From: Candidatus Oxydemutatoraceae bacterium
GTDB taxonomy: Bacteria; Pseudomonadota; Gammaproteobacteria; Poriferisulfidales; Oxydemutatoraceae
Assembly (NCBI GenBank): GCA_965211995.1
Contig: OZ243040.1
Coordinates: forward strand, 1,100,249 to 1,164,248
Reading direction: 5' to 3'
Length of the DNA: 64,000 nucleotides
Below are positions 1 to 64,000 of the stretch, piece after piece (within the stretch, counting starts at the first letter, position 1; each line of letters begins with the position of its first letter). The notes beneath the pieces were generated by a model. The model made no database searches. It was given only the letters and a program-made list of their open reading frames with translations, and had not been told where the DNA came from. The position numbers were made by a program, and so were the translations under genes.

Positions 1-532
1 CGGCGATGAAGACGTGCGACAGCCGCCCGGCGTCGCGGTCGTAATCCTCGACGAACAGCACTACGTTTTCGCGCGGGCTGAAGAACTTGCCCGCGGCGAC
101 CATCGTCACGTCGCCGCGCTGCTTGCCCGTCTGCTTGATCAACTCATAGCGGCGCTCGCCCGCGGGCGACATCTCCATAACAAACACGAACAACAGCACC
201 GTAAGCGGCACCGCCAACCGCATCAGCACCCGGCAGATGCGCGCGTAGCCGATGCCGAGAGCAAAAGCCGCGTACGCCTCGCCGTCGCGGTACTGCCGCC
301 CCAGCGTCAGCATGACCGCGAGCATCGCCGAAAACGGCAGCAGAAAGATCAGCGAGTCGAGCGTGCCGTACACCAGCAGCGGCTTGATCACATCGAGCGG
401 GTAGCGTCCCTCGGCGACTTTCTCGAGCAACTTCGACAGCAGCCGCCCGACCACGACGATGCTCAAGACCGAGATCGTCGCCGACAGGTTGACCAGAAGT
501 TCGGTGAAGAGATAGCGCTCAAAAGTTTTCAT
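1..532 (-). CDS. lptF: LPS export ABC permease LptF, N-terminal part (gene runs off the window start)
   Basis: Reverse translation from the ATG at 530-532 gives MKTFERYLFTELLVNLSATISVLSIVVVGRLL..., a typical LptF/YjgP N-terminus. It is divergent from pepA, as in E. coli and Pseudomonas. It is missing from the ORF track because it is open at the window edge. The + strand ORF 14..538 is an Arg-rich shadow. Confidence 0.75.
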   Translation of the reverse strand, partial: MKTFERYLFTELLVNLSATISVLSIVVVGRLLSKLLEKVAEGRYPLDVIKPLLVYGTLDSLIFLLPFSAMLAVMLTLGRQYRDGEAYAAFALGIGYARICRVLMRLAVPLTVLLFVFVMEMSPAGERRYELIKQTGKQRGDVTMVAAGKFFSPRENVVLFVEDYDRDAGRLSHVFIA

Positions 533-638
533 CGCTGATCTGCGCGGCGTTTGCATGCACCGGAAATCGGTGATTTAATGCGCGGTTCCGCAACCCTTTC
601 CACATTGCAATCCGAAACGAACGCCGGAGCGAACAAAG

Positions 639-2126
639 ATGCAGATTACAACAACTTCAAAAAAGATCTCCGCGCCGGCCTCGGCCTGCACCATCGTGCC
701 CGTCTTCAAGGGGCGCCGTCCGGCGTCCTACCGCATCCTCGACGAAGCGAGCGGCGGCTTTTTGGACAAGGCGGTCAAACAGGCGGGGTTTGAAGCCGCC
801 TGCGGCGAGACGCTGACGCTGCACGCGCCCGGCCTGCGCCACCGCGTCATCATCGTCGCCGGGCTCGGCCAAGCCGGTGAACTCAACCGCGTCAAATTCA
901 TCAACGCCGCGCGCAGTTGCGCCGCCGCCGCCGCCGCGCTCAAACCGGCCAACCTGCTGTTCTGCTTCGACGACGTCGGCGCCCAGGCCGAGAAGGCCGG
1001 ATACCTGCGTGCGCTCGCGCTCGAGATCCAAAACGCCTATTACCGCTACGTCACGACCTTCGGCAAAAAGACCCGCCGCAAAGCGCAGGTCAAGACGCCG
1101 GCCAAATGCACTTTGCACTCGACGCTGCCCGCGGCGGCGGCGCGCGACGCGCTGCGTGAAGCCGCGGCGGTCCACCGCGGCGTCAGCCTCGCGCGTGAAC
1201 TCGGCAACCTGCCGGGCAACGTCTGCACGCCCGCGTACCTCGCGCGGCAGGCGCGCGGACTCGCGCGCGGCTCGAGCCGGCTCAGCGTGCGCGTGCTCGA
1301 GGAAAAAACGATGGAACGCCTCGGCATGGGCGCGTTCCTGTCGGTGAGCCAAGGCAGCGCCAACCCGGGCAAACTCGTGTGCCTCGAATACAAAGGCGGC
1401 AAGGCGCGCGCGGCGCCGGTCGCGCTGGTCGGCAAAGGCATCACCTTCGACACCGGCGGCATCTCGATCAAACCGAGCGCGACGATGGACGAGATGAAGT
1501 TCGACATGTGCGGCGCCGCGGCGGTGCTCGGCACGCTCGCGGCGTGCGTCAATCTGCGGCTGCCGCTGAACGTCGTCGGCGTCCTCGCCTGCGCCGAGAA
1601 CATGCCCGGCGGATGCGCGAGCAAGCCCGGCGACGTCGTCACGACAATGTCGGGGCAGACCGTCGAGATCCTGAACACCGACGCCGAAGGCCGCCTGGTG
1701 CTGTGCGACGCACTGACCTACGTCGGACGCTACAAGCCCGCGTGCGTCATAGATATCGCAACGCTGACCGGCGCCTGCGTCGTCGCGCTCGGGGACGCAG
1801 CCTCCGGCCTGCTGAGCAACACCCAGGCGCTCGCCGACGAACTGCTCCGCGCCGGCGGTACTTCGGGCGACCGCCCGTGGCAGTTGCCGTTGTGGGACGA
1901 ATACCAGCCGCAACTCAACAGCAACTTCGCCGATATCGCCAACATCGGCGGGCGCGGCGGCGGCACGATCACTGCGGCGTGCTTTCTGTCACGCTTCACC
2001 AAAGAATACGAATGGGCGCACCTCGACATCGCGGGCACCGCCTGGCTGACCGGCAAAGCCAAAGGCGCGACCGGCCGCCCGGTGCCGCTGCTGTTTGATT
2101 TTCTGCTGCGCCGCGCCCGGGAATAA
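639..2126 (+). CDS. pepA: Leucyl (cytosol) aminopeptidase PepA
   Basis: 495-aa ORF carrying the M17 signature NTDAEGRLVLCDAL and the metal-binding region VGKGITFDTGGISIK. Conserved position next to lptF. Confidence 0.95.
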   Translation: MQITTTSKKISAPASACTIVPVFKGRRPASYRILDEASGGFLDKAVKQAGFEAACGETLTLHAPGLRHRVIIVAGLGQAGELNRVKFINAARSCAAAAAALKPANLLFCFDDVGAQAEKAGYLRALALEIQNAYYRYVTTFGKKTRRKAQVKTPAKCTLHSTLPAAAARDALREAAAVHRGVSLARELGNLPGNVCTPAYLARQARGLARGSSRLSVRVLEEKTMERLGMGAFLSVSQGSANPGKLVCLEYKGGKARAAPVALVGKGITFDTGGISIKPSATMDEMKFDMCGAAAVLGTLAACVNLRLPLNVVGVLACAENMPGGCASKPGDVVTTMSGQTVEILNTDAEGRLVLCDALTYVGRYKPACVIDIATLTGACVVALGDAASGLLSNTQALADELLRAGGTSGDRPWQLPLWDEYQPQLNSNFADIANIGGRGGGTITAACFLSRFTKEYEWAHLDIAGTAWLTGKAKGATGRPVPLLFDFLLRRARE

Positions 2127-2214
2127 ATCCCTGAAACAGACCCCGCGGGATGCACTCCGTGGGATAGGCCCGGGATAGAATAAAAACGCACGCCGGCGAC
2201 CCCCGGACCAACAG

Positions 2215-2762
2215 CCGAACTGCCGCCCGCGACGACAAAGAGCCAAGCCCGGGCGCCTGCTCGCACCCGGCGCGCACCGCAACACAAGACCATGAAAACC
2301 ACTTACGCACCGCACCGGATCGAGCAGTCCCGACGCCGCGAATGGGGAGACCCGAACTGCCGCCCGCGACGACAAAGAACCAAGCCCGGGCGCCTGCACG
2401 CACCCGGCGCGCACCGCAACACAAGACCATGAAAACCACTTATGCACCGCACCGGATCGAGCAGTCCCGACGCCGCGAATGGGGAGACCCGAACTGCCGC
2501 CCGCGACGACAAAGAGCCAAGCCCGGGCGCCTGCTCGCACCCGCCGCGCGCCGCAACGCAAGACCATGAAAACCACTTACGCACCACGCCGGATCGAGCA
2601 ATCCCGCCGCCGCAAATGGGAAGACCCGAACTGCCGCCCACGACGACAAAGAACCAAGCCCGGGCGCCTGCGCGCACCCGCCGTGCGCCGCAACGCAAGA
2701 CCATGAAAACCACTTACACACCGCACCGGATCGAGCAGTCCCGCTACCGCGAATGGGAAGCC
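2215..2762 (+). repeat. Tandem array of 4 x 137 bp that reiterates the valS start region
   Basis: Units start at 2215, 2352, 2489 and 2626. Each holds about 77 nt of upstream sequence plus ATGAAAACCACTTA... (ATGs at 2292, 2429, 2566, 2703). By hand alignment, units 1 and 2 differ at 3 positions and units 3 and 4 are more diverged. Confidence 0.9.
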
Positions 2763-5447
2763 TCGGGCTGCTTCGCCGCGAGCGGCGACGGCGCGCCCTA
2801 CTGCATCATGCTGCCGCCGCCGAACGTCACCGGCACTTTGCACATGGGACACGCTTTTCAGACCACGCTGATGGACTGCCTGATCCGCTACCACCGGATG
2901 CGCGGGTTCCGCACCCTGTGGCAGGCCGGCACCGACCACGCCGGCATCGCGACGCAGATGGTGGTCGAACGCCGTCTCGAAGCCGCGGGCGTCGCCCGCC
3001 GCGACCTCGGGCGCGAACGCTTCATCGAAAAGATCTGGGAGTGGAAGAAAACGTCGGGTAATACGATCACGCGGCAATTGCGCCGGCTCGGCGCGTCGCT
3101 CGACTGGCGGCGCGAACGCTTCACCATGGACGACGAATTGTCGCGCGCGGTGCTCGCGGCGTTCACGCGCCTTTACGACGAAGACCTGATCTACCGCGGC
3201 AAGCGCCTGGTCAACTGGGACCCGGCGCTGCAAACCGCGGTGTCCGATCTCGAGGTGATCTCGGAAGAGGAAGACGGGCATCTGTGGCACCTGCGCTATC
3301 CCCTCGCCGACGCGGCCGGCGGCGAACACGTCACGGTCTCGACGACCCGGCCCGAAACCCTGCTCGGCGATACCGCCGTCGCGGTGCACCCCGCAGACGA
3401 GCGTTACCGCGAACTCATCGGGCGGCGCGTGACGCTGCCGCTCGCCGGACGCGACATACCGGTCATCGCCGACGACTACGTCGATCCCGAGTTCGGTTCG
3501 GGCTGCGTGAAGATCACGCCGGCGCACGATTTCAACGACTACCGGGTCGGCAAGCGCCACGGCCTGGCAGTGATCAACGTCATGCGCGAGGACGCGTCGC
3601 TGAACGACGAAGTCCCCGCCGAGTACCGCGGTCTCGACCGCTACGCGGCGAGAAAACGCATCGTCGCCGACCTCGACCATTGCGGCCTGCTCGCAAAAGT
3701 CGAACCCCGGCGCATGACGATACCGCGCGGCGACCGCAGCGGCGCGGTGATCGAGCCGTACCTGACCGACCAGTGGTTCGTGCGCGCCGAAGCACTCGCC
3801 GCAGCCGCAAAACAGGCGGTCACCGACGGGCGCATCCGCTTCGTGCCCGACAACTGGCGCAAGACTTATTTTGAGTGGATGAACCGCATCGAGGACTGGT
3901 GCATCAGCCGCCAACTGTGGTGGGGGCACCGCATCCCCGCGTGGTACGACGAAGCGGGCAACGTGTACGTCGCGCACTCCGAAGCCGCAGCCCGGGAGCG
4001 GCACCAACTCGGCAACACGTGCAAATTGCGCCGCGACGAGGACGTGCTCGACACCTGGTTCTCCTCCGCGCTGTGGCCGTTCTCGACCCTCGGCTGGCCG
4101 GACGAGACGCCTGAACTTCGGACCTTCTACCCGACCAGCGTGCTGGTCACCGGCTTCGACATCGTCTTCTTCTGGGTCGCGCGCATGATCATGACGGGGG
4201 TCAAGTTGACCGGCGACGTCCCGTTCCGCGAAGTGTACGTGCACGGGCTGGTCAGGGACGCGCAGGGGCGGAAAATGTCGAAGTCCAAGGGCAACGCGCT
4301 CGACCCGATCGACCTGGTGGACGGCATCACCCTCGAAGCGCTGGTGAAAAAACGCCTGGCCGGGTTGATGCAGCCGCACCTCGCCGAGCGCATCGAGCGC
4401 GACACGCGCAAACAGTTTCCCGACGGCATCCCGGCGTACGGCACCGACGCGCTGCGCTTTACCTTCGCCGCGCTGGCGACCAGCGGGCACGACGTTCGCT
4501 TCGACCTCGGGCGCATTGAAGGCTACCGCAATTTCTGCAACAAACTGTGGAACGCGGCACGCTTCGTAACACTGTTCTGCGACAAGGCGGACGCAAACAG
4601 CGCGCCGCCGACGGTGTACGACCGCTGGATACGCCACCGCCTGCACACGCTGACCGCGGAGGTCGCCCGGCACTTTGCAAACTACCGCTTTGACCTCGCG
4701 GCCGCCGGGATCTACGAATTCGTATGGCACGACTTCTGCGACTGGTTTCTCGAGCTCAGCAAAGTCGCGCAAACGGGCGATCGCGCCTGCCTGATCGGCA
4801 CGCTCGAAACCATCCTGCGGCTGCTGCACCCGATCACGCCCTACATCACCGAGGAGATCTGGCAGCAACTCAAGCCGCTGACCGGCTGCGGCGAGGAGAC
4901 AATCCAGCGCCGCCCCTACCCGGCGCCCGCCGAAACCTCCGCCGACGCGCACGCCGAACGGGCCGTCGCACGCCTGCGCGAGATCGTCGTCGGCCTGCGG
5001 CGCGTGCGCTCGGAACTCGACCTGCCGCCGGGCCGGGCGCTGCCGGTGCTGATCCAAAACTGGAGCGCGCGCGACCGCGAACACTTTGAGCGGCACCGCA
5101 GCGCGATCGCGGCGCTCGGCGGCGTCGCGGGCGTCGAGTGGCTCGAACCCTCGGCGCCGGCGCCGCAGGCGTCGATCGTGCTGGTCGGCGACATGCAACT
5201 GCTGGTGCCGCTCGCCGGCCTGATCGACGCCCCGGCCGAGATCGCGCGCCTGCACAAGCAAGTCTCGAGAATCCGCAAGCAACTCGCAAGCGCGCAAACG
5301 CGGCTCGACAACCGGAACTTCGTGAACAAAGCGCCCGCCGAGATCATCGCGGCGCAACGCGCCAACGTCGGCGACTGCGAGGCGCGGATCGCCAAACTGA
5401 ACGAGCAGATCGCGGCGCTGGGAGCGCTGGAGCAGAACGCACGCTGA
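2703..5447 (+). CDS. valS: Valyl-tRNA synthetase
   Basis: From the ATG at 2703 the product begins [52 protein letters not shown], which is collinear with the E. coli ValRS N-terminus. A KMSKSKGN motif is present. The track ORF from 2442 is an in-frame extension through the repeat array. Confidence 0.93.
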
Positions 5448-5640
5448 CGCAGGCCCGTGCAACAGCCGGCGGGCAAGCGCCGCTGCGCCAGGATCACGCC
5501 CGCAATCAAGGACACGCCGGGGCCGTATTCAACCGCCGCCGTTTCAAATATCGCTGTCTGCAAATACCGCCGCCGGCGCGGCGTTCAGCCCCCGCGCATC
5601 GGCGGACAGCGTGCGCTGCACAGGGGAAAAACGAAACCGG

Positions 5641-6375
5641 TCAGCCGCTTTTTCTCTTGCAGAAACCGCGCAGTACATTTTTAACGTATTCCGGGATCTC
5701 CGCTTGCACTTTTGCAGCCTCTTCTGCAAGCAGATCGTATGCAGCGGTTTCTTCACCCACCCATAACAAATCAAGCCTGCGGATATCTCGCGTAGCAACG
5801 TGCGTATATGACTCCGGATAGGCCCAATAACAGGATTGGCAAACTGCCGGATCCTTGGCTTGCCAATTCCCGCAGTTCTCACAACTCCATGATTTTGCCC
5901 TGTTTGCAGAAGCGCATAACAGCATATATTCATCAAGGTTTTCAGTTGCAGCGCCACTGTCCCCTGAGATTTCAAATGGAATCCTGTGATCGATTTGCAG
6001 TTCCCTTAATGGCAACGGCTCAAGATAGATATTGCAGCGAGAGCCGTGCTTTTCCATCAGCGCCGTCTTTAGATTGGATGAGAAAGCCGTCCGCCCGCAC
6101 CGCCGGGCAACGCGCACTTCCGCTGGATCGCCAAATTAATAAGCGGCAATCCTTTTGCCGTCCGCCCCGGTAACAAAAAACGTTGCTATCGGGATGCCCC
6201 GCTCCCTGACGTCTCTTATTGCCCGCGGGGGATGGTGATAACCGTAGAGGTCTTTAAGTTCTTCCGTCGTTATCCGTCCGTGCTTGAGAATATGATCAAT
6301 TACGATCTTCGGGCGTTTTGCTTCCACGCTCTTCAGCAATTTTAAAAACTCGGGCGGATAAGCCTGCTTTCTCAT
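5641..6375 (-). pseudogene. HNH (beta-beta-alpha-Me) restriction endonuclease-like gene, apparently split by an in-frame TAA
   Basis: ORF 6136..6375 (winged-helix-like N-terminal part) and ORF 5641..6117 are in the same frame. The second has the HNH motif QIDHRIPF and Cys pairs CENC / CQSC. Only a TAA at 6136-6138 and 6 sense codons separate them. ATGA overlap with the upstream methylase gene at 6372-6375. GC is lower than in the flanks. Confidence 0.55.
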
Positions 6376-7301
6376 GCGAGCACAAGCTCCCGCTGCTTTT
6401 CATTCGCCGGATAAGCGACTCTCGTCTCACCGCGGTTCAATCTGTCCACCAGGGCCGGGGATAAATACAGCGATTCGACGGTCTCGTCGTCGCCCCCCAA
6501 CAACGTGGCCTGGCTCGACCTGCCCGCGTGAATGAACAGGTGCTTCAGCGACAAACTCCGTGGCAACCGTTGGCCGTGAATTTTTCCGCCGGTGGCACCA
6601 TCGTAACTGATTATGTAAGAAATGCGCTTTTTATTCATCTCCCGCAACGCATCAACAAAGTTATCGTAAGTGAGCCCGTTGAAGTACCGGCGATCTCTCG
6701 TGAAAGACGTTCCCTGATAGGGGGGATCCATATACACCAGGTCTTCGACTTTGACCCTGTTTACGGCCTTTCTAAAATCGACGGAAGACACGGTCGTCCT
6801 TGTGGTCAGCAGTCGGAAGACCCCCGTAATGTTCTTCCTCATCGTTCTCGGCTTCATCCCGGAACGCCTGTTGTCCGCGCTTTGATTAAACAAGCCTTCG
6901 GCACTGTATCTCACCGCCCCCTTTACGATGCGGGCGAGCAAATACAACAGATGATGCGGCTGATGAGAAACATTGAACTCCTCGCGGATACGAAAGAAAT
7001 ACTCTTTTCGATCCGGACGCTGTGCAAGCCATAGCCGTTCATATTTATCAGCCAATTCGTTCGGCCTCTCAAGGATCTCCGCCCACAGCCCCATCAACGG
7101 CTCGTTCAGATCATTGAGCACGAATCGCTTCGCCAAATCGTGTGCGGCGGCGGCGATGGAAATTGCGCCGGCGCCGCAAAAAGGCTCAATCAAACACCGC
7201 ACGTCGCAGGGAAAGTGCGGAAGTATGTTCTTTGCAATTCCGCGCTTGCTCCCCTGGTACGGAAACGGGTGAGGCGCGGATAAATTTTGATGCGTTTTCA
7301 T
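6372..7301 (-). CDS. Dam-like (D12 class) N6-adenine DNA methyltransferase
   Basis: Motifs PYQGSKR, EPFCGAGA (SAM binding) and DPPY. The likely start is the internal ATG at 7301 (MKTHQNLSAPHPFPYQGSK), not the track start at 7421. Confidence 0.85.
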   Translation of the reverse strand: MKTHQNLSAPHPFPYQGSKRGIAKNILPHFPCDVRCLIEPFCGAGAISIAAAAHDLAKRFVLNDLNEPLMGLWAEILERPNELADKYERLWLAQRPDRKEYFFRIREEFNVSHQPHHLLYLLARIVKGAVRYSAEGLFNQSADNRRSGMKPRTMRKNITGVFRLLTTRTTVSSVDFRKAVNRVKVEDLVYMDPPYQGTSFTRDRRYFNGLTYDNFVDALREMNKKRISYIISYDGATGGKIHGQRLPRSLSLKHLFIHAGRSSQATLLGGDDETVESLYLSPALVDRLNRGETRVAYPANEKQRELVLA

Positions 7302-7451
7302 GCGCCTGATTTTACCTTGTTTCGATAACTTAACGGTAAAATATAAACACGCGCGAGCGCCCGGCGGAAGGTGCAACGATGCCGCAGAATCTTTCAGACA
7401 AAATCCAACGCTCCCTGCCACGTCCGGGTTCGCTCGGAGAGACTGAGAGAT

Positions 7452-7680
7452 TCACTCCCGGAATTTTCTCTCCATGCCGTTGCCGGCGTCCAACTCCTTG
7501 ATCGAATCGAGCAGCCTGCGGGCGTTCCCGGGGTTGCGCAAAAGGCAAGTGGTTTCCTTGGGGGCTTAATAGCCTTTCGGCGCAAGCATCACCGCTGCGC
7601 AATCGTTCCTCCTGGTGATTGCGACCGGCGATCGTGCGCGCCGGATTGGCGCACGCACGGGTGTAGTCCGGTATTTTCAC
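7452..7680 (-). pseudogene. yefM: yefM/phd-family antitoxin pseudogene (one frameshift plus one in-frame TAA)
   Basis: The C-terminal frame reads ETTCLLRNPGNARRLLDSIKELDAGNGMERKFRE*, close to E. coli YefM [34 protein letters not shown]. The middle frame reads PVAITRRNDCAAVMLAPKGY then TAA. The N-terminus VKIPDYTRACAN follows a GGAGG RBS but lies in a different frame. Confidence 0.75.
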
Positions 7681-7716
7681 GGGTTGCCTCCTTGTCTCTG
7701 ACTAATAGTTGCACCA

Positions 7717-7754
7717 TTAGATTGAAGCCTAAATCTAGTAGCCCTGTTAGATTT
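7717..7754 (-). promoter_or_regulatory. Candidate operator: TAGATT/AATCTA half-sites upstream of the yefM remnant
   Basis: TTAGATT (7717), AAATCTA (7731) and TTAGATTT (7747) form inverted and direct repeats in an AT-rich stretch 40-75 nt upstream of the yefM start. Confidence 0.3.
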
Positions 7755-7788
7755 CAATTTTTCCTGAGCCTGTACATAAACGCCGGCA

Positions 7789-8442
7789 TCACACAACCTG
7801 GTCGCGCACATAGACCGGCAGCGCCTGCGACGGCTTCAGGGTGTCGCCGGCTTTGACTTTCGCCGTTGCGAGTTTCAGCACCGCGCCGGCGCGCGGCAGC
7901 AGGTCCGGCTTGCGCACCGCAAGGCCGGCGCCGAGCGCAGGATAAGCCGCGAGACCGCTGCCGCCGGCGCAGCCCGAAAACGCGGCAAGCCCCGGCACCT
8001 TCTCCGCCGATACCACGCCTTCCTCCCCCTCGGCTTCGGCCAGGCCGCCGCGGCCGCGGCGGAAGAAGCCGTAATAGACCTCGCCCATGCGCGCGTCAAT
8101 CGCCGCGAGCGCACGCGGCTCGCCGCAGCCGTCGAACAATTGCTGCGCGAGCGTTGCAAGGTTCGACACCGCCGCCACCGGCAGACCGTGCGCGTACGCG
8201 ATCCCCTGCGCCGCCGCCGCCGCGATCCTGACGCCGGTAAAAGCGCCGGGGCCGCGGCCGAACGCAAGCGCGTCGAGCGCGGCGGGCGCGATCCCCGCCG
8301 CCGCGAACACGGCGTCGCACATTTCAAACAGCAAGCGGTTGTGTTGGCGCGGCGCGACCGTGAATTCTTCATGCACTTCGCCGCCGCACGTCAACGCAAC
8401 CGAGCAGGCCGCGGTCGCCGTATCCAGCGCGAGCAGGTTCAC
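7789..8442 (-). CDS. tsaB: tRNA t6A biosynthesis protein TsaB (YeaZ)
   Basis: N-terminus (M)NLLALDTATAACSVAL and the motif GPGAFTGVRI. The GTG start at 8442 overlaps the upstream ORF's stop codon (GTGA). Confidence 0.9.
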   Translation of the reverse strand: MNLLALDTATAACSVALTCGGEVHEEFTVAPRQHNRLLFEMCDAVFAAAGIAPAALDALAFGRGPGAFTGVRIAAAAAQGIAYAHGLPVAAVSNLATLAQQLFDGCGEPRALAAIDARMGEVYYGFFRRGRGGLAEAEGEEGVVSAEKVPGLAAFSGCAGGSGLAAYPALGAGLAVRKPDLLPRAGAVLKLATAKVKAGDTLKPSQALPVYVRDQVV

Positions 8443-10586
8443 CGCGCCGCGCCGGAGTCGCCGGAGTCGGCGGATTCAAGTCTGAAGCGCGACGCCGGCC
8501 CGTCATCCTCCGGCGCCCGCCCGCGTTGTCTTGTGTGTTTCCCCCCGCCGGCCGGGCCGCACCCGGCCGGGTCGCCCTCAGGGGCGGAGTGATCTGCAGC
8601 AACCCCCCCGGCTTGTTTTTGCCGCACTTCGGGCCGGAAGTTGGCGCCGCTCAGGTAGGGGCGCAGCGAGTGCAACTGCTCGCAACGTTTCATCGGCGGC
8701 AGGCTGTTCAGGATAAGCTTGCCGTAACTGCGCGTGCGCAGGCGCTTGTCGCCGATCATCACCACCCCGATATCGGTTTCGTCGCGGATCAGGCGCCCGA
8801 TCCCCTGGCGCAGCGAGATCACCGCTTCGGGCAGCGTCGCTTCCCTGAAAAAATCGCGCCCCTGCTCTTTCGCCTTGTGAATGCGCCCCCGCGTCAGCGG
8901 ATCGGAGGGCGACGCAAAGGGCAGGCGGTCTATGATCACGCAGCGCAGCCCGGCGCCGCGCACGTCGACGCCTTCCCAGAACCCCGCGGTGCCGAGCAGC
9001 ACCGCGTTCGACGTACTGCAAAAGCGCCGGATCAGTTCAACCTTCGGCGCGCTCCCCTGCACCAGCAGCGTGTAGTCGGTTTCGTCGGCGATCTTTCTCG
9101 AGGCCGCCTGCAGCGCGCGGTGGCTCGTGAACAGAAAGAACACGCCCCCCTGAGCCATCTCGAGCAAACGATAGCCGGTTTCGATCACGCCGGCGGTATG
9201 CTCGGGGTCGTTCGGGTCGGGCAAATTCGACGGCACGTACAAGGCGGCCTGCTCGGCGTAGTCGAACGGGCTGTCGAGCGCGACGCGGGCGCAACTCTCA
9301 GCCAGCCCGGTCTGCGCCAGAAAATAAGTGAAGTCGCCGCCGAGCGACAAAGTCGCCGAGGTGTAGATCCAGTTCGCGTCGTACAACTTGTGCTTGTCGC
9401 TGAGCAGCGGTGCGACGTCGGTCGGGCTCGCGTACAAACGAAAAGAGTTGCGCCCGGTCTGATACCAGCCGACCCGGTCGCCGCCGCTCTCGAGCACCTC
9501 GGCAAACCGCCGCCGCATGTCTTCAGCGCGATCCCACAGGTTGAACAACTGCTCGGACTGTCGCCGCAGGGGCTGCAACGCGCCCGCGAGTTGTTCGAGT
9601 GCGGCGGCGAGCACGCGCCGCGCCGCGGCGACGTCGTCTTGCCCGAGGGCGACGGCGGTGGTCTCCCGCACGGGCAATTGACCGAGCGCACTCATCATCG
9701 TCGCGATCGCCGACTCCAATTCCACGGCGGCGCTCATCAACTCCGGCGTTTTTGCCGCGTCGCCCGCGGCGCGTATATCGCGCAGCAACCACAGGCACTG
9801 AGAACTGGTGAACGAGATGCTGAAAAAGTGATTGGCGATGCCGCCCAACTGATGCGCCTCATCTATGATTACGGTGTCAACCTGAGGCAGCAATTGACCG
9901 AAGCCTTCCTCCCTGAGCGTCATATCCGCGAGCAGCAGGTAATGGTTGACGACGACGAGGTCGGCTTGCAGCGCGCGGTTTCTCGCGGCGGCGACGCAAC
10001 ATTCGTCGAACTTCGGGCAGCGGGCGCCGAGACAGTTTTCAGACGTCGAGGTCAGCGACGCCCACAGCGGGTCGTTTTCGCTGAGGCCGCCGAAGTCGCT
10101 GATGTCGCCGCCCGCGGCGGTCTTCGACCAGCGATAGACGCGCTCGACCATGCCGTTGTCGTCGGCGTCGAGCGCGCGCGTCCGCCACGCCTGCTCCAGG
10201 CGCTCGGCGCACAGGTAGTTGGCTCTGCCTTTGAGCAGCGCGGTGTCGGCGGCGATGCCGAGCGCCTTCAGCACCAGCGGCAGATCCTTGGTGTAGATCT
10301 GATCCTGCAAGTAGCGCGTGCCGGTCGAAATCACGACCTTCTTGCCCGACAGCACCGCAGGCACGAGATAAGCGAAAGTCTTGCCGACGCCGGTGCCGGC
10401 TTCGATCACGAGGTTGCCGCCGTTTTCGATCGCGTAGGCGACGCGGCGCGTCATCGTCTCCTGTTGCGGGCGGCTGCGAAACCCCGGCACCAGCGACGCA
10501 AACGGCCCGTCGGCGGCCAGCAGCCGGCTGCATTCATCGGCGAACGCCCTCGCCGACGCCCGCTTGGATGGCGGCACTCGCGCCAT
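8439..10586 (-). CDS. yoaA: DinG/YoaA-family Fe-S ATP-dependent DNA helicase with a 3' extension derived from the element
   Basis: Walker A (AGTGVGKT), DEAH box (IIDEAHQL) and a Cys cluster (NYLC, CLGARCPKFDECC). Adjacent to tsaB, as yoaA is in E. coli. The last roughly 65 aa are encoded by element copy A. Confidence 0.85.
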   Translation of the reverse strand: MARVPPSKRASARAFADECSRLLAADGPFASLVPGFRSRPQQETMTRRVAYAIENGGNLVIEAGTGVGKTFAYLVPAVLSGKKVVISTGTRYLQDQIYTKDLPLVLKALGIAADTALLKGRANYLCAERLEQAWRTRALDADDNGMVERVYRWSKTAAGGDISDFGGLSENDPLWASLTSTSENCLGARCPKFDECCVAAARNRALQADLVVVNHYLLLADMTLREEGFGQLLPQVDTVIIDEAHQLGGIANHFFSISFTSSQCLWLLRDIRAAGDAAKTPELMSAAVELESAIATMMSALGQLPVRETTAVALGQDDVAAARRVLAAALEQLAGALQPLRRQSEQLFNLWDRAEDMRRRFAEVLESGGDRVGWYQTGRNSFRLYASPTDVAPLLSDKHKLYDANWIYTSATLSLGGDFTYFLAQTGLAESCARVALDSPFDYAEQAALYVPSNLPDPNDPEHTAGVIETGYRLLEMAQGGVFFLFTSHRALQAASRKIADETDYTLLVQGSAPKVELIRRFCSTSNAVLLGTAGFWEGVDVRGAGLRCVIIDRLPFASPSDPLTRGRIHKAKEQGRDFFREATLPEAVISLRQGIGRLIRDETDIGVVMIGDKRLRTRSYGKLILNSLPPMKRCEQLHSLRPYLSGANFRPEVRQKQAGGVAADHSAPEGDPAGCGPAGGGKHTRQRGRAPEDDGPASRFRLESADSGDSGAAR
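8470..8643 (-). mobile_element. Palindromic TIR element, copy A (forms the 3' tail of the yoaA ORF)
   Basis: Aligns with the other six copies: ...CAAGTCTGAAGCGCGACGCCGGCCCGTCATCCTCCGG...GCCGCACTTCGGGCCGGAAG. Confidence 0.8.
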
Positions 10587-10634
10587 AACGTATCCATCTC
10601 CCCGCGTTCAACGCGTCTTATCGCCGCCGCGCAA

Positions 10635-11117
10635 TCACCCGCCGCCCGCCCGTGCGAGCGAAACCACGGCGAACGCGGCGACCCCCTCGCCGCGCCCGGT
10701 GAACCCGAGGCCGTCGGCGCTGGTAGCCTTAATACTGACACAGTCAAGCCCTATCCCGAGGTCGCAGGCGACGAGCGGTCGTATTTCAGGGATAAACGGC
10801 GCGAGACGCGGTTTTTCGGCCACCACGGTCGCATCCACGTTGACGACGGCAAGCCCCGCGTCCGCGATCAGCGCCAGCGTGCGCCTCAGCAAATCGCGGC
10901 CGGCGACGCCCCGGTGCCGCTCGTCGTTCGGATAATGCGTGCCGAGATCGCCGAGCGCGGCGGCGCCGAGCAAGGCGTCGCACAGCGCGTGCAACAGCAC
11001 GTCGCCGTCGGAATGGGCGACGATGCCGCGCTCAAACGGGATGCGCACGCCGCCGAGCATGAAGCCGTCGCCGTCGCCAAACGCATGTGCGTCGAAACCG
11101 AAACCCACCCTTATCAT
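10635..11117 (-). CDS. ispF: 2-C-methyl-D-erythritol 2,4-cyclodiphosphate synthase
   Basis: MIRVGFGFDAHAF...AHSDGDVLLHALCDALLGA, typical of IspF. Start taken at the ATG at 11117. Confidence 0.93.
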   Translation of the reverse strand: MIRVGFGFDAHAFGDGDGFMLGGVRIPFERGIVAHSDGDVLLHALCDALLGAAALGDLGTHYPNDERHRGVAGRDLLRRTLALIADAGLAVVNVDATVVAEKPRLAPFIPEIRPLVACDLGIGLDCVSIKATSADGLGFTGRGEGVAAFAVVSLARAGGG

Positions 11118-11423
11118 CGCGCCGCCCCCGTGCCTGCATCCTGGTGCGTGCATTATCCGCCGGGCGCATCCGGCGGGGCGACGCGTGCGAGCCAGGCCTC
11201 GATCAAAGGCAACTCGTGCGGATACGTCAGTTTGACGTTCGCGCCGCCGCCCGGTGCGTGCGCATCAAAACCAAAGCCCGCCCTCGTCATCACCTTGCCC
11301 CCGTGCCCGCATCCTGGTGCGTGCGTTATCCGCCGGGCGCGTCCGGCGGGGCGGCGCGTGCGAGCCAAGCCTCGATCAAAGGCAACTCGTGCGGATACGT
11401 CAGTTTGACGTTCGCGCCGTCGC
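11075..11423 (-). repeat. Tandem duplication (2 x 173 bp) of the ispD 3' end / ispF 5' end junction
   Basis: GATACGTCAGTTTGACGTTCGCGCCG occurs at 11221 and again at 11394 (period 173). The flanking sequence aligns at roughly 90% identity. Confidence 0.88.
11153..11290 (-). other. Chimeric 45-codon ORF created by the duplication (ispF start fused to the ispD C-terminus)
   Basis: MTRAGFGFDAHAPGG (a copy of the ispF N-terminus) joined to GANVKLTYPHELPLIEAWLARVAPPDAPGG* (a copy of the ispD C-terminus). Its upstream context matches that of the true ispF start. Confidence 0.6.
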
Positions 11424-12042
11424 CCTCGACGACGCGTACATTATGGCCCGCGAGTTCCATCGCCTGTGCTTCATCGCCGATCTCAACGCTGCGGCGCAGC
11501 GCCTCGTCCACCGCCGCGGTGAGCAGACCGTAACGGAACATCTGCGGCGTCAGTGCGCGCATGACCCGGTCGCGCTTGAGTGTGCGCTCGACCGCGCCGC
11601 CGCCGCGGCGGATCTGCTTGAGCGTATCGCTCGCGGGTGCGACCAGCAGGCCGCCGATTTCGTCGCCGCCGAGGCCCTCGATCAAAGACGACAAGTCGCG
11701 TTGACTCAGGCACGGGCGCACCGCGTCGTGCACGACGACCCAATCGTCGTCTTGGGCGTGCGCGCCGAGCAGTTCAAGCGCGCACCGCACCGAGCGCACG
11801 CGGCTCGCACCGCCGGTGCAGAGCATCACCCGCGGGTCGGCGCTGTGGCGCGTTTGCGCCCACCGGGCATCGTCTTCGGCAACGGCGACGGCGACGGCGC
11901 GGAGCCGGCCGCCGCGCAGCAACGCATCCAGGCTGTGGTCGAGCACGCAGCCGCCGGCGACGTGCAGATACTGCTTCGGCACACCCCCGTTAAAGCGCTC
12001 GCCGCGCCCGGCCGCCGGCACCACTCCCCAACGCTCGGTCAT
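11326..12042 (-). CDS. ispD: 2-C-methyl-D-erythritol 4-phosphate cytidylyltransferase
   Basis: VVPAAGRGERF...PKQYL motif. Sits in the ftsB-ispD-ispF order. ATGA overlap with the ftsB stop. Confidence 0.92.
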   Translation of the reverse strand: MTERWGVVPAAGRGERFNGGVPKQYLHVAGGCVLDHSLDALLRGGRLRAVAVAVAEDDARWAQTRHSADPRVMLCTGGASRVRSVRCALELLGAHAQDDDWVVVHDAVRPCLSQRDLSSLIEGLGGDEIGGLLVAPASDTLKQIRRGGGAVERTLKRDRVMRALTPQMFRYGLLTAAVDEALRRSVEIGDEAQAMELAGHNVRVVEGDGANVKLTYPHELPLIEAWLARAAPPDAPGG

Positions 12043-12383
12043 TGCGGCGCGGGTTGCTCGGGCGCGCCGTCGATCACCTGAAAGAAAGTCTCTCCCTGCT
12101 TGACCATGCCGAGTTCTTCGCGCGCCTCCCTTTCTATCTCTCCCAGCCCGGATTTCATGCCGGTCACTTCCCGCGCGAGCGCGCGATTGCGTTCCCTGAG
12201 TTCGTTGTTTTCGATCTCGCTGGTGCGATTCAGGCTGCGCAATTCAAACAGGTCCGGAAGTCCGTGCCCGCTCCACAGCGCCGCCTGCAGCAGCACGAAC
12301 ACCGTGAGCGATGCCCCGAGCAGCAGTTTCACGCTGGTTTTCATCGGTGTCTTCATCGGCGTCTCAACCAAGCCCCGCCGCAA
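12039..12383 (-). CDS. ftsB: Cell division protein FtsB
   Basis: Single TM segment followed by a coiled coil (ENNELRERNRALAREV). Lies between eno and ispD as in the canonical order. Start codon uncertain. Confidence 0.8.
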   Translation of the reverse strand: MRRGLVETPMKTPMKTSVKLLLGASLTVFVLLQAALWSGHGLPDLFELRSLNRTSEIENNELRERNRALAREVTGMKSGLGEIEREAREELGMVKQGETFFQVIDGAPEQPAPQ

Positions 12384-12401
12384 ACGCGAGCGGCGGCGCC
12401 C

Positions 12402-13688
12402 TCACTCGAGCAAGCCCTTGAACGCGCCGCGCCCGGCGTAAGCGCACTCGCCCGCAAGTTCTTCCTCTATCCGCATCAACTGATTGTACTTTGCGACGCG
12501 GTCGGTGCGCGACAGCGAGCCGGTTTTAATCTGCCCGACGCCGGTCGCGACCGCAAGATCGGCGATCGTGACGTCCTCGGTCTCGCCCGAGCGGTGCGAG
12601 ACGATACACGAATAGCCCGCCGCGGTCGCGGCGTCGATTGCGTCGAAAGTCTCGCTCAAGGTCCCGATCTGGTTGACCTTGATCAGCACCGAGTTGGCGA
12701 CCCCGAGTTCGACGCCCTTGCGGATCAACGCGGCGTTGGTCACGAACAGATCGTCGCCGACGAGTTGCATCTTGCCGCCGAGACGCGCGGTCAATTCTTG
12801 CCAGCCGTCCCAGTCGTCCTCGGCGAGACCGTCCTCGAGCGACAGGATCGGGTATTTCCCGGCCCAGTCTTCGTAGCACGCGATCAGCCCGCGCGCGTCG
12901 TACGTACGCGCTTCGGAATCAAAGTGATAACGCCCGTCGCGGTAGAACTCGGAACTCGCGGAATCGAGCGCCAGCCAGACGTCCTCGCCCGGCGCGTAGC
13001 CCGCGCGGCGCACGGCTTCGAGCACGATCTCGACCGCCGCTTCATTCGAGTCGAGACTCGGCGCAAACCCGCCTTCGTCGCCGACGGTGGTCACGTACCC
13101 CTCTTCCTTGAGCACCGCCTTCAGCGCCTGAAAGATTTCCGAGCCGGCGCGCACCGCTTCGGCGACGGTGGCGGCGGCGACCGGCACCACCATGAATTCC
13201 TGAATATCGGTGCTGTCGCCCGCGTGGGAACCGCCGTTGAGAATATTGATCAGCGGCACCGGCAGCCGCGGGCGGCGCCCGTCGGCGAGGTGGCTGTACA
13301 ACGGCCGCCCGCGCACGGCGGCGCCGGCTTTGGCCGCGGCCAGCGACACCGCGAGCAGGGCGTTGGCGCCGAGACGGCTTTTGTCGGCGCTGCCGTCGAG
13401 CGCGATCAGGCGCTCGTCGAGCGTGCGCTGAGCGCACACGTCAAACCCGAGCAGCGCCCGCGCGATCTCGCCGTTGACGCCGGCGACGGCGCGGGTGACA
13501 CCCTTGCCGTTAAACCTTGCCCGGTCACCGTCGCGCAGTTCGACCGCTTCATGAGAGCCGGTCGAAGCGCCCGCCGGGACGGCCGCGCGGCCGACGGCGC
13601 CCGACTCGGTCGCGACGTCGGCTTCGACCGTCGGGTTGCCGCGCGAGTCCACGATTTCGCGTCCGCGCACCGCAGTAATTCGACTCAT
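12402..13688 (-). CDS. eno: Enolase
   Basis: [25 protein letters not shown]...SHRSGETED. Confidence 0.97.
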
Positions 13689-13736
13689 CGTGTTTGTTCC
13701 ATTGCCCGCCCGACCCCGCCCGCGCCCCGGTGCCGC

Positions 13737-16516
<2,780 letters not shown>

Positions 16517-17944
16517 TTATTCCGGCAACGGACTCCAGACGACGCGCAATTCGTCGCCGAGATAAACCAAAGGCACGCGGTCGCGCTCCCACGGCGGCAC
16601 GCCGAGTTCCTGAAAGACTTTTTTCAGCCGCTTGTGAAAGCGCCCGCCGGCGTACGCGCATTTCTCTCCGCCGCGGCGCAGGCGCACGGTCAGCGCCGCG
16701 GCCTCGGTCAGTTCCGGCGCGCGTTCACGCAGTTGGCGCCAAGTCAGTTTGGCGTTGATCTCCGGCAGGTCGAGGTCGGTGCCGCAACGCCAGCGCCGTG
16801 CGCCCGCGGCGGCGGGCGGCGCGAGCGGCGTCATCGCGTACAACTTTCCGCGGTAATGGCGCACCTCGGCGCCGGGCCAGCGCGCCAGCGCGCCGGGGCC
16901 CGCGTCGCCGGACACCAAAACGCCGCTCAGGTGCAGCAGTTGCTTCTCCGAAGGCGTCGGCAGGCCGGCCCGCTCGAGCCAATGCCTCAGCACCGCTTTT
17001 TTCTCGGCGTCGTGCAACTCGAGACAGCGTGCGACCGACAAAGTGCCGCCGGCGTCGCGGCAATGCAGGTACCCCCGCCGTGCGACCCGGCCGATCAGTG
17101 CGCGGGCTTCGGCCTGATGACGCGCGGCGCGCGCCAGGGTTTCCCGCCACCCGGGCCAGCGTTCACACAGCACCGGCGCGAGCCGCCTCCGCACGTAATT
17201 GCGGTCGTAGCGCAAGTCATCGTTGGCGGGGTCGTCAAGCCATTCGAGACGGTGGTCGCGCGCGTACCGCTCGAGTTGTGCGCGCGTCGCGCCGAGCAGC
17301 GGGCGCACGATGCGCCCGGCGCCGAAGCGCGCACAGGCCGGCATGCCCGCGAGACCCGCGGGACCGCCGCCGCGCAGCAGTTGCAGCAAGACGGTCTCGG
17401 CCTGATCGTCGCGGTGGTGCGCCGTCATCAGCAGATCGCCGCTTTGCACCAGGGTTTTCAGCGCCGCGTAACGTGCGTCGCGCGCGGCTTCCTCCGGGCT
17501 GCGCTTGCGGGCGGCGGATGCCAGGCTGAAGTGCGGCGCCGGCCCGCCATCCGCCGCCGCCCGCCCGCATCGTCTTTGGTATTTCCCTTCACCGGCCGGG
17601 CTGCGCCCGCCCGGCTCCCCCTCGAGGAGCGAGTGATTTTCAGCGGCCCGCTCCGCTTGCTTTGACCGCGCTTCGGAGCGGCGGGCGGCGGCGTCAACGC
17701 GCAGGCACCGGCACGCGACGCCCAGCCGCTTCGCCGTGCGCCGGCAAAACCGCTCCCACTCGCCGGCGTCGGCGTGCAGGCCGTGGTTGACGTGCACGGC
17801 GACGAGTTCGGTGCGGGCGCGCGCCGGGCACTGCGACGCCATGTGCAGCAGCACCGTCGAATCCACGCCGCCGCTGTACGCAATCAGCAGCCGGCGGGCG
17901 GCGAACTCAGCCGCGAAGCGGGCGATGCGCGCGTGCAGACACAC
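16517..17944 (-). CDS. tilS: tRNA(Ile)-lysidine synthetase carrying an in-frame element insertion
   Basis: PP-loop motif SGGVDS, then HHRDDQAETVLLQLLRGGGPAGLAGM. About 55 aa encoded by element copy C sit between LRVDAAA and RKRSPEEAARDARY. Confidence 0.9.
   Translation of the reverse strand: MCLHARIARFAAEFAARRLLIAYSGGVDSTVLLHMASQCPARARTELVAVHVNHGLHADAGEWERFCRRTAKRLGVACRCLRVDAAARRSEARSKQAERAAENHSLLEGEPGGRSPAGEGKYQRRCGRAAADGGPAPHFSLASAARKRSPEEAARDARYAALKTLVQSGDLLMTAHHRDDQAETVLLQLLRGGGPAGLAGMPACARFGAGRIVRPLLGATRAQLERYARDHRLEWLDDPANDDLRYDRNYVRRRLAPVLCERWPGWRETLARAARHQAEARALIGRVARRGYLHCRDAGGTLSVARCLELHDAEKKAVLRHWLERAGLPTPSEKQLLHLSGVLVSGDAGPGALARWPGAEVRHYRGKLYAMTPLAPPAAAGARRWRCGTDLDLPEINAKLTWRQLRERAPELTEAAALTVRLRRGGEKCAYAGGRFHKRLKKVFQELGVPPWERDRVPLVYLGDELRVVWSPLPE
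17514..17687 (-). mobile_element. Palindromic TIR element, copy C (inside tilS, in frame)
   Basis: GGCTGAAGTGCGGCGCCGGCCCGCCATCCGCC...GAGTGATTTTCAGCGGCCCGCTCCGCTTGCTTTGACCGCGCTTCGGAGCGG. Confidence 0.85.
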
Positions 17945-17948
17945 CGCC

Positions 17949-18977
17949 TCAACCGATCTGAAAGTGGCCGACGTTCACAAACTTCTGATAACGCGCTTCG
18001 AGCAGTTTGTCGATTTCCATCGCCTGCAGCCGTTCCAGCCGTGCCGACAACGTGTTGCGCAACAGTGAACACAGTTGCGGAAAGTCGCGGTGCGCGCCGC
18101 CCAGAGGCTCGGCGACGACTTCGTCTATCAGGCCGAGGCGGTCGAGACGGTCGGAAGTGATGCCGAGCGCGGCGGCGGCGATCTCAGCCTTGCCGGCGTC
18201 CTTCCACAGGATCGCCGCGCAGCCTTCGGGCGAGATGACCGAATAGGTGCTGTATTGCAGCATCAGCAGACAGTCGGCGACGCCGATTGCGAGCGCGCCG
18301 CCCGACCCGCCCTCGCCGATGACGGTGCCGATGATCGGCGTTCTGAGCTGCGACATGATCCGGAGGTTGACCGCAATCGCCTCGCTCTGACCGCGCTCCT
18401 CGGCGTCTATGCCCGGGTAGGCGCCCGGCGTGTCAATGAACGCGAGCACCGGCAGGTTGAAACGCTCCGCGGTTGTGAACAGCCGCCGCGCCTTGCGGTA
18501 GCCCTCGGGTTTCGGCATGCCGAAGTTGCGCCGGACTTTCTCTTCGGTGTCGCGCCCTTTCTGGTGACCGACGACCGCGACCGGCTTGCCGTTGAAGCGC
18601 GCGATGCCGATGACCATCGCCGGGTCGTCGGCGAACTGGCGGTCGCCGTGCAGTTCTTCAAAGTCCGTGAACAGCGCCGCGACGTAGTCGAGGGTATAGG
18701 GGCGGCTGGGGTGGCGCGCAAGTTGCGAGATCTGCCACGCGCTGAGGCCGGAATAGATCGTCTCCTTGAGTTTCCCGCATTTCTTCTCGAGTTCCCGGAT
18801 CTCGTGGTCCAGGTCCAGCGGCGTGCCGCCGGCCGTGCCGCCAACATTTGACATCCGCCGCAACTCCGACAACTTGGATTCGAGTTCGGCGATCGGCTGC
18901 TCGAATTCGAGGTAGTCGAACGCATGGCTCGCGGCCGGCGCCGCGGGCTTGCCGGTATTTTCCTGGATGTGCGCCAT
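17949..18977 (-). CDS. accA: Acetyl-CoA carboxylase carboxyltransferase alpha subunit
   Basis: [16 protein letters not shown] matches E. coli [14 protein letters not shown]. Start taken at the ATG at 18977. The track start at 19010 is a TTG. Confidence 0.92.
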
Positions 18978-19028
18978 GTGCAGAATTTTAGGTGACGGCC
19001 GACCGTTCAAGCAGCCGTCATTTTACCT

Positions 19029-22000
19029 TCAATAAATCAAACGCACGTCGCGGACGCCGGCGAGACTTTCGACGCGGCGGAACAATTCGCCGCAAGGCTT
19101 GATCCGCCAGCCTTCCCCGAGCGCGAGTTCGGTGCGGGCGCCGGCGGCCGTCTTGAGGCGCACCCGCACCGGGCATCTGCCGTCGGCGACGAACGGCTCG
19201 AGCAGCGCCTTGAGCCGCGCCGAAAACCCGGCGGACAGCGTCGCCGCGTCGAGGCTGAGCGCCAGCGATTTGGCGAACCTGAGGCGCGCCTGGTCGAGCG
19301 TGAGCACGCGCTTCGCGTACCAGCGGCTGGTCTCGCGCACCACGTCGAAAAGTTTGCGGCCCTCGACCACGACCACGCCTGCGTGCGCAAGCACGGCGCC
19401 GTACTCGGCGTAGTCCTCGTCGTACATCCTGAACGTGACGCGCTGGCTGCCGTCGTCGAGCATGAACACCGCGCCGCGGCCGCGCTGCCCCTTGCGCTTG
19501 ACGCCGACGATGACGCCGGCGAGGCGATGCATCGGCGCCTGATTGCGCGGGCCCTTGAACGCCGCGATGCCGGCTTCGTCGCTCAAGCGCCACCCGACCA
19601 TGCACCGCAGTTCCCGTTCGCACCGCGCGACCGGATGCTCGCTCAGATAAAAGCCGAGCACGCCTTTCTCGAGGTGCAGCAGACGTTCGCGCTCGTCGCC
19701 GTCGGGCGCTTCGCCGAGGCCCTCGCCGGGCGCCGCGGGCAGCGCGGCGTCTGCGCTTTCGCCCGCGCCGGCGGCGTCAAACAAGCCGTCCTGCCCGGCG
19801 AGTTGGTCGCGCGCGCACGCTTCGGCGCGGCTGTACACCGCGTCCAATCTGCGCAACATTCCGGCGCGCGTGTGCCCGAGACCATCGAGCGCGCCGGCGT
19901 GCAGCAACGGTTCGATCACGCTCTTCCTGACCTTGTGCGGAATTACGCGCACGCACAGATCCATCAGCGACTGATACTCCCCGCCCGCCGCGCGCTCGTC
20001 GAGAATGCACTGCACCATCGCGGTGCCGACGGTGCGCACCGCACCGAGGCCGTACACGACGGTGGCGTCGTCGAGCACCGTGAAGCCGCCGTGCGAGCGG
20101 TTCACGTCCGGCGGCTTGACCGCGAGCCCCATCGCGCGGCATTCGTACGCCATCTCGACAACCTTGTCGGTATTGCGCATGTCCGCGGTCAGCACCGCGG
20201 CCATGAACGCCGCCGGGTGATGGGTCTTGAACCACGCGGTCTGATAGGCGATCAGCGCGTAGGCGGTCGAATGCGCCTTGTTGAAGCCGTAGCCCGCGAA
20301 GTGCTCGATCAGGGTGAAGATGTGCACCGCGATGCGGTGCTCGACGCCGCGCGCGACCGCGCCGCTGACGAAGTCGTTCTTCTGCTTGTTCATCTCCTCG
20401 GGCAGTTTCTTGCCCATCGCGCGGCGCAGGATGTCGGCGGCGCCGAGCGTGTAGCCCGACAGTTCGCGCGCGATCTGCATCACTTGCTCCTGGTACAGGA
20501 TCACGCCGTAGGTCGGGCGCAGGATCGGCTCGACGCTCGGGTGCCAATACTCCACCGCCGCGCCGTGCTTGCGCTTGATGTAGTCCTCGACCATGCCCGA
20601 TTGCAACGGGCCCGGCCGGTGCAGCGCGAGCAACGCGACGAGGTCCTCGAAGCGGTCGGGCTTGAGGCTTTTGATCAGGCTGCGGATGCCGTCGGATTCG
20701 AGTTGGAACACCGCCCGGGTCGCGCCGGTCTGCAGGAAGCGGTAAACCTCGGCGTCGTCGAGCGGGAGTTTCTCGAGCACGACGTCCTCGCCGGTGTAGT
20801 CCTTGACGATGTCAACCGCGCGCTGGAGCACGGTCAGCGTCCTGAGGCCGAGGAAGTCGAACTTGACGAGGCCGATGGTTTCGAGGTCTTTCATATCGAG
20901 TTGGGTGAGCACGGTCGGGTCTTTGTATTCGCAGTACAAGGCGGTGTATTCGGTCAGCGGCTGCGGCGAAATAATCACGCCGCCGGCGTGGGTGCCGGGG
21001 TTGCGCACCAGCCCCTCGAGGCGGCGGCCGATGTCGAGGATCTCCCGCGCCTTGTCGTCGACGCGGTACTGCTGCTTGAGTTCGGGCGACTTCGCGAGCG
21101 CTTCGTCGAGCGTGATGTTGAGGTCGTCGGGGATCAACTTGGCGAGTTGGTCAACGTAGCCGTAGGGATTGCCGAGCACGCGCCCGACGTCGCGCACCAC
21201 AATGCGCGCGGCGAGGCGCCCGAAGGTGATGATCTGGCAAACCTTGTCGCGCCCGTAACGCTCGGCGACGTACTCGATCACCCGGTCGCGGTTGTCCATG
21301 CAAAAGTCAATGTCGAAGTCGGGCGGCGAGACCCGCTCCGGGTTCAGGAAGCGCTCGAACAGCAAGCCGTACTCGATCGGGTCGAGTTCGGTGATGCCGA
21401 GCGCGTAAGCCGTGAGCGAACCGGCGCCCGAACCGCGCCCGGGCCCGACCGGGATGCGCTGCTCCTTCGCCCAGCGCACAAAATCGGCGACGATCAGAAA
21501 GTAGCCGGCGTAACCCATGCGCAGGATGATGTCGAGTTCCTGTGCGAGCCGGCGCGCGTAGATCTCGCCGGACTCGAGCACGTCGGCGCCGAGCCGGCGC
21601 TTCAGCCCCGCGTGCGCCTGCGCGGTCAGGTGCCGCTGCTCGGTCACGCCCGGCGGCAACTCGGAGTCCGGCAGCAAGACGTCGCCGTGCTCCAGAAACA
21701 CGGTGCAGCGCCTGGCGATCTCGGCGGCGTTGGTCAGCGCCTCGGGCGCCGGCGAGAACAACTCGCGCATCTCGTCGTCGCTTCTGAAATACTGGCGGCG
21801 GCTGTGGCGGCGCAGGCGCGCGGCGTCCTTGAGGGTGTAGCCGCCCTGGGCGATGCACACGCGCACCTCGTGCGCGTCAAAATCGCCTTCTTCGAGGAAA
21901 CACACGTCGTTGGTCGCGACCAGCGGCAACCGCGCGCGCGCCGCAAGCGGCAGCACGCGGTTGAAATAAGCGTTCTCGCCTTCGCGTTCGGTGCGGTACA

Positions 22001-22550
22001 CCTCCAGGTAATAGCGCCCGGGAAAAACGCGCTTCCAGAACTGCGCCGCGGCGGCGGCTTTGGCCGCGTTGCCCGCGAGCAGATGACGCCCGACGTCGCC
22101 GCGCACGCCGCCCGACAAGATAATCAAGCCGGCGCCGTATTCCTCGAACCATTCGCGCCGCGCCAACGGCCCTTCGTACACCCGCCCTTCCAGATAGGTG
22201 CGCGTCACCAACTGCGTCAGATTGCGGTAGCCGGCGTTGTTCATGCACAAGGCGACGACCGAGCAGAAATCCTCGTCGCCCCTTCTGACGACGGGGGCGC
22301 CGGGGACGCAGGCGGCGGGCGCAGCGGCGTCGCCGTCGAGGAGCAGCCTGAGTTCACAGCCGATGATCGGCTTGACGCCGTGCTTGACCGCGGCGTGATA
22401 GAACTTGACCGCGCCGAACAGGTTGCCGACGTCGGTCAGCGCCGCCGCCGGGGCGCCGACGGCGGCGGCGTGCGCGGCCAAGTCCCCGACCCTGAGCAGT
22501 CCGTCCGACAGCGAATACTCGGAGTGCAGGTGCAGATGGACGAAACTCAC
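19029..22550 (-). CDS. dnaE: DNA polymerase III alpha subunit
   Basis: 1173 aa. PHP domain start (M)SFVHLHLHSEYSLSDG. GTGA overlap with the rnhB stop. Confidence 0.97.
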   Translation of the reverse strand: MSFVHLHLHSEYSLSDGLLRVGDLAAHAAAVGAPAAALTDVGNLFGAVKFYHAAVKHGVKPIIGCELRLLLDGDAAAPAACVPGAPVVRRGDEDFCSVVALCMNNAGYRNLTQLVTRTYLEGRVYEGPLARREWFEEYGAGLIILSGGVRGDVGRHLLAGNAAKAAAAAQFWKRVFPGRYYLEVYRTEREGENAYFNRVLPLAARARLPLVATNDVCFLEEGDFDAHEVRVCIAQGGYTLKDAARLRRHSRRQYFRSDDEMRELFSPAPEALTNAAEIARRCTVFLEHGDVLLPDSELPPGVTEQRHLTAQAHAGLKRRLGADVLESGEIYARRLAQELDIILRMGYAGYFLIVADFVRWAKEQRIPVGPGRGSGAGSLTAYALGITELDPIEYGLLFERFLNPERVSPPDFDIDFCMDNRDRVIEYVAERYGRDKVCQIITFGRLAARIVVRDVGRVLGNPYGYVDQLAKLIPDDLNITLDEALAKSPELKQQYRVDDKAREILDIGRRLEGLVRNPGTHAGGVIISPQPLTEYTALYCEYKDPTVLTQLDMKDLETIGLVKFDFLGLRTLTVLQRAVDIVKDYTGEDVVLEKLPLDDAEVYRFLQTGATRAVFQLESDGIRSLIKSLKPDRFEDLVALLALHRPGPLQSGMVEDYIKRKHGAAVEYWHPSVEPILRPTYGVILYQEQVMQIARELSGYTLGAADILRRAMGKKLPEEMNKQKNDFVSGAVARGVEHRIAVHIFTLIEHFAGYGFNKAHSTAYALIAYQTAWFKTHHPAAFMAAVLTADMRNTDKVVEMAYECRAMGLAVKPPDVNRSHGGFTVLDDATVVYGLGAVRTVGTAMVQCILDERAAGGEYQSLMDLCVRVIPHKVRKSVIEPLLHAGALDGLGHTRAGMLRRLDAVYSRAEACARDQLAGQDGLFDAAGAGESADAALPAAPGEGLGEAPDGDERERLLHLEKGVLGFYLSEHPVARCERELRCMVGWRLSDEAGIAAFKGPRNQAPMHRLAGVIVGVKRKGQRGRGAVFMLDDGSQRVTFRMYDEDYAEYGAVLAHAGVVVVEGRKLFDVVRETSRWYAKRVLTLDQARLRFAKSLALSLDAATLSAGFSARLKALLEPFVADGRCPVRVRLKTAAGARTELALGEGWRIKPCGELFRRVESLAGVRDVRLIY

Positions 22551-23206
22551 GGCGACGCCTCCGTGCGCACGCCGGCTGCCGCGTCGAGCCTTTCCCTGAC
22601 GGGGCGGTAGGATTTTCTGTGCGCGTCGCAGACGCCGTACCGGTCCAACTTGCGAATGTGCTCCCGGGTCGGATAACCCTTGTGTGCGGCAAAGTTATAC
22701 ACCGGATAATGCTCGTGCAGTTGCAGCATCTCCCGGTCTCTTTCGACTTTGGCGACGATCGACGCGGCGCTGACGACTTCGACGCGGTCGTCGCCGCCGA
22801 CCACCGCGCAGCAAGGCAGATCGAGATCGGGCACGCGGTCGCCGTCCACCAGCACCAGGTCGGGCGTCACCGCGAGCGCCGCGAGCGCACGCGCCATCGC
22901 GAGCAAACTCGCGTGCAGGATGTTCATCTCGTCTATCTCCGCGACCTCGGCGCGCCCGACCGCACAGGCCACGGCCTCGCGCCTGACGGCGCGGTGCAGA
23001 CGGACGCGGCGAGCGGCGCCGAGTTGCTTTGAATCGCGGTATCTGCGCGGGCGCCGCGCGCGCGGCAGGATCACCGCCGCCGCGATCACCGGGCCGGCGA
23101 GCGTGCCGCGCCCGGCTTCATCCACGCCGGCGATCATCTCGGCGTCGAAATCCGGCAGCGCCTCGCCTTTGGCAAAAAATCTTTTCGCTGTCGTGTTCAC
23201 TGCCAT
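22547..23206 (-). CDS. rnhB: Ribonuclease HII
   Basis: AGVDEAGRGTLAGPVIAAAVIL and KDSKQL-like motifs. Lies upstream of dnaE. Confidence 0.93.
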   Translation of the reverse strand: MAVNTTAKRFFAKGEALPDFDAEMIAGVDEAGRGTLAGPVIAAAVILPRARRPRRYRDSKQLGAARRVRLHRAVRREAVACAVGRAEVAEIDEMNILHASLLAMARALAALAVTPDLVLVDGDRVPDLDLPCCAVVGGDDRVEVVSAASIVAKVERDREMLQLHEHYPVYNFAAHKGYPTREHIRKLDRYGVCDAHRKSYRPVRERLDAAAGVRTEASP

Positions 23207-23291
23207 AGCCCCTGTCGCCAGGCGTTATCATAGGCCGACCGTCGCCGCGGGAATCACGCCGCGGCGACGGTCGGCAATCCCTCGAAAACCA

Positions 23292-24209
23292 ATGTCAACT
23301 CTCAACTGCGGCGTCATCGGAACCGGCTACCTCGGCAAATTCCACGCCGAAAAGTACGCGCGCATCGCGGATTGTGAACTGGTCGCGGTCGCGGACGTCA
23401 AAGAACAAACGTGCCGCGAAGTCGCCGCCGAACATTCTACCGCGCCCGTCGCCGACTACCGCGAACTGCTGGGGAAACTCGACGCGGTCAGCGTGGCGAC
23501 GCCGACCGCGACGCACCATCGAATCGCGCGCGACTTCCTCGAAAACGGCGCGCACGTATTGGTCGAAAAACCGATGGCGGCCTCGCTCGACGAAGCCGAC
23601 GAATTGATCGAGGCCGCCGCACGCAACCACAGGCTGCTGCAGATCGGGCACCTCGAACGCTTCAACCCAGCGCTGCTCGCGCTCGGCGAGGCGCCGCTCG
23701 ACCCGGTGTTCGTCGAAAGCACGCGCCTGATGCCGCTCACTCAGCGCGACCAGGGCACCTGTGTCATCCTCGACCTGATGATCCACGACCTCGACATCAT
23801 CCTGAACCTGGTGCCGTCCGAGATCGCCGACGTCCGCGCCAACGGCGCCGAGATCCTGTCGCGCGGGGTGGACATCGCCAACACCCGCATCGAATTCGTC
23901 AACGGCTGCACCGCCAACGTCACGGCGAGCCGCATCAGCCGCAAGATTGAACGCAAACTGCGCCTGTTCAAAAAAGACAGATATTTCTCGATCGACCTGT
24001 ATCACAACCGCTGCACCACCTGCCGCAAGGGCGGCGGGCGCGACGTCGAATGTGACGAGCGCTCGTTCCCCGAGGCCGACGCGCTGCGGGTCGAGATCGA
24101 ACATTTCCTCGGGTGCATCCGCGCCGGGCGGCAACCGCTGGTCGGCGGCCGCGAAGGACGCCGCGCGCTCGACGCCGCGATCCGCGTCGCGGCCGCGCTG
24201 GCGCGCTGA
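23292..24209 (+). CDS. gnnA: Gfo/Idh/MocA-family NAD oxidoreductase, candidate UDP-GlcNAc 3-dehydrogenase (GnnA-like)
   Basis: From the ATG at 23292 the product begins MSTLNCGVIGTGYLGKFHAEKY (Rossmann fold). Lies directly upstream of a DegT aminotransferase and lpxB. The function is inferred from this context. Confidence 0.7.
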   Translation: MSTLNCGVIGTGYLGKFHAEKYARIADCELVAVADVKEQTCREVAAEHSTAPVADYRELLGKLDAVSVATPTATHHRIARDFLENGAHVLVEKPMAASLDEADELIEAAARNHRLLQIGHLERFNPALLALGEAPLDPVFVESTRLMPLTQRDQGTCVILDLMIHDLDIILNLVPSEIADVRANGAEILSRGVDIANTRIEFVNGCTANVTASRISRKIERKLRLFKKDRYFSIDLYHNRCTTCRKGGGRDVECDERSFPEADALRVEIEHFLGCIRAGRQPLVGGREGRRALDAAIRVAAALAR

Positions 24210-24241
24210 GCGCCGGCGTTAATGATCTGGCGCCGGTAACC

Positions 24242-25339
24242 GTGTCCACGCCGATCCCCGCTTTCGACCTGAGCGCACAGCACCGTGCGCTGTCCGCCGA
24301 GATCAACGCGGCAATCGCGCGGGTGTTCGACAGCGGGCGTTTTATATTGAGCGGCGAAGTCGCGGCGTTCGAGCGGGAAGCCGCAAAGTTCGTCGGCGTC
24401 CGCGCGGCCGTCGCCTGCGCTTCGGGTACCGACGCGCTGCATCTCGCGCTGCGCGCGGCGGGGGTCGGCGCGGGCGACGAAGTGATCACCAGCGCGTTTT
24501 CGTTCATCGCCACCGCCGAGGCCGTGCTGTACGCGGGCGCGACGCCGGTGCTCGCGGACATAGACCCCGCGACGTTCACGCTCGACCCGGCGAGCGTCGA
24601 GACCGCACTGTCGGCGAAAACCCGCGCGATCGTCGCGGTGCATCTGTACGGGCATCCCGCCGACGTAGATGCACTGTCGGCGCTCGCCGGGCAGCACGGC
24701 GCCGTATTGATGGAGGACTGCGCGCAGGCATTCGGTGCGCGCCGCGACGGGCGCTGCGCGGGGGCGATGTCGCGCGCGGGCTGTCATAGTTTTTTCCCGA
24801 CCAAGAACCTCGGTGCCTGCGGCGACGGCGGCCTGATCACGACCGACGACGAAGACCTCGCCCGCCGCGTCAGGCTGCTGCGCAACCACGGCAGCCGCGG
24901 CGGCCCGCGCCACGAGATCGTCGGCTACAACAGCCGCCTCGACGAACTCCAGGCCGCGATCCTGCGCGTGAAACTCAAGCGCGTTGAAGCTTTCAATCAA
25001 CAGCGCCGGCGACTCGCGGCGGTTTATACCGCTGCCTTGCAGGGGCGGGTGCAAACCCCGGGATGCGCCCCGGGGTGCGAGCACGCGTTCAATCAGTACA
25101 CAATCCTGTGCGCGCGCCGCGACGAGGTCGCTGCGGCACTCGCCGCCGCGCGGATCGGCAGCCGCGTCTATTATCCGGTGCCGCTGTCCGAACAACCTTC
25201 GCTGCGCGGCGTCAGCCGCAGCGTCCATTGCGGCCAGGCCGCGCGCAGCGCACGCGAGTGCCTGTCGCTGCCGATGTTCCCCGAGTTGCCGGCGCAGGAC
25301 GCCGCGCGCGTCGCCGCCGTGATCCGGGAAACGCACTAG
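24242..25339 (+). CDS. gnnB: DegT/DnrJ/EryC1-family PLP aminotransferase, candidate UDP-3-keto-GlcNAc transaminase (GnnB-like)
   Basis: Product (M)STPIPAFDLSAQHRALSAEINAAI...ASGTDALHLAL...SFFPTKNLG. The GTG at 24242 is the chosen start. The track ATG at 24113 would overlap gnnA by 97 nt. Confidence 0.7.
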   Translation: MSTPIPAFDLSAQHRALSAEINAAIARVFDSGRFILSGEVAAFEREAAKFVGVRAAVACASGTDALHLALRAAGVGAGDEVITSAFSFIATAEAVLYAGATPVLADIDPATFTLDPASVETALSAKTRAIVAVHLYGHPADVDALSALAGQHGAVLMEDCAQAFGARRDGRCAGAMSRAGCHSFFPTKNLGACGDGGLITTDDEDLARRVRLLRNHGSRGGPRHEIVGYNSRLDELQAAILRVKLKRVEAFNQQRRRLAAVYTAALQGRVQTPGCAPGCEHAFNQYTILCARRDEVAAALAAARIGSRVYYPVPLSEQPSLRGVSRSVHCGQAARSARECLSLPMFPELPAQDAARVAAVIRETH

Positions 25340-25371
25340 CCGCGCCCGTGCCTCCCCGGACTTACAAGATC

Positions 25372-26508
25372 ATGCTCGTCGCGGGCGAGCCGTCGGGCGA
25401 CATGCACGCCGCGGACCTGATCGCAGCGCTGCGCGCACACGCCGGCGGCAAACGTTTCGACTGTTTCGGCATGGGCCTCGGCGCCATGCGGCGCGCGGGG
25501 CTGCGCCGCCTGGTGGACGCCGGCGACCTGGCGGTAGTCGGCTTGTTTGAAGTCGTCGCGCACTACCCGAAACTCAGGCGCGCCTACCGCCGCCTGGTGC
25601 GCGCGCTCGAGGAAGAAGCGCCCGATCTGCTGGTGCTCGTGGACTACCCCGACTTCAACCTCAGGCTCGCCGCGGTCGCGCGCCGCCTCAAAGTGAAAAC
25701 ACTCTTCTATATCAGCCCGCAGGTGTGGGCGTGGCGCGCGGGGCGCGTCAAGACAATCGCGCGCCGCGTTGACGCGATGGCGGTGGTGTTCCCGTTTGAG
25801 GAAAAGATCTACCGCGACGCCGGCGTTCCCGTGCGTTACGTCGGACACCCGTTGGTGGACCGGATGCGCGATCTGCCGGCGCGCGGCGGCGGCAAAGGCG
25901 GCAACCGGGGCGGCAAAAAAGTGCTGCTGATGCCCGGCAGCCGCGTCGTCGAAGTGCGGCGGCTGCTGCCGGTGCTGTGCCGCGCCGCCGTCGGGATTGC
26001 GGCGCGCACGCCCACGGTGCGCTTCTCGCTGCCGCTCGCGCCCGGCCTCCCGGCGGCACTCATCGCACGGCACTTGCGCAAGCACGGCCTCGCCTGTGAA
26101 GTGATCCGCGACCATCACGAGGCGGCGATGCAAGACTGCGACCTCGCGCTCACCGCCTCCGGCACCGCCACGCTGCAACTCGCGCTGTGCGGCACGCCGA
26201 TGATCATCGTCTATAAGGTCTCGTGGCCGACCTACGTGCTGCTGAAACGGCTGGTGACGACGCCGCGCATCGGCCTGGTCAACATCGTCGCGGGCAAAAC
26301 GGTCGCGCCCGAACTGATCCAGGGCGCCGCCAACGCCGAGGCGATCTGCAATGAAGCGCTGGCGTTGCTTGAAGACGAACGACGCACGCAGGAGATCAAG
26401 CGCGACCTGGATAAAGTGAAACGCGCACTCGGCGACGGCGGTGCCGCGGAAAATCTCGCGGGACTGGTGCGGGAGATGGTTGGCGCCGAGGCGGCGGCGA
26501 CCCGGTGA
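25372..26508 (+). CDS. lpxB: Lipid-A-disaccharide synthase
   Basis: MLVAGEPSGDMHAADLIAALRA matches the LpxB N-terminal signature. The in-frame GTG at 25348 is an alternative start. Confidence 0.9.
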   Translation: MLVAGEPSGDMHAADLIAALRAHAGGKRFDCFGMGLGAMRRAGLRRLVDAGDLAVVGLFEVVAHYPKLRRAYRRLVRALEEEAPDLLVLVDYPDFNLRLAAVARRLKVKTLFYISPQVWAWRAGRVKTIARRVDAMAVVFPFEEKIYRDAGVPVRYVGHPLVDRMRDLPARGGGKGGNRGGKKVLLMPGSRVVEVRRLLPVLCRAAVGIAARTPTVRFSLPLAPGLPAALIARHLRKHGLACEVIRDHHEAAMQDCDLALTASGTATLQLALCGTPMIIVYKVSWPTYVLLKRLVTTPRIGLVNIVAGKTVAPELIQGAANAEAICNEALALLEDERRTQEIKRDLDKVKRALGDGGAAENLAGLVREMVGAEAAATR

Positions 26509-26660
26509 GGCCATTCCGTTGCACTGCGCTTTTCAGTTTTTTGCCGGAGCAGGTTATAATTTTTCGTTTTTACCCGATGCAATCAGCGCACCGACAGTTT
26601 CCCCGGCGACTGGCCCGGCGACCGGGCGCCCCGCCCCGCGCGGAACCTGCAAAAGCCGCT

Positions 26661-27104
26661 ATGAATTCAGATCTAACCGCGCCACCGCCCGCAAGCCCGC
26701 TGCTGCAATTTTTCCGCTACGCCATTGTCGGCGGGATCGCCACCGTTGCCGATCTCACGGTGTTCGCTTTTCTGGCGCAGCACCTCAACTACCTGCTCGC
26801 GACGACGGCGTCTTTTCTCGCGGGAACGACGGTGAACTTCTTTCTGTGCCTCAAATTCGTGTTCCGCTTGAAAGGACATTCGCCGACCGAGGCGTTATGG
26901 AGAAAATTTCTGGCGAGCGGTTTATCGCTGGCGGTGAACCTGCTTGCAATGTTCGTCATGGTGGACGTTCTGGCGTTCGAGCGGATGAACTTCGAGACGT
27001 TCGGTTCAGTTGACGGTCTGTTGCTCGCAAGAATCCTCGCTATCGGCCTGGCTTTTTTCATCAACTTTATGCTGACAAAATACTACGCGTTCCGGGATTA
27101 TTGA
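26661..27104 (+). CDS. GtrA-family membrane protein (polyprenyl-phosphate-sugar translocase family)
   Basis: LLQFFRYAIVGGIATVADLTVFAFL...FLAGTTVNFFLCLKFVF, with 4 predicted TM segments. Start taken at the ATG at 26661. GC content drops from this point. Confidence 0.75.
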   Translation: MNSDLTAPPPASPLLQFFRYAIVGGIATVADLTVFAFLAQHLNYLLATTASFLAGTTVNFFLCLKFVFRLKGHSPTEALWRKFLASGLSLAVNLLAMFVMVDVLAFERMNFETFGSVDGLLLARILAIGLAFFINFMLTKYYAFRDY

Positions 27105-27129
27105 CGCGCAGTTCCCGTCAAGTGATGAT

Positions 27130-28068
27130 TTGATGTCCAGGACGATTTTAATCACCGGGGGAGCAGGATTTTTCGGCGGAATCCTGAAACGCTTCCTTTT
27201 GAAAAAAGGCTTTGCCTGCGTCTCCATTGATCTCGAGCGGGACGCAGATTCGCATACGCGCCTCAGTTCCGTTCAGGGCGACATAACCGACGCAAAAACG
27301 CTGGACGGCCTGTTCGGTTCAAGGAAGATAGACGCGGTTTTCCATTGTGCGGCGATGCTCGCCCATGAGGTAAAGGACAAAACCGCGCTGTGGCGGTCAA
27401 ACGTGGAAGGCACCGCAAACGTCGCCGGGATGTGCCGGAAACACGGCGTTGTAAAAGTCATCTACACCTCTTCAAACTGCCTGTGGGCGAAAAATTTCGG
27501 CCGGCCGGTTACGGAAAACGACGTCCCCGAACCGGCTGAGATCTACGGGAAATCAAAGTGGGAGGGAGAAAAGATCCTGCAATCCTTTTCAGGAGATTTT
27601 CATTCCGTCATTTTCAGGTGTCCGACGATCATTGACGCCGGACGGATCGGCTTGCTCGGAATACTGTTCGAATTTATACGCGAGGGACGCAAGGTTTGGG
27701 TCGTGGGAGACGGCGGCAACAGGTATCAGTTTATTTACGCGGGAGATCTCGTCGCCGCGTGCATCAAAGCCCTCGAACATGAAAAATCGGACGTTTTCAA
27801 TATCGGTTCGGACGGTGTAACTTCGCTGCGGGAAGTTTATGAGCACGTTATTTCCCGCGCCGGAACGCCGGCGCGCGTCGCCGGTCTGTCAAAAGGGCCG
27901 GCGATTTTTTTGATGAAACTGTTTCATTCGCTGGGGCTGTCCCCTCTCGGACCCTATCATTACAAAATGATCAGCGAAGACTTTATTTTCAACACTTCAA
28001 AGATAAAGAAAACTCTGGGATGGTCACCGACCATTGACCAATCAGCAAATGCTTCACAAGGCGTATGA
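27130..28068 (+). CDS. NAD-dependent epimerase/dehydratase (extended SDR), possibly frameshifted at the 3' end
   Basis: TGGAGFFGG glycine motif and YGKSK catalytic motif. The +1 frame continues as PLTNQQMLHKAYEFYIHDFESL... to a TAG at 28169-28171. Confidence 0.8.
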   Translation: MMSRTILITGGAGFFGGILKRFLLKKGFACVSIDLERDADSHTRLSSVQGDITDAKTLDGLFGSRKIDAVFHCAAMLAHEVKDKTALWRSNVEGTANVAGMCRKHGVVKVIYTSSNCLWAKNFGRPVTENDVPEPAEIYGKSKWEGEKILQSFSGDFHSVIFRCPTIIDAGRIGLLGILFEFIREGRKVWVVGDGGNRYQFIYAGDLVAACIKALEHEKSDVFNIGSDGVTSLREVYEHVISRAGTPARVAGLSKGPAIFLMKLFHSLGLSPLGPYHYKMISEDFIFNTSKIKKTLGWSPTIDQSANASQGV

Positions 28069-28178
28069 ATTCTATATCCATGATTTTGAATCTTTAAGCG
28101 GCGACGGCTTGTCAGCGCACAGACGAAGTGCCAAAATGGGGATTATCCGCCTGCTGAAAGCGATTTCGTAGAAACCGA

Positions 28179-29687
28179 ATGTCGGCATCAAATCAAAGGG
28201 TTATTTGCATCGGCGGCGGCCCGGCCGGACTGACCGCCGCCTACTTGCTGTCGAAGAAAGGCATTCCCGTCACCGTGCTGGAAGCCGATCCGGTTTATCT
28301 GGGCGGCATCTCCAAAACCGTGTCGCATAAAGGTTTTCTGTGCGACATCGGCGGGCACCGCTTCTTCTCCAAGTCGCAGGAAGTCGTTGATCTGTGGGGC
28401 GAAATTCTCGACGAAGGCTTCATAAAAAGACCGAGAAAGTCGCGCATCTATTATAAAAATAAATTCTTTGACTACCCGCTGAAACCGGGAAACGCGCTTT
28501 CCAACCTCGGCCTTAGCGAGGCCGGCCTCTGCATTCTTTCCTACCTGAAAGCGTCTTTGTTGCCGGTGAAAAACCCGGTGAACTTTGAGGACTGGGTGAG
28601 CAACAAGTTCGGCCGCCGGCTGTTCTCGATTTTTTTCAAGTCCTATACCGAGAAAGTCTGGGGGATGAAATGCTCGGAAATCTCCGCGGACTGGGCGGCT
28701 CAGCGCATCAAGGGGCTGTCGCTGTGGGCGATGGTCAAGAACGCGTTGTTTCCCGGCCGCTCCGCGTCCGGAGACGCGGCCAAAGGCGCCGTGATAAAGA
28801 CCTTGATCGACTCGTTCCACTACCCGCGCAAAGGCCCGGGCATGATGTGGGAAAGCGCGGGACGCAAAATCGAACAACAAGGCGGCGAAATCAAGACCGG
28901 GCAGCGGGTGGTCGGGCTGCGCCGCATCGAAACCGGGTGGGACGTCGTGTCCCGCGCCGCGGACGGGGTGTCCCGCGCCGCGGACGGGGCCGAGGCGCAT
29001 CACGAGGCCGGCTCGGTCATATCAAGCGCCCCGCTCAGGGAACTGGTGCAGTGCCTCGAACCTCGACCGTCCCGGAACGTTGTCGCGGCGGCCAATTCGC
29101 TGCATTACAGGGACTTCCTGATCGTCGGCCTCATCGTCGAAGACCGGCGCCTCTTTGATGACAACTGGATCTACATCCACGACCCGGCGGTGAAAGTCGG
29201 CAGAATACAAAATTTCAAGTCATGGTCTCCCGACATGGTGCCCGAACCCGGCAGGAACTGCTACGGAATGGAGTATTTCTGCTTTGAGGGAGACGGGATC
29301 TGGACGAGCGCCGATGCGGACTTGATCAAACTTGCAAGCGACGAGTTGATCCAACTCGGGCTGGCCCGCCCGGGCGACGTCGCCGACGGCTTCGTGGTGC
29401 GGCAGAAAAAAGCCTACCCGGTGTATGACGACGCCTATGCAGAGAACGTCGCCATCGTCCGCCGCGAGATCGAGGAGCACTACCCCGGCCTTTATCCGGT
29501 CGGCAGGAACGGGATGCACAAATACAACAATCAGGACCACGCGATGATGACGGCGATGCTGACGGTCGAAAACATCATCGCCGGAGAACAACGCTATGAC
29601 GTGTGGAAAGTGAACCAGGACGCGGAGTACATTGAAGAGCAAACAAGGCCCGCCGAGAAGGGAAGAGCGACGCCGCATAAAATTTAG
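28179..29687 (+). CDS. FAD/NAD(P)-binding oxidoreductase (amine-oxidase / protoporphyrinogen-oxidase-like fold)
   Basis: N-terminal dinucleotide-binding motif [17 protein letters not shown]...VLEA. 502 aa. Substrate unknown. Confidence 0.75.
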
Positions 29688-29775
29688 GTTTTCCAAAATG
29701 CCGAAGCGCCGGGGAAAAAGAACCGTCGCACAGCGCCCGAAAAGTCAGCCGGAACGCCGGACACGTCACGAAAAT

Positions 29776-29915
29776 AAACTGAACGTGCCGGCGGGCCTGA
29801 CGGGCCGAATGCACCGGTTTTAATCGTTTTTACCTACGCCTGGCCACCGCCTCTTTAGGATTTGACGAACCGGGGACCTCGATTGTAATCAGTCGCTGCA
29901 AGAGCACTTTTTAAT
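29776..29915 (+). repeat. Remnant of the RCC1-gene 3' end plus downstream sequence (direct-repeat partner of 32446..32660)
   Basis: AAACTGAACGTGCCGGCGGGCCTGACGGGCCGAATGCACCGGTTTTAATCG aligns with AAACGAACGTGCCGACAGGCTTGGCGGGCCGGATACGTCATCTGTAATCC. The similarity continues downstream (TTTGACG..., AATCAG, CTGCAAG.GCACTTTTT). Confidence 0.65.
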
Positions 29916-31540
29916 TTTGGGATTATCCCCCCGCCGCCCGAAGCCCGGTTCACCCGCACCGCGTCAAGGGGAGGCAGTTGGCGCCGTTGCATTGGTTGTC
30001 GCCCCGCCGCCCTAAATTCATCCCATCTGCCCCTGCCATCGGCGAGCGTTTTTTTTTCAGCCATGGTCATCAGGGCTTGAAGCAGTCAGGCCTTACCGTA
30101 TCCAACCTTTGTATATATAAATCTTATCTCGTCCTGGATTTGTCGCACTTTTCTTTAGATTTATCTAGTCTTTGTCATCCTTCATCTTATATTTGTCTAA
30201 CATTCACTCTGTTGGGTTCGGAGTTTGCTGCATCCGAGGTTTGCCGAGTCAGGGGGCGTCGAGTTTGAGCCGCCCCGCCGGAACGCCGGATGAATCGGGA
30301 TGCCCCCCGAATCCGGCGCGTGACTGCGCCGCCGCTGGCCTTGAGGCCCGACGCCGCCCGGCGCTTTCAATCAGCAGCGGGCGCGGCGCCAATACCCGGA
30401 TAAGCCTTGTGGCGGTTGAAAACGCAGTTTTGACCCTTATCAAGCGGCCCGCTTGCAGCCGCAACTGTTATATAGTTTTCGGGAACGGCGGCGGCGCCGG
30501 ACGCAGAGGCCGCGATGACGGTCGGCCTGTGAAGCGTCAGAACTGACAACTTCCAGTAATCAACCGATGACCCGGGAGGCTGGCATGTCACACAAAACAC
30601 TCAACCGGCAATTCGCAGGACGGATTGCGGCACTTCTCGCAGCTTCAACTCTGTTCATCACGGCTTCGGCTTTCGCCCAAACCGACCCCGCATCGGAGTC
30701 TTCGCTGTTTGCGCGCTGCAACGAGCGGGTGGCGGACACCTACGTCTCGGCCTTCGAGGTCACGGCGGACTTCGATGTCGGCGAACAGGAGAGCCAATTG
30801 TTTTGCACACCGCAGAGCAACATTGCAGGCAACGGCGCGGACGTGGCCGTGCTTGACGTCACCGACGACGACGGCGTGGCGGGGCGTCCAAACTGGTGCT
30901 CGGGTCGGTGCAGGTGGCACGGGGCTACATGCTAATTGCGTTCACCGAAGCCGACTACGCCGGGGCAAGCCGCTACTACGACGGCTCGGCGGCGGCGTTG
31001 GACGAGATGCGGATCGGCTCCTACATGGTGCGCCTTGATCCGATTGTCAGCGCCTGCGGCGGCGACCGCTCGGTGAAGGTGGTGTTCTGGGACCGGAAGA
31101 ATTTCACCAGTTCGTCCGGCGCACAGCCATATTGCTTCAGCCGGGATCAGCGCGACGTGGAGGACGTGGTTGATGCGGCTTTCGTCAAGATGAGATCGGT
31201 GCACGTGAACCGGGCCTACAAACTGATCGCGTTCAGGCAAACGAACTATGCGGGGGACGTGCGGGTGCTGTTCAGCGACGACGCGGACACGGCGGTGGGC
31301 CTAAACGCCTTCAAGGTGAAATCGTATCTGCTGGTGCCGAGTGTGGCATTGGAGAGCGTCGAGGAAACCGACGCCGGCGTGGTGTTGAGTTATTCGCGGG
31401 TGAGCACCGGCAGCCATAGCGTGGTGATCCCGCGTGCGGCTTTCCGGGTGGTGGAGAGCGAGGATGAGTTGAGCCGGACGCTTCAATATGCGACCGGTCG
31501 CGAGGACGAGCCGTGGCGGGACTTGGCGACGGTCAAGGAC

Positions 31541-31693
31541 GGTCGGGACGGTGAGGACGGCAAGGACGGCGCGGGCGGGGCGCAAGGTCCGCAAGGCGAC
31601 AAAGGGGATGCCGGCCCGCCAGGACAGGACGGCGCAGTCGGGGCGCAAGGCCCGCAAGGTGCCGCCGGTCCGCCGGGACAGGATGGGAAAGAC
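31541..31693 (+). repeat. Collagen-like G-X-Y region (17 triplets)
   Basis: GRDGEDGKDGAGGAQGPQGDKGDAGPPGQDGAVGAQGPQGAAGPPGQDGKDG. Confidence 0.85.
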
Positions 31694-31887
31694 GGGACAA
31701 GCCAGGTGGCCTCGTTTGACCCGTTGACCTCCTCCTGCGGGGACGACAATAAAGGCGTCATGGAGTATGACCGCGCCGGCACGAACCTGCTGATCTGCGA
31801 CGGGGCAAAATGGATTACGTTATCGTTCACGCAAACCGGCACCCGTTTGGATTTTCCGTCCGCTGATGAGTTGGGATCAGCGACTTC

Positions 31888-32489
31888 TTTCGGCGGGTGG
31901 GGACACACCTGCGCGGTGCTGGACAACGGCAATGTCGAGTGCTGGGGTCGTAACACCGATGGCCAAACGAACGTGCCGGCGGGTTTGGCGGGCCGGGTGC
32001 GCCAGATTGCGGCGGGTCAGAAGTACACCTGCGCGGTGACGGACGACGGCAATGCCGAGTGCTGGGGTCTTAACCGCAATGGCCGAACGAACGTGCCGAC
32101 GGGCTTGGCGGGCCGGGTGCACCGGATCGCGGCGGGCGGTCATCACACTTGTGCAGTGACGGACGATGGCAATGTCGAATGCTGGGGCTGGAATGGCGAT
32201 GGCCAAACGAACGTGCCGGCGGGCTTGGCGGGCAGAGTGCGCCGGATTGCGGCGGGCGTCCGGCACACCTGCGCGGGTGCCGGACGACGGCAATGCCGAG
32301 TGCTGGGGTCTTAACCACGATGGCCAAACAAACGTGCCGGCGGATTTGGCGGGCCGGGTGCGCCAGATTGCGGCGGGCAGTTTTCACACCTGTGCGCTGA
32401 CGGACGGCGGCAATGTCGAGTGCTGGGGCAATAACACCCAAGACCAAACGAACGTGCCGACAGGCTTGGCGGGCCGGATACGTCATCTG
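31888..32489 (+). repeat. Five tandem 114-bp (38-aa) RCC1-like repeats
   Basis: The unit HTCAVTDDGNVECWG.N.DGQTNVPAGLAGRVR.IAAG occurs 5 times with near-identical DNA. Confidence 0.85.
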
Positions 32490-32660
32490 TAATCCCTTTG
32501 CCTGCGCCCGGCCTGCCGACTTTTAAGGTTTGACGGGCGGGCGCCCCGGTTTCAATCAGCCATCGCGGGAGCGGTTTCAGTTTGGAGGTTGCCGCCCGCC
32601 GTTACAGGCTCCACTCATCCTCATCCTGCCGTCTGCAAGCACTTTTTCAATGAGGCGAAG
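32446..32660 (+). repeat. Direct-repeat partner of 29776..29915 (true 3' end of the RCC1 gene plus downstream sequence)
   Basis: See 29776..29915. This copy carries an extra internal segment of about 65 nt. Confidence 0.6.
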
Positions 32661-32813
32661 GAAAGTTAAACGCGATAAAAGGAACTGATAAAAGTGTCGG
32701 CACACAGATAGTGTACGAGTCCATAACGTCCGGCACTTGCTTGACAGTTCGTTAGTGATCCAGCAAAATTCGAAACCTGAAAAATCGGTTTCTCGCCCCG
32801 CTTCTGCATAACC

Positions 32814-34106
32814 ATGGCTGGAAAAAAACATAAACGCGGTCGCCCATTGGCACGGCCGCACTTGAGCAACCCCCAAACCCGGCAACCCCACCCCAAAAAA
32901 CGCACTCTGCAGCGCGACTATTCGCCGCCTGCAATCTACGCAGTTGCCGCGGCGGTTCTGGCGGGCGTCTATATCCTGTGGCAACTGCAATCTCCGACAA
33001 TCTCATATCCGTTCGACGATCAAAAAACCGCCCGGAAATGGAGCGTTCAAGGGCGGGCGGAAACGCAATTGACACCGGACGGACTGTTGGTAAAACCGCA
33101 AGACGCCGCCCTACTGATAAGTCCCCGGCTTGCTCCCCTGCGGCAAACCCTGAATTGGCGCAACTTTCCCTACGTCAAACTGAGCGTCACCCCCGAAGCC
33201 AAGGAACGCCGGATGGCGCTGGCTTGGATTCCCGGCCAAGATCCCAATCAGAATTACCAACTTCCTTTCACGGTGCCTGCGTCAGCCTCCGAAGTGCTGC
33301 TCGACGTTCGGCAGGACGTGGCGTGGGAAAGACGTTTCGGCTGGGATCGAAACGCTTTGTCGCAGACACCGGTCAGACGCTTAGGGGTGCTGCTTCAGAA
33401 CACTGTCGAAGTCCGCGAGGTCGCCCTGCTTTCCAGCCTTAACCCGCTGCAATTGAGCCGATTGCTGTGGTCCCAGTATTGGGCGGTCGAACCGGTCAAA
33501 GTCAGTTCTATCAACGCTCATTACGGCAACGAGGTGCTGGGAACACCGCTGGTCACGACATTCGGAATAATTTTTGCCGTTTTATTCGCGCTGATGCTGG
33601 TCAGCCGGCGGAAAAAATTCAAAGTGCCGTTGCTGTCGGCGATGCTGGTTTGTTTTATCGCTCCCGAAATGCCGTTCGTCGGCACTTTGTGGGAACAGGC
33701 CGCGGCAAGCGGCAAAGTATCGGCCTGGCACGCCGACCGCTACGACGAATACCGCTCGCGTTTCAATCAGGAGTTCGCCGATCTCGACAGGGAGTTTCTC
33801 AAGCGCGTGCCGGCCGGTTCTCGCGTCGCGTTTCCCAACTCTAAACAATGGCTGATACAGGGTGAAAGCAACTGGATCTGGTTTTTATACTATGACCTGT
33901 ACGAAAACTATAAAGATCGCGAAAGAGACAGCACCCATTTGGACAAAAACACCCAGTACGTCTTTTATTACCACCCCGCCGGACTGGCTCACGATGAGGC
34001 AAAGAACATTCTGCACCGCACCGAAGGCAAAAAGAAAGGCTATAAAACGGAAACTCTGGCCCGAATATCAGAACAAGCCAAAATTCTGAAACTCATCCAT
34101 GACTAG
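32814..34106 (+). CDS. Hypothetical membrane-anchored protein (N-terminal TM, about 200-aa extracytoplasmic domain, central TM pair, C-terminal domain)
   Basis: 430-aa ORF with protein-like composition. Hydrophobic segments AIYAVAAAVLAGVYILW and LVTTFGIIFAVLFALMLV. Overlaps the next gene by 8 nt. Confidence 0.6.
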   Translation: MAGKKHKRGRPLARPHLSNPQTRQPHPKKRTLQRDYSPPAIYAVAAAVLAGVYILWQLQSPTISYPFDDQKTARKWSVQGRAETQLTPDGLLVKPQDAALLISPRLAPLRQTLNWRNFPYVKLSVTPEAKERRMALAWIPGQDPNQNYQLPFTVPASASEVLLDVRQDVAWERRFGWDRNALSQTPVRRLGVLLQNTVEVREVALLSSLNPLQLSRLLWSQYWAVEPVKVSSINAHYGNEVLGTPLVTTFGIIFAVLFALMLVSRRKKFKVPLLSAMLVCFIAPEMPFVGTLWEQAAASGKVSAWHADRYDEYRSRFNQEFADLDREFLKRVPAGSRVAFPNSKQWLIQGESNWIWFLYYDLYENYKDRERDSTHLDKNTQYVFYYHPAGLAHDEAKNILHRTEGKKKGYKTETLARISEQAKILKLIHD

Positions 34107-35496
34107 CATCCTTTCCATCGCCCTGCTCACACAACTGTTGCTGGTGCTGAGCGGTTTGGCATTGTTGCAGATCGCCAATTACAAAGAGCGCATTCAGATC
34201 CTGCCGTTGATCCCTTTCGCCTGGGGAACGGGTGCGGTGCTGCTTTATCTGATGGGAAGAATTTTCGTCAAGTCGGAATGGCTGCTGCACGACTGGCACC
34301 TGGTCGTCGCCGGCGGCATGGCTTTATTGATCATCATCGGTGCGTTCATCTACCTGCGAGGACCACCCGGTCAAAATGAAATTGCACGGATTCCTTTGCG
34401 CTCCATCCGCTGGTATGACGCACTCCTTATCACCCTGATTCTGATCAAAGTCATCTTGGTGACCTATATCTGCATGGTCAATTCAGTCACCGATTCCGAT
34501 GCTACAGCCATGCGTGGCTATGTCGCTTTGGCAAAAAAAATCGGCGAAGGAGTCAGCTTCTCGGAAGTCATGGACCGCGGGACAGGGCACACTTCACCGC
34601 TCGGCCCGTCCCTGCTTTCCGCATGGATCAGAATGTTCCAGGATCGCTGGCACGACAGCATCGGCAGTCTGCCCTGGCTGCTCGCGTGGTTGTTCGGCGG
34701 AGGCATCGCGTTCATCACCTGTGACAGGTTAAGCCGTCACCTTACGGCGTCTCTCGCCTGCGCTTACCTGTTTTTGTCCCTCCCATTTGCGACGATACAC
34801 GTAATCCGGAGCGGGTTTCACGATTTGCTGACGATGTACTTTTTTATCGCGGGCATCAGCGTTCTCAGCTGCACTTTTCTGGTCGGGAAAAAGCCCGGAG
34901 CGGCATGGCTGACCGCGGGAATGATCGCCATCCTGGGGGTCGCGCTGTGCAAGACCGAAGGCAAAATGTGGGCGCTGTTCCTGGCGGTTATGTGGATCAA
35001 TTACTACCTGCTCGCATCCTCAGGCATTGCTTGGAAAAAACTGATCGCGGCGCAATTATTGTTGGCGGCCGTTGCCCTTGTGGTTTACTACTTGGCCGTT
35101 GATAAAGAATTCCTGCAGGGGTTTGAGAATCAACGGCTGAGACTCATGGCCCCGCGCGCTTTTGAAAAAGAAGCCTTTGCGATGACTGTAACAATCGCGT
35201 ACGGTTCGGGCAGTTTCGGCATCTGGTGGTGGGCGACCGGTCTGGCCGGAATTTACTTGCTGGTCGCAAGAAAAGTCCCTGCAATGACAAAAATAACGGC
35301 GTTCTTCGTGTTCTCGATATTGCTGGCCATCGTTTTCTTCGCGAATTTCACGGAAAATATTCAAGCCACGCTCATAGGCATCAATGTCAGCCGGTTTTTA
35401 CTGCAAGTTGCCGGGCTGTTGCTCCCCTTGTACTGCGCCTTGACAATGCTCTGGCTCCCGCCGGACGGCAACGACGAACGTGCTGAACCGGGATAA
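34099..35496 (+). CDS. Polytopic inner-membrane protein, candidate GT-C-type glycosyltransferase
   Basis: 465 aa with about 11-12 hydrophobic helices. An acidic loop motif VTDSDATAMRGY follows the early TM segments, as in ArnT/PMT-like enzymes. The function is inferred only from topology and context. Confidence 0.5.
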   Translation: MTSILSIALLTQLLLVLSGLALLQIANYKERIQILPLIPFAWGTGAVLLYLMGRIFVKSEWLLHDWHLVVAGGMALLIIIGAFIYLRGPPGQNEIARIPLRSIRWYDALLITLILIKVILVTYICMVNSVTDSDATAMRGYVALAKKIGEGVSFSEVMDRGTGHTSPLGPSLLSAWIRMFQDRWHDSIGSLPWLLAWLFGGGIAFITCDRLSRHLTASLACAYLFLSLPFATIHVIRSGFHDLLTMYFFIAGISVLSCTFLVGKKPGAAWLTAGMIAILGVALCKTEGKMWALFLAVMWINYYLLASSGIAWKKLIAAQLLLAAVALVVYYLAVDKEFLQGFENQRLRLMAPRAFEKEAFAMTVTIAYGSGSFGIWWWATGLAGIYLLVARKVPAMTKITAFFVFSILLAIVFFANFTENIQATLIGINVSRFLLQVAGLLLPLYCALTMLWLPPDGNDERAEPG

Positions 35497-35592
35497 GCCG
35501 GGCCGCAACTTCCGGCCACGGAAATAGACGCAGGCATTACTTGGAAACGGGTCGCCCAGTACGGCCATCCACCGCAAGCGACCGCGAAAAAT

Positions 35593-36474
35593 TTATTGCG
35601 GGGAATCCTCCGTGTTCTTCCCGGCTGAGTTCGAGAAGTAACGGAAAAACCTTGAGTCGGGCTCGAGCAGCAGCATATCGGACTTGCCGCTGAAGGAATT
35701 CACGTAGGCGTTGATGCTGCGCAGGAAAGAATAAAACTCGGCGTCTTGCTCGTAGGCTTCGGCGTAGATCTTCGCCGCCTCGCCGTCGCCATCCCCGCGG
35801 ATCTGCTCGGCCTGGCGGTAGGCGTCGGCGGTGATCTCGGTGTGCTTGCGGTCGGCTTCGGCGCGCAGGCGCTCGGCCTGCTCCTGCCCGCGGGCGCGGA
35901 AATCACGCGCGACGCGGTTGCGCTCGGCGCGCATACGCTGGTACACCGAATCGCTGACGTCGTCGGGCAGGTCAATGCGGCTGAGGCGCACGTCAACGAT
36001 CTCGAGACCGAGTTGCTTCGCGAGTTCGTTGGCCTTGATCTGCAGGATGTCCATGATCTCGCTGCGCTCGCCCGACACGACCTGGCGGATCGTGCGCTTG
36101 CCGAACTCGTTGCGCAGGCCGTCTTTCATGATCTGCGACAGGCGGCTTTGCGCGTTGCGCTCCTCGCCGCGGGTCGCGCGGTAATACTGCGACACGTCGA
36201 GGATCCGCCATTTGACGAAGAAATCCACGGTCACGTTCTTCTTCTCGACCGTGAGGAAACTTTCGGGCCGCGCGTTGAGCGTCAGAATCCGCGCGTCGAA
36301 AGTGCGCACGTTGTTGATCACCGGGATCTTGAAGTGCAGCCCCGGCTTCATGTTGGCCTTGACAATCTCGCCGAGCCGGAACAGGATCGCCCGCTCGCGC
36401 TGATCCACGGTGTAGATCGTCATGCCCGCCAGCACCAGCGTGGCGACGATCAAGATCAAAACCGCTTTTTTCAT
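35593..36474 (-). CDS. hflC: Protease modulator HflC
   Basis: From the ATG at 36474 the product begins MKKAVLILIVATLVLAGMTIYTVDQRERAILFRLGE (SPFH domain). Follows hflK. Confidence 0.92.
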   Translation of the reverse strand: MKKAVLILIVATLVLAGMTIYTVDQRERAILFRLGEIVKANMKPGLHFKIPVINNVRTFDARILTLNARPESFLTVEKKNVTVDFFVKWRILDVSQYYRATRGEERNAQSRLSQIMKDGLRNEFGKRTIRQVVSGERSEIMDILQIKANELAKQLGLEIVDVRLSRIDLPDDVSDSVYQRMRAERNRVARDFRARGQEQAERLRAEADRKHTEITADAYRQAEQIRGDGDGEAAKIYAEAYEQDAEFYSFLRSINAYVNSFSGKSDMLLLEPDSRFFRYFSNSAGKNTEDSPQ

Positions 36475-36529
36475 CGTCTCAATGCCCGTTGATCCGCGTT
36501 TTTGCGTTCGCCCCGGTGCTCGCCGCGGG

Positions 36530-37696
36530 TCATTTCTTCCGGCCCCGGCGGAGCCGGTCAACGCCAGACTCCACGCGCTCGCGCAGCGGCGGCGACGCCT
36601 CGCCGGTGTTGCGCCGCTCGGCGGCGGCCGGCGCCATCCGGCCGGCGCCGCCGAGGATCTTGTCGATCGGCAGATAGAACAGGCTGTTGCCGCCGTCCAC
36701 GTCCATCAGCACCTTGCTGCTGTTCGACAGCACCGATTCGACCGCCTGCAAGTACAGCCGCTCACGCGTGACCTCGGGCGCCTTGCGGTACTCCCGATAC
36801 AGTTTCAGAAAGCGGTCGGCCTCGCCCGTGGAGTTCGCGATTATTTGCGCGCGATAGGCGGTCGCTTCCTCGATCATGCGCGCCGCCTTCCCGCGCGCCT
36901 GCGGAATAATGCCGTTGGCGTAGGCCTCGGCTTCGTTGATGAAACGGATCTCGTCCTCGCGCGCCTTGATCGCGTCGGCGAACGCGTCCTGCACCGCCTG
37001 CGGCGGCTGCGACTGCTGCAAGTTGACGCTGATCACTTCCAGGCCCGAGTGGTAGTCGTCGAGCGTCTCCTGCATCAGGGCCCGCATCCTGATCGCGATC
37101 TCGGCGCGCCCCGCGCCGAGCACAAAGTCCATTTCGCTCTTGCCGACGACCTCGCGCAAGGCGCTTTCCATGACCTGGAACAAAGTGCCTTCGGCCTGGT
37201 TGACCGCAATGTCGAACGCGTCGGGCAGACGCACGTTGAACAGGTAATCCGACGCGTCCTTGACACGGTACTGCGTGGCCAACTCGACTTCGACGATGTT
37301 TTCGTCCTCGGTCAGCATGTGGGTTTTGTTCTGCGCCGAGCGGATCCGGTCCACGTCCACCTTCTCGACCGACTCGACCGGATAAGGGATGTGCCAGTGC
37401 GGCCCGGGCTCGGTCATGTACTGATAGGCGCCGAAACGCAGTACCACGCCGCGGCTGCCTTCGCTGATGATATAGATCCCGGACAGCCCCCAGATCACCA
37501 GCGCGATAACAACGAAGAAACCGATGCCGAGCGAACCGAACTTGCCGATGCCGCCGCGCTTGCCGTCGCCCCCGCCCTCATCGCCGTCGCCGCCGCCGCC
37601 GCCGAGCAGCCGGCTCAGCGTCCGGCTCAGCTTCTTGAAGATCTCATCGAGATCGGGCGGTTGCCGATTGTCGTCCGGCGGCTGGTTCCAAGACAT
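36530..37696 (-). CDS. hflK: Protease modulator HflK
   Basis: MSWNQPPDDN...Gly-rich linker, TM segment and SPFH domain (GSRGVVLRFGAY). GGAGAG RBS. Confidence 0.92.
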   Translation of the reverse strand: MSWNQPPDDNRQPPDLDEIFKKLSRTLSRLLGGGGGDGDEGGGDGKRGGIGKFGSLGIGFFVVIALVIWGLSGIYIISEGSRGVVLRFGAYQYMTEPGPHWHIPYPVESVEKVDVDRIRSAQNKTHMLTEDENIVEVELATQYRVKDASDYLFNVRLPDAFDIAVNQAEGTLFQVMESALREVVGKSEMDFVLGAGRAEIAIRMRALMQETLDDYHSGLEVISVNLQQSQPPQAVQDAFADAIKAREDEIRFINEAEAYANGIIPQARGKAARMIEEATAYRAQIIANSTGEADRFLKLYREYRKAPEVTRERLYLQAVESVLSNSSKVLMDVDGGNSLFYLPIDKILGGAGRMAPAAAERRNTGEASPPLRERVESGVDRLRRGRKK

Positions 37697-37806
37697 TTAT
37701 CTCTCCACTCGGGTTGTTGGCGTTCGGCTCGTTAAAGACGATCGGGGTTGGGTCAAACGCGCCATTCTAACAAAAAACCCCGCGGCGTATCACGCCCCGC
37801 CCGGCT

Positions 37807-39237
37807 TCACAACTCCGACAATTCCATCTCGCATCCGAGGTCGGCGGCGCGCTTGAGCAGGCCGCCCGCCGCGTTGTCCGCAAGCCGCAACTGCAAACGC
37901 CATCCCCGGTCGCACAGGTATTCCTCGCGCACCACCTCGCCGCGCGCGTAAGCAAAAGAGCGCAAGCCCCCGGCGTCGGCCGGAATGCACGCTTCGTAGC
38001 AGCGCGTGCCCGGCGCCGCGAGTGCGGCGATCGCACGCTTCAATTCCTCCACGCCCGCACCGGTGTACGCCGACAGCGTCACCGACACGGGCCGCCCTTC
38101 GGCGTCGCGCACGACCGCCGCCGGCCGCCGCGTCAGATCGGACTTGTTGAACACGGTCAGCCGCGGGATCGCGTGCGCGCCGAGCGTATGCAGAACCCGC
38201 TCGACCTCGCTGCGGTATTCGCCGTGCTCGGCGGCCGCGGCGTCCACCACGTGCAGCAGCAGGTCGGCTTCGCGCACTTCGAGCAGGGTCGCGTTGAACG
38301 CCTCGATCAGCGTGTGCGGCAAATCACTGATGAAGCCGACGGTGTCGCTGAGCACCACGGTCTCGAGCACGCCGCCCCTGCCGGCGCCGCGGCCATAGCC
38401 GTTCAAAGGCAGCCGGCGCATCACCGGGTCGAGCGTCGCGAACAGCCGGTCGGCGGAATACGCCGCGGCCTCGGTCAGGCGGTTGAACAACGCGGTCTTG
38501 CCGGCGTTGGTGTAACCGACCAGCGCGACCGTCGGCAGGTTGTGCTTCTTGCGCAGGCGCCGCCCGAGGCGGCGGCGCGACTTGATCCGGTCGAGGCGCT
38601 TGTTGATCTCGGTCATGCGTCTGCCGATCAGGCGGCGGTCGGTTTCCAACTGCTTCTCGCCGGGCCCGCGCAGGCCGATGCCGCCCTTTTGCCGTTCGAG
38701 ATGGCTCCAGCCGCGCACCAGCCGCGTCGAAAGATAATCGAGTTGCGCGAGTTCGACTTGCAATTTGCCTTCGTGCGAGCGTGCGCGCTGCGAGAAAATG
38801 TCGAGAATCAGGCCGCTGCGGTCGAGCACGCGCGCGCGGCACAGGCGTTCCAAGTTGCGCTCCTGGCTCGGCGACAAGTCGTGATTGACGATCAGCAGTC
38901 GCACCTCGCTCGCCTCAAGAGCGCGGCTGATCTCCCCGGCCTTGCCGCTGCCGATGAAATACCCGGCCGTCGGACGCGCACGGTGGACGCGATAAAGGCC
39001 GCGAATTTCGACGCCGCCGGCTTGCGCGAGTTCGACGAATTCATTCAGCGGCGCGGCGCAGGCCGGCGCGCGCCTGCCGAGATCAACGTGCAGCAAACAG
39101 GCGGGTTGACCGACGCCGGCGGTCGCGCGGGCGGTCTCGGCAAACGCCGAAAATGCGGCGTCGCCGAACGGATTCCGTGCCCCGGGCCGAAAGTCGGCGG
39201 GGCGCGCACCGTCAAGGCTTTGTGAATTCTCCGGCAC
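37807..39237 (-). CDS. hflX: GTPase HflX
   Basis: G1 motif GYTNAGKTALFN, DTVGFI, NKSD. Lies upstream of hflKC. GTG start, uncertain. Confidence 0.9.
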   Translation of the reverse strand: MPENSQSLDGARPADFRPGARNPFGDAAFSAFAETARATAGVGQPACLLHVDLGRRAPACAAPLNEFVELAQAGGVEIRGLYRVHRARPTAGYFIGSGKAGEISRALEASEVRLLIVNHDLSPSQERNLERLCRARVLDRSGLILDIFSQRARSHEGKLQVELAQLDYLSTRLVRGWSHLERQKGGIGLRGPGEKQLETDRRLIGRRMTEINKRLDRIKSRRRLGRRLRKKHNLPTVALVGYTNAGKTALFNRLTEAAAYSADRLFATLDPVMRRLPLNGYGRGAGRGGVLETVVLSDTVGFISDLPHTLIEAFNATLLEVREADLLLHVVDAAAAEHGEYRSEVERVLHTLGAHAIPRLTVFNKSDLTRRPAAVVRDAEGRPVSVTLSAYTGAGVEELKRAIAALAAPGTRCYEACIPADAGGLRSFAYARGEVVREEYLCDRGWRLQLRLADNAAGGLLKRAADLGCEMELSEL

Positions 39238-39302
39238 GCGCTCAGCGTATCACAAGCGCGGTTTCGTCGCAGTCTGTTCGGCCAATCCCCCGCTTGCGCG
39301 AG

Positions 39303-39480
39303 AGCCTCTTTCAGTCACGCAATGCGACAAAAGAAAGCAGAGCAAGCCGCTGAAGACCACTCCCCCCTTGAGAGCAAGTCGGCCGAGCGCAGCCCGGCCG
39401 GTGGGAGGAAACACATAAAGACGATACCAACGGGCACCGGAGAATGACGGGCAACACCGGGTTCAAATTTGAACCCGGCG
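39303..39480 (+). mobile_element. Palindromic TIR element, copy D (inverted, degenerate ends; between the mutT/thiE-like gene and hflX)
   Basis: GCCGCTGAAGACCACTCCCCCCTTGAGAG...GGCCGAGCGCAGCCCGGCCGG...GGAGAATGACGGGCAACACCGGGTTCAAATTTGAACCCGG. The stop codon of the mutT/thiE-like ORF (39463-39465) lies inside it. Confidence 0.7.
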
Positions 39481-40605
39481 AGGACGCCGATCGAAACAGC
39501 GGATCCCGGCGATCCCCTGCGCCCCCCGTGCGCGTGCTTCGGCGAGATCTTCGCGGGCCATGCCGCCGAGAGCGTACACCGGGATCCGCGCGTCGCGCAC
39601 AATCTCCTCAAACGCGATGAACCCGAGAGACGCGGCATGACCGGGCGTCGGCTTGACCGGGCCGAGCACGCAGAAGTCGGCGCCCGCGGCCTCGGCCCGG
39701 CGCAGTTCGCCGCGGCCGTGGCACGACACCGCAAACCAAAGCTCAGGCGGCACCGGACGCTTCTCCCCCAGGCGCGCGAACGCCGCCTGGCTCAAATGGA
39801 CGCCCGCGGCCCCGCACGGCCCGACCTGTTCGGGGCGGTCGTGGAGCAGCAACTCCGCGCCGGCCTCACGCGCTTTCGCGGCAACCCGCGCGGCGAGCAG
39901 GCGATAGCCGCCGGCGTCCGCGTCTTTCGCGCGCAATACGATCAGGCGCACGCCGGATGCAAGTCTGAAGCGCGGCGTTGACCCGTTATCCTCCGGTGCC
40001 CGTCCGCATCGTTTTCCGTATTTCCCCCCGGCCGGGCCGCGCTCGGCCGGGGCCCCCTCAAGGGGGGAGCGGTTTTCGGCGGCCGGCTCTGCTTTCTGTT
40101 GCGGCACTTCGGATCGGCAGCCGGCAACGCCGCCGGCGAGCAGGTATTCACAGCGGCGTTCAATTTGCGCGAGCGGCGCCGCCGGCGTGATCGCGTATTC
40201 ATGCGGCAACTTGAGCGCGTTCAGGATCGCGCGGTTTGCGGGTGGAAATTCGTGCGCCGACAACGTGTTGACCGGGCGCCATGCGAGCCGGCCCGCAGCC
40301 GCGCCCGCGCCCGGGTCTTGATCGGTGCGCGCTTCGCGCACGTCGAGCAGCAGTCGGCGGTCGCCGTAATCGTAAGTAAACCGGATCACCGGCGCGCCGA
40401 CTTCGGCGGCGATGCCGATCTCCTCTTTGAGTTCGCGGCGCAACGCCTGCTCCGGAGACTCGCCGCGCTCGACCTTGCCGCCGGGGAATTCGAGGCGTCC
40501 CCCCTGATGACGCCGCGCGTCGCGCTGTGCGACGAGCACTCGCCCGGCGCGCGCGACCACGCCGAGGACGACGTGGATCGGGGGCGGGCGGGCGGCGCGC
40601 GGCAA
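39463..40605 (-). CDS. mutT: Nudix 8-oxo-dGTP diphosphatase (MutT) fused to a ThiE/TenI-like domain, carrying an in-frame element insertion
   Basis: Nudix box GGKVERGESPEQALRRELKEEIG. C-terminal TMP-synthase-like fold (IPVYALGGM). The same fusion and the same position after argJ-secA are seen in Pseudomonas. Element copy E encodes about 51-55 aa of the inter-domain region. Confidence 0.8.
   Translation of the reverse strand: MPRAARPPPIHVVLGVVARAGRVLVAQRDARRHQGGRLEFPGGKVERGESPEQALRRELKEEIGIAAEVGAPVIRFTYDYGDRRLLLDVREARTDQDPGAGAAAGRLAWRPVNTLSAHEFPPANRAILNALKLPHEYAITPAAPLAQIERRCEYLLAGGVAGCRSEVPQQKAEPAAENRSPLEGAPAERGPAGGKYGKRCGRAPEDNGSTPRFRLASGVRLIVLRAKDADAGGYRLLAARVAAKAREAGAELLLHDRPEQVGPCGAAGVHLSQAAFARLGEKRPVPPELWFAVSCHGRGELRRAEAAGADFCVLGPVKPTPGHAASLGFIAFEEIVRDARIPVYALGGMAREDLAEARARGAQGIAGIRCFDRRPRRVQI
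39952..40124 (-). mobile_element. Palindromic TIR element, copy E (inside the mutT/thiE-like gene, in frame)
   Basis: GCAAGTCTGAAGCGCGGCGTTGACCCGTTATCCTCCGG...CCCCCTCAAGGGGGGAGCGGTTTTCGGCGGCC...TTGCGGCACTTCGGATCGG. Confidence 0.85.
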
Positions 40606-40621
40606 GGCGTCGGCAAAAGCG

Positions 40622-41846
40622 TCAGGAACGATAGTCGGCGTTGATCCTGACGTAGTCGGCGGTCAGGTCCGAAGTCCACACCCGCGCCGATGCGTCGCCC
40701 GCGCCGAGCGCGATGCGGATCAATACGTCGGAACCGGCCAGCGCCGCGACTCCCCGCGCTTCTTCGTAGCCGGGGTCCAGCGCCCCTTTCGTCACCACTT
40801 TGACCTCGGTCGCGCCGCCGCCAAAATAAAAGTCCACTTTTTCGGCTGCGAGAGCCACCGGCGCGCGCCCGATCGCGGCGAGGATTCTGCCCCAGTTCGG
40901 ATCCCCCGCCGACAACGCGGTCTTGACCAGCGGCGAGTTCGCGACCGTCATTGCAACCGCCCGCGCGGCGGCGGCGGCGGGGGCGCGCTCGACCTCGATC
41001 GTCACGAACCGCGACGCACCTTCGGCGTCCCTGACGATCGCCTGTGCCAGCCCCTGCGTCACTTGCGACAGCGCCGCGGTGAACTCCGCGCGCCCGGCGT
41101 CGCCCAACGCCGAGAACCGCAGGCCCGAACGTCCGGTCGCGAGCAGCACGCACGCGTCGTTGGTCGAGGTGTCGCCGTCCACCGTGATCGCATTGAACGA
41201 GGTCTCGCAAGTCTCGGCGAGCAGGCGCTGCGCATCGGCGGCGGCGAGTTCGATATCGGTCGCAACAAACGCGAGCATCGTCGCCATGTCGGGGCGGATC
41301 ATGCCGGCACCTTTGGCGATGCCGGTGAGCGTCACCGGCGACTCGCTCCGCCCGCACCGACGCGCAACCCCCTCGCACTTCGGCACGGTGTCGGTGGTCA
41401 TGATCGCGCGCGCCGCATCGTCCCAGGCGTCGCCGGACAGCGCCGGCAGCAGCCCCGGCAGCACCGCCTCGATCTTGCCGGTCGGCAGGCGCCGGCCGAT
41501 GACGCCGGTCGAGAACGGCAGCACCGCTTCGCCCGGCACGCCGCCCAGGCGCGCCAACGCAGCGCAGCAATGCTTTGCGTCGGCGATGCCCTGCGCGCCG
41601 ACACCGGCGTTGGCGACGCCCGCGTTGATCAACAGATAGCGCGGCGCACATTGGGACAAATGCGCCTGCGCGACGACCACCGGCGCGGCTTTGAAACGGT
41701 TGCGCGTGAAGACCCCCGCCGCGACCGCGCCTTCGCACAGTTCGATCAGCGCAACGTCGTCACGACCGCTGTAACGCAGTCCCGCGGCGCCCGTCGCCAG
41801 CCTGACGCCGGCGACGGGCAGCGGCGGCGTGCCGCGCGGCTTCCCG

Positions 41847-41863
<17 letters not shown>
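40622..41863 (-). CDS. argJ: Bifunctional glutamate N-acetyltransferase / amino-acid acetyltransferase
   Basis: Motifs [26 protein letters not shown] and [10 protein letters not shown]. Confidence 0.95.
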
Positions 41864-45095
<3,232 letters not shown>

Positions 45096-45169
45096 GGCTC
45101 ACTCCAATCTTCGCCGCCTAGTGTAGCGAAAACCGCGGCGGCCATTCACGCACCGGCACCCGGAAGATG

Positions 45170-45346
45170 CCGGCTTCCGGCCCGGAGTACGACCAAAGCC
45201 GGCAGCGCAGGCCGCTGAAAATCACTCCGCCCTCAAGGGAAAGCCGGCCGGATTGCGCCCGGCCGGCGGAGGGAAACACAAAAGACGGCGCGGGCGGACA
45301 CCGGAGGATGACGGGCCGGCGCCGCACTTCAAACTTGAATCCGGCG
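45170..45346 (+). mobile_element. Palindromic TIR element, copy G (inverted; 5' of secA)
   Basis: ...GGCCGCTGAAAATCACTCCGCCCTCAAGGGAAAGCCGGCCGGATTGCGCCCGGCCGGCGGAGGG...GGAGGATGACGGGCCGGCGCCGCACTTCAAACTTGAATCCGG. Confidence 0.85.
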
Positions 45347-45381
45347 ACGTCCGGGAGACGCACAAGTCGGGCGCCCCGGTC

Positions 45382-46374
45382 TCAGCGGAAAGAGAGATGC
45401 TTGTGGGGATTGATCTGGCGGCCGCCTTTGAGCACTTCAAAGTGCAGGTGCGGGCCGGTCGAGCGCCCGGTGCCGCCGAGCAGCGCGATCACGTCGCCCT
45501 GCCTGACGGTTTGCCCCTCGGCGACGAGATTGATCTGGTTGTGGCCGTAGCGGGTGCTGTAATGGTTGCCGTGGTCAATCTCGATCATGTTGCCGTAGTG
45601 CCTGAACTCGCGCGCATACTTGATGACGCCGCTCGCGACCGCGTAAACCGGGGTGCCCTCGACGCCGGCGATATCAACCCCGGCGTGGTACTCGCGGCGC
45701 CCGCTGAACGGACTGAGGCGATACCCGAACTGAGAAGACAGCCAGCCGTTGGCGACCGGCCAGCCCAACGGCCTCATGCCCCTCGCCAATTCATCCTTGT
45801 TGATGATCTCTTTGAGCACCGACAGTTGCAACTCGCGCGCTTTGATGCGTGCATCGAGCTCGCCGACCAAAGACGTCATGCGCAAGCCGTCAACGCTGTA
45901 GTCCGCGGCGGCGCCGCCGCCGAGGCCCGGCTCGCCCAGAAAGTTGAACTCGTCCTGATCCAGGCCGTAGAGGTCCACCAGTTGGCTGCCGAGAATATCG
46001 AGGCGCGTCAGGCGCGCTTCAAACAGCCCGATTTTCCCGGTCAGCAGCGCCAGTTCGGCGTTCCACGCGGCGCTGTCCTCGGCCAAAAGCCGGCGCTGCT
46101 CGTCGATCCGGCCCTGCCACTGCGCGCGCAGCGTCTCGCGTCCCCACTCGGCGCCGATGAAATAACCCGCCGCCATCGCCAGCACGACGCCCGCGGCGGC
46201 GGCGGCGCCGACGAACGTCCAGGTCGCACGCGGCGCGGCGAGCCGCAGATAACGCCGTTGAAGGCGGCGGACGGCTTCGCTCAAACGCGCCGCCCGCGCC
46301 CGCGCCGCCCGTCGTATAAACTGCCGGGCTTGAGACGCCGGCCGCGCAACCGCTAATGAAAACACTCGACTCAT
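45382..46374 (-). CDS. M23-family (LytM-type) metallopeptidase
   Basis: HAGVDIAGVEGTPVYA...GHNQ...GGTGRSTGPHLHFEV. N-terminal TM segment and coiled coil. Start taken at the ATG at 46374 (uncertain). Confidence 0.85.
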   Translation of the reverse strand: MSRVFSLAVARPASQARQFIRRAARARAARLSEAVRRLQRRYLRLAAPRATWTFVGAAAAAGVVLAMAAGYFIGAEWGRETLRAQWQGRIDEQRRLLAEDSAAWNAELALLTGKIGLFEARLTRLDILGSQLVDLYGLDQDEFNFLGEPGLGGGAAADYSVDGLRMTSLVGELDARIKARELQLSVLKEIINKDELARGMRPLGWPVANGWLSSQFGYRLSPFSGRREYHAGVDIAGVEGTPVYAVASGVIKYAREFRHYGNMIEIDHGNHYSTRYGHNQINLVAEGQTVRQGDVIALLGGTGRSTGPHLHFEVLKGGRQINPHKHLSFR

Positions 46375-46661
46375 TCGTTGACCGAGACCTGCGCCGACGC
46401 GCGCGGCTGCTCGAGCGCATGACCGCCAGCGCGCGCAGCCGCCTGCCGCGCCACCACGCGGAGCATTGCTGGGTCGGGAACTACGCGGGAACATGTATCA
46501 CCTTAATCACCGACGACGCGGTATTCGCGACGCCGATACACTACCAGCAACAGGAGATAATCAAGCAACTGAACGAGGAATTCGGGGAGGAAACCGGCTG
46601 CCGCTTCAAAAAAGCGACGGTCCGCGTCTCGCGTTTTGCAATCCCCTGCACCGGCAAATAA
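46356..46661 (+). CDS. DUF721 / DciA-like small protein
   Basis: 101 aa (…CWVGNYAGTCITLITDDAVFATPIHYQQQEIIKQLNEEFG). Lies between lpxC and the M23 peptidase/secA, as in the conserved Pseudomonas arrangement. The family assignment is from memory of that arrangement. Confidence 0.6.
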   Translation: MKTLDSFVDRDLRRRARLLERMTASARSRLPRHHAEHCWVGNYAGTCITLITDDAVFATPIHYQQQEIIKQLNEEFGEETGCRFKKATVRVSRFAIPCTGK

Positions 46662-46711
46662 CCCCGGGAACCCGTCCGGGCTTGTGCGCCGGGCTGCGCG
46701 CACGGCCATCG

Positions 46712-47647
46712 TCAATAACGGTTCCTGGCGATCGACGCAAACACCAGAGGGGGAGCCTCTTCACCGTCTTCAAAAGTAATCTCCTCCCAGGCGGTTTCAT
46801 CCTCGAGGAGTTGTCTGAGCAAGCGGTTATTCAGAAAATGCCCTGACTTGTGCCCTTCAAACGCGCCGATCAAACTGTTGCCGAGCAGGTACAGATCGCC
46901 GATCACGTCGAGAACCTTGTGCTTGACGAATTCATCTTCGTAACGCAGCCCGTCCTCGTTGAGAATGCGATGGTCGTCAACCACAATCGCGTTATTCAGG
47001 CTGCCGCCCAGAGCGAGGTTCGCGGCGAGCAGCTTTTCGTAGTCCTTCTTGAAGCCGAAAGTCCGCGCGCGGCTGACCTCCTTGATAAAGGAAGTCGTTG
47101 AGAAATCAACCGAAACGACCTGCGGGCGGTTGCGGAAAATCGGGTGGTCAAAATCAATCGAGAAACTGACCTTGAAGCCTTTGCACGGCGCGAAACGCGC
47201 CCATTTGTCGCCGTCCGTGACTTCGACGGTTTTCCTGATGCGGGTGAACTTCTTCGCGGCATCCTGTTCTTCGATGCTCGCGGATTGCAGCAGAAACACA
47301 AACGGCCCCGCGCTGCCGTCCATGATCGGCACTTCCTCGGCGCTGACGTCAACGTACAAGTTGTCTATGCCGAGACCCGCGACCGCCGACAGCAAATGCT
47401 CGACCGTGGAAACGCTCGCGCCGTCCTTGCCGAGCGTCGTGGACAACGTCGTGTCCACCACGTTCTCGGCCAGGGCCGGAATATCAACGGGTTCATCAAG
47501 GTCCACCCGGCGGAAAATGACGCCGGTGTCGGCCACCGCCGGCCGCAACGTGAGATACACTTTTTTTCCGGTGTGCAGTCCGACACCGGTCGCACGGATT
47601 GAATTCTTTAAAGTTCTTTGCTTGATCAAGACTTTTTCCTGAATCAT
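46712..47647 (-). CDS. lpxC: UDP-3-O-acyl-N-acetylglucosamine deacetylase
   Basis: [55 protein letters not shown]. Confidence 0.96.
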
Positions 47648-47713
47648 CCCCGCCCGGTCCGCGCCGCCGCTGGGGGGCTTGCAGAAAATTGACTCTATCC
47701 AGGGAATTGGCGC

Positions 47714-47743
47714 ATTCTAGCAACAATCGGCGCGCTTTGGCAA
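47714..47743 (-). promoter_or_regulatory. Candidate sigma-70 promoter for lpxC
   Basis: The reverse strand reads TTGCCA, an 18-nt spacer, then TAGAAT. This lies about 67 nt upstream of the lpxC ATG. Confidence 0.4.
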
Positions 47744-47838
47744 GGCATCCGGCAGCGTTTGCGCACACTCGCCGCGGCCCTGCGGCCACCGCGGAGACGG
47801 AAAAAACCTAAATAGGATTAAGCGGTTAGAACGTCCAA

Positions 47839-49053
47839 CTAGTCCACCTGATGGCGAAGAAACGCCGGAATATCAAGGTATTTGCTGTATTCCTCATCGG
47901 GGTTTTCGCGCCCGCCGTCGCCGGCGCAATCCGGCCGACGCTTCACCGCCGGCGCGTCGTAGCCGCCGTAGTCCGGTCCTGAAGCCGGCCCCGAAGCCGA
48001 CCCCGGCACCGGTGCCAACTCGGGTTGCGGCAACACCGCGACCGGCTGGTCAGTCAACGGCTCGGCGTGCGCCACGGGCCCGGCGGCGGTCGCCGGCACG
48101 CCGCCCAGCCCGGTCGCAACCAGCGTCACCCTGAGTTGGTCGCCCATGCTCTCGTCGATCACCGTCCCGATGACGACGCTGGCGTCTGCGGCCGCGAGCT
48201 CCGACATGCACGACCCGATCTCATCGAACTCCCCCATCGTCAGATCGGTGCCGGCCATGATGTTCACGAGCACGCCGCAGGCGTTGGTCAGATCCACGTC
48301 CTCGAGCAGCGGATTGTTGATCGCCGCGTGCGCCGCCTCGTAAGCGCGGTTCTCGCCGCTCGCGCTGCCGTTGCCCATCATCGCCATGCCGGTATTCGAC
48401 ATCACTTTCTTGACGTCGGCGAAGTCGAGATTGACCAGCCCCTCGCGGGTGATGAGTTCGGCGATTCCCTGCACCGCGCTCAGCAGCACGTCGTCGGCTT
48501 CCTTGAACGCCTCGACCATCGGCCGATCCTTGCCGAGCACCGTGATCAATTTCTCGTTCGGGATCGTGATCAACGAATCGACGTGCTTGTTCAACTCCTC
48601 GATGCCACCGAGCGCGATCTGCATGCGCTGGTCGCGCTCGAACGGAAACGGCTTGGTCACCACCGCGACGGTCAGGCTGTTGATCTCGCTTGCGATCTCG
48701 GCGATCACCGGCGCCGCGCCGGTGCCGGTGCCGCCGCCCATGCCCGCGGCGATGAACACCATGTCGGCGCCCTTGAGCGCCGCACAGATGTTGTCGCGCG
48801 CCTCGATCGCGGCTTCGCGCCCGACCGCCGGATCGGCGCCGGCGCCGAGACCGTGGGTGACGCTTTCGCCGAGTTGCAAGGTCACGTCGGCCTTGCTCCT
48901 GCCCAGGGCCTGGGCGTCGGTGTTGGTCGAGATGAACTCAACGCCGTCAATGCCCCTGCCGATCATGTGCTCGAGCGCGTTGCCGCCGCCGCCGCCGATG
49001 CCGATGACCTTGATCACCGCGCTCCGCGTGATGTTTTCTACGATTTTGAACAT
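47839..49053 (-). CDS. ftsZ: Cell division GTPase FtsZ
   Basis: From the ATG at 49053 the product begins MFKIVENITRSAVIKVIGIGGGGGNA. GGGTGTGAAPVIA and a C-terminal DIPAFLR motif are present. Confidence 0.96.
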   Translation of the reverse strand: MFKIVENITRSAVIKVIGIGGGGGNALEHMIGRGIDGVEFISTNTDAQALGRSKADVTLQLGESVTHGLGAGADPAVGREAAIEARDNICAALKGADMVFIAAGMGGGTGTGAAPVIAEIASEINSLTVAVVTKPFPFERDQRMQIALGGIEELNKHVDSLITIPNEKLITVLGKDRPMVEAFKEADDVLLSAVQGIAELITREGLVNLDFADVKKVMSNTGMAMMGNGSASGENRAYEAAHAAINNPLLEDVDLTNACGVLVNIMAGTDLTMGEFDEIGSCMSELAAADASVVIGTVIDESMGDQLRVTLVATGLGGVPATAAGPVAHAEPLTDQPVAVLPQPELAPVPGSASGPASGPDYGGYDAPAVKRRPDCAGDGGRENPDEEYSKYLDIPAFLRHQVD

Positions 49054-49072
49054 AGTGATTTCTCCTGTGGTG

Positions 49073-50326
49073 TTAGAAATGTCGTTGCAGCCAGTGTTTG
49101 AGCCCGCCCCAGGCGCCGCCGCCGGAGCGGAGCCGGCGCTCCGAAGCGGCCGACGCCTCGCCCGCAAAACGCAGCAGGCCGACGCCGGTCGCGTAAATCG
49201 GGTTGTCAACAATCTCCGCGAGGCCGGTGATGCCGCTGTGCGGCCTGCCGACGCGCACCGACGCGCCGAACACGCTTTCGGCCAGTTCGACCGCGCCTTC
49301 GATCTTGGAACTGCCGCCGGTGAGCACGAACCCCGCGACGATCAGGTTGTCGAGCTTCTTGTCGGCGAGTTCCTCGCGCACCAGGTTGAACAATTCCTCG
49401 TAACGCGGCTGGATCACCTCCGCCAGCGAGCGCCGCCGCAGGCGCGTCGGCGGCCGCTCGGCGATGCTCGGCACCTCGATCGTTTCTTCCTCGCCCGCGA
49501 ACCGCTTGAGCGCACAGCCGTATTTGAGTTTGATCTCCTCGGCGTTCTTGGTCGGCGTGCGCAGCGTCACCGCGACGTCGTTGGTGACGTGGTCGCCGGC
49601 GATCGGGATTACCGCGGTATGCGTGACCGTCCCCTTGCTGAACACCGCGATATCGGTGGTGCCGCCGCCGACGTCGAGCAGGCACACCCCGAGTTCGCTC
49701 TCGTCGGGGTCGAGCACCGCGCGGCCCGAGGCGATCTGCTCAAGCACGATGTCGGCAATCCCGAGGTTGCAGCGCTTGACGCATTTGACGATGTTGTTGA
49801 TCGGGTGCACCTCGCCGGTGACCATATGCACATTCGCGTGCAGGCGGTAGCCCGACATGCCGATCGGGTCCTTGATGCCGCCTTGTCCGTCGATCGAGAA
49901 ATCCCGCGGCAGCACGTGCAGCACGCGCTGGTCGGAAGGCAGTTGCATCGCCTGCGCGGTCTCTATCGCGCGCTCGACGTCAACCTGGCTGACCTCGTTG
50001 TCCTTGATCGGCGCCATCCCCTCGCAACTGAAACTCTTGATGTGGCTGCCGGACATGCCGATATGGACGTTGCCGATGTGGACTTCGGCCGTCAGTTCGG
50101 CCTCCTCGACCGCGCCGCGGATCGAATCCACCGTCTCCTCGATGTTGATGACCACGCCTTTTTTGAGGCCGCTCGACGGGCACGTGCCAATCCCCAGCAC
50201 TTCGAGTTCGCCGTCTGCGACGGTCCTGCCGACGATCGCGACCGTCTTGCTGGTGCCGATGTCGAGCGCCACCAACGTCCGCTCCTCGGGCTTGATCCCC
50301 ATCGCTTTCATGCTGATGGCTTTCAT
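49073..50326 (-). CDS. ftsA: Cell division protein FtsA
   Basis: LVALDIGTSKTVAIVG and an actin-like fold. Start chosen just after the ftsQ stop. Alternative ATGs lie 5-8 codons downstream. Confidence 0.92.
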   Translation of the reverse strand: MKAISMKAMGIKPEERTLVALDIGTSKTVAIVGRTVADGELEVLGIGTCPSSGLKKGVVINIEETVDSIRGAVEEAELTAEVHIGNVHIGMSGSHIKSFSCEGMAPIKDNEVSQVDVERAIETAQAMQLPSDQRVLHVLPRDFSIDGQGGIKDPIGMSGYRLHANVHMVTGEVHPINNIVKCVKRCNLGIADIVLEQIASGRAVLDPDESELGVCLLDVGGGTTDIAVFSKGTVTHTAVIPIAGDHVTNDVAVTLRTPTKNAEEIKLKYGCALKRFAGEEETIEVPSIAERPPTRLRRRSLAEVIQPRYEELFNLVREELADKKLDNLIVAGFVLTGGSSKIEGAVELAESVFGASVRVGRPHSGITGLAEIVDNPIYATGVGLLRFAGEASAASERRLRSGGGAWGGLKHWLQRHF

Positions 50327-51090
50327 CGGCAATTCCCCCCGGCGCGGTCTTTCCACATCACCGCGAAGCCGTCGGGATAGCGCAGATCAACGCAGCGGAT
50401 GCGCCCGGCCTGTGCGTGCAGCCCGCCGCGCCAGGCGTCGGCGAAGCGCTTGAACCGGCTTTCCCAATGCTCGTCGCCGACCTTGACCAGAATGCCGCCG
50501 TCGAGCAGCAGGCTCCACGGGCCGTGCCGATCCTCGCCGAGCGCCCTGATCGCCGAGTCGTCCGCGAGCAACTCGCGCGCGGTGCGGTATCTTTCGAGCG
50601 CCGTCAATTCGAGCCCCGGCGACGCGTACAAGGTCGGCAGGCCGTCGGCGTTGATCCGCGCCGGCGTGAACACCACGCCCTGCTCACTGATCAGCGCGTC
50701 CAGGCCCCACCGTGCCGCCGCGTCGTGTTCCTTGATCTCGACCCGCAGGGTCTGCGGCCACACCCGCGTCACGCGCGCGTGCCGAACCCACGGCATCGTC
50801 TCGAGCAGGCGTTTGAGAACGTACAGGTCGGTGTCGAAAAAGTGCTCGCCGAGGCCGCCCTGCACCAGCCGCTCGACTTCAAAGCGGTCGATATGAATGA
50901 ATTGCCCGTGCAATTGAACGTGGCGCACCGCCGGAAACAGCAGCGGCATCCAATGCCGGTGATATACGAACACGCTCGCGACCAGCGCCGCCAGCACCGC
51001 CGCGAACAGCAGCCGCTCAAGCGTGCGGGCCAACCGCGCGAGCGCCGACCCGACCGCGACGCCCCCGATCTTGCCGGCGGCGCTACTCAC
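50323..51090 (-). CDS. ftsQ: Cell division protein FtsQ
   Basis: TM segment plus POTRA region (VRHVQLHGQFIHIDRFEV). Lies between ddl and ftsA. Confidence 0.88.
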   Translation of the reverse strand: MSSAAGKIGGVAVGSALARLARTLERLLFAAVLAALVASVFVYHRHWMPLLFPAVRHVQLHGQFIHIDRFEVERLVQGGLGEHFFDTDLYVLKRLLETMPWVRHARVTRVWPQTLRVEIKEHDAAARWGLDALISEQGVVFTPARINADGLPTLYASPGLELTALERYRTARELLADDSAIRALGEDRHGPWSLLLDGGILVKVGDEHWESRFKRFADAWRGGLHAQAGRIRCVDLRYPDGFAVMWKDRAGGNCR

Positions 51091-52036
51091 CGTGCTCTCC
51101 GCCGCTCAGCGAAGTCGCCAGGATCTCGAGCACGGTCTGCTCGAAATCCATGCCGTCGGCGCACGCCGCTTTCGGCACCAAGCTGTGGTCGGTCATGCCG
51201 GGCACCGTGTTGACCTCGAGCAGCCAGAACCGGCCGCGGCGGTCCCGCATTACATCGGTGCGTCCCCAGCCGGCGACGCCCAGAACGTCGGCCGCGATGT
51301 AAGACAACGCCTGCAGCCGCGCGGTCTCGCCGGGCGACAAACCGCCGGCGCACAGATAACGAGTGCCGTTGTCTTCGTATTTGGCCTGGTAGTCGTAAAA
51401 CTCATGGTCGTCGTACTCGAGTCTCACCGGCGGCAGCACGCGGTCGCGCAAAAAACCCACCGCGTACTCCTCGCCGTCTATCCAGCGCTCGGCGATCACC
51501 GGCCCCTCGTAGCGCGACGCCTCGGCCCAAGCCCGCGGCAGCCGCTCGGCGCAATCAACGCGGCTGACGCCGAGGCTCGAGCCTTCGAGCGCGGGCTTGA
51601 CCGCCAGCGGCAACCCCAGCGTCTCGACCACCGCGGCGGACTCAAACCCCACCGCAAGTTCGACGAAATCCGGCGTCGGCATCTTCATCTGCTTCCAGAC
51701 GTGCTTGCTCATCAGTTTGTTCATCGCCAGCGCCGAGCCGAGCACGCCGCTGCCGGTATAGGGGACGTTCATGGCTTCGAGCGCCCCCTGCACGACGCCG
51801 TCCTCGCCGCCCCTGCCGTGCAGCGCGATGAACGCGCGGTCGCAACGGTCGCGGCCGAGGCCGGCGAGATCGGCGCCGGCGGCGAGGTCCACCGCGAACG
51901 CATCAACGCCGGCGCGCTCGAGCGCCGCCAGCACGGCGCGGCCGCCCCGCAGCGAGATCTCACGCTCCTGCGACCATCCCCCCATCAGCACCGCGACCCG
52001 CCCGAAGGCCGCCGCGTCCGCTTTGATATCCGGCAT
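51083..52036 (-). CDS. ddl: D-alanine--D-alanine ligase
   Basis: From the ATG at 52036 the product begins MPDIKADAAAFGRVAVLMGGWSQEREISL...LHGRGGEDG. Overlaps the murB stop. Confidence 0.93.
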   Translation of the reverse strand: MPDIKADAAAFGRVAVLMGGWSQEREISLRGGRAVLAALERAGVDAFAVDLAAGADLAGLGRDRCDRAFIALHGRGGEDGVVQGALEAMNVPYTGSGVLGSALAMNKLMSKHVWKQMKMPTPDFVELAVGFESAAVVETLGLPLAVKPALEGSSLGVSRVDCAERLPRAWAEASRYEGPVIAERWIDGEEYAVGFLRDRVLPPVRLEYDDHEFYDYQAKYEDNGTRYLCAGGLSPGETARLQALSYIAADVLGVAGWGRTDVMRDRRGRFWLLEVNTVPGMTDHSLVPKAACADGMDFEQTVLEILATSLSGGEHGE

Positions 52037-52938
52037 CAGGTTTCCTCCCCGATGATCTTGACTTCGGTCTGCAATTCCACGCCGGTCTCGCGCGCGACGG
52101 TGGACTGCACGCGGCGGATCAGCGCCTCGATCTCGGCGGCGCGGGCCCGGCCCCGATTGACAATGAAGTTGGCGTGCCGGGTCGAGACCTGCGCGTCGCC
52201 GACCGCGCTCCCCTTGAGACCACATTCCTCTATGAGCCGCGCCGCGGGCGCACGCTCCGGATTCCTGAACACCGAACCGCAACTGGGCTGCCCCAGCGGC
52301 TGCGTCCGCTTGCGCCGCTTCAGAAATTCCCTGAGGCGCGCCTGCAACTCGCCGGGGTCGGCGCCGGCCGACAATTCAAAGTGTCCGGCGACGAACCATT
52401 CCTCGCCGGGCGTCTTCACCGTGCGGTAACCGATTTCAAAGTCACCGGCCTGGCGGCGGCGCACGCTGCCGGCGCGGTCCACCGTCTCGGCCGCGACCAC
52501 GCGCTCCCAAATCTCGCCGCCGCAAGCGCCGGCGTTCATCGCGAGCGCGCCGCCGACGGTGCCCGGCACGCCGACGATGAATTCCAGTCCCGCGAGGCCG
52601 TGCCCGGCGCAATAACGCGCGAGCCGCGCGCAGGTCGCGCCGGCCTGCGCGTAAACCATCGCGCCCGTGTGCGCGATCTTCTCGAAACCGGCGCGCAACG
52701 ACACCACGACGCCGCGCACACCGCCGTCGCGCACCAGCAGGTTGCTGCCGAGGCCGATGCAGGTCACCGCCCTGGCGCCGACGCAGCGGCTCAGGAAGAA
52801 CGCAAAGTCCTCGATCCCGCTCGGCACGTAAAAGCAATCCGAGCGCCCGCCGACGCGCCACGAGTTCCACCCGCTCAGCGGGTGGTCGAAACGCAGGCTG
52901 CCGGATAAAGCGCCGGTGTCGCAATCAAGCCGCATCAT
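52036..52938 (-). CDS. murB: UDP-N-acetylenolpyruvoylglucosamine reductase
   Basis: NSWRVGGRSDCFYVP, LGSNLLVRDGG, SCGSVFRNP. Confidence 0.93.
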   Translation of the reverse strand: MMRLDCDTGALSGSLRFDHPLSGWNSWRVGGRSDCFYVPSGIEDFAFFLSRCVGARAVTCIGLGSNLLVRDGGVRGVVVSLRAGFEKIAHTGAMVYAQAGATCARLARYCAGHGLAGLEFIVGVPGTVGGALAMNAGACGGEIWERVVAAETVDRAGSVRRRQAGDFEIGYRTVKTPGEEWFVAGHFELSAGADPGELQARLREFLKRRKRTQPLGQPSCGSVFRNPERAPAARLIEECGLKGSAVGDAQVSTRHANFIVNRGRARAAEIEALIRRVQSTVARETGVELQTEVKIIGEET

Positions 52939-54388
52939 CGCGGTGCACCCCCTGGTCCAATTGTTGATCCGTCTCCCGCAGCAGCAGCCGCGGTGCCAGC
53001 GAGCCGACCGAGCCCGCCCCCATCGTCAGCACCACGTCGCCGGCGGCGACGACCCGCGCGAGCGCCGCCGCCGCGGCTTCCAGCGTGCCCGCGTAGGTCG
53101 GCTCGACCGCGCCGCGCCCGGCGGCCGCGCCGGCGACCGCGTCGCGCAGCCGGCGCGCGTCAACCCCGGCGACCGGCGCTTCCCCGGCCGGATACACGTC
53201 GAGCAGCACCAGGCAGTCCGCCGCGGCGAGCACCGACACGAAATCATCGAACAACTGCCGCGTGCGGGAGTAGCGGTGCGGCTGGAAAGCGACCACCAGG
53301 CGCCGCCCCGGCCACGCTGCGCGCGCGGCTTCAAGCGTCGCGGCGATTTCGGTCGGGTGATGCGCGTAGTCGTCAACCACCAGCGCCGAACCCGCGCCGG
53401 CGCGAACCTCGCCGTGGATCTGAAACCGCCGGCCGATGCCGCCGAACTGCGCCAGCGCGGCGCGCGCCGCGTCCACGTCGGCGCCGAGTTCATGGCACAC
53501 ACCCAACGCCGCAAGCGCGTTCAACACGTTGTGCCGGCCCGGCAGGTTGAGTCTGAACTCCGCCGCGCTCTCGCGCCACGGCGCCGAAACCTTAAAGACG
53601 CTGGAGGTGCCTTCAAAACGCACGTCGAACGCGCGCACGTCGCTGTCTGCGCCGAAGCCGTAGGTCACGAAATTGCGCGGCACGACCAGCGCAAACTCGC
53701 GCAGCACCGGATCGTCGCGGCAGACCACCGCGGTGCCGTAAAACGGCAGGCCCGCAAGAAACTCCTGGAACGCGCGCTTGAGCCGCTCGAGGTCTCCGGC
53801 GTAGGCCGACAGATGGTCGTTGTCCACGTTGGTCACCACCGCCATCATCGGGTTAAGGTGCAAAAACGACGCATCGCTCTCGTCGGCCTCGACCACGAGA
53901 TAGCGGCTTTGCCCGAGACCCGCGCCGCCGCCGAGCCGCTCGACCTTGCCGCCGACGACGTAGGTCGGGTCGAAGCCCGCTTCCGACAGCAGCGCCGCGA
54001 CCAGACTGGTGGTCGTGGTTTTGCCGTGGGAGCCGGCAATCGCGATGCCGAAGCGGAACCGCATCAATTCGGCGAGCATTTCGGCGCGCTTGAGCACCGG
54101 CATGCGCCAGCGCCGGGCTTCACAAACTTCCGGGTTGTCTTCGGGGATCGCCGACGACACCACGACCACGCTGCAGTCGTGCACGTTACTCGCGCTGTGG
54201 CCGATGAAAACCGTGACGCCCAATTCGCGCAAACGCCGCACCGCGGCGTTGTCGGCGAGGTCCGAGCCCTGCACCTCGTAGCCGAGATTCGCCAGCACTT
54301 CGGCGATCCCGCTCATGCCGGCGCCGCCGATGCCGACGAAGTGAATAACGCCCACCCGCCGGGGCATATCCATGCGCTCGATCATCAT
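52925..54388 (-). CDS. murC: UDP-N-acetylmuramate--L-alanine ligase
   Basis: IHFVGIGGAGMSGIAEVL, GSHGKTTTTS. The start MMIERMDMPRR at 54388 overlaps the murG stop (ATGA). Confidence 0.93.
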   Translation of the reverse strand: MMIERMDMPRRVGVIHFVGIGGAGMSGIAEVLANLGYEVQGSDLADNAAVRRLRELGVTVFIGHSASNVHDCSVVVVSSAIPEDNPEVCEARRWRMPVLKRAEMLAELMRFRFGIAIAGSHGKTTTTSLVAALLSEAGFDPTYVVGGKVERLGGGAGLGQSRYLVVEADESDASFLHLNPMMAVVTNVDNDHLSAYAGDLERLKRAFQEFLAGLPFYGTAVVCRDDPVLREFALVVPRNFVTYGFGADSDVRAFDVRFEGTSSVFKVSAPWRESAAEFRLNLPGRHNVLNALAALGVCHELGADVDAARAALAQFGGIGRRFQIHGEVRAGAGSALVVDDYAHHPTEIAATLEAARAAWPGRRLVVAFQPHRYSRTRQLFDDFVSVLAAADCLVLLDVYPAGEAPVAGVDARRLRDAVAGAAAGRGAVEPTYAGTLEAAAAALARVVAAGDVVLTMGAGSVGSLAPRLLLRETDQQLDQGVHRDDAA

Positions 54389-55473
54389 CCCTCCATCGCC
54401 TGCACGCACCACTCGGCGACCGCTTCGCCCGCGTGCGGCTGCGCCGACTTTCTCGCGTTGACCGCAAGCCGCAGCAATTCCTCGCGCGAGTCGGCAAACC
54501 GCTCGAGCACGGCGGCGAACGCCTGCGGCGTGAACTCGGATTCCAAGATCAACACCGCCGCGCCGCGCGCGACCAGAAAGCGCGCGTTCGCGGTCTGATG
54601 GTCATCCACCGAATACGGGTACGGCACGAACACCGCGGCGGCGCCCGCGGCGGCGACTTCGGCCACCGACAACGCGCCCGCCCGGCACAAAACCAGATCC
54701 GCCCACGCGTACATCCGCGCGATGTCGTCGGTGAACTCGAACAATTCGATTTCGACGCCGGCGCGCGCGGCGGCGGCGCGCGCGGCTTCGATCTTGCCGC
54801 GCCCGGTCTGCTGCCTGACGCACGGTCGGCGCGCGGCGGCGAACCGTGCGAGCGCCGCGGGCACGACCCGGTTGAACACCGCGGCGCCGCGGCTGCCGCC
54901 GATGACGAGCAGCCTGAACGCGCCGACGCGGCCATCGAGGCGCTCCTCGGGCGCCGGCAAAGCGGCGAAGCCGGCGCGCACGGGGTTGCCGACGTACTCC
55001 GCGTTGCGCCGAGCGAGCGCACCCGGAAATCCGAGCAGAACGCGCCGGCTGAACGGCGCGAGCAATTTGTTCGTCCACCCCGCGATCGCGTTCTGCTCAT
55101 GGATCAGCAGCGGGATACCGAGCGCCGCGGCCATAAGTCCGCCGGGCCCCGCCGCGAAACCGCCGAAGCCGAGCACGACGCGCGGTTTGCGCCGCAGCAG
55201 GATCCTGAGCGCTTGCAGCAGCGCGAAGCTCAGCCGCCACGGCGCGAGCAGCCACGGCAGCAAGCCGCGGCGCCTGAGACCCTCGACGCCAATCCGCTCA
55301 AACGCGAAGCCCGCGCGCGGCACCCACTCGGCTTCCATGCCGCCGCCGCCGAGCCAGACGACGCCGATCGCGCGCGCACGCAGACATTGCGCCACCGCGA
55401 GTCCCGGAAACACGTGTCCGCCGGTGCCGCCGCCCGCGATCATCACCGTCGGTGTACGCTCATCAGCCGGCAT
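54385..55473 (-). CDS. murG: Undecaprenyl-PP-MurNAc-pentapeptide GlcNAc transferase
   Basis: MIAGGGTGGHVFPGLAVA. Position within the dcw cluster. Confidence 0.94.
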   Translation of the reverse strand: MPADERTPTVMIAGGGTGGHVFPGLAVAQCLRARAIGVVWLGGGGMEAEWVPRAGFAFERIGVEGLRRRGLLPWLLAPWRLSFALLQALRILLRRKPRVVLGFGGFAAGPGGLMAAALGIPLLIHEQNAIAGWTNKLLAPFSRRVLLGFPGALARRNAEYVGNPVRAGFAALPAPEERLDGRVGAFRLLVIGGSRGAAVFNRVVPAALARFAAARRPCVRQQTGRGKIEAARAAAARAGVEIELFEFTDDIARMYAWADLVLCRAGALSVAEVAAAGAAAVFVPYPYSVDDHQTANARFLVARGAAVLILESEFTPQAFAAVLERFADSREELLRLAVNARKSAQPHAGEAVAEWCVQAMEG

Positions 55474-56644
55474 CGCCGTGCCTCAGTCGATAGCGGCGCA
55501 TCAGCACCGGGTCCTCACAGCACGCCTCGTAATGGATGCGCTGCACGATCGCGAGCCCGACGAACACCATCATCAGGCTGCTGCCGCCGACGCTGACCGC
55601 CGGCAGCGTAATGCCCTTGGTCGGCAGCAACCCCATGGTCACCGCGACGTTCACGAACGCCTGCGCGCCGATCCACAGACCCATGCCGTAGCAAAAGAAC
55701 GCGCCCGCGCAAAGCCCGCGGCGTTCGGCGCGCGCGGCAACGTCAAAGCAGCGCCACAGAATGCCGAAATACACCGCGACGATTGCGATAACGCCGACGA
55801 ATCCGAGTTCCTCGGCGATCACCGCGAAAATGAAATCGGTGTGCGCCTCGGGCAGATAGAACAATTTTTGGATGCCGCCGCCGAGTCCCTGACCGAGCCA
55901 GCCGCCGCTGCCGACCGCGATCAACGACTGCGTCAATTGATAACCGCCTTCAAACTGCGCGCTCCACGGGTCGAGAAAGGTCTTGATCCGCTCCCAGCGG
56001 TACGGCGCCGCGACTGCCGCGACCGCCATGACGCCGCCGCCGGCGATCAGCAGCAGCAGCGACTGCCAGATCTTAGCGCCCGCGAGGAACAGCAACGCGA
56101 GCGCGACGCCGACGAGGAGCACCGCGGCGCCGTAGTCGGGTTCGAGGAACACCAGCAGCGCGAGCAGCAACACGACGCCGAGCGGTTTGAAGAAGCCTTT
56201 GAAGGTGGCGCGCACTTCTTCACGACGGCGCGCGACGTAGTCGGCCAGAAAGATGATCACCGCGAGTTTGGCCGTCTCCGAAGGCTGCACCGTAAACACT
56301 TGCAAGTCGAGCCAGCGGCGGCTGCCGTTGACTTCCCTGCCGACGTCGGGGATCAGCACCACGACCAGCAGCAAGACGCTCGCGCCGAGCACGTAGAAAC
56401 TATTGCGGAACCAGAAATCGGGCGGGCGCGCATAAGCCGCGACCGCCGCGATCGCCGCAAACAGCATGAACAGCGACTGACGCTTGAGGAAATACAGCGC
56501 GTCGCCGTAGCGGCGGTCGGCAAATTCCATCGAGGCCGACGCGATCATGATCAGGCCGAACGCGCAGAGTGCCGCAAACAGCCACGCCATCGGCGCGTCC
56601 ACCCAGATGTTGGGCGCGTCCGCGCGCAGCGCCTGCGCGTTCAC
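55463..56644 (-). CDS. ftsW: Peptidoglycan glycosyltransferase FtsW (SEDS family)
   Basis: The GTG at 56644 overlaps the murD stop (GTGA). Polytopic, with ...LPEAHTDFIFAVI... and GLLPTKG motifs. The track ORF extends into murD. Confidence 0.9.
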   Translation of the reverse strand: MNAQALRADAPNIWVDAPMAWLFAALCAFGLIMIASASMEFADRRYGDALYFLKRQSLFMLFAAIAAVAAYARPPDFWFRNSFYVLGASVLLLVVVLIPDVGREVNGSRRWLDLQVFTVQPSETAKLAVIIFLADYVARRREEVRATFKGFFKPLGVVLLLALLVFLEPDYGAAVLLVGVALALLFLAGAKIWQSLLLLIAGGGVMAVAAVAAPYRWERIKTFLDPWSAQFEGGYQLTQSLIAVGSGGWLGQGLGGGIQKLFYLPEAHTDFIFAVIAEELGFVGVIAIVAVYFGILWRCFDVAARAERRGLCAGAFFCYGMGLWIGAQAFVNVAVTMGLLPTKGITLPAVSVGGSSLMMVFVGLAIVQRIHYEACCEDPVLMRRYRLRHGDAG

Positions 56645-57990
56645 GCCGCCAACTCCCCGAAAGCACGCATAAAACGCTCGCCCCTTTCGGCGTAGCCGGA
56701 GAACGCATCGAGACTCGAACACGCGGGCGACAGCAACACGCAGTCGCCCGCATGCGCCGCGGCGCGCGCACGCGCCACCGCGTCGTCGAGGTCGCGCGCA
56801 AACTGCACTCGCGCCGTCTTCAAAATAACGTCGGCCAAAGCCGGTGCGTCGCGCCCGAACAAGATCGCGGTATGCACGCGCGCCGCGGCCGCGTACAGCG
56901 GCGAGAAATCCGCCCCCTTGCCGTCGCCGCCGGCGATCCACACGCACGGACGTTCGACGTTGGTCAGCGCCGCCGCCGCCGCCGCGACGTTGGTCGCTTT
57001 TGAATCGTTGATCCAGGCGACGCCGTCGAGCGTGCCGATCGTTTGCAGGCGATGGGGCAACCCTTTGAAACCGCGCAAGGCCGCGAGCATCGCCGCGCGC
57101 GGCAGGCCGACGGCGCGGCCCAGCGCGAGCGCCGCCTGCGCGTTCAGTACGCCGCTGTCGCCGGGCAGGCACCCGAGATCGCGGCACGCGAGCCACGCCT
57201 GCGCGCCGTACGCGATCGCCGGGCCGTCGCCGCTCTGCACGAGGCCGAACCGCCCGCCGGCCGCGGCGTCGAGGCCGAAACTGACGACGTTTGCGCCGGG
57301 CGCGAGATCGAGAGGGTGCGCGTCTTCGCGGTTCAGCACCACGGCGCGGCTGCCGCGGTGCACCCCTTGCTTCGCTTTGACGTAGTCGGCGAGCGCAGCG
57401 TAGCGGTCGAAGTGGTCCTCGCTGATGTTCAGAACCACCGACGCCGCCGGCGCGAGCGAAGAGGTGGTTTCGAGTTGAAAACTCGACAACTCGAGCACGT
57501 ACAGATCGGCGCGGGCGCCGCTTGCGATCAGATCGAGCGCCGGCGGGCCGAGATTGCCGCCCGCCGCCACTTTCAAACCCGCGCGCACGGCCATGTCGGC
57601 GACCAGCGTCGTCACCGTGCTCTTGCCGTTCGAGCCGGTGACCGCGATCACCGGCCTGCGTTCGGCGCCGGCGGCAATCTCGCGCGCAAACAACTCGACG
57701 TCGCCGACCACCGGGATCCCCGCCGCGAGCGCGCTTTGCACCGCCGGGGTCTTCAGCGGCACCCCGGGGCTCAGCACGACGTCGCCGGCGGCGAGAAAGA
57801 AATCCTCGTCGAAGTCGCCGAGACGGACTTCGGCCCGCGGGTGGCGCCGCTTGAACTCGTCGTAGGCCGGCGGGCGGCGCCTGCTGTCGGCGGCCGCGAA
57901 CGGGATTGAGCGCCGCTGCAAAAACCGCGCGACCGAAGCGCCGGTTTCCCCGAGCCCGACGATCAGCGTTCTTGGCGCGTCAGCGTGCAT
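56641..57990 (-). CDS. murD: UDP-N-acetylmuramoylalanine--D-glutamate ligase
   Basis: LIVGLGETGASVARFL, VTGSNGKSTV. Start chosen at the ATG at 57990, just after the mraY stop. Confidence 0.92.
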   Translation of the reverse strand: MHADAPRTLIVGLGETGASVARFLQRRSIPFAAADSRRRPPAYDEFKRRHPRAEVRLGDFDEDFFLAAGDVVLSPGVPLKTPAVQSALAAGIPVVGDVELFAREIAAGAERRPVIAVTGSNGKSTVTTLVADMAVRAGLKVAAGGNLGPPALDLIASGARADLYVLELSSFQLETTSSLAPAASVVLNISEDHFDRYAALADYVKAKQGVHRGSRAVVLNREDAHPLDLAPGANVVSFGLDAAAGGRFGLVQSGDGPAIAYGAQAWLACRDLGCLPGDSGVLNAQAALALGRAVGLPRAAMLAALRGFKGLPHRLQTIGTLDGVAWINDSKATNVAAAAAALTNVERPCVWIAGGDGKGADFSPLYAAAARVHTAILFGRDAPALADVILKTARVQFARDLDDAVARARAAAHAGDCVLLSPACSSLDAFSGYAERGERFMRAFGELAA

Positions 57991-57995
57991 CGCCG

Positions 57996-59078
57996 CTACC
58001 TGATCTTCAAAGTGGCGAGGCCGACCAGCACCAGGATCACCGTAATAATCCAAAAGCGCACGATGACTTTCGGCTCGGCCCAGCCGTGCAATTCAAAATG
58101 ATGATGGATCGGCGCCATCCGGAACACCCGGTTGCCGGTCATCTTGTACGACGCGACCTGAATGACCACCGACAGCGTCTCGATCACGAAGATCCCACCC
58201 ATCACCGCGAACACGAGTTCCTGACGCACCAGCACCGCGGTGACGCCGAGCGCGGCGCCGAGCGCGAGCGAGCCGATATCGCCCATGAACACCTGCGCCG
58301 GATAGGTGTTGAACCACAAGAACCCGAGTCCCGCACCGACGATCGCGCCGCAGAAAACCACGAGTTCGCCGGCCATCGGCAGATGCGGGATCGCGAGGTA
58401 GTCCGAAAAAGCCGCGTGCCCGCTGGCGTAGGCGAAGATGCTCAGCGCCGCCGCGATCAGCACGGTCGGCATGATCGCGAGGCCGTCGAGGCCGTCGGTC
58501 AGGTTGACCGCGTTGCTCGAGCCGACCACCGTGAAGTAGGCAAGCAGCATGAACCACGGCCCCATGTCGATCAGCAGGTCCTTGATGAACGGCACGACCA
58601 ATTGCGTCTCCACCGGCGACTCCGCGGTGCGGTAAAGCGCGATCACGACAAGCGCGCCGGCCACGGATTGCAGCAGGAACTTATGCCGGATCGCCAAGCC
58701 CCGGCTGCTGCCGCGGCGCAGTTTGAGCACGTCGTCAACGCCGCCGATGACGCCGAACAACAACAACACGGACAACGCGACGAACACGTAGCGGTTGCAA
58801 ACGTCGGCCCACAGCACGGTGCTCAGCCCCACCGCGGTCAAGATCAGCATCCCGCCCATCGTCGGCGTGCCGTGCTTGACCAGGTGCGACTTCGGGCCTG
58901 CGCCGCGGACGTGCTGCCCGATCCGCAGCCGCGTGAGTTTGGAGATGATGAACGGTCCCGCGATAAAACTGACGAGCAGCGCGGTCAGCACGCCGAGCAC
59001 GCCGCGCAGCGTGATGTACTGAAACACGTTGAACCCGCCGTGAAACCGGGTCAGGTATTCGGCGAGGTACATCAACAT
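57996..59078 (-). CDS. mraY: Phospho-N-acetylmuramoyl-pentapeptide transferase
   Basis: From the ATG at 59078 the product begins [26 protein letters not shown], collinear with the E. coli MraY N-terminus. Confidence 0.94.
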
Positions 59079-60430
59079 CCGCCGGCCTCCCCGGGCGGCG
59101 CCGCGAGCGCCCGCACCACCCTTTCCATGCGCGCCGCGCGCGAGCCTTTGACCAGCAACGTGACGCCGGCGGTTTCGCGCAATGCCGGCACGAGGCACTC
59201 GCACAGCGCCGCGCACGTGTCAAAACACTCGGCGCCGTCGCCGAAACCGTCCGCGGCGGCGCGCGCCAGGGCGCCGAGCGTGAACAGGCGCGTGACGCCG
59301 CCGTGCGCGGCGGCAGTGCCCGCCTCGGTGTGCCGGCGCACGGCGCCGTCGCCGAGTTCGGCCATGTCGCCCAACACCAGCCAGCGCTCGCCGCCGCACC
59401 GCCCGAGGACCTCGAGCGCGGCGGCGAGCGAGCCGGGATTGGCGTTGTAACTGTCGTCTATGAGTTGCGCGCCGCCGATGCCCGCGACCGCGCACAGGCG
59501 TCCGGGCACCGCCCGCACCGCCTCAAGACCCGCGACAACGTCGTCAAAACTCACACCGAGGCTGTGCGCGACCGCGGCGGCGGCCAGCGCGTTGCACAGA
59601 TTGTGCCTGCCGAGCAGCGCCGGCCGCAGACGCCGCGTCTCGCCCGCGATCGTAATCTCGGCAGCGTCGCGCAAAACCCGCCCGCCGACGTCAACGTCGG
59701 TGCGGTCGAGCCCGAAGCTGAGCGTGCGGCGACGCTCAAGCAGGCCGCGCCAGTATTCACAATAAGCGTCGTCGGCGTTAACGATGCCGACGCCGTCGGC
59801 GGCGAGACATTCGAACAACTCGCCTTTGGCGCGCGCGACGCCGCCGACGCTGCCGAAGCCTGCGAGATGCGCGGGCCCGGCGTTGAGCACCACGGCCACC
59901 GCCGGCCGCACCAATTCGCCGAGGCGCAGAATTTCACCCGGACGGTTGGCGCCGAGTTCGACCACCGCGGCCGCGTGCTCCTTGCGCAAGGCGAGCAAAG
60001 TCAAAGGCACACCGAGGTGATTATTGAGGTTGCCGCGCGTCGCGAGCACGTTCAGCCGCCGCTCAAGCACCGACACCAGCATCGCCCGGGTCGTGGTCTT
60101 GCCGTTGCTGCCGGTCAGCGCGACCATCGTCGGGCGGCAGCGCCGGCGCCACGCGGCGGCGAAATCGGAAAGCCCGGCGAAGGTGTTCTCGACCAGGATC
60201 TGCGGCAGCGGCACATTCACTTCGCGCTCGACCATCGCGCCCGCGGCGCCGTGCGCAGCGCTCGCCGCGACGAAATCGTGACCGTCGCGGCCCTCGCCGC
60301 GCAGCGCGACGAACAAGGCCCGCTTGCCCAACGTGCGGCTGTCGAGGCCGACGCCGTGCACCGCGCAGTCCTCGCCGCACAGCGCGCCGCCGGACATCGC
60401 ACTGATCTCGCTGAGCGTCAGCCAACTCAC
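59072..60430 (-). CDS. murF: UDP-MurNAc-tripeptide--D-alanyl-D-alanine ligase
   Basis: The GTG at 60430 overlaps the murE stop (GTGA). Product (M)[20 protein letters not shown]...[24 protein letters not shown]. Confidence 0.9.
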
Positions 60431-61911
60431 GCCGCGGTCTCCGCGAGTGCGCGGCGCACCACGTCGGCGTCGTCGAACGGCAGGCGCCGGGCGCCGACAA
60501 TCTGGCAAGTTTCGTGCCCCTTGCCGACGACGGCGACGCAGTCGCCGGGCGCGGCGAGGGCCAGCGCGCGGCGGATCGCCCGTTCGCGGTCGTGGATCAC
60601 CTCGACCGCGGCACCCGCGCCAACGCCGCGCCGGACGTCGGCGACGATGCGCGCCGGGTCTTCGCGCCGGGGGTTGTCGTCGCTGAGCACCACGACGTCG
60701 GCGAGACGCGAAGCGACCTCGCCCATCAGCGCGCGCTTGCCGCGGTCGCGGTCGCCGCCGCAGCCGAACACGCATAGCAAGCGGCCCGCGGTGATCTCGC
60801 GGCACGCGCTCAGCGCGTTTTCCAGCGCGGCGGGCGTATGCGCATAATCAACCACCGCGCACCGGCCGCCGGCGGCGAGGCGCTGCATGCGCCCGCGCAC
60901 CGGCTGTACGCGCGCAAGCAAAGACGCGGCTTGTGCGGGCGACGCGCCCTGCGCCGTCAGCGCCGCGAACGCCGCGAGCAGATTGGCGGCGTTGAAACGC
61001 CCGAGCAGCGGGCTGTCGAACGCGACCGTCACGCCGCGCGCGCACACCTTGAGTTTGAGACCGTGCGTGCCGGCGGCGACCGTGGCGGTGACGTCGGCGG
61101 CGGCGGCGAGCGCGTAACTCGTCACTTCGCAATGGCGGCGGCAGCGCCGCGCGAGTTCGCGCCCGAACGGGTCGCCGACGTTGATCACCGCGCGGCTGAG
61201 CGCGCCGCGCGCGAACAGCCTCTCCTTGGCCGCGGCGTAATCCTCGCGCGAGGCGTGATAATCAAGATGGTCGCGACCGAGGTTGGTGAACACCGCGACG
61301 TCCACTTCGACGCCGGCGAGACGCCCCTGATCGAGGCCGTGGGAAGACGCCTCGACGACGGCCGCGCCGACGCCGCGCGCGTGCAGGGCGTGCAATTCGC
61401 GGTGCAGGCGGAGCGCGTCGGGCGTCGTCATCCCGCTCTCGCGCAGTGCGCCGAAACGCCCGCAACCGAGCGTGCCGATCAGACCGCAGGCACCGTGCCT
61501 GAGATGCAGCGCTTCAGCGATGAAATGCGCGACCGACGTCTTGCCGTCGGTGCCGGTCACGGCGATGATCCGCATCTGCGCGGACGGGTGCTTAAAGAAG
61601 CGGTCGGCGATGACGCCGGCCTTGCGCGCGAGTTCCGCCACCGGCACCACCGGGATCTCGCCGGCGGCGCGCGCGACGCCCGGCGCGGCGGCGTCGCAAA
61701 CGGCGGCGGCGGCGCCGCGCGCGACCGCCTCGGGCAAAAAATCAAGGCCGTCGCAACGACGCCCGCGCAACGCCATGAACAGATCGCGCGCACGCACCTC
61801 CCCGCTGTGCCCGGCCAGACCGTGAACCCGCACTCCGCCCGGCGCAGCGGCGGTCAGCCCGTCAAGCAGCACCGACAACTCCGCGGGGCCGGGGTTGGCC
61901 GCAACGCTCAT
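60427..61911 (-). CDS. murE: UDP-MurNAc-L-Ala-D-Glu--2,6-diaminopimelate ligase
   Basis: VTGTDGKTS and a DNPR motif (LSDDNPRRED). ATGA overlap with the ftsI stop. Confidence 0.94.
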   Translation of the reverse strand: MSVAANPGPAELSVLLDGLTAAAPGGVRVHGLAGHSGEVRARDLFMALRGRRCDGLDFLPEAVARGAAAAVCDAAAPGVARAAGEIPVVPVAELARKAGVIADRFFKHPSAQMRIIAVTGTDGKTSVAHFIAEALHLRHGACGLIGTLGCGRFGALRESGMTTPDALRLHRELHALHARGVGAAVVEASSHGLDQGRLAGVEVDVAVFTNLGRDHLDYHASREDYAAAKERLFARGALSRAVINVGDPFGRELARRCRRHCEVTSYALAAAADVTATVAAGTHGLKLKVCARGVTVAFDSPLLGRFNAANLLAAFAALTAQGASPAQAASLLARVQPVRGRMQRLAAGGRCAVVDYAHTPAALENALSACREITAGRLLCVFGCGGDRDRGKRALMGEVASRLADVVVLSDDNPRREDPARIVADVRRGVGAGAAVEVIHDRERAIRRALALAAPGDCVAVVGKGHETCQIVGARRLPFDDADVVRRALAETAA

Positions 61912-63632
61912 TCATCTGCCAGCGTGTAGCGCGCACGTTCGCGCATCCGGGGGGAGATCTCGTCGTGGGGCACGCCGAGACGCCTCAGTGCGTCCTGCAT
62001 GATCTCGGAAAACACCGGCGCCGCGACCGCGCCCCCGAAATACTCGCCGCTCGCCGGCGTGTCGATCACCACCGCCGCGACCAGGCGCGGATTGGCGACC
62101 GGCGCGAAACCGACGAACAGCGACAAGTACTCTTCCTCTATATACACGCCGCCGCGGTTCTTATGGATGGTTCCGGTCTTGCCGGCGGTGGTAAAGCCGC
62201 GCACCTTGGCGCGGGCGCCGGTGCCCCCGCCGGCGACGACCCGTTCGAGGATCTCTTTCATCACGCGCACCGTGCCGGGCTTGAACACCCGCACCGTCGG
62301 CTGCGCGTGCGCGGCCCTGACCAAGCTCAGCGGCGGGCGCCGGCCGTCGTTGGCGAACACGCTGTAAGCGTGGGCGAGTTGCAGCAGCGAGACCGACAGA
62401 CCGTAGCCGTAAGACATCACCGCCTGATTGAGATCGCGCCAGTCGAGGTGGTGCGGCAGTTTGCCGGAGGCTTCGCCCGGAAAACCGGTGCCGAGAGTTT
62501 GTCCGAACCCGAGTTTGCGGAAAATTTCCCACAATTGTTCGGCGGGAATCGCGAGCGCCGCTTTGCTGATGCCGACGTTGCTCGACTTGACGATGATCTC
62601 AGGCAGCGTCAGCGTGCCGTAGTTGTTGAGGTCGGCGATCGGCTTGCCCGCGACCTTGTAATAGCCGGGCGCGGTGTCGACCGCGGTGTCGACCGCGGCG
62701 TAACCGCCGTCGAGCAAAGCCGCGGCGACGAACGGCTTGATCGTCGAACCCGGCTCGAACTCGTCGGTCAGCACCCGGTTGCGCCGATGCTCGGGAATGA
62801 AGTCGCGCGTATTCGGATTGAACGAAGGCTGGTTGACGAGCGCCAGGATCTCGCCGCTGCGCGCGTCGAGCAGCACCGCCGCCGCCGCCCGCGCACGGTG
62901 TTTTTTCATCGCGGTTTTAAGCGCGCGGTAGGCGTGGTACTGGATATTGCGATCGATCGTCAGCGCCAGACGCTTGCCCGGCTTCGGCGGCGAGATCAAT
63001 TCGACGTGCTCGACCGCGCGCCCGTGGAGATCACGCAGCACGCGCTTTTTGCCCGGCACGCCCCTGAAGATCCGGTCGAACTGCTTTTCGATGCCTTCGA
63101 TGCCGGCATCGTCGAGGTTGGTCGCCCCGATCAGATGCGCCGCGGCTTCGCTCATCGGGTAAAAGCGCCGGTGCTCGCGCAGCAGGTCAACCCCCGCCAG
63201 CTCCAACTCCCGCACTTTCTCCGCGACGCCGGGCTCCAACTGGCGCTTGACATAGACGAAACGCTTTCCCTTTCTGCGTTCGAGGCGCGCGCGCAACGCC
63301 GCCGCGTCGAGTCCGAGCGCCGCCGCGAGGCGCGCGGTCGCGGCGCCGGCGAAATCAAATCCGCCGGGGTCAACCCACGCGGCGTACACCGGCGTGCTGA
63401 TTGCGAGCGGCTCGCCGTTCCTGTCGGTGATCATGCCGCGGTGCGCCGGGATTGCGACGCTGCGCAACTGGCGGGCGTCGGCCTGGCCCTGCAGCCTTTC
63501 CTGCTGGTAGTGCTGCAACTGAACCGCGCGGGCGAGTAACGCCAGCGCCGCCGCGACGAATACGAGCAACGCGAAAAGCCGCCGCTTGCCGCTGGTCGGC
63601 CCGCCGGCCGTGCTAGCGCGCGTCGAGATCAC
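61908..63632 (-). CDS. ftsI: Peptidoglycan D,D-transpeptidase FtsI (PBP3)
   Basis: N-terminal TM segment, STIKP active-site motif (GSTIKPF), SSN, KTGT. Confidence 0.94.
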   Translation of the reverse strand: MISTRASTAGGPTSGKRRLFALLVFVAAALALLARAVQLQHYQQERLQGQADARQLRSVAIPAHRGMITDRNGEPLAISTPVYAAWVDPGGFDFAGAATARLAAALGLDAAALRARLERRKGKRFVYVKRQLEPGVAEKVRELELAGVDLLREHRRFYPMSEAAAHLIGATNLDDAGIEGIEKQFDRIFRGVPGKKRVLRDLHGRAVEHVELISPPKPGKRLALTIDRNIQYHAYRALKTAMKKHRARAAAAVLLDARSGEILALVNQPSFNPNTRDFIPEHRRNRVLTDEFEPGSTIKPFVAAALLDGGYAAVDTAVDTAPGYYKVAGKPIADLNNYGTLTLPEIIVKSSNVGISKAALAIPAEQLWEIFRKLGFGQTLGTGFPGEASGKLPHHLDWRDLNQAVMSYGYGLSVSLLQLAHAYSVFANDGRRPPLSLVRAAHAQPTVRVFKPGTVRVMKEILERVVAGGGTGARAKVRGFTTAGKTGTIHKNRGGVYIEEEYLSLFVGFAPVANPRLVAAVVIDTPASGEYFGGAVAAPVFSEIMQDALRRLGVPHDEISPRMRERARYTLADE

Positions 63633-63915
63633 GCCCGTGCTCCACGATCAAGGTCACTATTTCGTCGCGCGCGGGCGCGCTCATGCCGAGCCGCTCCTTG
63701 GCCACGGCTTCGACCCGCCCTTCGGTGCGCAACGCGGCGTACTCGAGTTGCAGGCTTTCCCAGCGCAGGATCAAATCGTCGCGCTCTTCAAGCAGTTGCT
63801 CGGAGTGCATGAACGCCATGCGCACGTGATGGCGCACCGTCACCACGCCGAAAGACGAGGCGATCACCGCGGCCGCCAGCGCCGCCGTCAACCACGCGTG
63901 CCGGCGCGACATCAC
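63613..63915 (-). CDS. ftsL: Cell division protein FtsL
   Basis: 100 aa, TM segment plus coiled coil. Lies between rsmH and ftsI. Confidence 0.85.
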   Translation of the reverse strand: MMSRRHAWLTAALAAAVIASSFGVVTVRHHVRMAFMHSEQLLEERDDLILRWESLQLEYAALRTEGRVEAVAKERLGMSAPARDEIVTLIVEHGRDLDAR

Positions 63916-63928
63916 CGCCGCCCCGTGT

Positions 63929-64000
63929 TCACAGTTTCTCCGCCACGCGCAACAACGCGCTGCGCGCGCGCGGGTTGGCCGCGACTTCGGCGGCGTCGGC
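63929..64000 (-). CDS. rsmH: 16S rRNA m4C1402 methyltransferase RsmH, C-terminal end (gene runs off the window end)
   Basis: Reverse translation gives ...ANPRARSALLRVAEKL*, the conserved RsmH C-terminus. Lies upstream of ftsL. Confidence 0.75.
   Translation of the reverse strand, partial: ADAAEVAANPRARSALLRVAEKL

Follow-up and report, generated by a model that had tools for sequence, protein, structure and literature searches.

A fourfold tandem repeat of the valS translation-initiation region in a gammaproteobacterium: a probably tolerated duplication with start codons chained by ATGA overlaps

The MIRU elements of mycobacteria are tandem intergenic units found between co-oriented genes, in which each unit contains an open reading frame (ORF) coupled at -4 nt to the ORF or gene behind it; this arrangement is proposed to keep the effect on that gene to a minimum (PMC12548453). 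The units described for the senX3-regX3 spacer, 77 bp and 53 bp (PMC4213456), have lengths that are 2 mod 3 by our own arithmetic. A repeat of this type can therefore lie at a start codon and affect the gene that follows only a little (PMC12548453; PMC4213456). The elements are dispersed and apparently mobile, and are found in mycobacteria only. Searches of the literature on the details of MIRU ORFs and on 5' UTR duplications returned nothing useful.

An upstream stop codon that overlaps the main start is also found in coupled upstream ORFs (uORFs), such as the leader ORF of Escherichia coli iraD (PMC5574718), and in the gene pairs of Huber et al. 2019. In experiments, most of the pairs examined showed tight coupling at such overlaps; ATGA pairs were tightly coupled in 13/14 of the archaeal and E. 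coli pairs tested, with a variable contribution of the Shine-Dalgarno (SD) sequence (PMC6728339). The cases described so far involve either one uORF or two real genes, and an SD sequence and a binding site for a regulator are often present. Short ORFs are likewise present upstream of aaRS genes in leader-peptide attenuators and T-box leaders. Ordinary tandem duplications (VNTRs) consist of head-to-tail copies with a founder junction, are amplified later and are lineage-specific.

The locus described here lies in a 64-kb stretch of DNA from a Candidatus Oxydemutatoraceae bacterium (Gammaproteobacteria), hereafter the window, in which a 137-nt unit is repeated four times head to tail, without indels, at 2215-2762 (Table 1). 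The nearest described analogue is the MIRU, and by analogy the array would work alike, but it lies outside that family. As in MIRU, the units are in tandem between co-oriented genes, the ORF of each is coupled at -4 nt to the next (ATGA at 2429, 2566 and 2703), the unit length is 2 mod 3 and the repeat sits at a start codon. Unlike a MIRU, the unit reproduces the leader and first 20 codons of valS itself and has no sequence relationship to the mycobacterial elements; it is absent from the relatives, and no copy was found outside the array in the 64-kb window. A dispersed repeat of the MIRU or REP type was rejected because there are no further copies within the window. The relatives of the valine-tRNA ligase (ValRS) are Gammaproteobacteria and the unit is made of valS leader and coding sequence, neither of which points to a mycobacterial origin.

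The stop codon of the third decoy ORF overlaps the start of the main ORF, valS, as in a coupled uORF. By contrast with the known uORFs, three candidate uORFs of identical origin stand here in series, with no SD sequence and no known regulator. The array shares with VNTRs its head-to-tail copies, its founder junction, its later amplification and its restriction to one lineage, but it spans the start codon of an essential gene and has survived to a copy divergence of 9.5%. It differs from attenuators and T-box leaders in having neither terminator nor antiterminator and no T-box or other Rfam match. Attenuation through Val codons was rejected owing to their near absence from the three 46-aa decoy ORFs (0, 0 and 1) and to the lack of a terminator on the + strand.

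Table 1 Features of the pepA-valS region, as positions in the window.
Feature	Position	Strand	Description
pepA (leucyl aminopeptidase, M17)	639-2126	+	495-aa ORF; the L081-L088 orthologues carry PF02789/PF00883
Unique spacer before array	2127-2214	+	TAGAAT (2176-2181) within gatagaataaaa
Unit 1 (decoy)	2215-2351	+	Copy of leader and valS codons 1-20
Decoy ORF 1	2292-2432	+	46 codons; TGA overlaps ATG 2429 (ATGA)
Unit 2 (decoy)	2352-2488	+	3 differences from unit 1
Decoy ORF 2	2429-2569	+	46 codons; TGA overlaps ATG 2566
Unit 3 (decoy)	2489-2625	+	4 private substitutions, all within the ex-coding part
Decoy ORF 3	2566-2706	+	46 codons; TGA overlaps valS ATG 2703
In-frame ATG within unit 3	2616-2618	+	Start of public gene call P0001 (943 aa)
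Unit 4	2626-2762	+	Authentic valS leader (2626-2702) and valS codons 1-20; Tyr15 and Glu19 kept as in all relatives
valS (valine-tRNA ligase)	2703-5447	+	914 aa from the authentic start

The array, its neighbourhood and the start of valS

Tandem Repeats Finder returned a period of 137 nt over 2215-2757 (4.0 copies, 93% matches, 0% indels, score 925), and a separate repeat search gave the 137-nt spacing across the whole array in the same register. Each unit comprises 77 nt of leader followed by valS codons 1-20, with ATGAAAACCACTTA once per unit directly after the leader, at 2292, 2429, 2566 and 2703. Unit identity is 91-98%, with divergence up to 9.5% and 18 variable columns across the four units; four copies at this identity are far beyond chance. 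Pairwise, the units differ at 3 (units 1 and 2), 9 (1 and 3), 12 (2 and 3), 13 (1 and 4), 13 (2 and 4) and 12 (3 and 4) positions.

The first-pass annotation, made from the letters of the sequence, had described the unit, the number of copies, the positions of the ATGs and the ATGA-coupled ORFs, and every detail that was checked proved correct, with the same coordinates. It had given 3 differences between units 1 and 2 and about 10 or more between units 3 and 4; the counts are 3 and 12. Its view that the array is neither a trivial recent duplication nor an artefact of collapsed reads is borne out by the private substitutions of each unit and by one common founder junction, GAGAC/CCGAAC (the slash marks the join). 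It is accordingly very improbable that the array is an assembly artefact and that the true genome has fewer units. The copy number does rest on one assembly, and no second assembly of the species was found in the searched collections, where exact-protein look-ups with PepA, ValRS and the 943-aa call gave no match. An assembler cannot, however, invent from a single-copy locus private SNPs in each unit and a novel junction three times over; the source contig is 1.94 Mb, and the sister assemblies include megabase contigs, with contig names in the long-read style, so that an array of 548 nt should fit within single reads.

The locus was compared with seven contigs of the same clade, L081-L087 (L088 is a second copy of one of them). 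The gene order lptG-lptF (minus strand), pepA, valS is common to all seven. Their pepA-valS spacer is 61-98 nt long (260 nt in L082) and holds one valS start region, compared with 576 nt and four start regions in the window; the spacer of the window less three units is 165 nt. Tandem Repeats Finder, run over all 88 fetched loci, found no other array covering the valS start. Since the seven relatives all have one start and a shorter spacer, the array is lineage-specific, and the comparison with related genomes that the first-pass annotation had named as a check places it in this genome only. The constant period, the threefold junction GAGAC/CCGAAC and the single copy in the relatives mark the array as a tandem segmental duplication, that is, a local VNTR. 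Beyond these contigs, the best relative among the GTDB representative genomes stood at about 60% identity and none exceeded about 62%, the JGI metagenomes gave 0 matches to the DNA pattern of the valS start, and the C-terminal ValRS protein reached at most 50% identity there, the clade being absent from that collection.

The pepA-valS spacer of L082, whose ValRS is 81% identical, has been lengthened independently, by a tandem duplication that takes in the 3' end of pepA with its stop codon (copies at 4649-4789 and 4790-4960, with a spacing of 141/171 nt and a 30-nt indel). The spacer has therefore accepted tandem duplications at least twice in the clade. A further tandem repeat of L082, 391 nt x 2.1 and 96% identical, is located downstream of valS (9423-10230). 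In the window, one copy of the motif gcccggga(tag)aataaa is located at the pepA stop (2113-2127) and another 55 nt further on (2168-2185). The downstream copy matches TAGAATAAA, the context of the pepA stop in L083 and L085, which suggests that the 3' end of pepA was remodelled by an insertion or duplication of ~50 nt in this lineage.

In other Gammaproteobacteria the gap between pepA and valS is typically 440-1200 nt and holds holC (PF04364 confirmed in two of the loci, L003 and L013). The first-pass annotation had noted that the array occupies the holC slot, which is true by position but misleading, having no causal meaning: in this clade pepA is followed by valS, and holC is missing between them in all seven relatives. 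The gene was therefore gone from this position before the array arose. A tblastn search found no holC anywhere in the 64-kb window. Replacement of holC by the array was rejected, as the array expands a short spacer at a position from which holC was already missing across the clade.

The 3' side of valS is also variable. In the window a low-GC (55%) island (5500-8000) directly follows the gene. Of its three ORFs, all on the minus strand, one encodes a 349-aa, adenine-methyltransferase-like protein with a DPPY motif and has a 4-nt overlap with its neighbour. The cargo at this place differs among the relatives, with YoeB/YefM in L081, HipA in L083 and unknown genes in L082 and L087, so that the region 3' of valS is a hot spot of variable insertion. 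A second region of lower GC, 26000-36000 (56-62% compared with about 67% elsewhere), was possibly acquired horizontally. It includes a 472-aa ORF in the segment 30896-32477, with a collagen-like G-x-y stretch and RCC1-like repeats of ~40 aa (120-nt array, 31904-32477); because the ORF ends at 32314, within the 120-nt array, it may carry a frameshift or encode a truncated repeat protein. A tandem expansion is also present within a further essential gene of this genome, secA (41847-45095, minus strand), where an in-frame array of 33 nt x 5.9 at 43361-43554 encodes an 11-aa unit.

The ValRS homologues retrieved from a collection of 5.8 billion proteins identify the start of the gene. The closest of them, 75-83% identical, begin MKTTYEP... 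or a close variant, and ATG 2703 is therefore the authentic valS start. The public call P0001 has a 29-aa extension that is missing from all 11 close homologues, whose sequences begin with MKTTY or an equivalent, and its 943-aa model is therefore regarded as a start mis-call caused by the array, 29 aa too long. That ValRS is in fact made with an N-terminal extension, from the in-frame ATG at 2616 or from that at 2442, is scarcely credible. The valS frame is open back to 2442, and 2616 is the start used in the public call; against this, besides the homologues, the RNA at ATG 2616 is predicted to be more structured than that at ATG 2703 (unpaired probability 0.52 vs 0.75), and the open frame upstream of 2703 is a by-product of a T content of 6%.

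Origin and age of the array

All three inter-unit junctions are alike and novel (...GGGRAGAC/CCGAACTGCC...), and a single founder event therefore made the first decoy. The flanks read ...ACAGCC/GAAC on the left and ...GAAGCC/TCGG on the right, with AGCC-type microhomology in both, and we infer that the founder duplication took place at a short microhomology of this type.

The order of the later events was obtained by rooting the units with the relatives as outgroup, over 60 coding nucleotides. Codon 15 is TAC (Tyr) in unit 4 and in all 11 homologues and CGC in units 1-3; codon 19 is GAA (Glu19) in units 3 and 4 and in the relatives and GGA in units 1 and 2. Because of these states, the rooted tree of the units is (u4,(u3,(u1,u2))), with the decoys as one clade under relaxed constraint. 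Two residues that are invariant in ValRS are lost in the decoys, and unit 4 has changed at one coding site only, in the variable codon 6. This pattern of substitution is the one expected if unit 4 is constrained and the decoys are not. A history of pairwise duplication, by 274 nt, was rejected, since units 1 and 2 differ at 3 positions compared with 9 for units 1 and 3 and 13 for units 2 and 4.

Jukes-Cantor distances between units range from 0.02 (units 1 and 2) to 0.10 (units 1 and 4). The distance of valS to the nearest relative at 4-fold sites is 0.21, of which the divergence of the units reaches about half. Short tandem repeats are usually unstable and tend to collapse quickly. Judged from these distances, the first duplication is old relative to that instability and the last recent. 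Such an age is surprising for an unselected tandem repeat of 137 nt and argues for some selective retention, which pure neutrality does not explain; it leaves room for a modest selective benefit.

Signals and reading frames in the leader

An SD sequence is absent at all four ATGs. Each ATG lies in an A-rich island of 45-52% GC within the 67% GC array, and the predicted unpaired probability at the four is 0.74-0.84, compared with a mean of 0.49 for the leader and 0.33-0.39 for the flanks. The decoy starts are thus predicted to be physically equivalent to the authentic one and should work if transcribed. In folding predictions neither single units nor the 615-nt leader surpassed dinucleotide shuffles (z -0.1 to +2.5), and a structured RNA element was rejected for both the units and the whole leader. 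Rfam covariance models run in E-value mode over 1900-3100 gave only one sub-threshold chance match (E 0.78), and a T-box or riboswitch was likewise rejected.

No sigma-70-like promoter was found in 1900-3000, inside the units included, and no intrinsic terminator on the + strand in the same interval or between pepA and valS. The six terminator-like hairpins that were detected are all on the minus strand and are the repeated unit itself. The TAGAAT at 2176-2181 may, as a conjecture, be a -10 element; extended as TAGAAT(AAA), it matches the same pepA stop context of L083 and L085. All four units are probably on the valS mRNA, because no terminator follows pepA and the ancestral spacer had little room for more than a promoter at the pepA end. 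Alternatively, unit 4, or every unit, would contain the valS promoter; units 1-3 would then be untranscribed spacer or duplicated promoters, and no relay translation would occur. No promoter could be placed upstream of the array, and the MIRU-containing senX3-regX3 spacer of Mycobacterium tuberculosis has promoter activity (PMC4213456). The units themselves, however, also have no sigma-70-like site, read-through from pepA is likely in view of the missing + strand terminator, and the 61-98 nt spacer of the relatives puts the ancestral promoter most likely in or before the 3' end of pepA, upstream of the array; we consider silent upstream units improbable.

The frames of the decoys follow from the length of the unit. 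As 137 is 2 mod 3 and A is the first letter of the second codon, each decoy ATG frame stops on the next ATGA, and chaining of stops on starts arises only when both conditions hold. A unit of 0 mod 3 would have extended ValRS, and one of 1 mod 3 would have sent ribosomes out of frame over the valS start. The first-pass annotation had held that this geometry would allow a termination-reinitiation relay into valS; as far as the geometry goes this is valid, and it fits the published behaviour of ATGA overlaps (PMC6728339, PMC12548453). The relay geometry is by itself not improbable, the prior for 2 mod 3 being 1/3. Overlaps of -4 are common between real genes of the clade, for example lptF/lptG, tsaB/helicase and ispD/ftsB.

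The open frames of the decoys are uninformative, because the array has 6% T and contains no stop codon in any + strand frame except the four TGAs of ATGA. Comparisons between the decoy ORFs gave synonymous to nonsynonymous nucleotide differences of 1:5, 4:8 and 5:6, and the decoy peptides therefore drift roughly neutrally, with no sign of purifying selection; a Pfam search with the decoy peptides gave no match. Retention of three ATGs and three TGAs at this divergence is expected by chance. Indels number 0 among 18 substitutions, which is mildly suggestive of frame maintenance but not significant. The joint survival of all relay features has a P of ~0.05-0.15, a rough estimate that assumes an indel:substitution ratio of 0.1-0.2.

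These data bear on the view that the array is an adaptive expression device under selection, in which serial SD-less starts relay extra ribosomes into valS and continuous translation keeps Rho off a C-rich, rut-like leader. In that case more ValRS would be made, or its output would be tied to translational capacity, the decoy peptides being rich in Arg and Pro. The leader is indeed C-rich (C 41%, G 27%, T 6%) and unstructured. Such a composition is associated with Rho loading sites when the RNA is untranslated. The interplay of uORFs and Rho has been reviewed (PMC12360218), and both uORF control of Rho termination and 'ribosome delivery' by uORFs are documented (PMC12360218; PMC12548453; iraD, PMC5574718). 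The age of the array also favours selection, with unit distances that run up to 0.10 beside 0.21 to the nearest relative at 4-fold sites, as does the intactness of all three ATGA junctions and frames with no indels. Against it, the array is present in one genome only, and the seven relatives manage with a leader of 61-98 nt; the kept ATGs, frames and stops are statistically unremarkable given 6% T and few substitutions; the decoy peptides are not conserved; and neither Rfam models nor folding revealed a regulatory structure. We regard an adaptive device as unlikely.

The favoured explanation and its significance

The explanation that we favour, and consider probable, is that the translation-initiation region of valS was amplified in tandem in this lineage only and that the array has been tolerated through its geometry. 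In the founder duplication, valS codon 20 would have become linked to a position 77 nt before the start codon, and the decoy copy would later have been re-duplicated twice through unequal exchange between copies. The array would be transcribed from upstream, by read-through from pepA or starting at a promoter close to 2176. The four start sites, equivalent, unstructured and SD-less, would each load ribosomes, so that the decoys would be translated, and the ribosomes would be handed on by reinitiation, or released, exactly at the valS start without occluding it. The C-rich 490-nt leader would in this way stay translated and initiation at valS would remain intact, while the decoy peptides themselves would be functionless. 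On balance, ValRS output would probably change little.

Reinitiation without an SD sequence is gene-dependent, which is a point against this explanation. The relay geometry is, in our reading, mainly the reason that this particular duplication survived, rather than evidence of a designed function. A stronger version, a selectively maintained and self-templated 'ribosome relay' in which the four SD-less starts chained by ATGA raise or gate ValRS synthesis and protect the leader from Rho, is in our view distinctly doubtful. If true, a MIRU-like solution would here have arisen de novo out of the start region of the gene itself.

The array is thus a neat and probably tolerated duplication and no new kind of system; any function beyond tolerance is hypothetical, and no long-standing question is opened. 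Arrays of this type are a hazard for annotation, as they mislead gene callers, here into a public ValRS model that is 29 aa too long. A series of one to four units would be a ready-made system for measuring termination-reinitiation at SD-less starts. The mycobacterial MIRU follow the same stop-on-start length rule, and the locus offers a clean natural example of an essential gene absorbing a tandem duplication across its start codon.

Follow-up and report, generated by a model that had tools for sequence, protein, structure and literature searches.

Results

The tilS gene of a small gammaproteobacterial genome (1.94 Mb, 65% GC) carries, in frame, a copy of a dispersed repeat that is also present between genes, a relationship that sequence comparison confirmed. 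We consider it quite likely that this segment is a selfish element of an RPE-like or MITE-like kind, a non-autonomous palindromic repeat that is translated as part of its host gene and tolerated there, with TilS remaining functional. The mechanism by which the element moves, its translation and the retained activity of TilS are parts of this account that we infer. The stretch of DNA that we analysed, hereafter the window, is 64,000 nucleotides (64 kb) long and has a GC content of 65.5%.

An in-frame insertion splits the PP-loop domain of TilS

tilS lies in a dnaE-accA-tilS-pyrG block whose gene order is syntenic with that of related genomes. Its product is a type I tRNA(Ile)-lysidine synthase, with an SGGxDS-containing PP-loop ATP-PPase domain, a substrate-binding domain and a C-terminal domain all present; Pfam recognizes TilS (PF09179), TilS_C (PF11734) and the ATP_bind_3 PP-loop domain (PF01171), the last of these in two separate stretches. 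In an alignment of 120 homologues, the window TilS keeps SGGVDS, and likewise every invariant column. The closest relatives of both TilS and SecA are from Gammaproteobacteria, and the host is therefore not a member of the Rickettsiales.

The closest orthologous tilS locus that we fetched (L001, from GCA_029782575.1) is 85–88% identical at the nucleotide level. The alignment between the two breaks at 17718/17512, where 205 bp in the window correspond to 31 bp in L001, so that the window has 174 bp (58 codons) more. This matches the insertion that an initial annotation, made from the DNA alone, had placed at 17514–17687, and the in-frame peptide quoted there is found in the tilS ORF exactly as quoted. 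The nhmmer envelope of the copy is slightly wider (17508–17695). Because a direct repeat of 9–11 bp (in its 9-bp form, GCCGCCCGC) lies at the junction, the exact boundary of the insert is ambiguous by 9–11 bp. Both flanks are collinear with orthologous loci. In L001, the site within tilS is empty, as is the tilS-pyrG spacer (6 bp).

The insert interrupts the ATP-pyrophosphatase domain between conserved blocks, as the initial annotation had proposed, with the beta3 strand (..CLRV) before it and a helix bearing invariant residues (SPEEAARDARY) after it. The invariant residue E151 lies 8 residues downstream of the affected loop. Across the 120 homologues, the stretch from V83 to E151 is 10 residues long in 109 and 8–15 residues long in ten others; only the window TilS has a 67-residue stretch. 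The insert is absent from all of the other aligned homologues (119/119). The initial annotation had also proposed looking among orthologues for a homologous loop at this position; a comparable loop was found in none of them (0/119), and the site of the closest relative is empty.

Seven copies of the repeat lie within the window

The tilS segment aligns with an intergenic copy about 1.1 kb away (copy B) over ~170 bp, with 81–82% identity (E = 7e-43), in agreement with what had been noted from the sequence. The repeat unit is ~165–178 bp long with paired termini, and seven copies lie within the window (Table 1). A profile built from these copies and searched with nhmmer gave exactly seven matches in the window (E = 1e-46 to 1e-52), and a 24-position DNA pattern matched all seven, with matches in 0 of 100 shuffles. 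Four of the seven copies are inside ORFs and three are intergenic. In all four genic copies the element has one orientation and one reading frame; thus, as had been claimed, tilS carries the element in a shared frame, which is that of the copies in secA, the DinG-like helicase gene and the MutT-TENI fusion gene.

Table 1. The tilS gene, copies of the repeat and an adjoining tandem repeat, with coordinates counted from the first nucleotide of the window.
Feature	Coordinates	Strand	Evidence
tilS, tRNA(Ile)-lysidine synthase type I, 475 aa	16517..17944	-	ORF, Pfam, model
Repeat copy within tilS, 58 extra codons, TilS residues ~86–143	17514..17687	element +, gene -	comparison with L001
Intergenic copy B, tilS stop to pyrG start, 1-bp deletion breaks peptide frame	16329..16511	+	blastn, nhmmer
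Copy in DinG/YoaA-like helicase gene (8439..10586, -), in-frame	8464..8649	+	nhmmer
Copy in MutT(NUDIX)-TMP-TENI fusion gene (39463..40605, -), in-frame, 3-bp deletion	39947..40131	+	nhmmer
Copy in secA (41847..45095, -), in-frame, variable region of NBD2	43178..43366	+	nhmmer
Intergenic copy upstream of secA, downstream of M23 peptidase gene, peptide frame open	45164..45352	-	nhmmer
Intergenic copy between MutT-TENI gene and hflX, most degraded, with 1-bp indels and a stop	39301..39482	-	nhmmer
Tandem repeat adjoining secA copy, 33 bp x 5.9, 92% matches, encodes 11-residue unit	43361..43554	-	

The copies differ from the family consensus by 11–22% (11% for the tilS copy) and from one another by 19–31%. 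The ends of the consensus, GCCGG.TTC..GTC.GAAGTGCGGC and GCCGCACTTC..GAA.CCGGC, pair over ~25 nt when folded, so that the consensus has the terminal inverted repeats of a MITE, and it also contains a central perfect palindrome of 11 bp. It folds better than 199 of 200 shuffles (z = -2.85). Single copies fold less convincingly than the consensus, the tilS copy no better than its shuffles (z -1.3 to -1.5), and the structure derived from the alignment has little covariation. The family has two features of an RPE-like class, being a dispersed repeat of ~100–200 bp with palindromic or terminal-inverted-repeat potential and occurring in frame in unrelated genes with one conserved peptide. A flanking direct repeat (GCCGCCCGC, 9 bp) is seen at the tilS copy only, the other six copies lacking a consistent one; since the copies are old (11–22% diverged), target-site duplications may have decayed. 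Searches of Rfam returned no family, intron or other match, either at the gathering threshold or at E <= 1. In the 64-kb window, the terminal motif occurs nowhere besides the seven copies, and no transposase or parent IS was found there.

Within the element there is a terminator-like hairpin followed by a T-run, at 17614–17640 (+) in the tilS copy and at equivalent positions in others, antisense with respect to each of the four host genes. This hairpin points toward the upstream gene in the two minus-oriented intergenic copies, and the motif is weak in several copies. We considered the antisense hairpin as a cause of the orientation bias and set it aside, as it is weak or absent in several copies.

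An open frame through copy B continues into pyrG, giving an ORF that starts at GTG 16489 and has an 81-residue N-terminal extension (16244–16489, -). The true start of pyrG is probably ATG 16243, as in the relative, which would make the extended ORF an annotation trap.

The window also holds two other repeats. One is a tandem repeat of 137 bp x 4 (93% matches; 2215–2757) between pepA and valS, each unit of which contains the valS start codon and the first ~13 codons (MKTTY.PHRIEQS), so that the 5' end of valS is quadruplicated. The other is a 120-bp repeat present 4.8 times at 31904–32477, whose translation (HTCAVTDDGNVECWG..) resembles RCC1-type beta-propeller repeats.

Other genes on the same contig carry the element

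The genes hosting the element in the window are housekeeping genes, and two of the genic copies sit in the middle of a catalytic domain. In the DinG/YoaA-like helicase, the element lies two residues ahead of the orthologous C-terminus, so that the protein is 715 residues long, compared with 652 in an orthologue (L082), and its ORF still ends in a 4-bp overlap with tsaB. The copy in the MutT-TENI gene is positioned just past the start of the TENI domain. In secA, the copy and the adjoining 33-bp tandem repeat form one insertion of ~110 residues in the variable region of NBD2, which neither E. coli SecA nor any of ten relatives possesses, six of these relatives being 75–79% identical.

We searched 1.84 billion representative proteins exhaustively with HMMER, using a profile of the frame-0 peptide, a query blind to the other frames, and obtained eight matches. 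Six were convincing, and all six are encoded on the host's own 1.94-Mb contig (1,943,614 bp). The further carriers on this contig are riboflavin synthase (RibE), in which the copy lies in the first lumazine-binding domain, the type II secretion protein GspB, and ORFs that consist of the element repeated two to four times in tandem. In sum, the in-frame pattern recurs independently in at least seven genes.

Three proteins deserve separate description. One 409-residue protein (P0241; same contig, outside the window) consists of three to four tandem units, each comprising the element peptide followed by ADWWAWHEAVVAAG, and this tail matches the SecA sequence directly after the secA copy. Judging by these matches, a copying event seems to have taken in both the element and its secA flank, with amplification afterwards, which resembles transduplication. 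In another protein from the same contig (P0247, 233 aa), a fragment similar to class II aminoacyl-tRNA synthetases is fused to an element copy that begins in a basic frame (..RPLRITPPSRES..) and shifts to the usual frame (..GRAPEDDGPTPHFRLES); it is probably a degraded gene or copy. Finally, a 645-residue protein from a 12-kb ENA contig of another organism (P0245) has five tandem repeats with an 11-residue motif, and nine of these residues (9/11) agree with what the CTCCCCC..GGGGGAG hairpin of the element encodes. This motif could be a distant relative or a case of convergence.

The family looks confined to one genome

The family profile found no copy with nhmmer in 1.3 Mb around the tilS genes of 80 other gammaproteobacterial genomes, nor in ~85 kb from the closest relatives. 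The 24-position pattern had no match in 185,579 species-representative genomes and none in JGI metagenomes, an absence that counts for little, as the pattern is insensitive at ~15% divergence per copy and the host lineage seems to be missing from those sets. Plasmid and phage collections gave no match to the element. A peptide profile run against an index of 5.8 billion proteins had no matches and missed the window's own proteins too, probably owing to limits of the word index or to composition. Because the six convincing protein matches share one contig, the repeat family looks confined to a single genome on the sequences compared, and we propose that it spread after the split from the closest sequenced relative. 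In one relative (L084, ERZ26694896), a TnpB/Cas12f-like ORF fragment lies near tilS at 16166–16690; no element copies were found at that locus.

The reading frame, and not the peptide sequence, appears to be under selection

Variable sites among the four genic copies fall evenly on codon positions 1, 2 and 3 (22/22/22). In the frame used, the GC3 of full-length copies is 0.68–0.77, compared with 0.85–0.92 for the host genes, and GC2 is too high. Thus, the element is not patterned like a sequence selected as protein. The sole indel in a genic copy is the 3-bp deletion in the MutT-TENI gene, whereas 1-bp indels occur in two of the three intergenic copies, one of which contains a stop as well. 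On these sequence comparisons, it is the reading frame that is under selection and not the peptide that it encodes. The tilS genes of the window and L001 have a total dS of 0.35, or ~0.17 per lineage, which is similar to the 11–22% divergence of the copies; the insertions are therefore old and have long been kept open.

Three of the six frames of the consensus are open. We calculated that ~28% of 58-codon frames would be stop-free by chance at this GC content, so three open frames is roughly what chance would give. The frame used encodes a hydrophilic peptide (GRAVY -1.44) with a net charge of +1, compared with +13 and +8 for the other two open frames, which makes it the most benign of the three, and the peptide belongs to no Pfam family. 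Given three open frames, the chance that four copies would share one is ~0.04, which is no more than suggestive. Since all four host genes are on one strand, the orientation bias could reflect the direction of replication.

TilS is predicted to keep its fold

The dN/dS of tilS relative to L001 is 0.33 and is equal on either side of the insert. We modelled TilS together with its insert using AlphaFold and an alignment of 120 sequences (mean pLDDT 89, pTM 0.81). In the model, beta3 spans residues 77–82, a helix formed by the insert follows at 85–107 with falling confidence, residues 109–144 are disordered (pLDDT < 50), and a helix at 150–165 holds the invariant residues E151, R155 and R158. The model superposes on the crystal structures of TilS from E. 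coli, Geobacillus and Aquifex (1NI5, 3A2K and 2E21), with TM scores of 0.72 for 1NI5 and 0.84–0.86 for A. aeolicus TilS. The model therefore predicts that the TilS fold is kept and that most of the insert is disordered between beta3 and alpha3. Some loss of activity is plausible, because the loop is conserved in length and lies close to invariant residues.

AUA codons are used 1.5 times per 1000 and occur in secA, accA and the helicase gene, so AUA decoding is still needed. According to published work, tilS is an essential gene of both E. coli and B. subtilis, yet alleles with reduced function may be tolerated, and its universal essentiality has been questioned (PMC12514573).

Discussion

A tolerated selfish element and its alternatives

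The account that we favour is one in which copies would have landed in genes and spacers alike, and in which the genic copies that survived would be those that had a length preserving the frame, an orientation and frame giving a stop-free, hydrophilic, charge-balanced peptide rich in Gly and Pro, and a tolerant position in the host protein (loop, variable region or terminus). The copy in tilS would be transcribed and translated with the gene to produce a largely disordered excursion of 58 residues, and TilS would stay functional. A variant of this account, rather unlikely in our estimation, is that the family is adapted to genes, its sequence having been shaped in a compact genome with little spacer to read as an innocuous disordered linker on one strand and in one frame, with the terminator-like hairpin facing away from the host gene. 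Such an element may also move flanking coding sequence, as the protein combining the element with a secA fragment (P0241) would illustrate. If this were true, the family would be a 'coding-competent' selfish element that could colonise loops of essential enzymes even where their length is conserved, and it would drive the evolution of new loops and linkers outside Rickettsia.

That TilS is instead crippled or inactive strikes us as unlikely. Under this alternative, tilS would be a weak allele or a recent pseudogene, and AUA decoding would either be relaxed or rely on other means, namely an additional tilS gene, a tRNA-Ile(UAU) or a different modification of C34. The rarity of AUA codons, the tolerance of reduced-function alleles, the doubt about universal essentiality, a dN/dS that is not especially low, and the position of the insert in a length-conserved loop adjoining invariant residues all fit such a gene. 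However, the 475-codon ORF is intact despite ~11% substitutions in the element, constraint does not differ between the two sides of the insert, and the invariant residues are all kept; moreover, three more housekeeping genes, secA among them, show the same in-frame pattern, and AUA codons persist in secA and accA. A second alternative would have the element peptide act as a tag, linker or interaction motif that several proteins took up and that selection preserves for its sequence. We judge this very unlikely, even though every genic copy seen uses one frame and a 10-residue motif and RRRGRAPEDDGP can be recognised from copy to copy: substitutions fall evenly on the three codon positions, the codon-position GC signature of the host is missing from the element, and the peptide lacks a Pfam match and is modelled as disordered. 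The intergenic copies retain the same motifs, and the similarity is therefore explained by shared DNA ancestry.

It is harder to credit that the segment is lost on the way to the mature protein, whether as an intron-like or RNase-processed RNA, by translational bypass or as an intein. The palindromic potential of the element would suit such a process, and yeast mitochondria are known to bypass GC-rich mobile 'byp' elements. Against it, a frame free of stops is conserved in genic copies only and would be needless if the segment were removed, and Rfam gives no intron or other match. Moreover, an intein would have to be far larger than 58 residues. As a candidate class, inteins and self-splicing introns were rejected, there being no Hint-type match in Pfam and no catalytic RNA in Rfam. 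Least credible of all is an assembly or binning artefact that misplaced the repeat inside tilS. The source is indeed an assembly from an uncultured organism, but copies 19–31% apart would not be expected to collapse or misjoin, both flanks are collinear with orthologous loci, the length of the insert is an exact multiple of three, and the pattern recurs independently in at least seven genes. We retain the reading of the tilS segment as a translated and tolerated selfish repeat.

Significance

On that reading, the colonisation of genes by selfish palindromic DNA in the style of Rickettsia also takes place in an unrelated, GC-rich gammaproteobacterium with a small genome. Among the sites that the element has reached are the motor domain of SecA and the catalytic domain of TilS, an enzyme regarded as essential and proposed as a target for antibiotics. 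Its presence in tilS amounts to a natural experiment in tolerance to insertion, with 58 residues, predicted to be disordered, in a loop whose length in 109 of 120 relatives is 10 residues. The element is a hazard for annotation as well, producing inflated ORFs, orphan 'proteins' that consist of repeats, and spurious N-terminal extensions like the one in front of pyrG.

Relation to known repeat families

REP sequences of 20–40 bp and REPINs of ~100 bp are GC-rich palindromes that are abundant in proteobacteria, essentially extragenic and mobilised by RAYTs. The family described here resembles them as a GC-rich palindromic repeat of a proteobacterium, but we rejected this assignment, as its unit is ~170 bp with a long conserved interior, four of the seven copies are intragenic, and no RAYT was seen in the 64-kb window. 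The betaproteobacterial BRE (Hot et al. 2011; PMC3110155) is GC-rich (~69%), ~90 bp long, arranged in tandem and present in some genes. It is likewise a GC-rich repeat of high-GC proteobacteria with some copies wholly within coding sequence. However, BRE is VNTR-like and spans many genera, whereas the units here are ~170 bp, mostly single and dispersed, and were found in one genome.

In-frame fusions of MITEs are known from Coxiella, with QMITE1 and QMITE2 (PMC5896051), and from enterobacteria, with RU and ERIC elements (PMC2759123). Like those MITEs, the present element is small, lacks a transposase, has terminal inverted repeats and occurs in many dispersed copies, some of them in frame within ORFs; the C-terminal copy in the DinG-like helicase in particular resembles QMITE2 in Coxiella enhC (PMC5896051). 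The genic copies of the Coxiella and enterobacterial MITEs are a minority and are mostly found at gene ends or in hypothetical genes, whereas here four of seven copies are in housekeeping genes and two of these are in the middle of a catalytic domain.

The closest parallel is with the RPEs (Ogata et al. 2000), which later accounts (PMC10969869, PMC3184786) characterise as palindromic repeats of roughly 105–150 bp, many of them in frame in unrelated genes at positions compatible with the fold. Both are dispersed palindromic repeats (~100–180 bp) of a small genome with many copies in frame in unrelated housekeeping ORFs and with a conserved peptide. In both, the inserts are considered to be compatible with the fold of the host protein. 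At 58 residues, the peptide of the present element is somewhat longer than those of RPEs (roughly 35–50 residues). The present host is an uncultured gammaproteobacterium with 65% GC and not Rickettsia, and base composition makes homology of sequence implausible. We accordingly did not assign the family to the RPE families proper (Rickettsia RPE-1 to RPE-10), the host not being one of the Rickettsiales. We conclude that the family works like RPEs without being one of them: it involves no new mechanism, and it adds a second lineage in which selfish DNA resides in protein-coding genes.

Follow-up and report, generated by a model that had tools for sequence, protein, structure and literature searches.

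To our knowledge, bacterial collagen-like proteins are few, and every characterized one (Scl, BclA, Lcl) is a surface adhesin or spore fiber. Scl1 and Scl2 (Streptococcus pyogenes), BclA (Bacillus anthracis) and Lcl (Legionella pneumophila) are exported proteins with globular domains on either side of an unbroken, charged-rich and proline-poor (G-X-Y)n run; trimer formation is expected to start from one of these domains. We find the same arrangement in a gene at positions 30585–32492 of a 64,000-nucleotide stretch of DNA from a deep-branching gammaproteobacterium (Candidatus Oxydemutatoraceae bacterium), here called the window; all features given with coordinates below are on the + strand. As in the known bacterial proteins, the number of repeats differs among copies (18–34 in this family). 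Our reading of this locus, to which we assign a probability of about 0.75, is that the gene belongs to a small family present in several copies, that this copy has been inactivated, and that the intact product joins crystallin, collagen and propeller parts in what would be a fiber.

The preliminary description, made from the letters of the DNA, had interpreted three collinear open reading frames (30567/30585–30935, 30896–32314 and 32166–32492) as one gene split by two frameshifts. Alignment to intact homologues supports this interpretation: the 634-aa protein obtained by joining the three ORFs aligns end-to-end with four intact homologues (717–756 aa), and it is unbroken over both junctions when compared with P0001, P0003 and P0004. 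A Shine-Dalgarno-like GGGAGG (30574–30579, read from the sequence) lies 5 nt 5′ of the ATG at 30585, and the resulting N-terminus, MSHK..., agrees with those of the homologues (MSRK, MSHR, MSSN). Residues 1–31 (30585–30677) form a predicted Sec-type (SPase I) signal peptide, as judged by inspection, hydropathy and homologue conservation; it has a basic n-region (K4/R8/R13), a hydrophobic h-region (residues 14–31; Kyte-Doolittle 1.69 for core residues 14–32), an A-x-A site with predicted cleavage at A29-F30-A31/Q32 and, by inspection, no lipobox. F30, A31 and Q32 show no variation in the family; the AFAQ ending that had been proposed for the signal peptide is kept in all homologues. The alignments also place the stop codon (32490–32492), that is, the end ...GLAGRIRHL fits the family ending ...GR(I/V/A)R(Q/L)(F/L). 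No sigma-70-like promoter was found 5′ of the gene, terminator-like matches at the gene were not above chance, and neither an Rfam nor a tRNA scan of the window gave a match.

The N-terminal region had been described as two crystallin-like modules, and profile and fold comparisons support this for the whole of module 2 and for the second Greek key of module 1, although both remain under the Pfam cut-off. Module 2 (residues 158–254; 31058–31348) is a complete two-Greek-key domain of the beta/gamma-crystallin type, with the (Y/F/W)xxxx(Y/F)xG signature and the conserved Ser; hhalign matches it to canonical crystallin domains with 94.8% probability (E 5.5e-8, template columns 2–79 of 84), with Ser47, Gly66 and Ser89 in register. 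Its AF2 model has a pLDDT of 92.5, and the best 50 PDB matches that Foldseek returns for this model are all beta/gamma-crystallin domains (TM 0.65–0.74), to be read with the reservation that the alignment used for the model held canonical crystallins, which biases it toward the crystallin fold. By sequence, Pfam Crystall_3 scores 16.2 bits on module 2 (E 0.012; cut-off 27.3), a Pfam scan of the joined protein gives no PF00030 match, and the best PDB sequence match is beta-crystallin B1 at E 1.1. A search of the N-terminal profile against 1.84 billion proteins yielded 11 matches; besides family members and fragments there are five, each a bona fide Pfam Crystall protein. The calcium motif N/D-N/D-x-x-S/T-S is not present in module 2, where the aligned sites read F-V-K-M-R-S and A-F-K-V-K-S, so canonical Ca2+ binding is unlikely.

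Module 1 (residues ~40–155; 30702–31051), cut by the first frameshift, is less regular. Its first half, with invariant C45 and C74, is divergent; the second half forms a clear Greek key of the beta/gamma-crystallin type (GYMLIAFTEADYAG...GSYMV). The hhalign match of module 1 to canonical crystallin domains (96.8%, E 3e-10) covers the second key only, and the signature with the conserved Ser is likewise found there. Modules 1 and 2 are an internal duplication (34% identity over 58 aa, E 2e-8), and the cysteines of module 2 (C157/C183) are invariant as well. A beta-rich spacer (residues 255–318; 31349–31540), which is kept in the family and partly in P0123 and P0128, separates module 2 from the collagen-like run; it matches nothing in Pfam (E ≤ 10) or in the PDB. 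AF2 prediction of residues 1–319 from a four-sequence alignment was unusable (pLDDT 35).

The collagen-like region (residues 319–372; 31541–31702) consists of 18 unbroken G-X-Y triplets, or 17 if the final GTS is left out, which is the uninterrupted number given in the preliminary description; it is rich in D, Q, A, K and P and contains a 63-bp internal DNA repeat. Pfam Collagen (PF01391) matches the joined protein above its cut-off (E 5.7e-8, 32.8 bits against 27.2), and the homologues have runs of 19–34 triplets. The run is followed by a neck (residues 373–438; 31703–31900), recognized by invariant columns in the alignment, with the motif C-x9-Y-D-x5-LL-x-CDG-x2-W and invariant C384 and C404; among 131 retrieved proteins this motif is restricted to members of the family, and the neck has no Pfam match and no PDB sequence match. 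Outside the propeller the protein thus has six invariant cysteines, that is, three pairs.

The C-terminal part (31901–32489) consists of five RCC1-like repeats, each HTCA...ECWG, with blades starting at 31901, 32021, 32141, 32261 and 32382. The RCC1-like assignment proposed earlier is borne out by Pfam RCC1_2 (PF13540), which matches in five stretches with E 1.6e-41 and 139.5 bits against a cut-off of 22; the repeat unit had been given as 38 aa, encoded by near-identical 114-bp units, and is actually 40 aa or 120 bp, with ~80% identity (TRF: 4.8 copies, 79% matches). WD40_RLD (PF25390) also matches the window copy (E 2.8e-39, 135.9 bits) but stays under its curated cut-off of 150 bits, which is passed solely by P0004. 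Five blades are not the design of this protein, as had been supposed: P0001, P0003 and P0004 have seven each, and P0130 aligns with P0001 without a gap over all seven, so the four intact homologues are seven-bladed and the window copy is a seven-bladed propeller minus two. Its blade 4 is chimeric, with a start like blade 4 of P0001 and a continuation like blade 6, and the junction coincides with the second frameshift.

Frameshift 1 is a 2-nt (GG) insertion that produces a GGGG run (30881–30884); it shifts the reading from frame 0 to frame 2 and closes the reading frame after 116 codons. Frameshift 2 is a 1-nt insertion in a GGG run (32275–32277) within blade 4 (RHTCA/VPDDG) and shifts the reading from frame 2 to frame 0. 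The in-frame forms are GCGGCGTCC at 30879–30887, where in-frame alleles read GCG GCG TCC (A A S), and GCGCGGTGCC at 32271–32281. We compared both sites with contigs from four public runs (X1–X4), for which the library type is not on record, so that the contigs may not come from short reads. The sequence with frameshift 1 occurs in X1 (contig 30830–30912, depth 120, 0 differences) and in X2 (contig 30700–30918, depth 71); since X2 covers the unique flanks of the window at 2–15×, a second strain or locus shares this lesion. The frame is restored by a 2-nt deletion at 30881 in X3 (14/14), in X4 (34/34) and in one variant in X1 (60/180). Frameshift 2 lies in X1 on a contig (32246–32333, depth 140) that has no gap and differs by four substitutions further downstream, and the in-frame form accounts for 0/266 of the depth there; contigs that lack one G and are in frame occur in X4 (23/62; e.g., 32204–32295, one substitution) and in X3 (3/21). 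X3 and X4, with their in-frame alleles of the same sequence, are runs of another study.

These data bear on whether the organism carries an intact gene, the frameshifts and perhaps the missing blades having been introduced in error by assembly or polishing of a stretch rich in G and in repeats. Each lesion adds G to a G-run, and a tandem array of 120-bp blades can be collapsed by assemblers; also, the exact window sequence at 32334–32455 has no match at 98% or more in X1, and the depth of X1 over the segment 29597–32455, which includes the gene, is twice that of its flanks. However, a +2 change (GG to GGGG) is atypical of homopolymer error, so frameshift 1 is unlikely to be a sequencing error, and it is found exactly in contigs of two runs; frameshift 2 is free of gaps at high depth in X1, and the in-frame alleles are restricted to the runs of the other study and to divergent contigs. 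We therefore regard an assembly artifact as improbable. A tandem duplication of 29627–32455 was considered as a source of the doubled depth, and no junction contig was seen.

A different explanation of the same two sites, to which we give hardly any credence, is that the frameshifts are functional, that is, that slipped-strand phase variation or programmed ribosomal frameshifting provides the full-length protein in a subset of cells or at a low rate. Multi-copy surface protein families are often phase-variable, both sites are G-runs, and a −1 slip on G_GGG at frameshift 1 would re-pair tRNA-Gly perfectly and yield ...GVAGASKL..., with one residue more than in the homologues. However, the runs of 3–4 G are far shorter than known contingency tracts, their length is constant in near-identical contigs at frameshift 1 and in X1 at frameshift 2, no canonical slippery heptamer is present, two shifts of opposite sign would both be required, and the read-through product would still have five of the seven blades.

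Relative to the four intact homologues, then, the window copy carries two frameshifts and lacks two of seven blades, and the lesions are present in contigs of X1 and X2. We conclude that it is most likely a pseudogene, short of proof given the unrecorded library type, and, with two frameshifts and 2/7 blades missing, that it most likely gives rise to no functional protein. One unequal recombination event between blade 4 and blade 6 could have removed the blades and produced frameshift 2 at once, but X4 has an in-frame allele of the same chimeric blade, which suggests that the G insertion at frameshift 2 was probably a separate, later event. For genome annotation, the ORFs at this locus are best treated as pieces of one dead gene.

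The genome neighborhood had been interpreted as a glycosylation island, and this is sustained in part: the upstream genes encode a GtrA-like protein, an SDR epimerase and an FAD oxidoreductase, but no glycosyltransferase family was detected around the gene, and the two membrane proteins downstream are without assignable annotation. A functional tie between the gene and such an island is not supported; the homologues P0003 and P0004 are located in unrelated neighborhoods. None of the neighbors is of cytoplasmic type or phage, and the flanks are housekeeping genes; the segment with the gene has a GC content of 52–60%, compared with 65–70% in the flanks. This lower GC would fit a horizontally acquired island in which the gene is the remnant of a collagen-containing phage tail fiber or receptor-binding protein, and both P0001 and the window ORF do have matches among PHROG tail-fiber families (best E 8e-29), with one tail-protein family matching the blades. 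Nearly all of the PHROG matches are confined to the G-X-Y run, however, and no other phage gene is nearby in the window or in L001 and L002; also, the conserved Sec signal peptide and the invariant cysteine pairs are a poor fit to virion assembly in the cytoplasm, so a phage origin is very unlikely.

The family is extremely rare. Five full-length sequences were obtained, four by a word-indexed search that covered 5.8 billion protein clusters (~15 billion sequences) and P0130 by cluster look-up. When 1.84 billion representatives were searched exhaustively with a profile, just two further, more distant crystallin-collagen proteins emerged, both without a propeller, and N-terminal peptide patterns identified no further family loci in a genome collection of 185,579 species or in the JGI metagenomes. 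Other fusions of collagen and RCC1 repeats (P0053, P0057 and P0044) have unrelated N-termini and share 28–34% identity over the common part. As the preliminary description had surmised, the combination of domains is not a described one; none was found in the literature searched.

In the genome of the window, the family appears to include two intact paralogues, P0001 and P0130 (756 aa each, 90% identical). P0130 is mosaic: it resembles the window copy at residues ~160–255 and P0001 elsewhere. A contig of X2 suggests that the two paralogues may lie in tandem, separated by a spacer identical to 29935–30575. A 3′-terminal relic of another gene of the family, together with its downstream flank (29776–29892; found by repeat search and blastn), lies ~760 bp upstream of the gene; it reads ...KLNVPAGLTGRMHRF followed by a stop at 29821–29823, and it is 71% identical to 32446–32559 over 118 nt (E 3e-7) and 84–86% identical to blade ends. 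With two intact paralogues, a 3′-end relic and a crystallin module 2 exchanged between copies, the family would seem to be in flux in this genome; its multiple copies in a genome of ~1.9 Mb suggest that it matters to the organism's way of life. In a DnaE scan, the matches came from assorted Gammaproteobacteria and reached only ~50% identity.

A speculative extension, which we consider doubtful, is that the family is a recombining system of variable surface proteins, like pilS or vls, in which broken copies donate sequence to expressed ones. Full-length and decayed copies with conserved spacers, possibly in tandem, would swap segments, particularly module 2, by gene conversion; if this is true, the donor copies would diversify the expressed crystallin-collagen-propeller fiber against recognition by phage, predator or host.

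Returning to our main reading, the intact protein would consist, in order, of a Sec signal peptide, two crystallin-type modules, a beta-rich spacer, (G-X-Y)18–34, a two-cysteine neck and a seven-bladed propeller. We infer that the collagen segments of three chains zip into a triple-helical stalk, nucleated by one of the flanking globular parts; with the usual rise per triplet, this stalk would be ~15 nm long for 18 triplets and ~29 nm for 34. The three invariant cysteine pairs and the two cysteines in each blade would form disulfides that stabilize the protein outside the cytoplasm. One end of the stalk would display three propellers, and the other would display three pairs of crystallin domains. 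With a layout like those of BclA, Lcl, Scl and C1q/collectins, the product is probably a trimeric, disulfide-stabilized, multivalent binding fiber (adhesin or lectin-like) on the cell surface or in its surroundings. If the intact paralogues trimerize, they would also provide a compact natural scaffold that presents propellers in threes.

The resemblance to C1q, collectins and ficolins is one of layout only (N-terminal region, collagen stalk, neck and C-terminal head in threes); their heads fold differently and there is no sequence kinship beyond the G-X-Y run, so this is an analogy and not membership. The propeller repeats, H-T-C-A...(D/G)G-x-x-x-C-W-G-x-N-x-x-G-Q, are like those of the COG5184 alpha-tubulin suppressor-like RCC1 family, secreted BLIP-II (Streptomyces) and LegG1 (Legionella), and intact members of the family have seven repeats per propeller, as do bacterial RCC1-like proteins; unlike in these proteins, the blades are short (40 aa) and located behind a collagen stalk, with five in the window copy. 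The window protein gives no sign of GEF or inhibitor activity. The crystallin-type region shares the double Greek key, the (Y/F/W)xxxx(Y/F)xG signature and the conserved Ser with Protein S, nitrollin, clostrillin and flavollin; the fold matches of module 2 include nitrollin (3ent/3enu), a Flavobacterium domain (3hzb) and a Clostridium domain (3i9h), and microbial beta/gamma-crystallin domains are likewise modules of secreted multidomain proteins. Unlike the microbial domains, each module has a conserved cysteine pair, and in module 2 the first key carries W-x4-F-x-S and a three-residue insert in place of Gly.

The NCBIfam models for the streptococcal proteins do not extend to the window protein: Scl1/SclA (NF038330) matches weakly and in part, within the collagen run alone (30.4 bits, cut-off 400; E 3.1e-7), and Scl2/SclB (NF038329) scores 12.7 bits against a cut-off of 325. 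The GXT repeats of BclA are glycosylated; the triplets of the window protein, in contrast, contain hardly any Thr or Ser. Unlike Scl, BclA and Lcl, the window protein has no LPXTG, V domain, C1q-like head or Lcl C-terminal domain; its host is Gram-negative, and its C-terminus (...GRIRHL) has no recognizable anchor. Its heads are instead beta/gamma-crystallin modules and an RCC1-type propeller; the family thus brings a new combination of heads to the collagen-like proteins, with crystallin modules at one end of the stalk and a propeller at the other, that is, a new architecture made of known parts.

The gene at 30585–32492 on the forward strand occurs in the window as three collinear ORFs (frames 0, 2, and 0) that, when joined at 30884/30887 and 32275/32277, encode a product of 634 aa. 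Among 5.8 billion protein clusters, a word-indexed search matched P0002, which is the middle one of the three ORFs in the window itself, and three relatives that are intact and of full length: P0001 (756 aa), P0003 (717 aa), and P0004 (738 aa). These relatives each cover 97–100% of the joined protein with 49–63% identity. The multiple alignment has no gap across either ORF junction, so, as the preliminary description had assumed, the three ORFs are parts of a single gene and not separate genes. The start sites of the homologues coincide with the ATG at 30585; GGGAGG is located 5 nt upstream.

The RCC1-like repeats and the collagen-like stretch proposed in that description are both recognized by Pfam: RCC1_2 is matched over five stretches of the joined protein (E = 1.6e-41; WD40_RLD, with E = 2.8e-39, scores 135.9 bits and is below its curated cut-off of 150 bits), and Collagen is matched above its cut-off (E = 5.7e-8; 32.8 bits vs 27.2). 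The G-X-Y run contains 18 triplets (residues 319–372) in which D, Q, A, K, and P are abundant and S/T almost absent. A 63-bp direct repeat (31563–31659; 91% identical) is located within the collagen-coding region; slippage on units of this type would account for the varying triplet numbers (18–34) among the copies. The blade repeats had been described as near-identical units of 38 aa (114 bp); instead, the period is 120 bp (40 aa), and 4.8 copies are present at 79% matches. The Sec signal peptide ending in AFAQ is well founded, that is, K4, R8, R13, a hydrophobic core, and A29-F30-A31/Q32 are kept across the family. Outside the propeller, six cysteines are invariant (C45, C74, C157, C183, C384, and C404), and every blade carries two further cysteines; judged from the sequences, this pattern is consistent with an exported, disulfide-bonded protein. 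The first half of crystallin-like module 1, the spacer (residues 255–318), and the neck (residues 373–438) have no match to anything known.

Direct Pfam support for the crystallin assignment is weak (Crystall_3, E = 0.012; 16.2 bits, below the cut-off of 27.3); the top PDB sequence match, beta-crystallin B1 (E = 1.1), is not significant. Modules 1 and 2 represent an internal duplication, sharing 34% identity over 58 aa (E = 2e-8). When 1.84 billion representative proteins were searched exhaustively with a profile built from the N-terminal 319 residues, only 11 matched: five are bona fide Pfam Crystall proteins (P0124–P0127 and P0129) that align with the Greek-key motifs in register, P0123 and P0128 are relatives at a greater distance, and the remainder are family members and fragments. 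Using 18 canonical domains excised from the Crystall proteins as hhalign templates, module 2 is matched over the entire domain (94.8%; E = 5.5e-8) and module 1 over its second Greek key only (96.8%; E = 3e-10). The best 50 PDB fold matches to the AlphaFold2 model of module 2 (pLDDT 92.5; pTM 0.82) are all beta/gamma-crystallin domains (TM 0.65–0.74), evidence that is only partly independent because the input alignment included canonical crystallins. Module 2 has not kept the calcium motif N/D-N/D-x-x-S/T-S. The proposal of two crystallin-like modules is supported by the duplication, the profile, hhalign, and the fold of module 2, with the qualifications that the Pfam score is below the cut-off and that module 1 is covered only in its second Greek key.

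The preliminary description had also called the propeller five-bladed; this is the count in the window copy, whereas all four intact relatives (the fourth, P0130, is a second 756-aa intact protein, 90% identical to P0001) have seven blades. Blade 4 of the window copy starts as blade 4 of P0001 (VRHTCA) and then reads like blade 6. Frameshift 1 (30881–30884, forward strand) is located in a GGGG run; the form without two bases reads GVAASKL as in the homologues. The change from GG to GGGG (+2) is atypical for sequencing error, and the frameshifted sequence is exactly reproduced in assembled contigs from two public sequencing runs, X1 (30830–30912; depth 120) and X2 (30700–30918; depth 71). In X2 the window's unique flanks have a depth of only 2–15x vs 71x for the frameshifted piece, so the lesion is common to a second strain or locus. 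The two-base-shorter form makes up a minority in X1, and it is the sole form in X3 and X4, two runs from another study. Frameshift 2 (32275–32277, forward strand) is an additional G in a run; an X1 contig (depth 140) is gap-free across the site, with four substitutions further downstream, and near-identical contigs without one G are found in X4 (depth 23/62) and X3 (3/21). The exact window sequence at 32334–32455 was not recovered in X1 at a threshold of at least 98%. The feature is real and was for the most part correctly described, but this copy is most likely dead; we estimate the probability that it is a pseudogene to be about 75–80%.

P0001 and P0130 are both recorded on a contig of 1,943,614 bases, a length identical to that of the contig with the window's ORF, so the genome appears to hold two intact copies besides the broken copy. 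P0130 is nearly identical to P0001 outside residues ~160–255 (crystallin module 2), where it resembles the window copy (22–27 of 30 residues vs 12–19 of 30 for P0001); on this sequence comparison, the segment looks like a gene-conversion tract. A relic of the 3' end of another family gene (29776–29892; the last ~14 codons, ending in NVPAGLTGRMHRF, the stop, and 3' flank) is located ~760 bp upstream of the gene start, directly after an FAD-oxidoreductase gene. The depth in X1 over 29597–32455 (relic, spacer, and broken gene) is 118–146, twice that of the single-copy flanks (61–63), and the contigs show zero differences; this implies either that an identical further copy exists or that the locus is shared, and no tandem junction was seen. 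An X2 contig in which a family-gene 3' end is fused to the 29935–30575 spacer suggests a tandem arrangement of family genes elsewhere. A 21-nt inverted repeat (30050–30070/32808–32828; 90% complementary) may have been left by an earlier rearrangement: the first bases of the downstream ORF (ATGGCTGGAAAAAAA) reappear inverted in the upstream spacer, in which a minus-strand ORF (29855–30070; 71 aa) begins MTMAEKK.

The window is core chromosome (pepA, valS, dinG-like, ispDF, eno, pyrG, tilS, accA, dnaE, lpxB, hflKC, hflX, argJ, secA, lpxC, ftsA, ddl, and murC), with a DnaE only ~50% identical to those of assorted Gammaproteobacteria. A D12-class (Dam-like) adenine methyltransferase gene (6372–7421, minus strand) is possibly acquired because its third-position GC (0.63) is below that of its neighbors (~0.85). 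Between lpxB and hflKC, a segment of lower GC (~26.5–35.5 kb; 52–60% vs 65–70%) encodes, in this order, a GtrA-like protein, an SDR epimerase, a PRK07208-type FAD oxidoreductase (with a 21-bp tandem duplication at 28940–28981 that yields a repeated peptide), the crystallin-collagen-RCC1 protein, and 3-TM (430 aa) and ~12-TM (465 aa) proteins without family matches. The gene content is compatible with sugar modification, and the segment, described earlier as a putative glycosylation island, is possibly an acquired sugar-modification island; however, no glycosyltransferase family was detected, the neighborhoods of P0003 and P0004 are unrelated, and the triplets are nearly devoid of Ser/Thr, so we see no conserved link to glycosylation. 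On L002, the contig with P0004, genes for an NgoFVII-type restriction enzyme, a C5 DNA methylase, and a Vsr endonuclease (2276–4893) are found a few kb upstream of P0004, and a fragment of an IS1595-type transposase lies downstream.

Five full-length sequences make up the family in the collections that were searched, and no further members came up when 185,579 species genomes and the JGI metagenomes were scanned with patterns. In line with the preliminary description, full-text literature searches turned up no account of the domain combination. P0123 and P0128 share the crystallin-like modules and the collagen run but have another C-terminus; P0053, P0057, and P0044 share collagen and RCC1 repeats but have other N-termini. 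The constituent parts recombine, and only this family has all three together. We also considered a phage origin, but the PHROG tail-fiber matches are essentially limited to the G-X-Y run, and the signal peptide and paired cysteines speak against a virion protein. From its anatomy, the intact protein would be a trimeric, disulfide-stabilized binding fiber. The architecture is unusual, novel among bacterial collagen-like proteins yet built from known modules; the protein is similar in layout to BclA, Scl, Lcl, and C1q-type fibers but is not a member of these groups.
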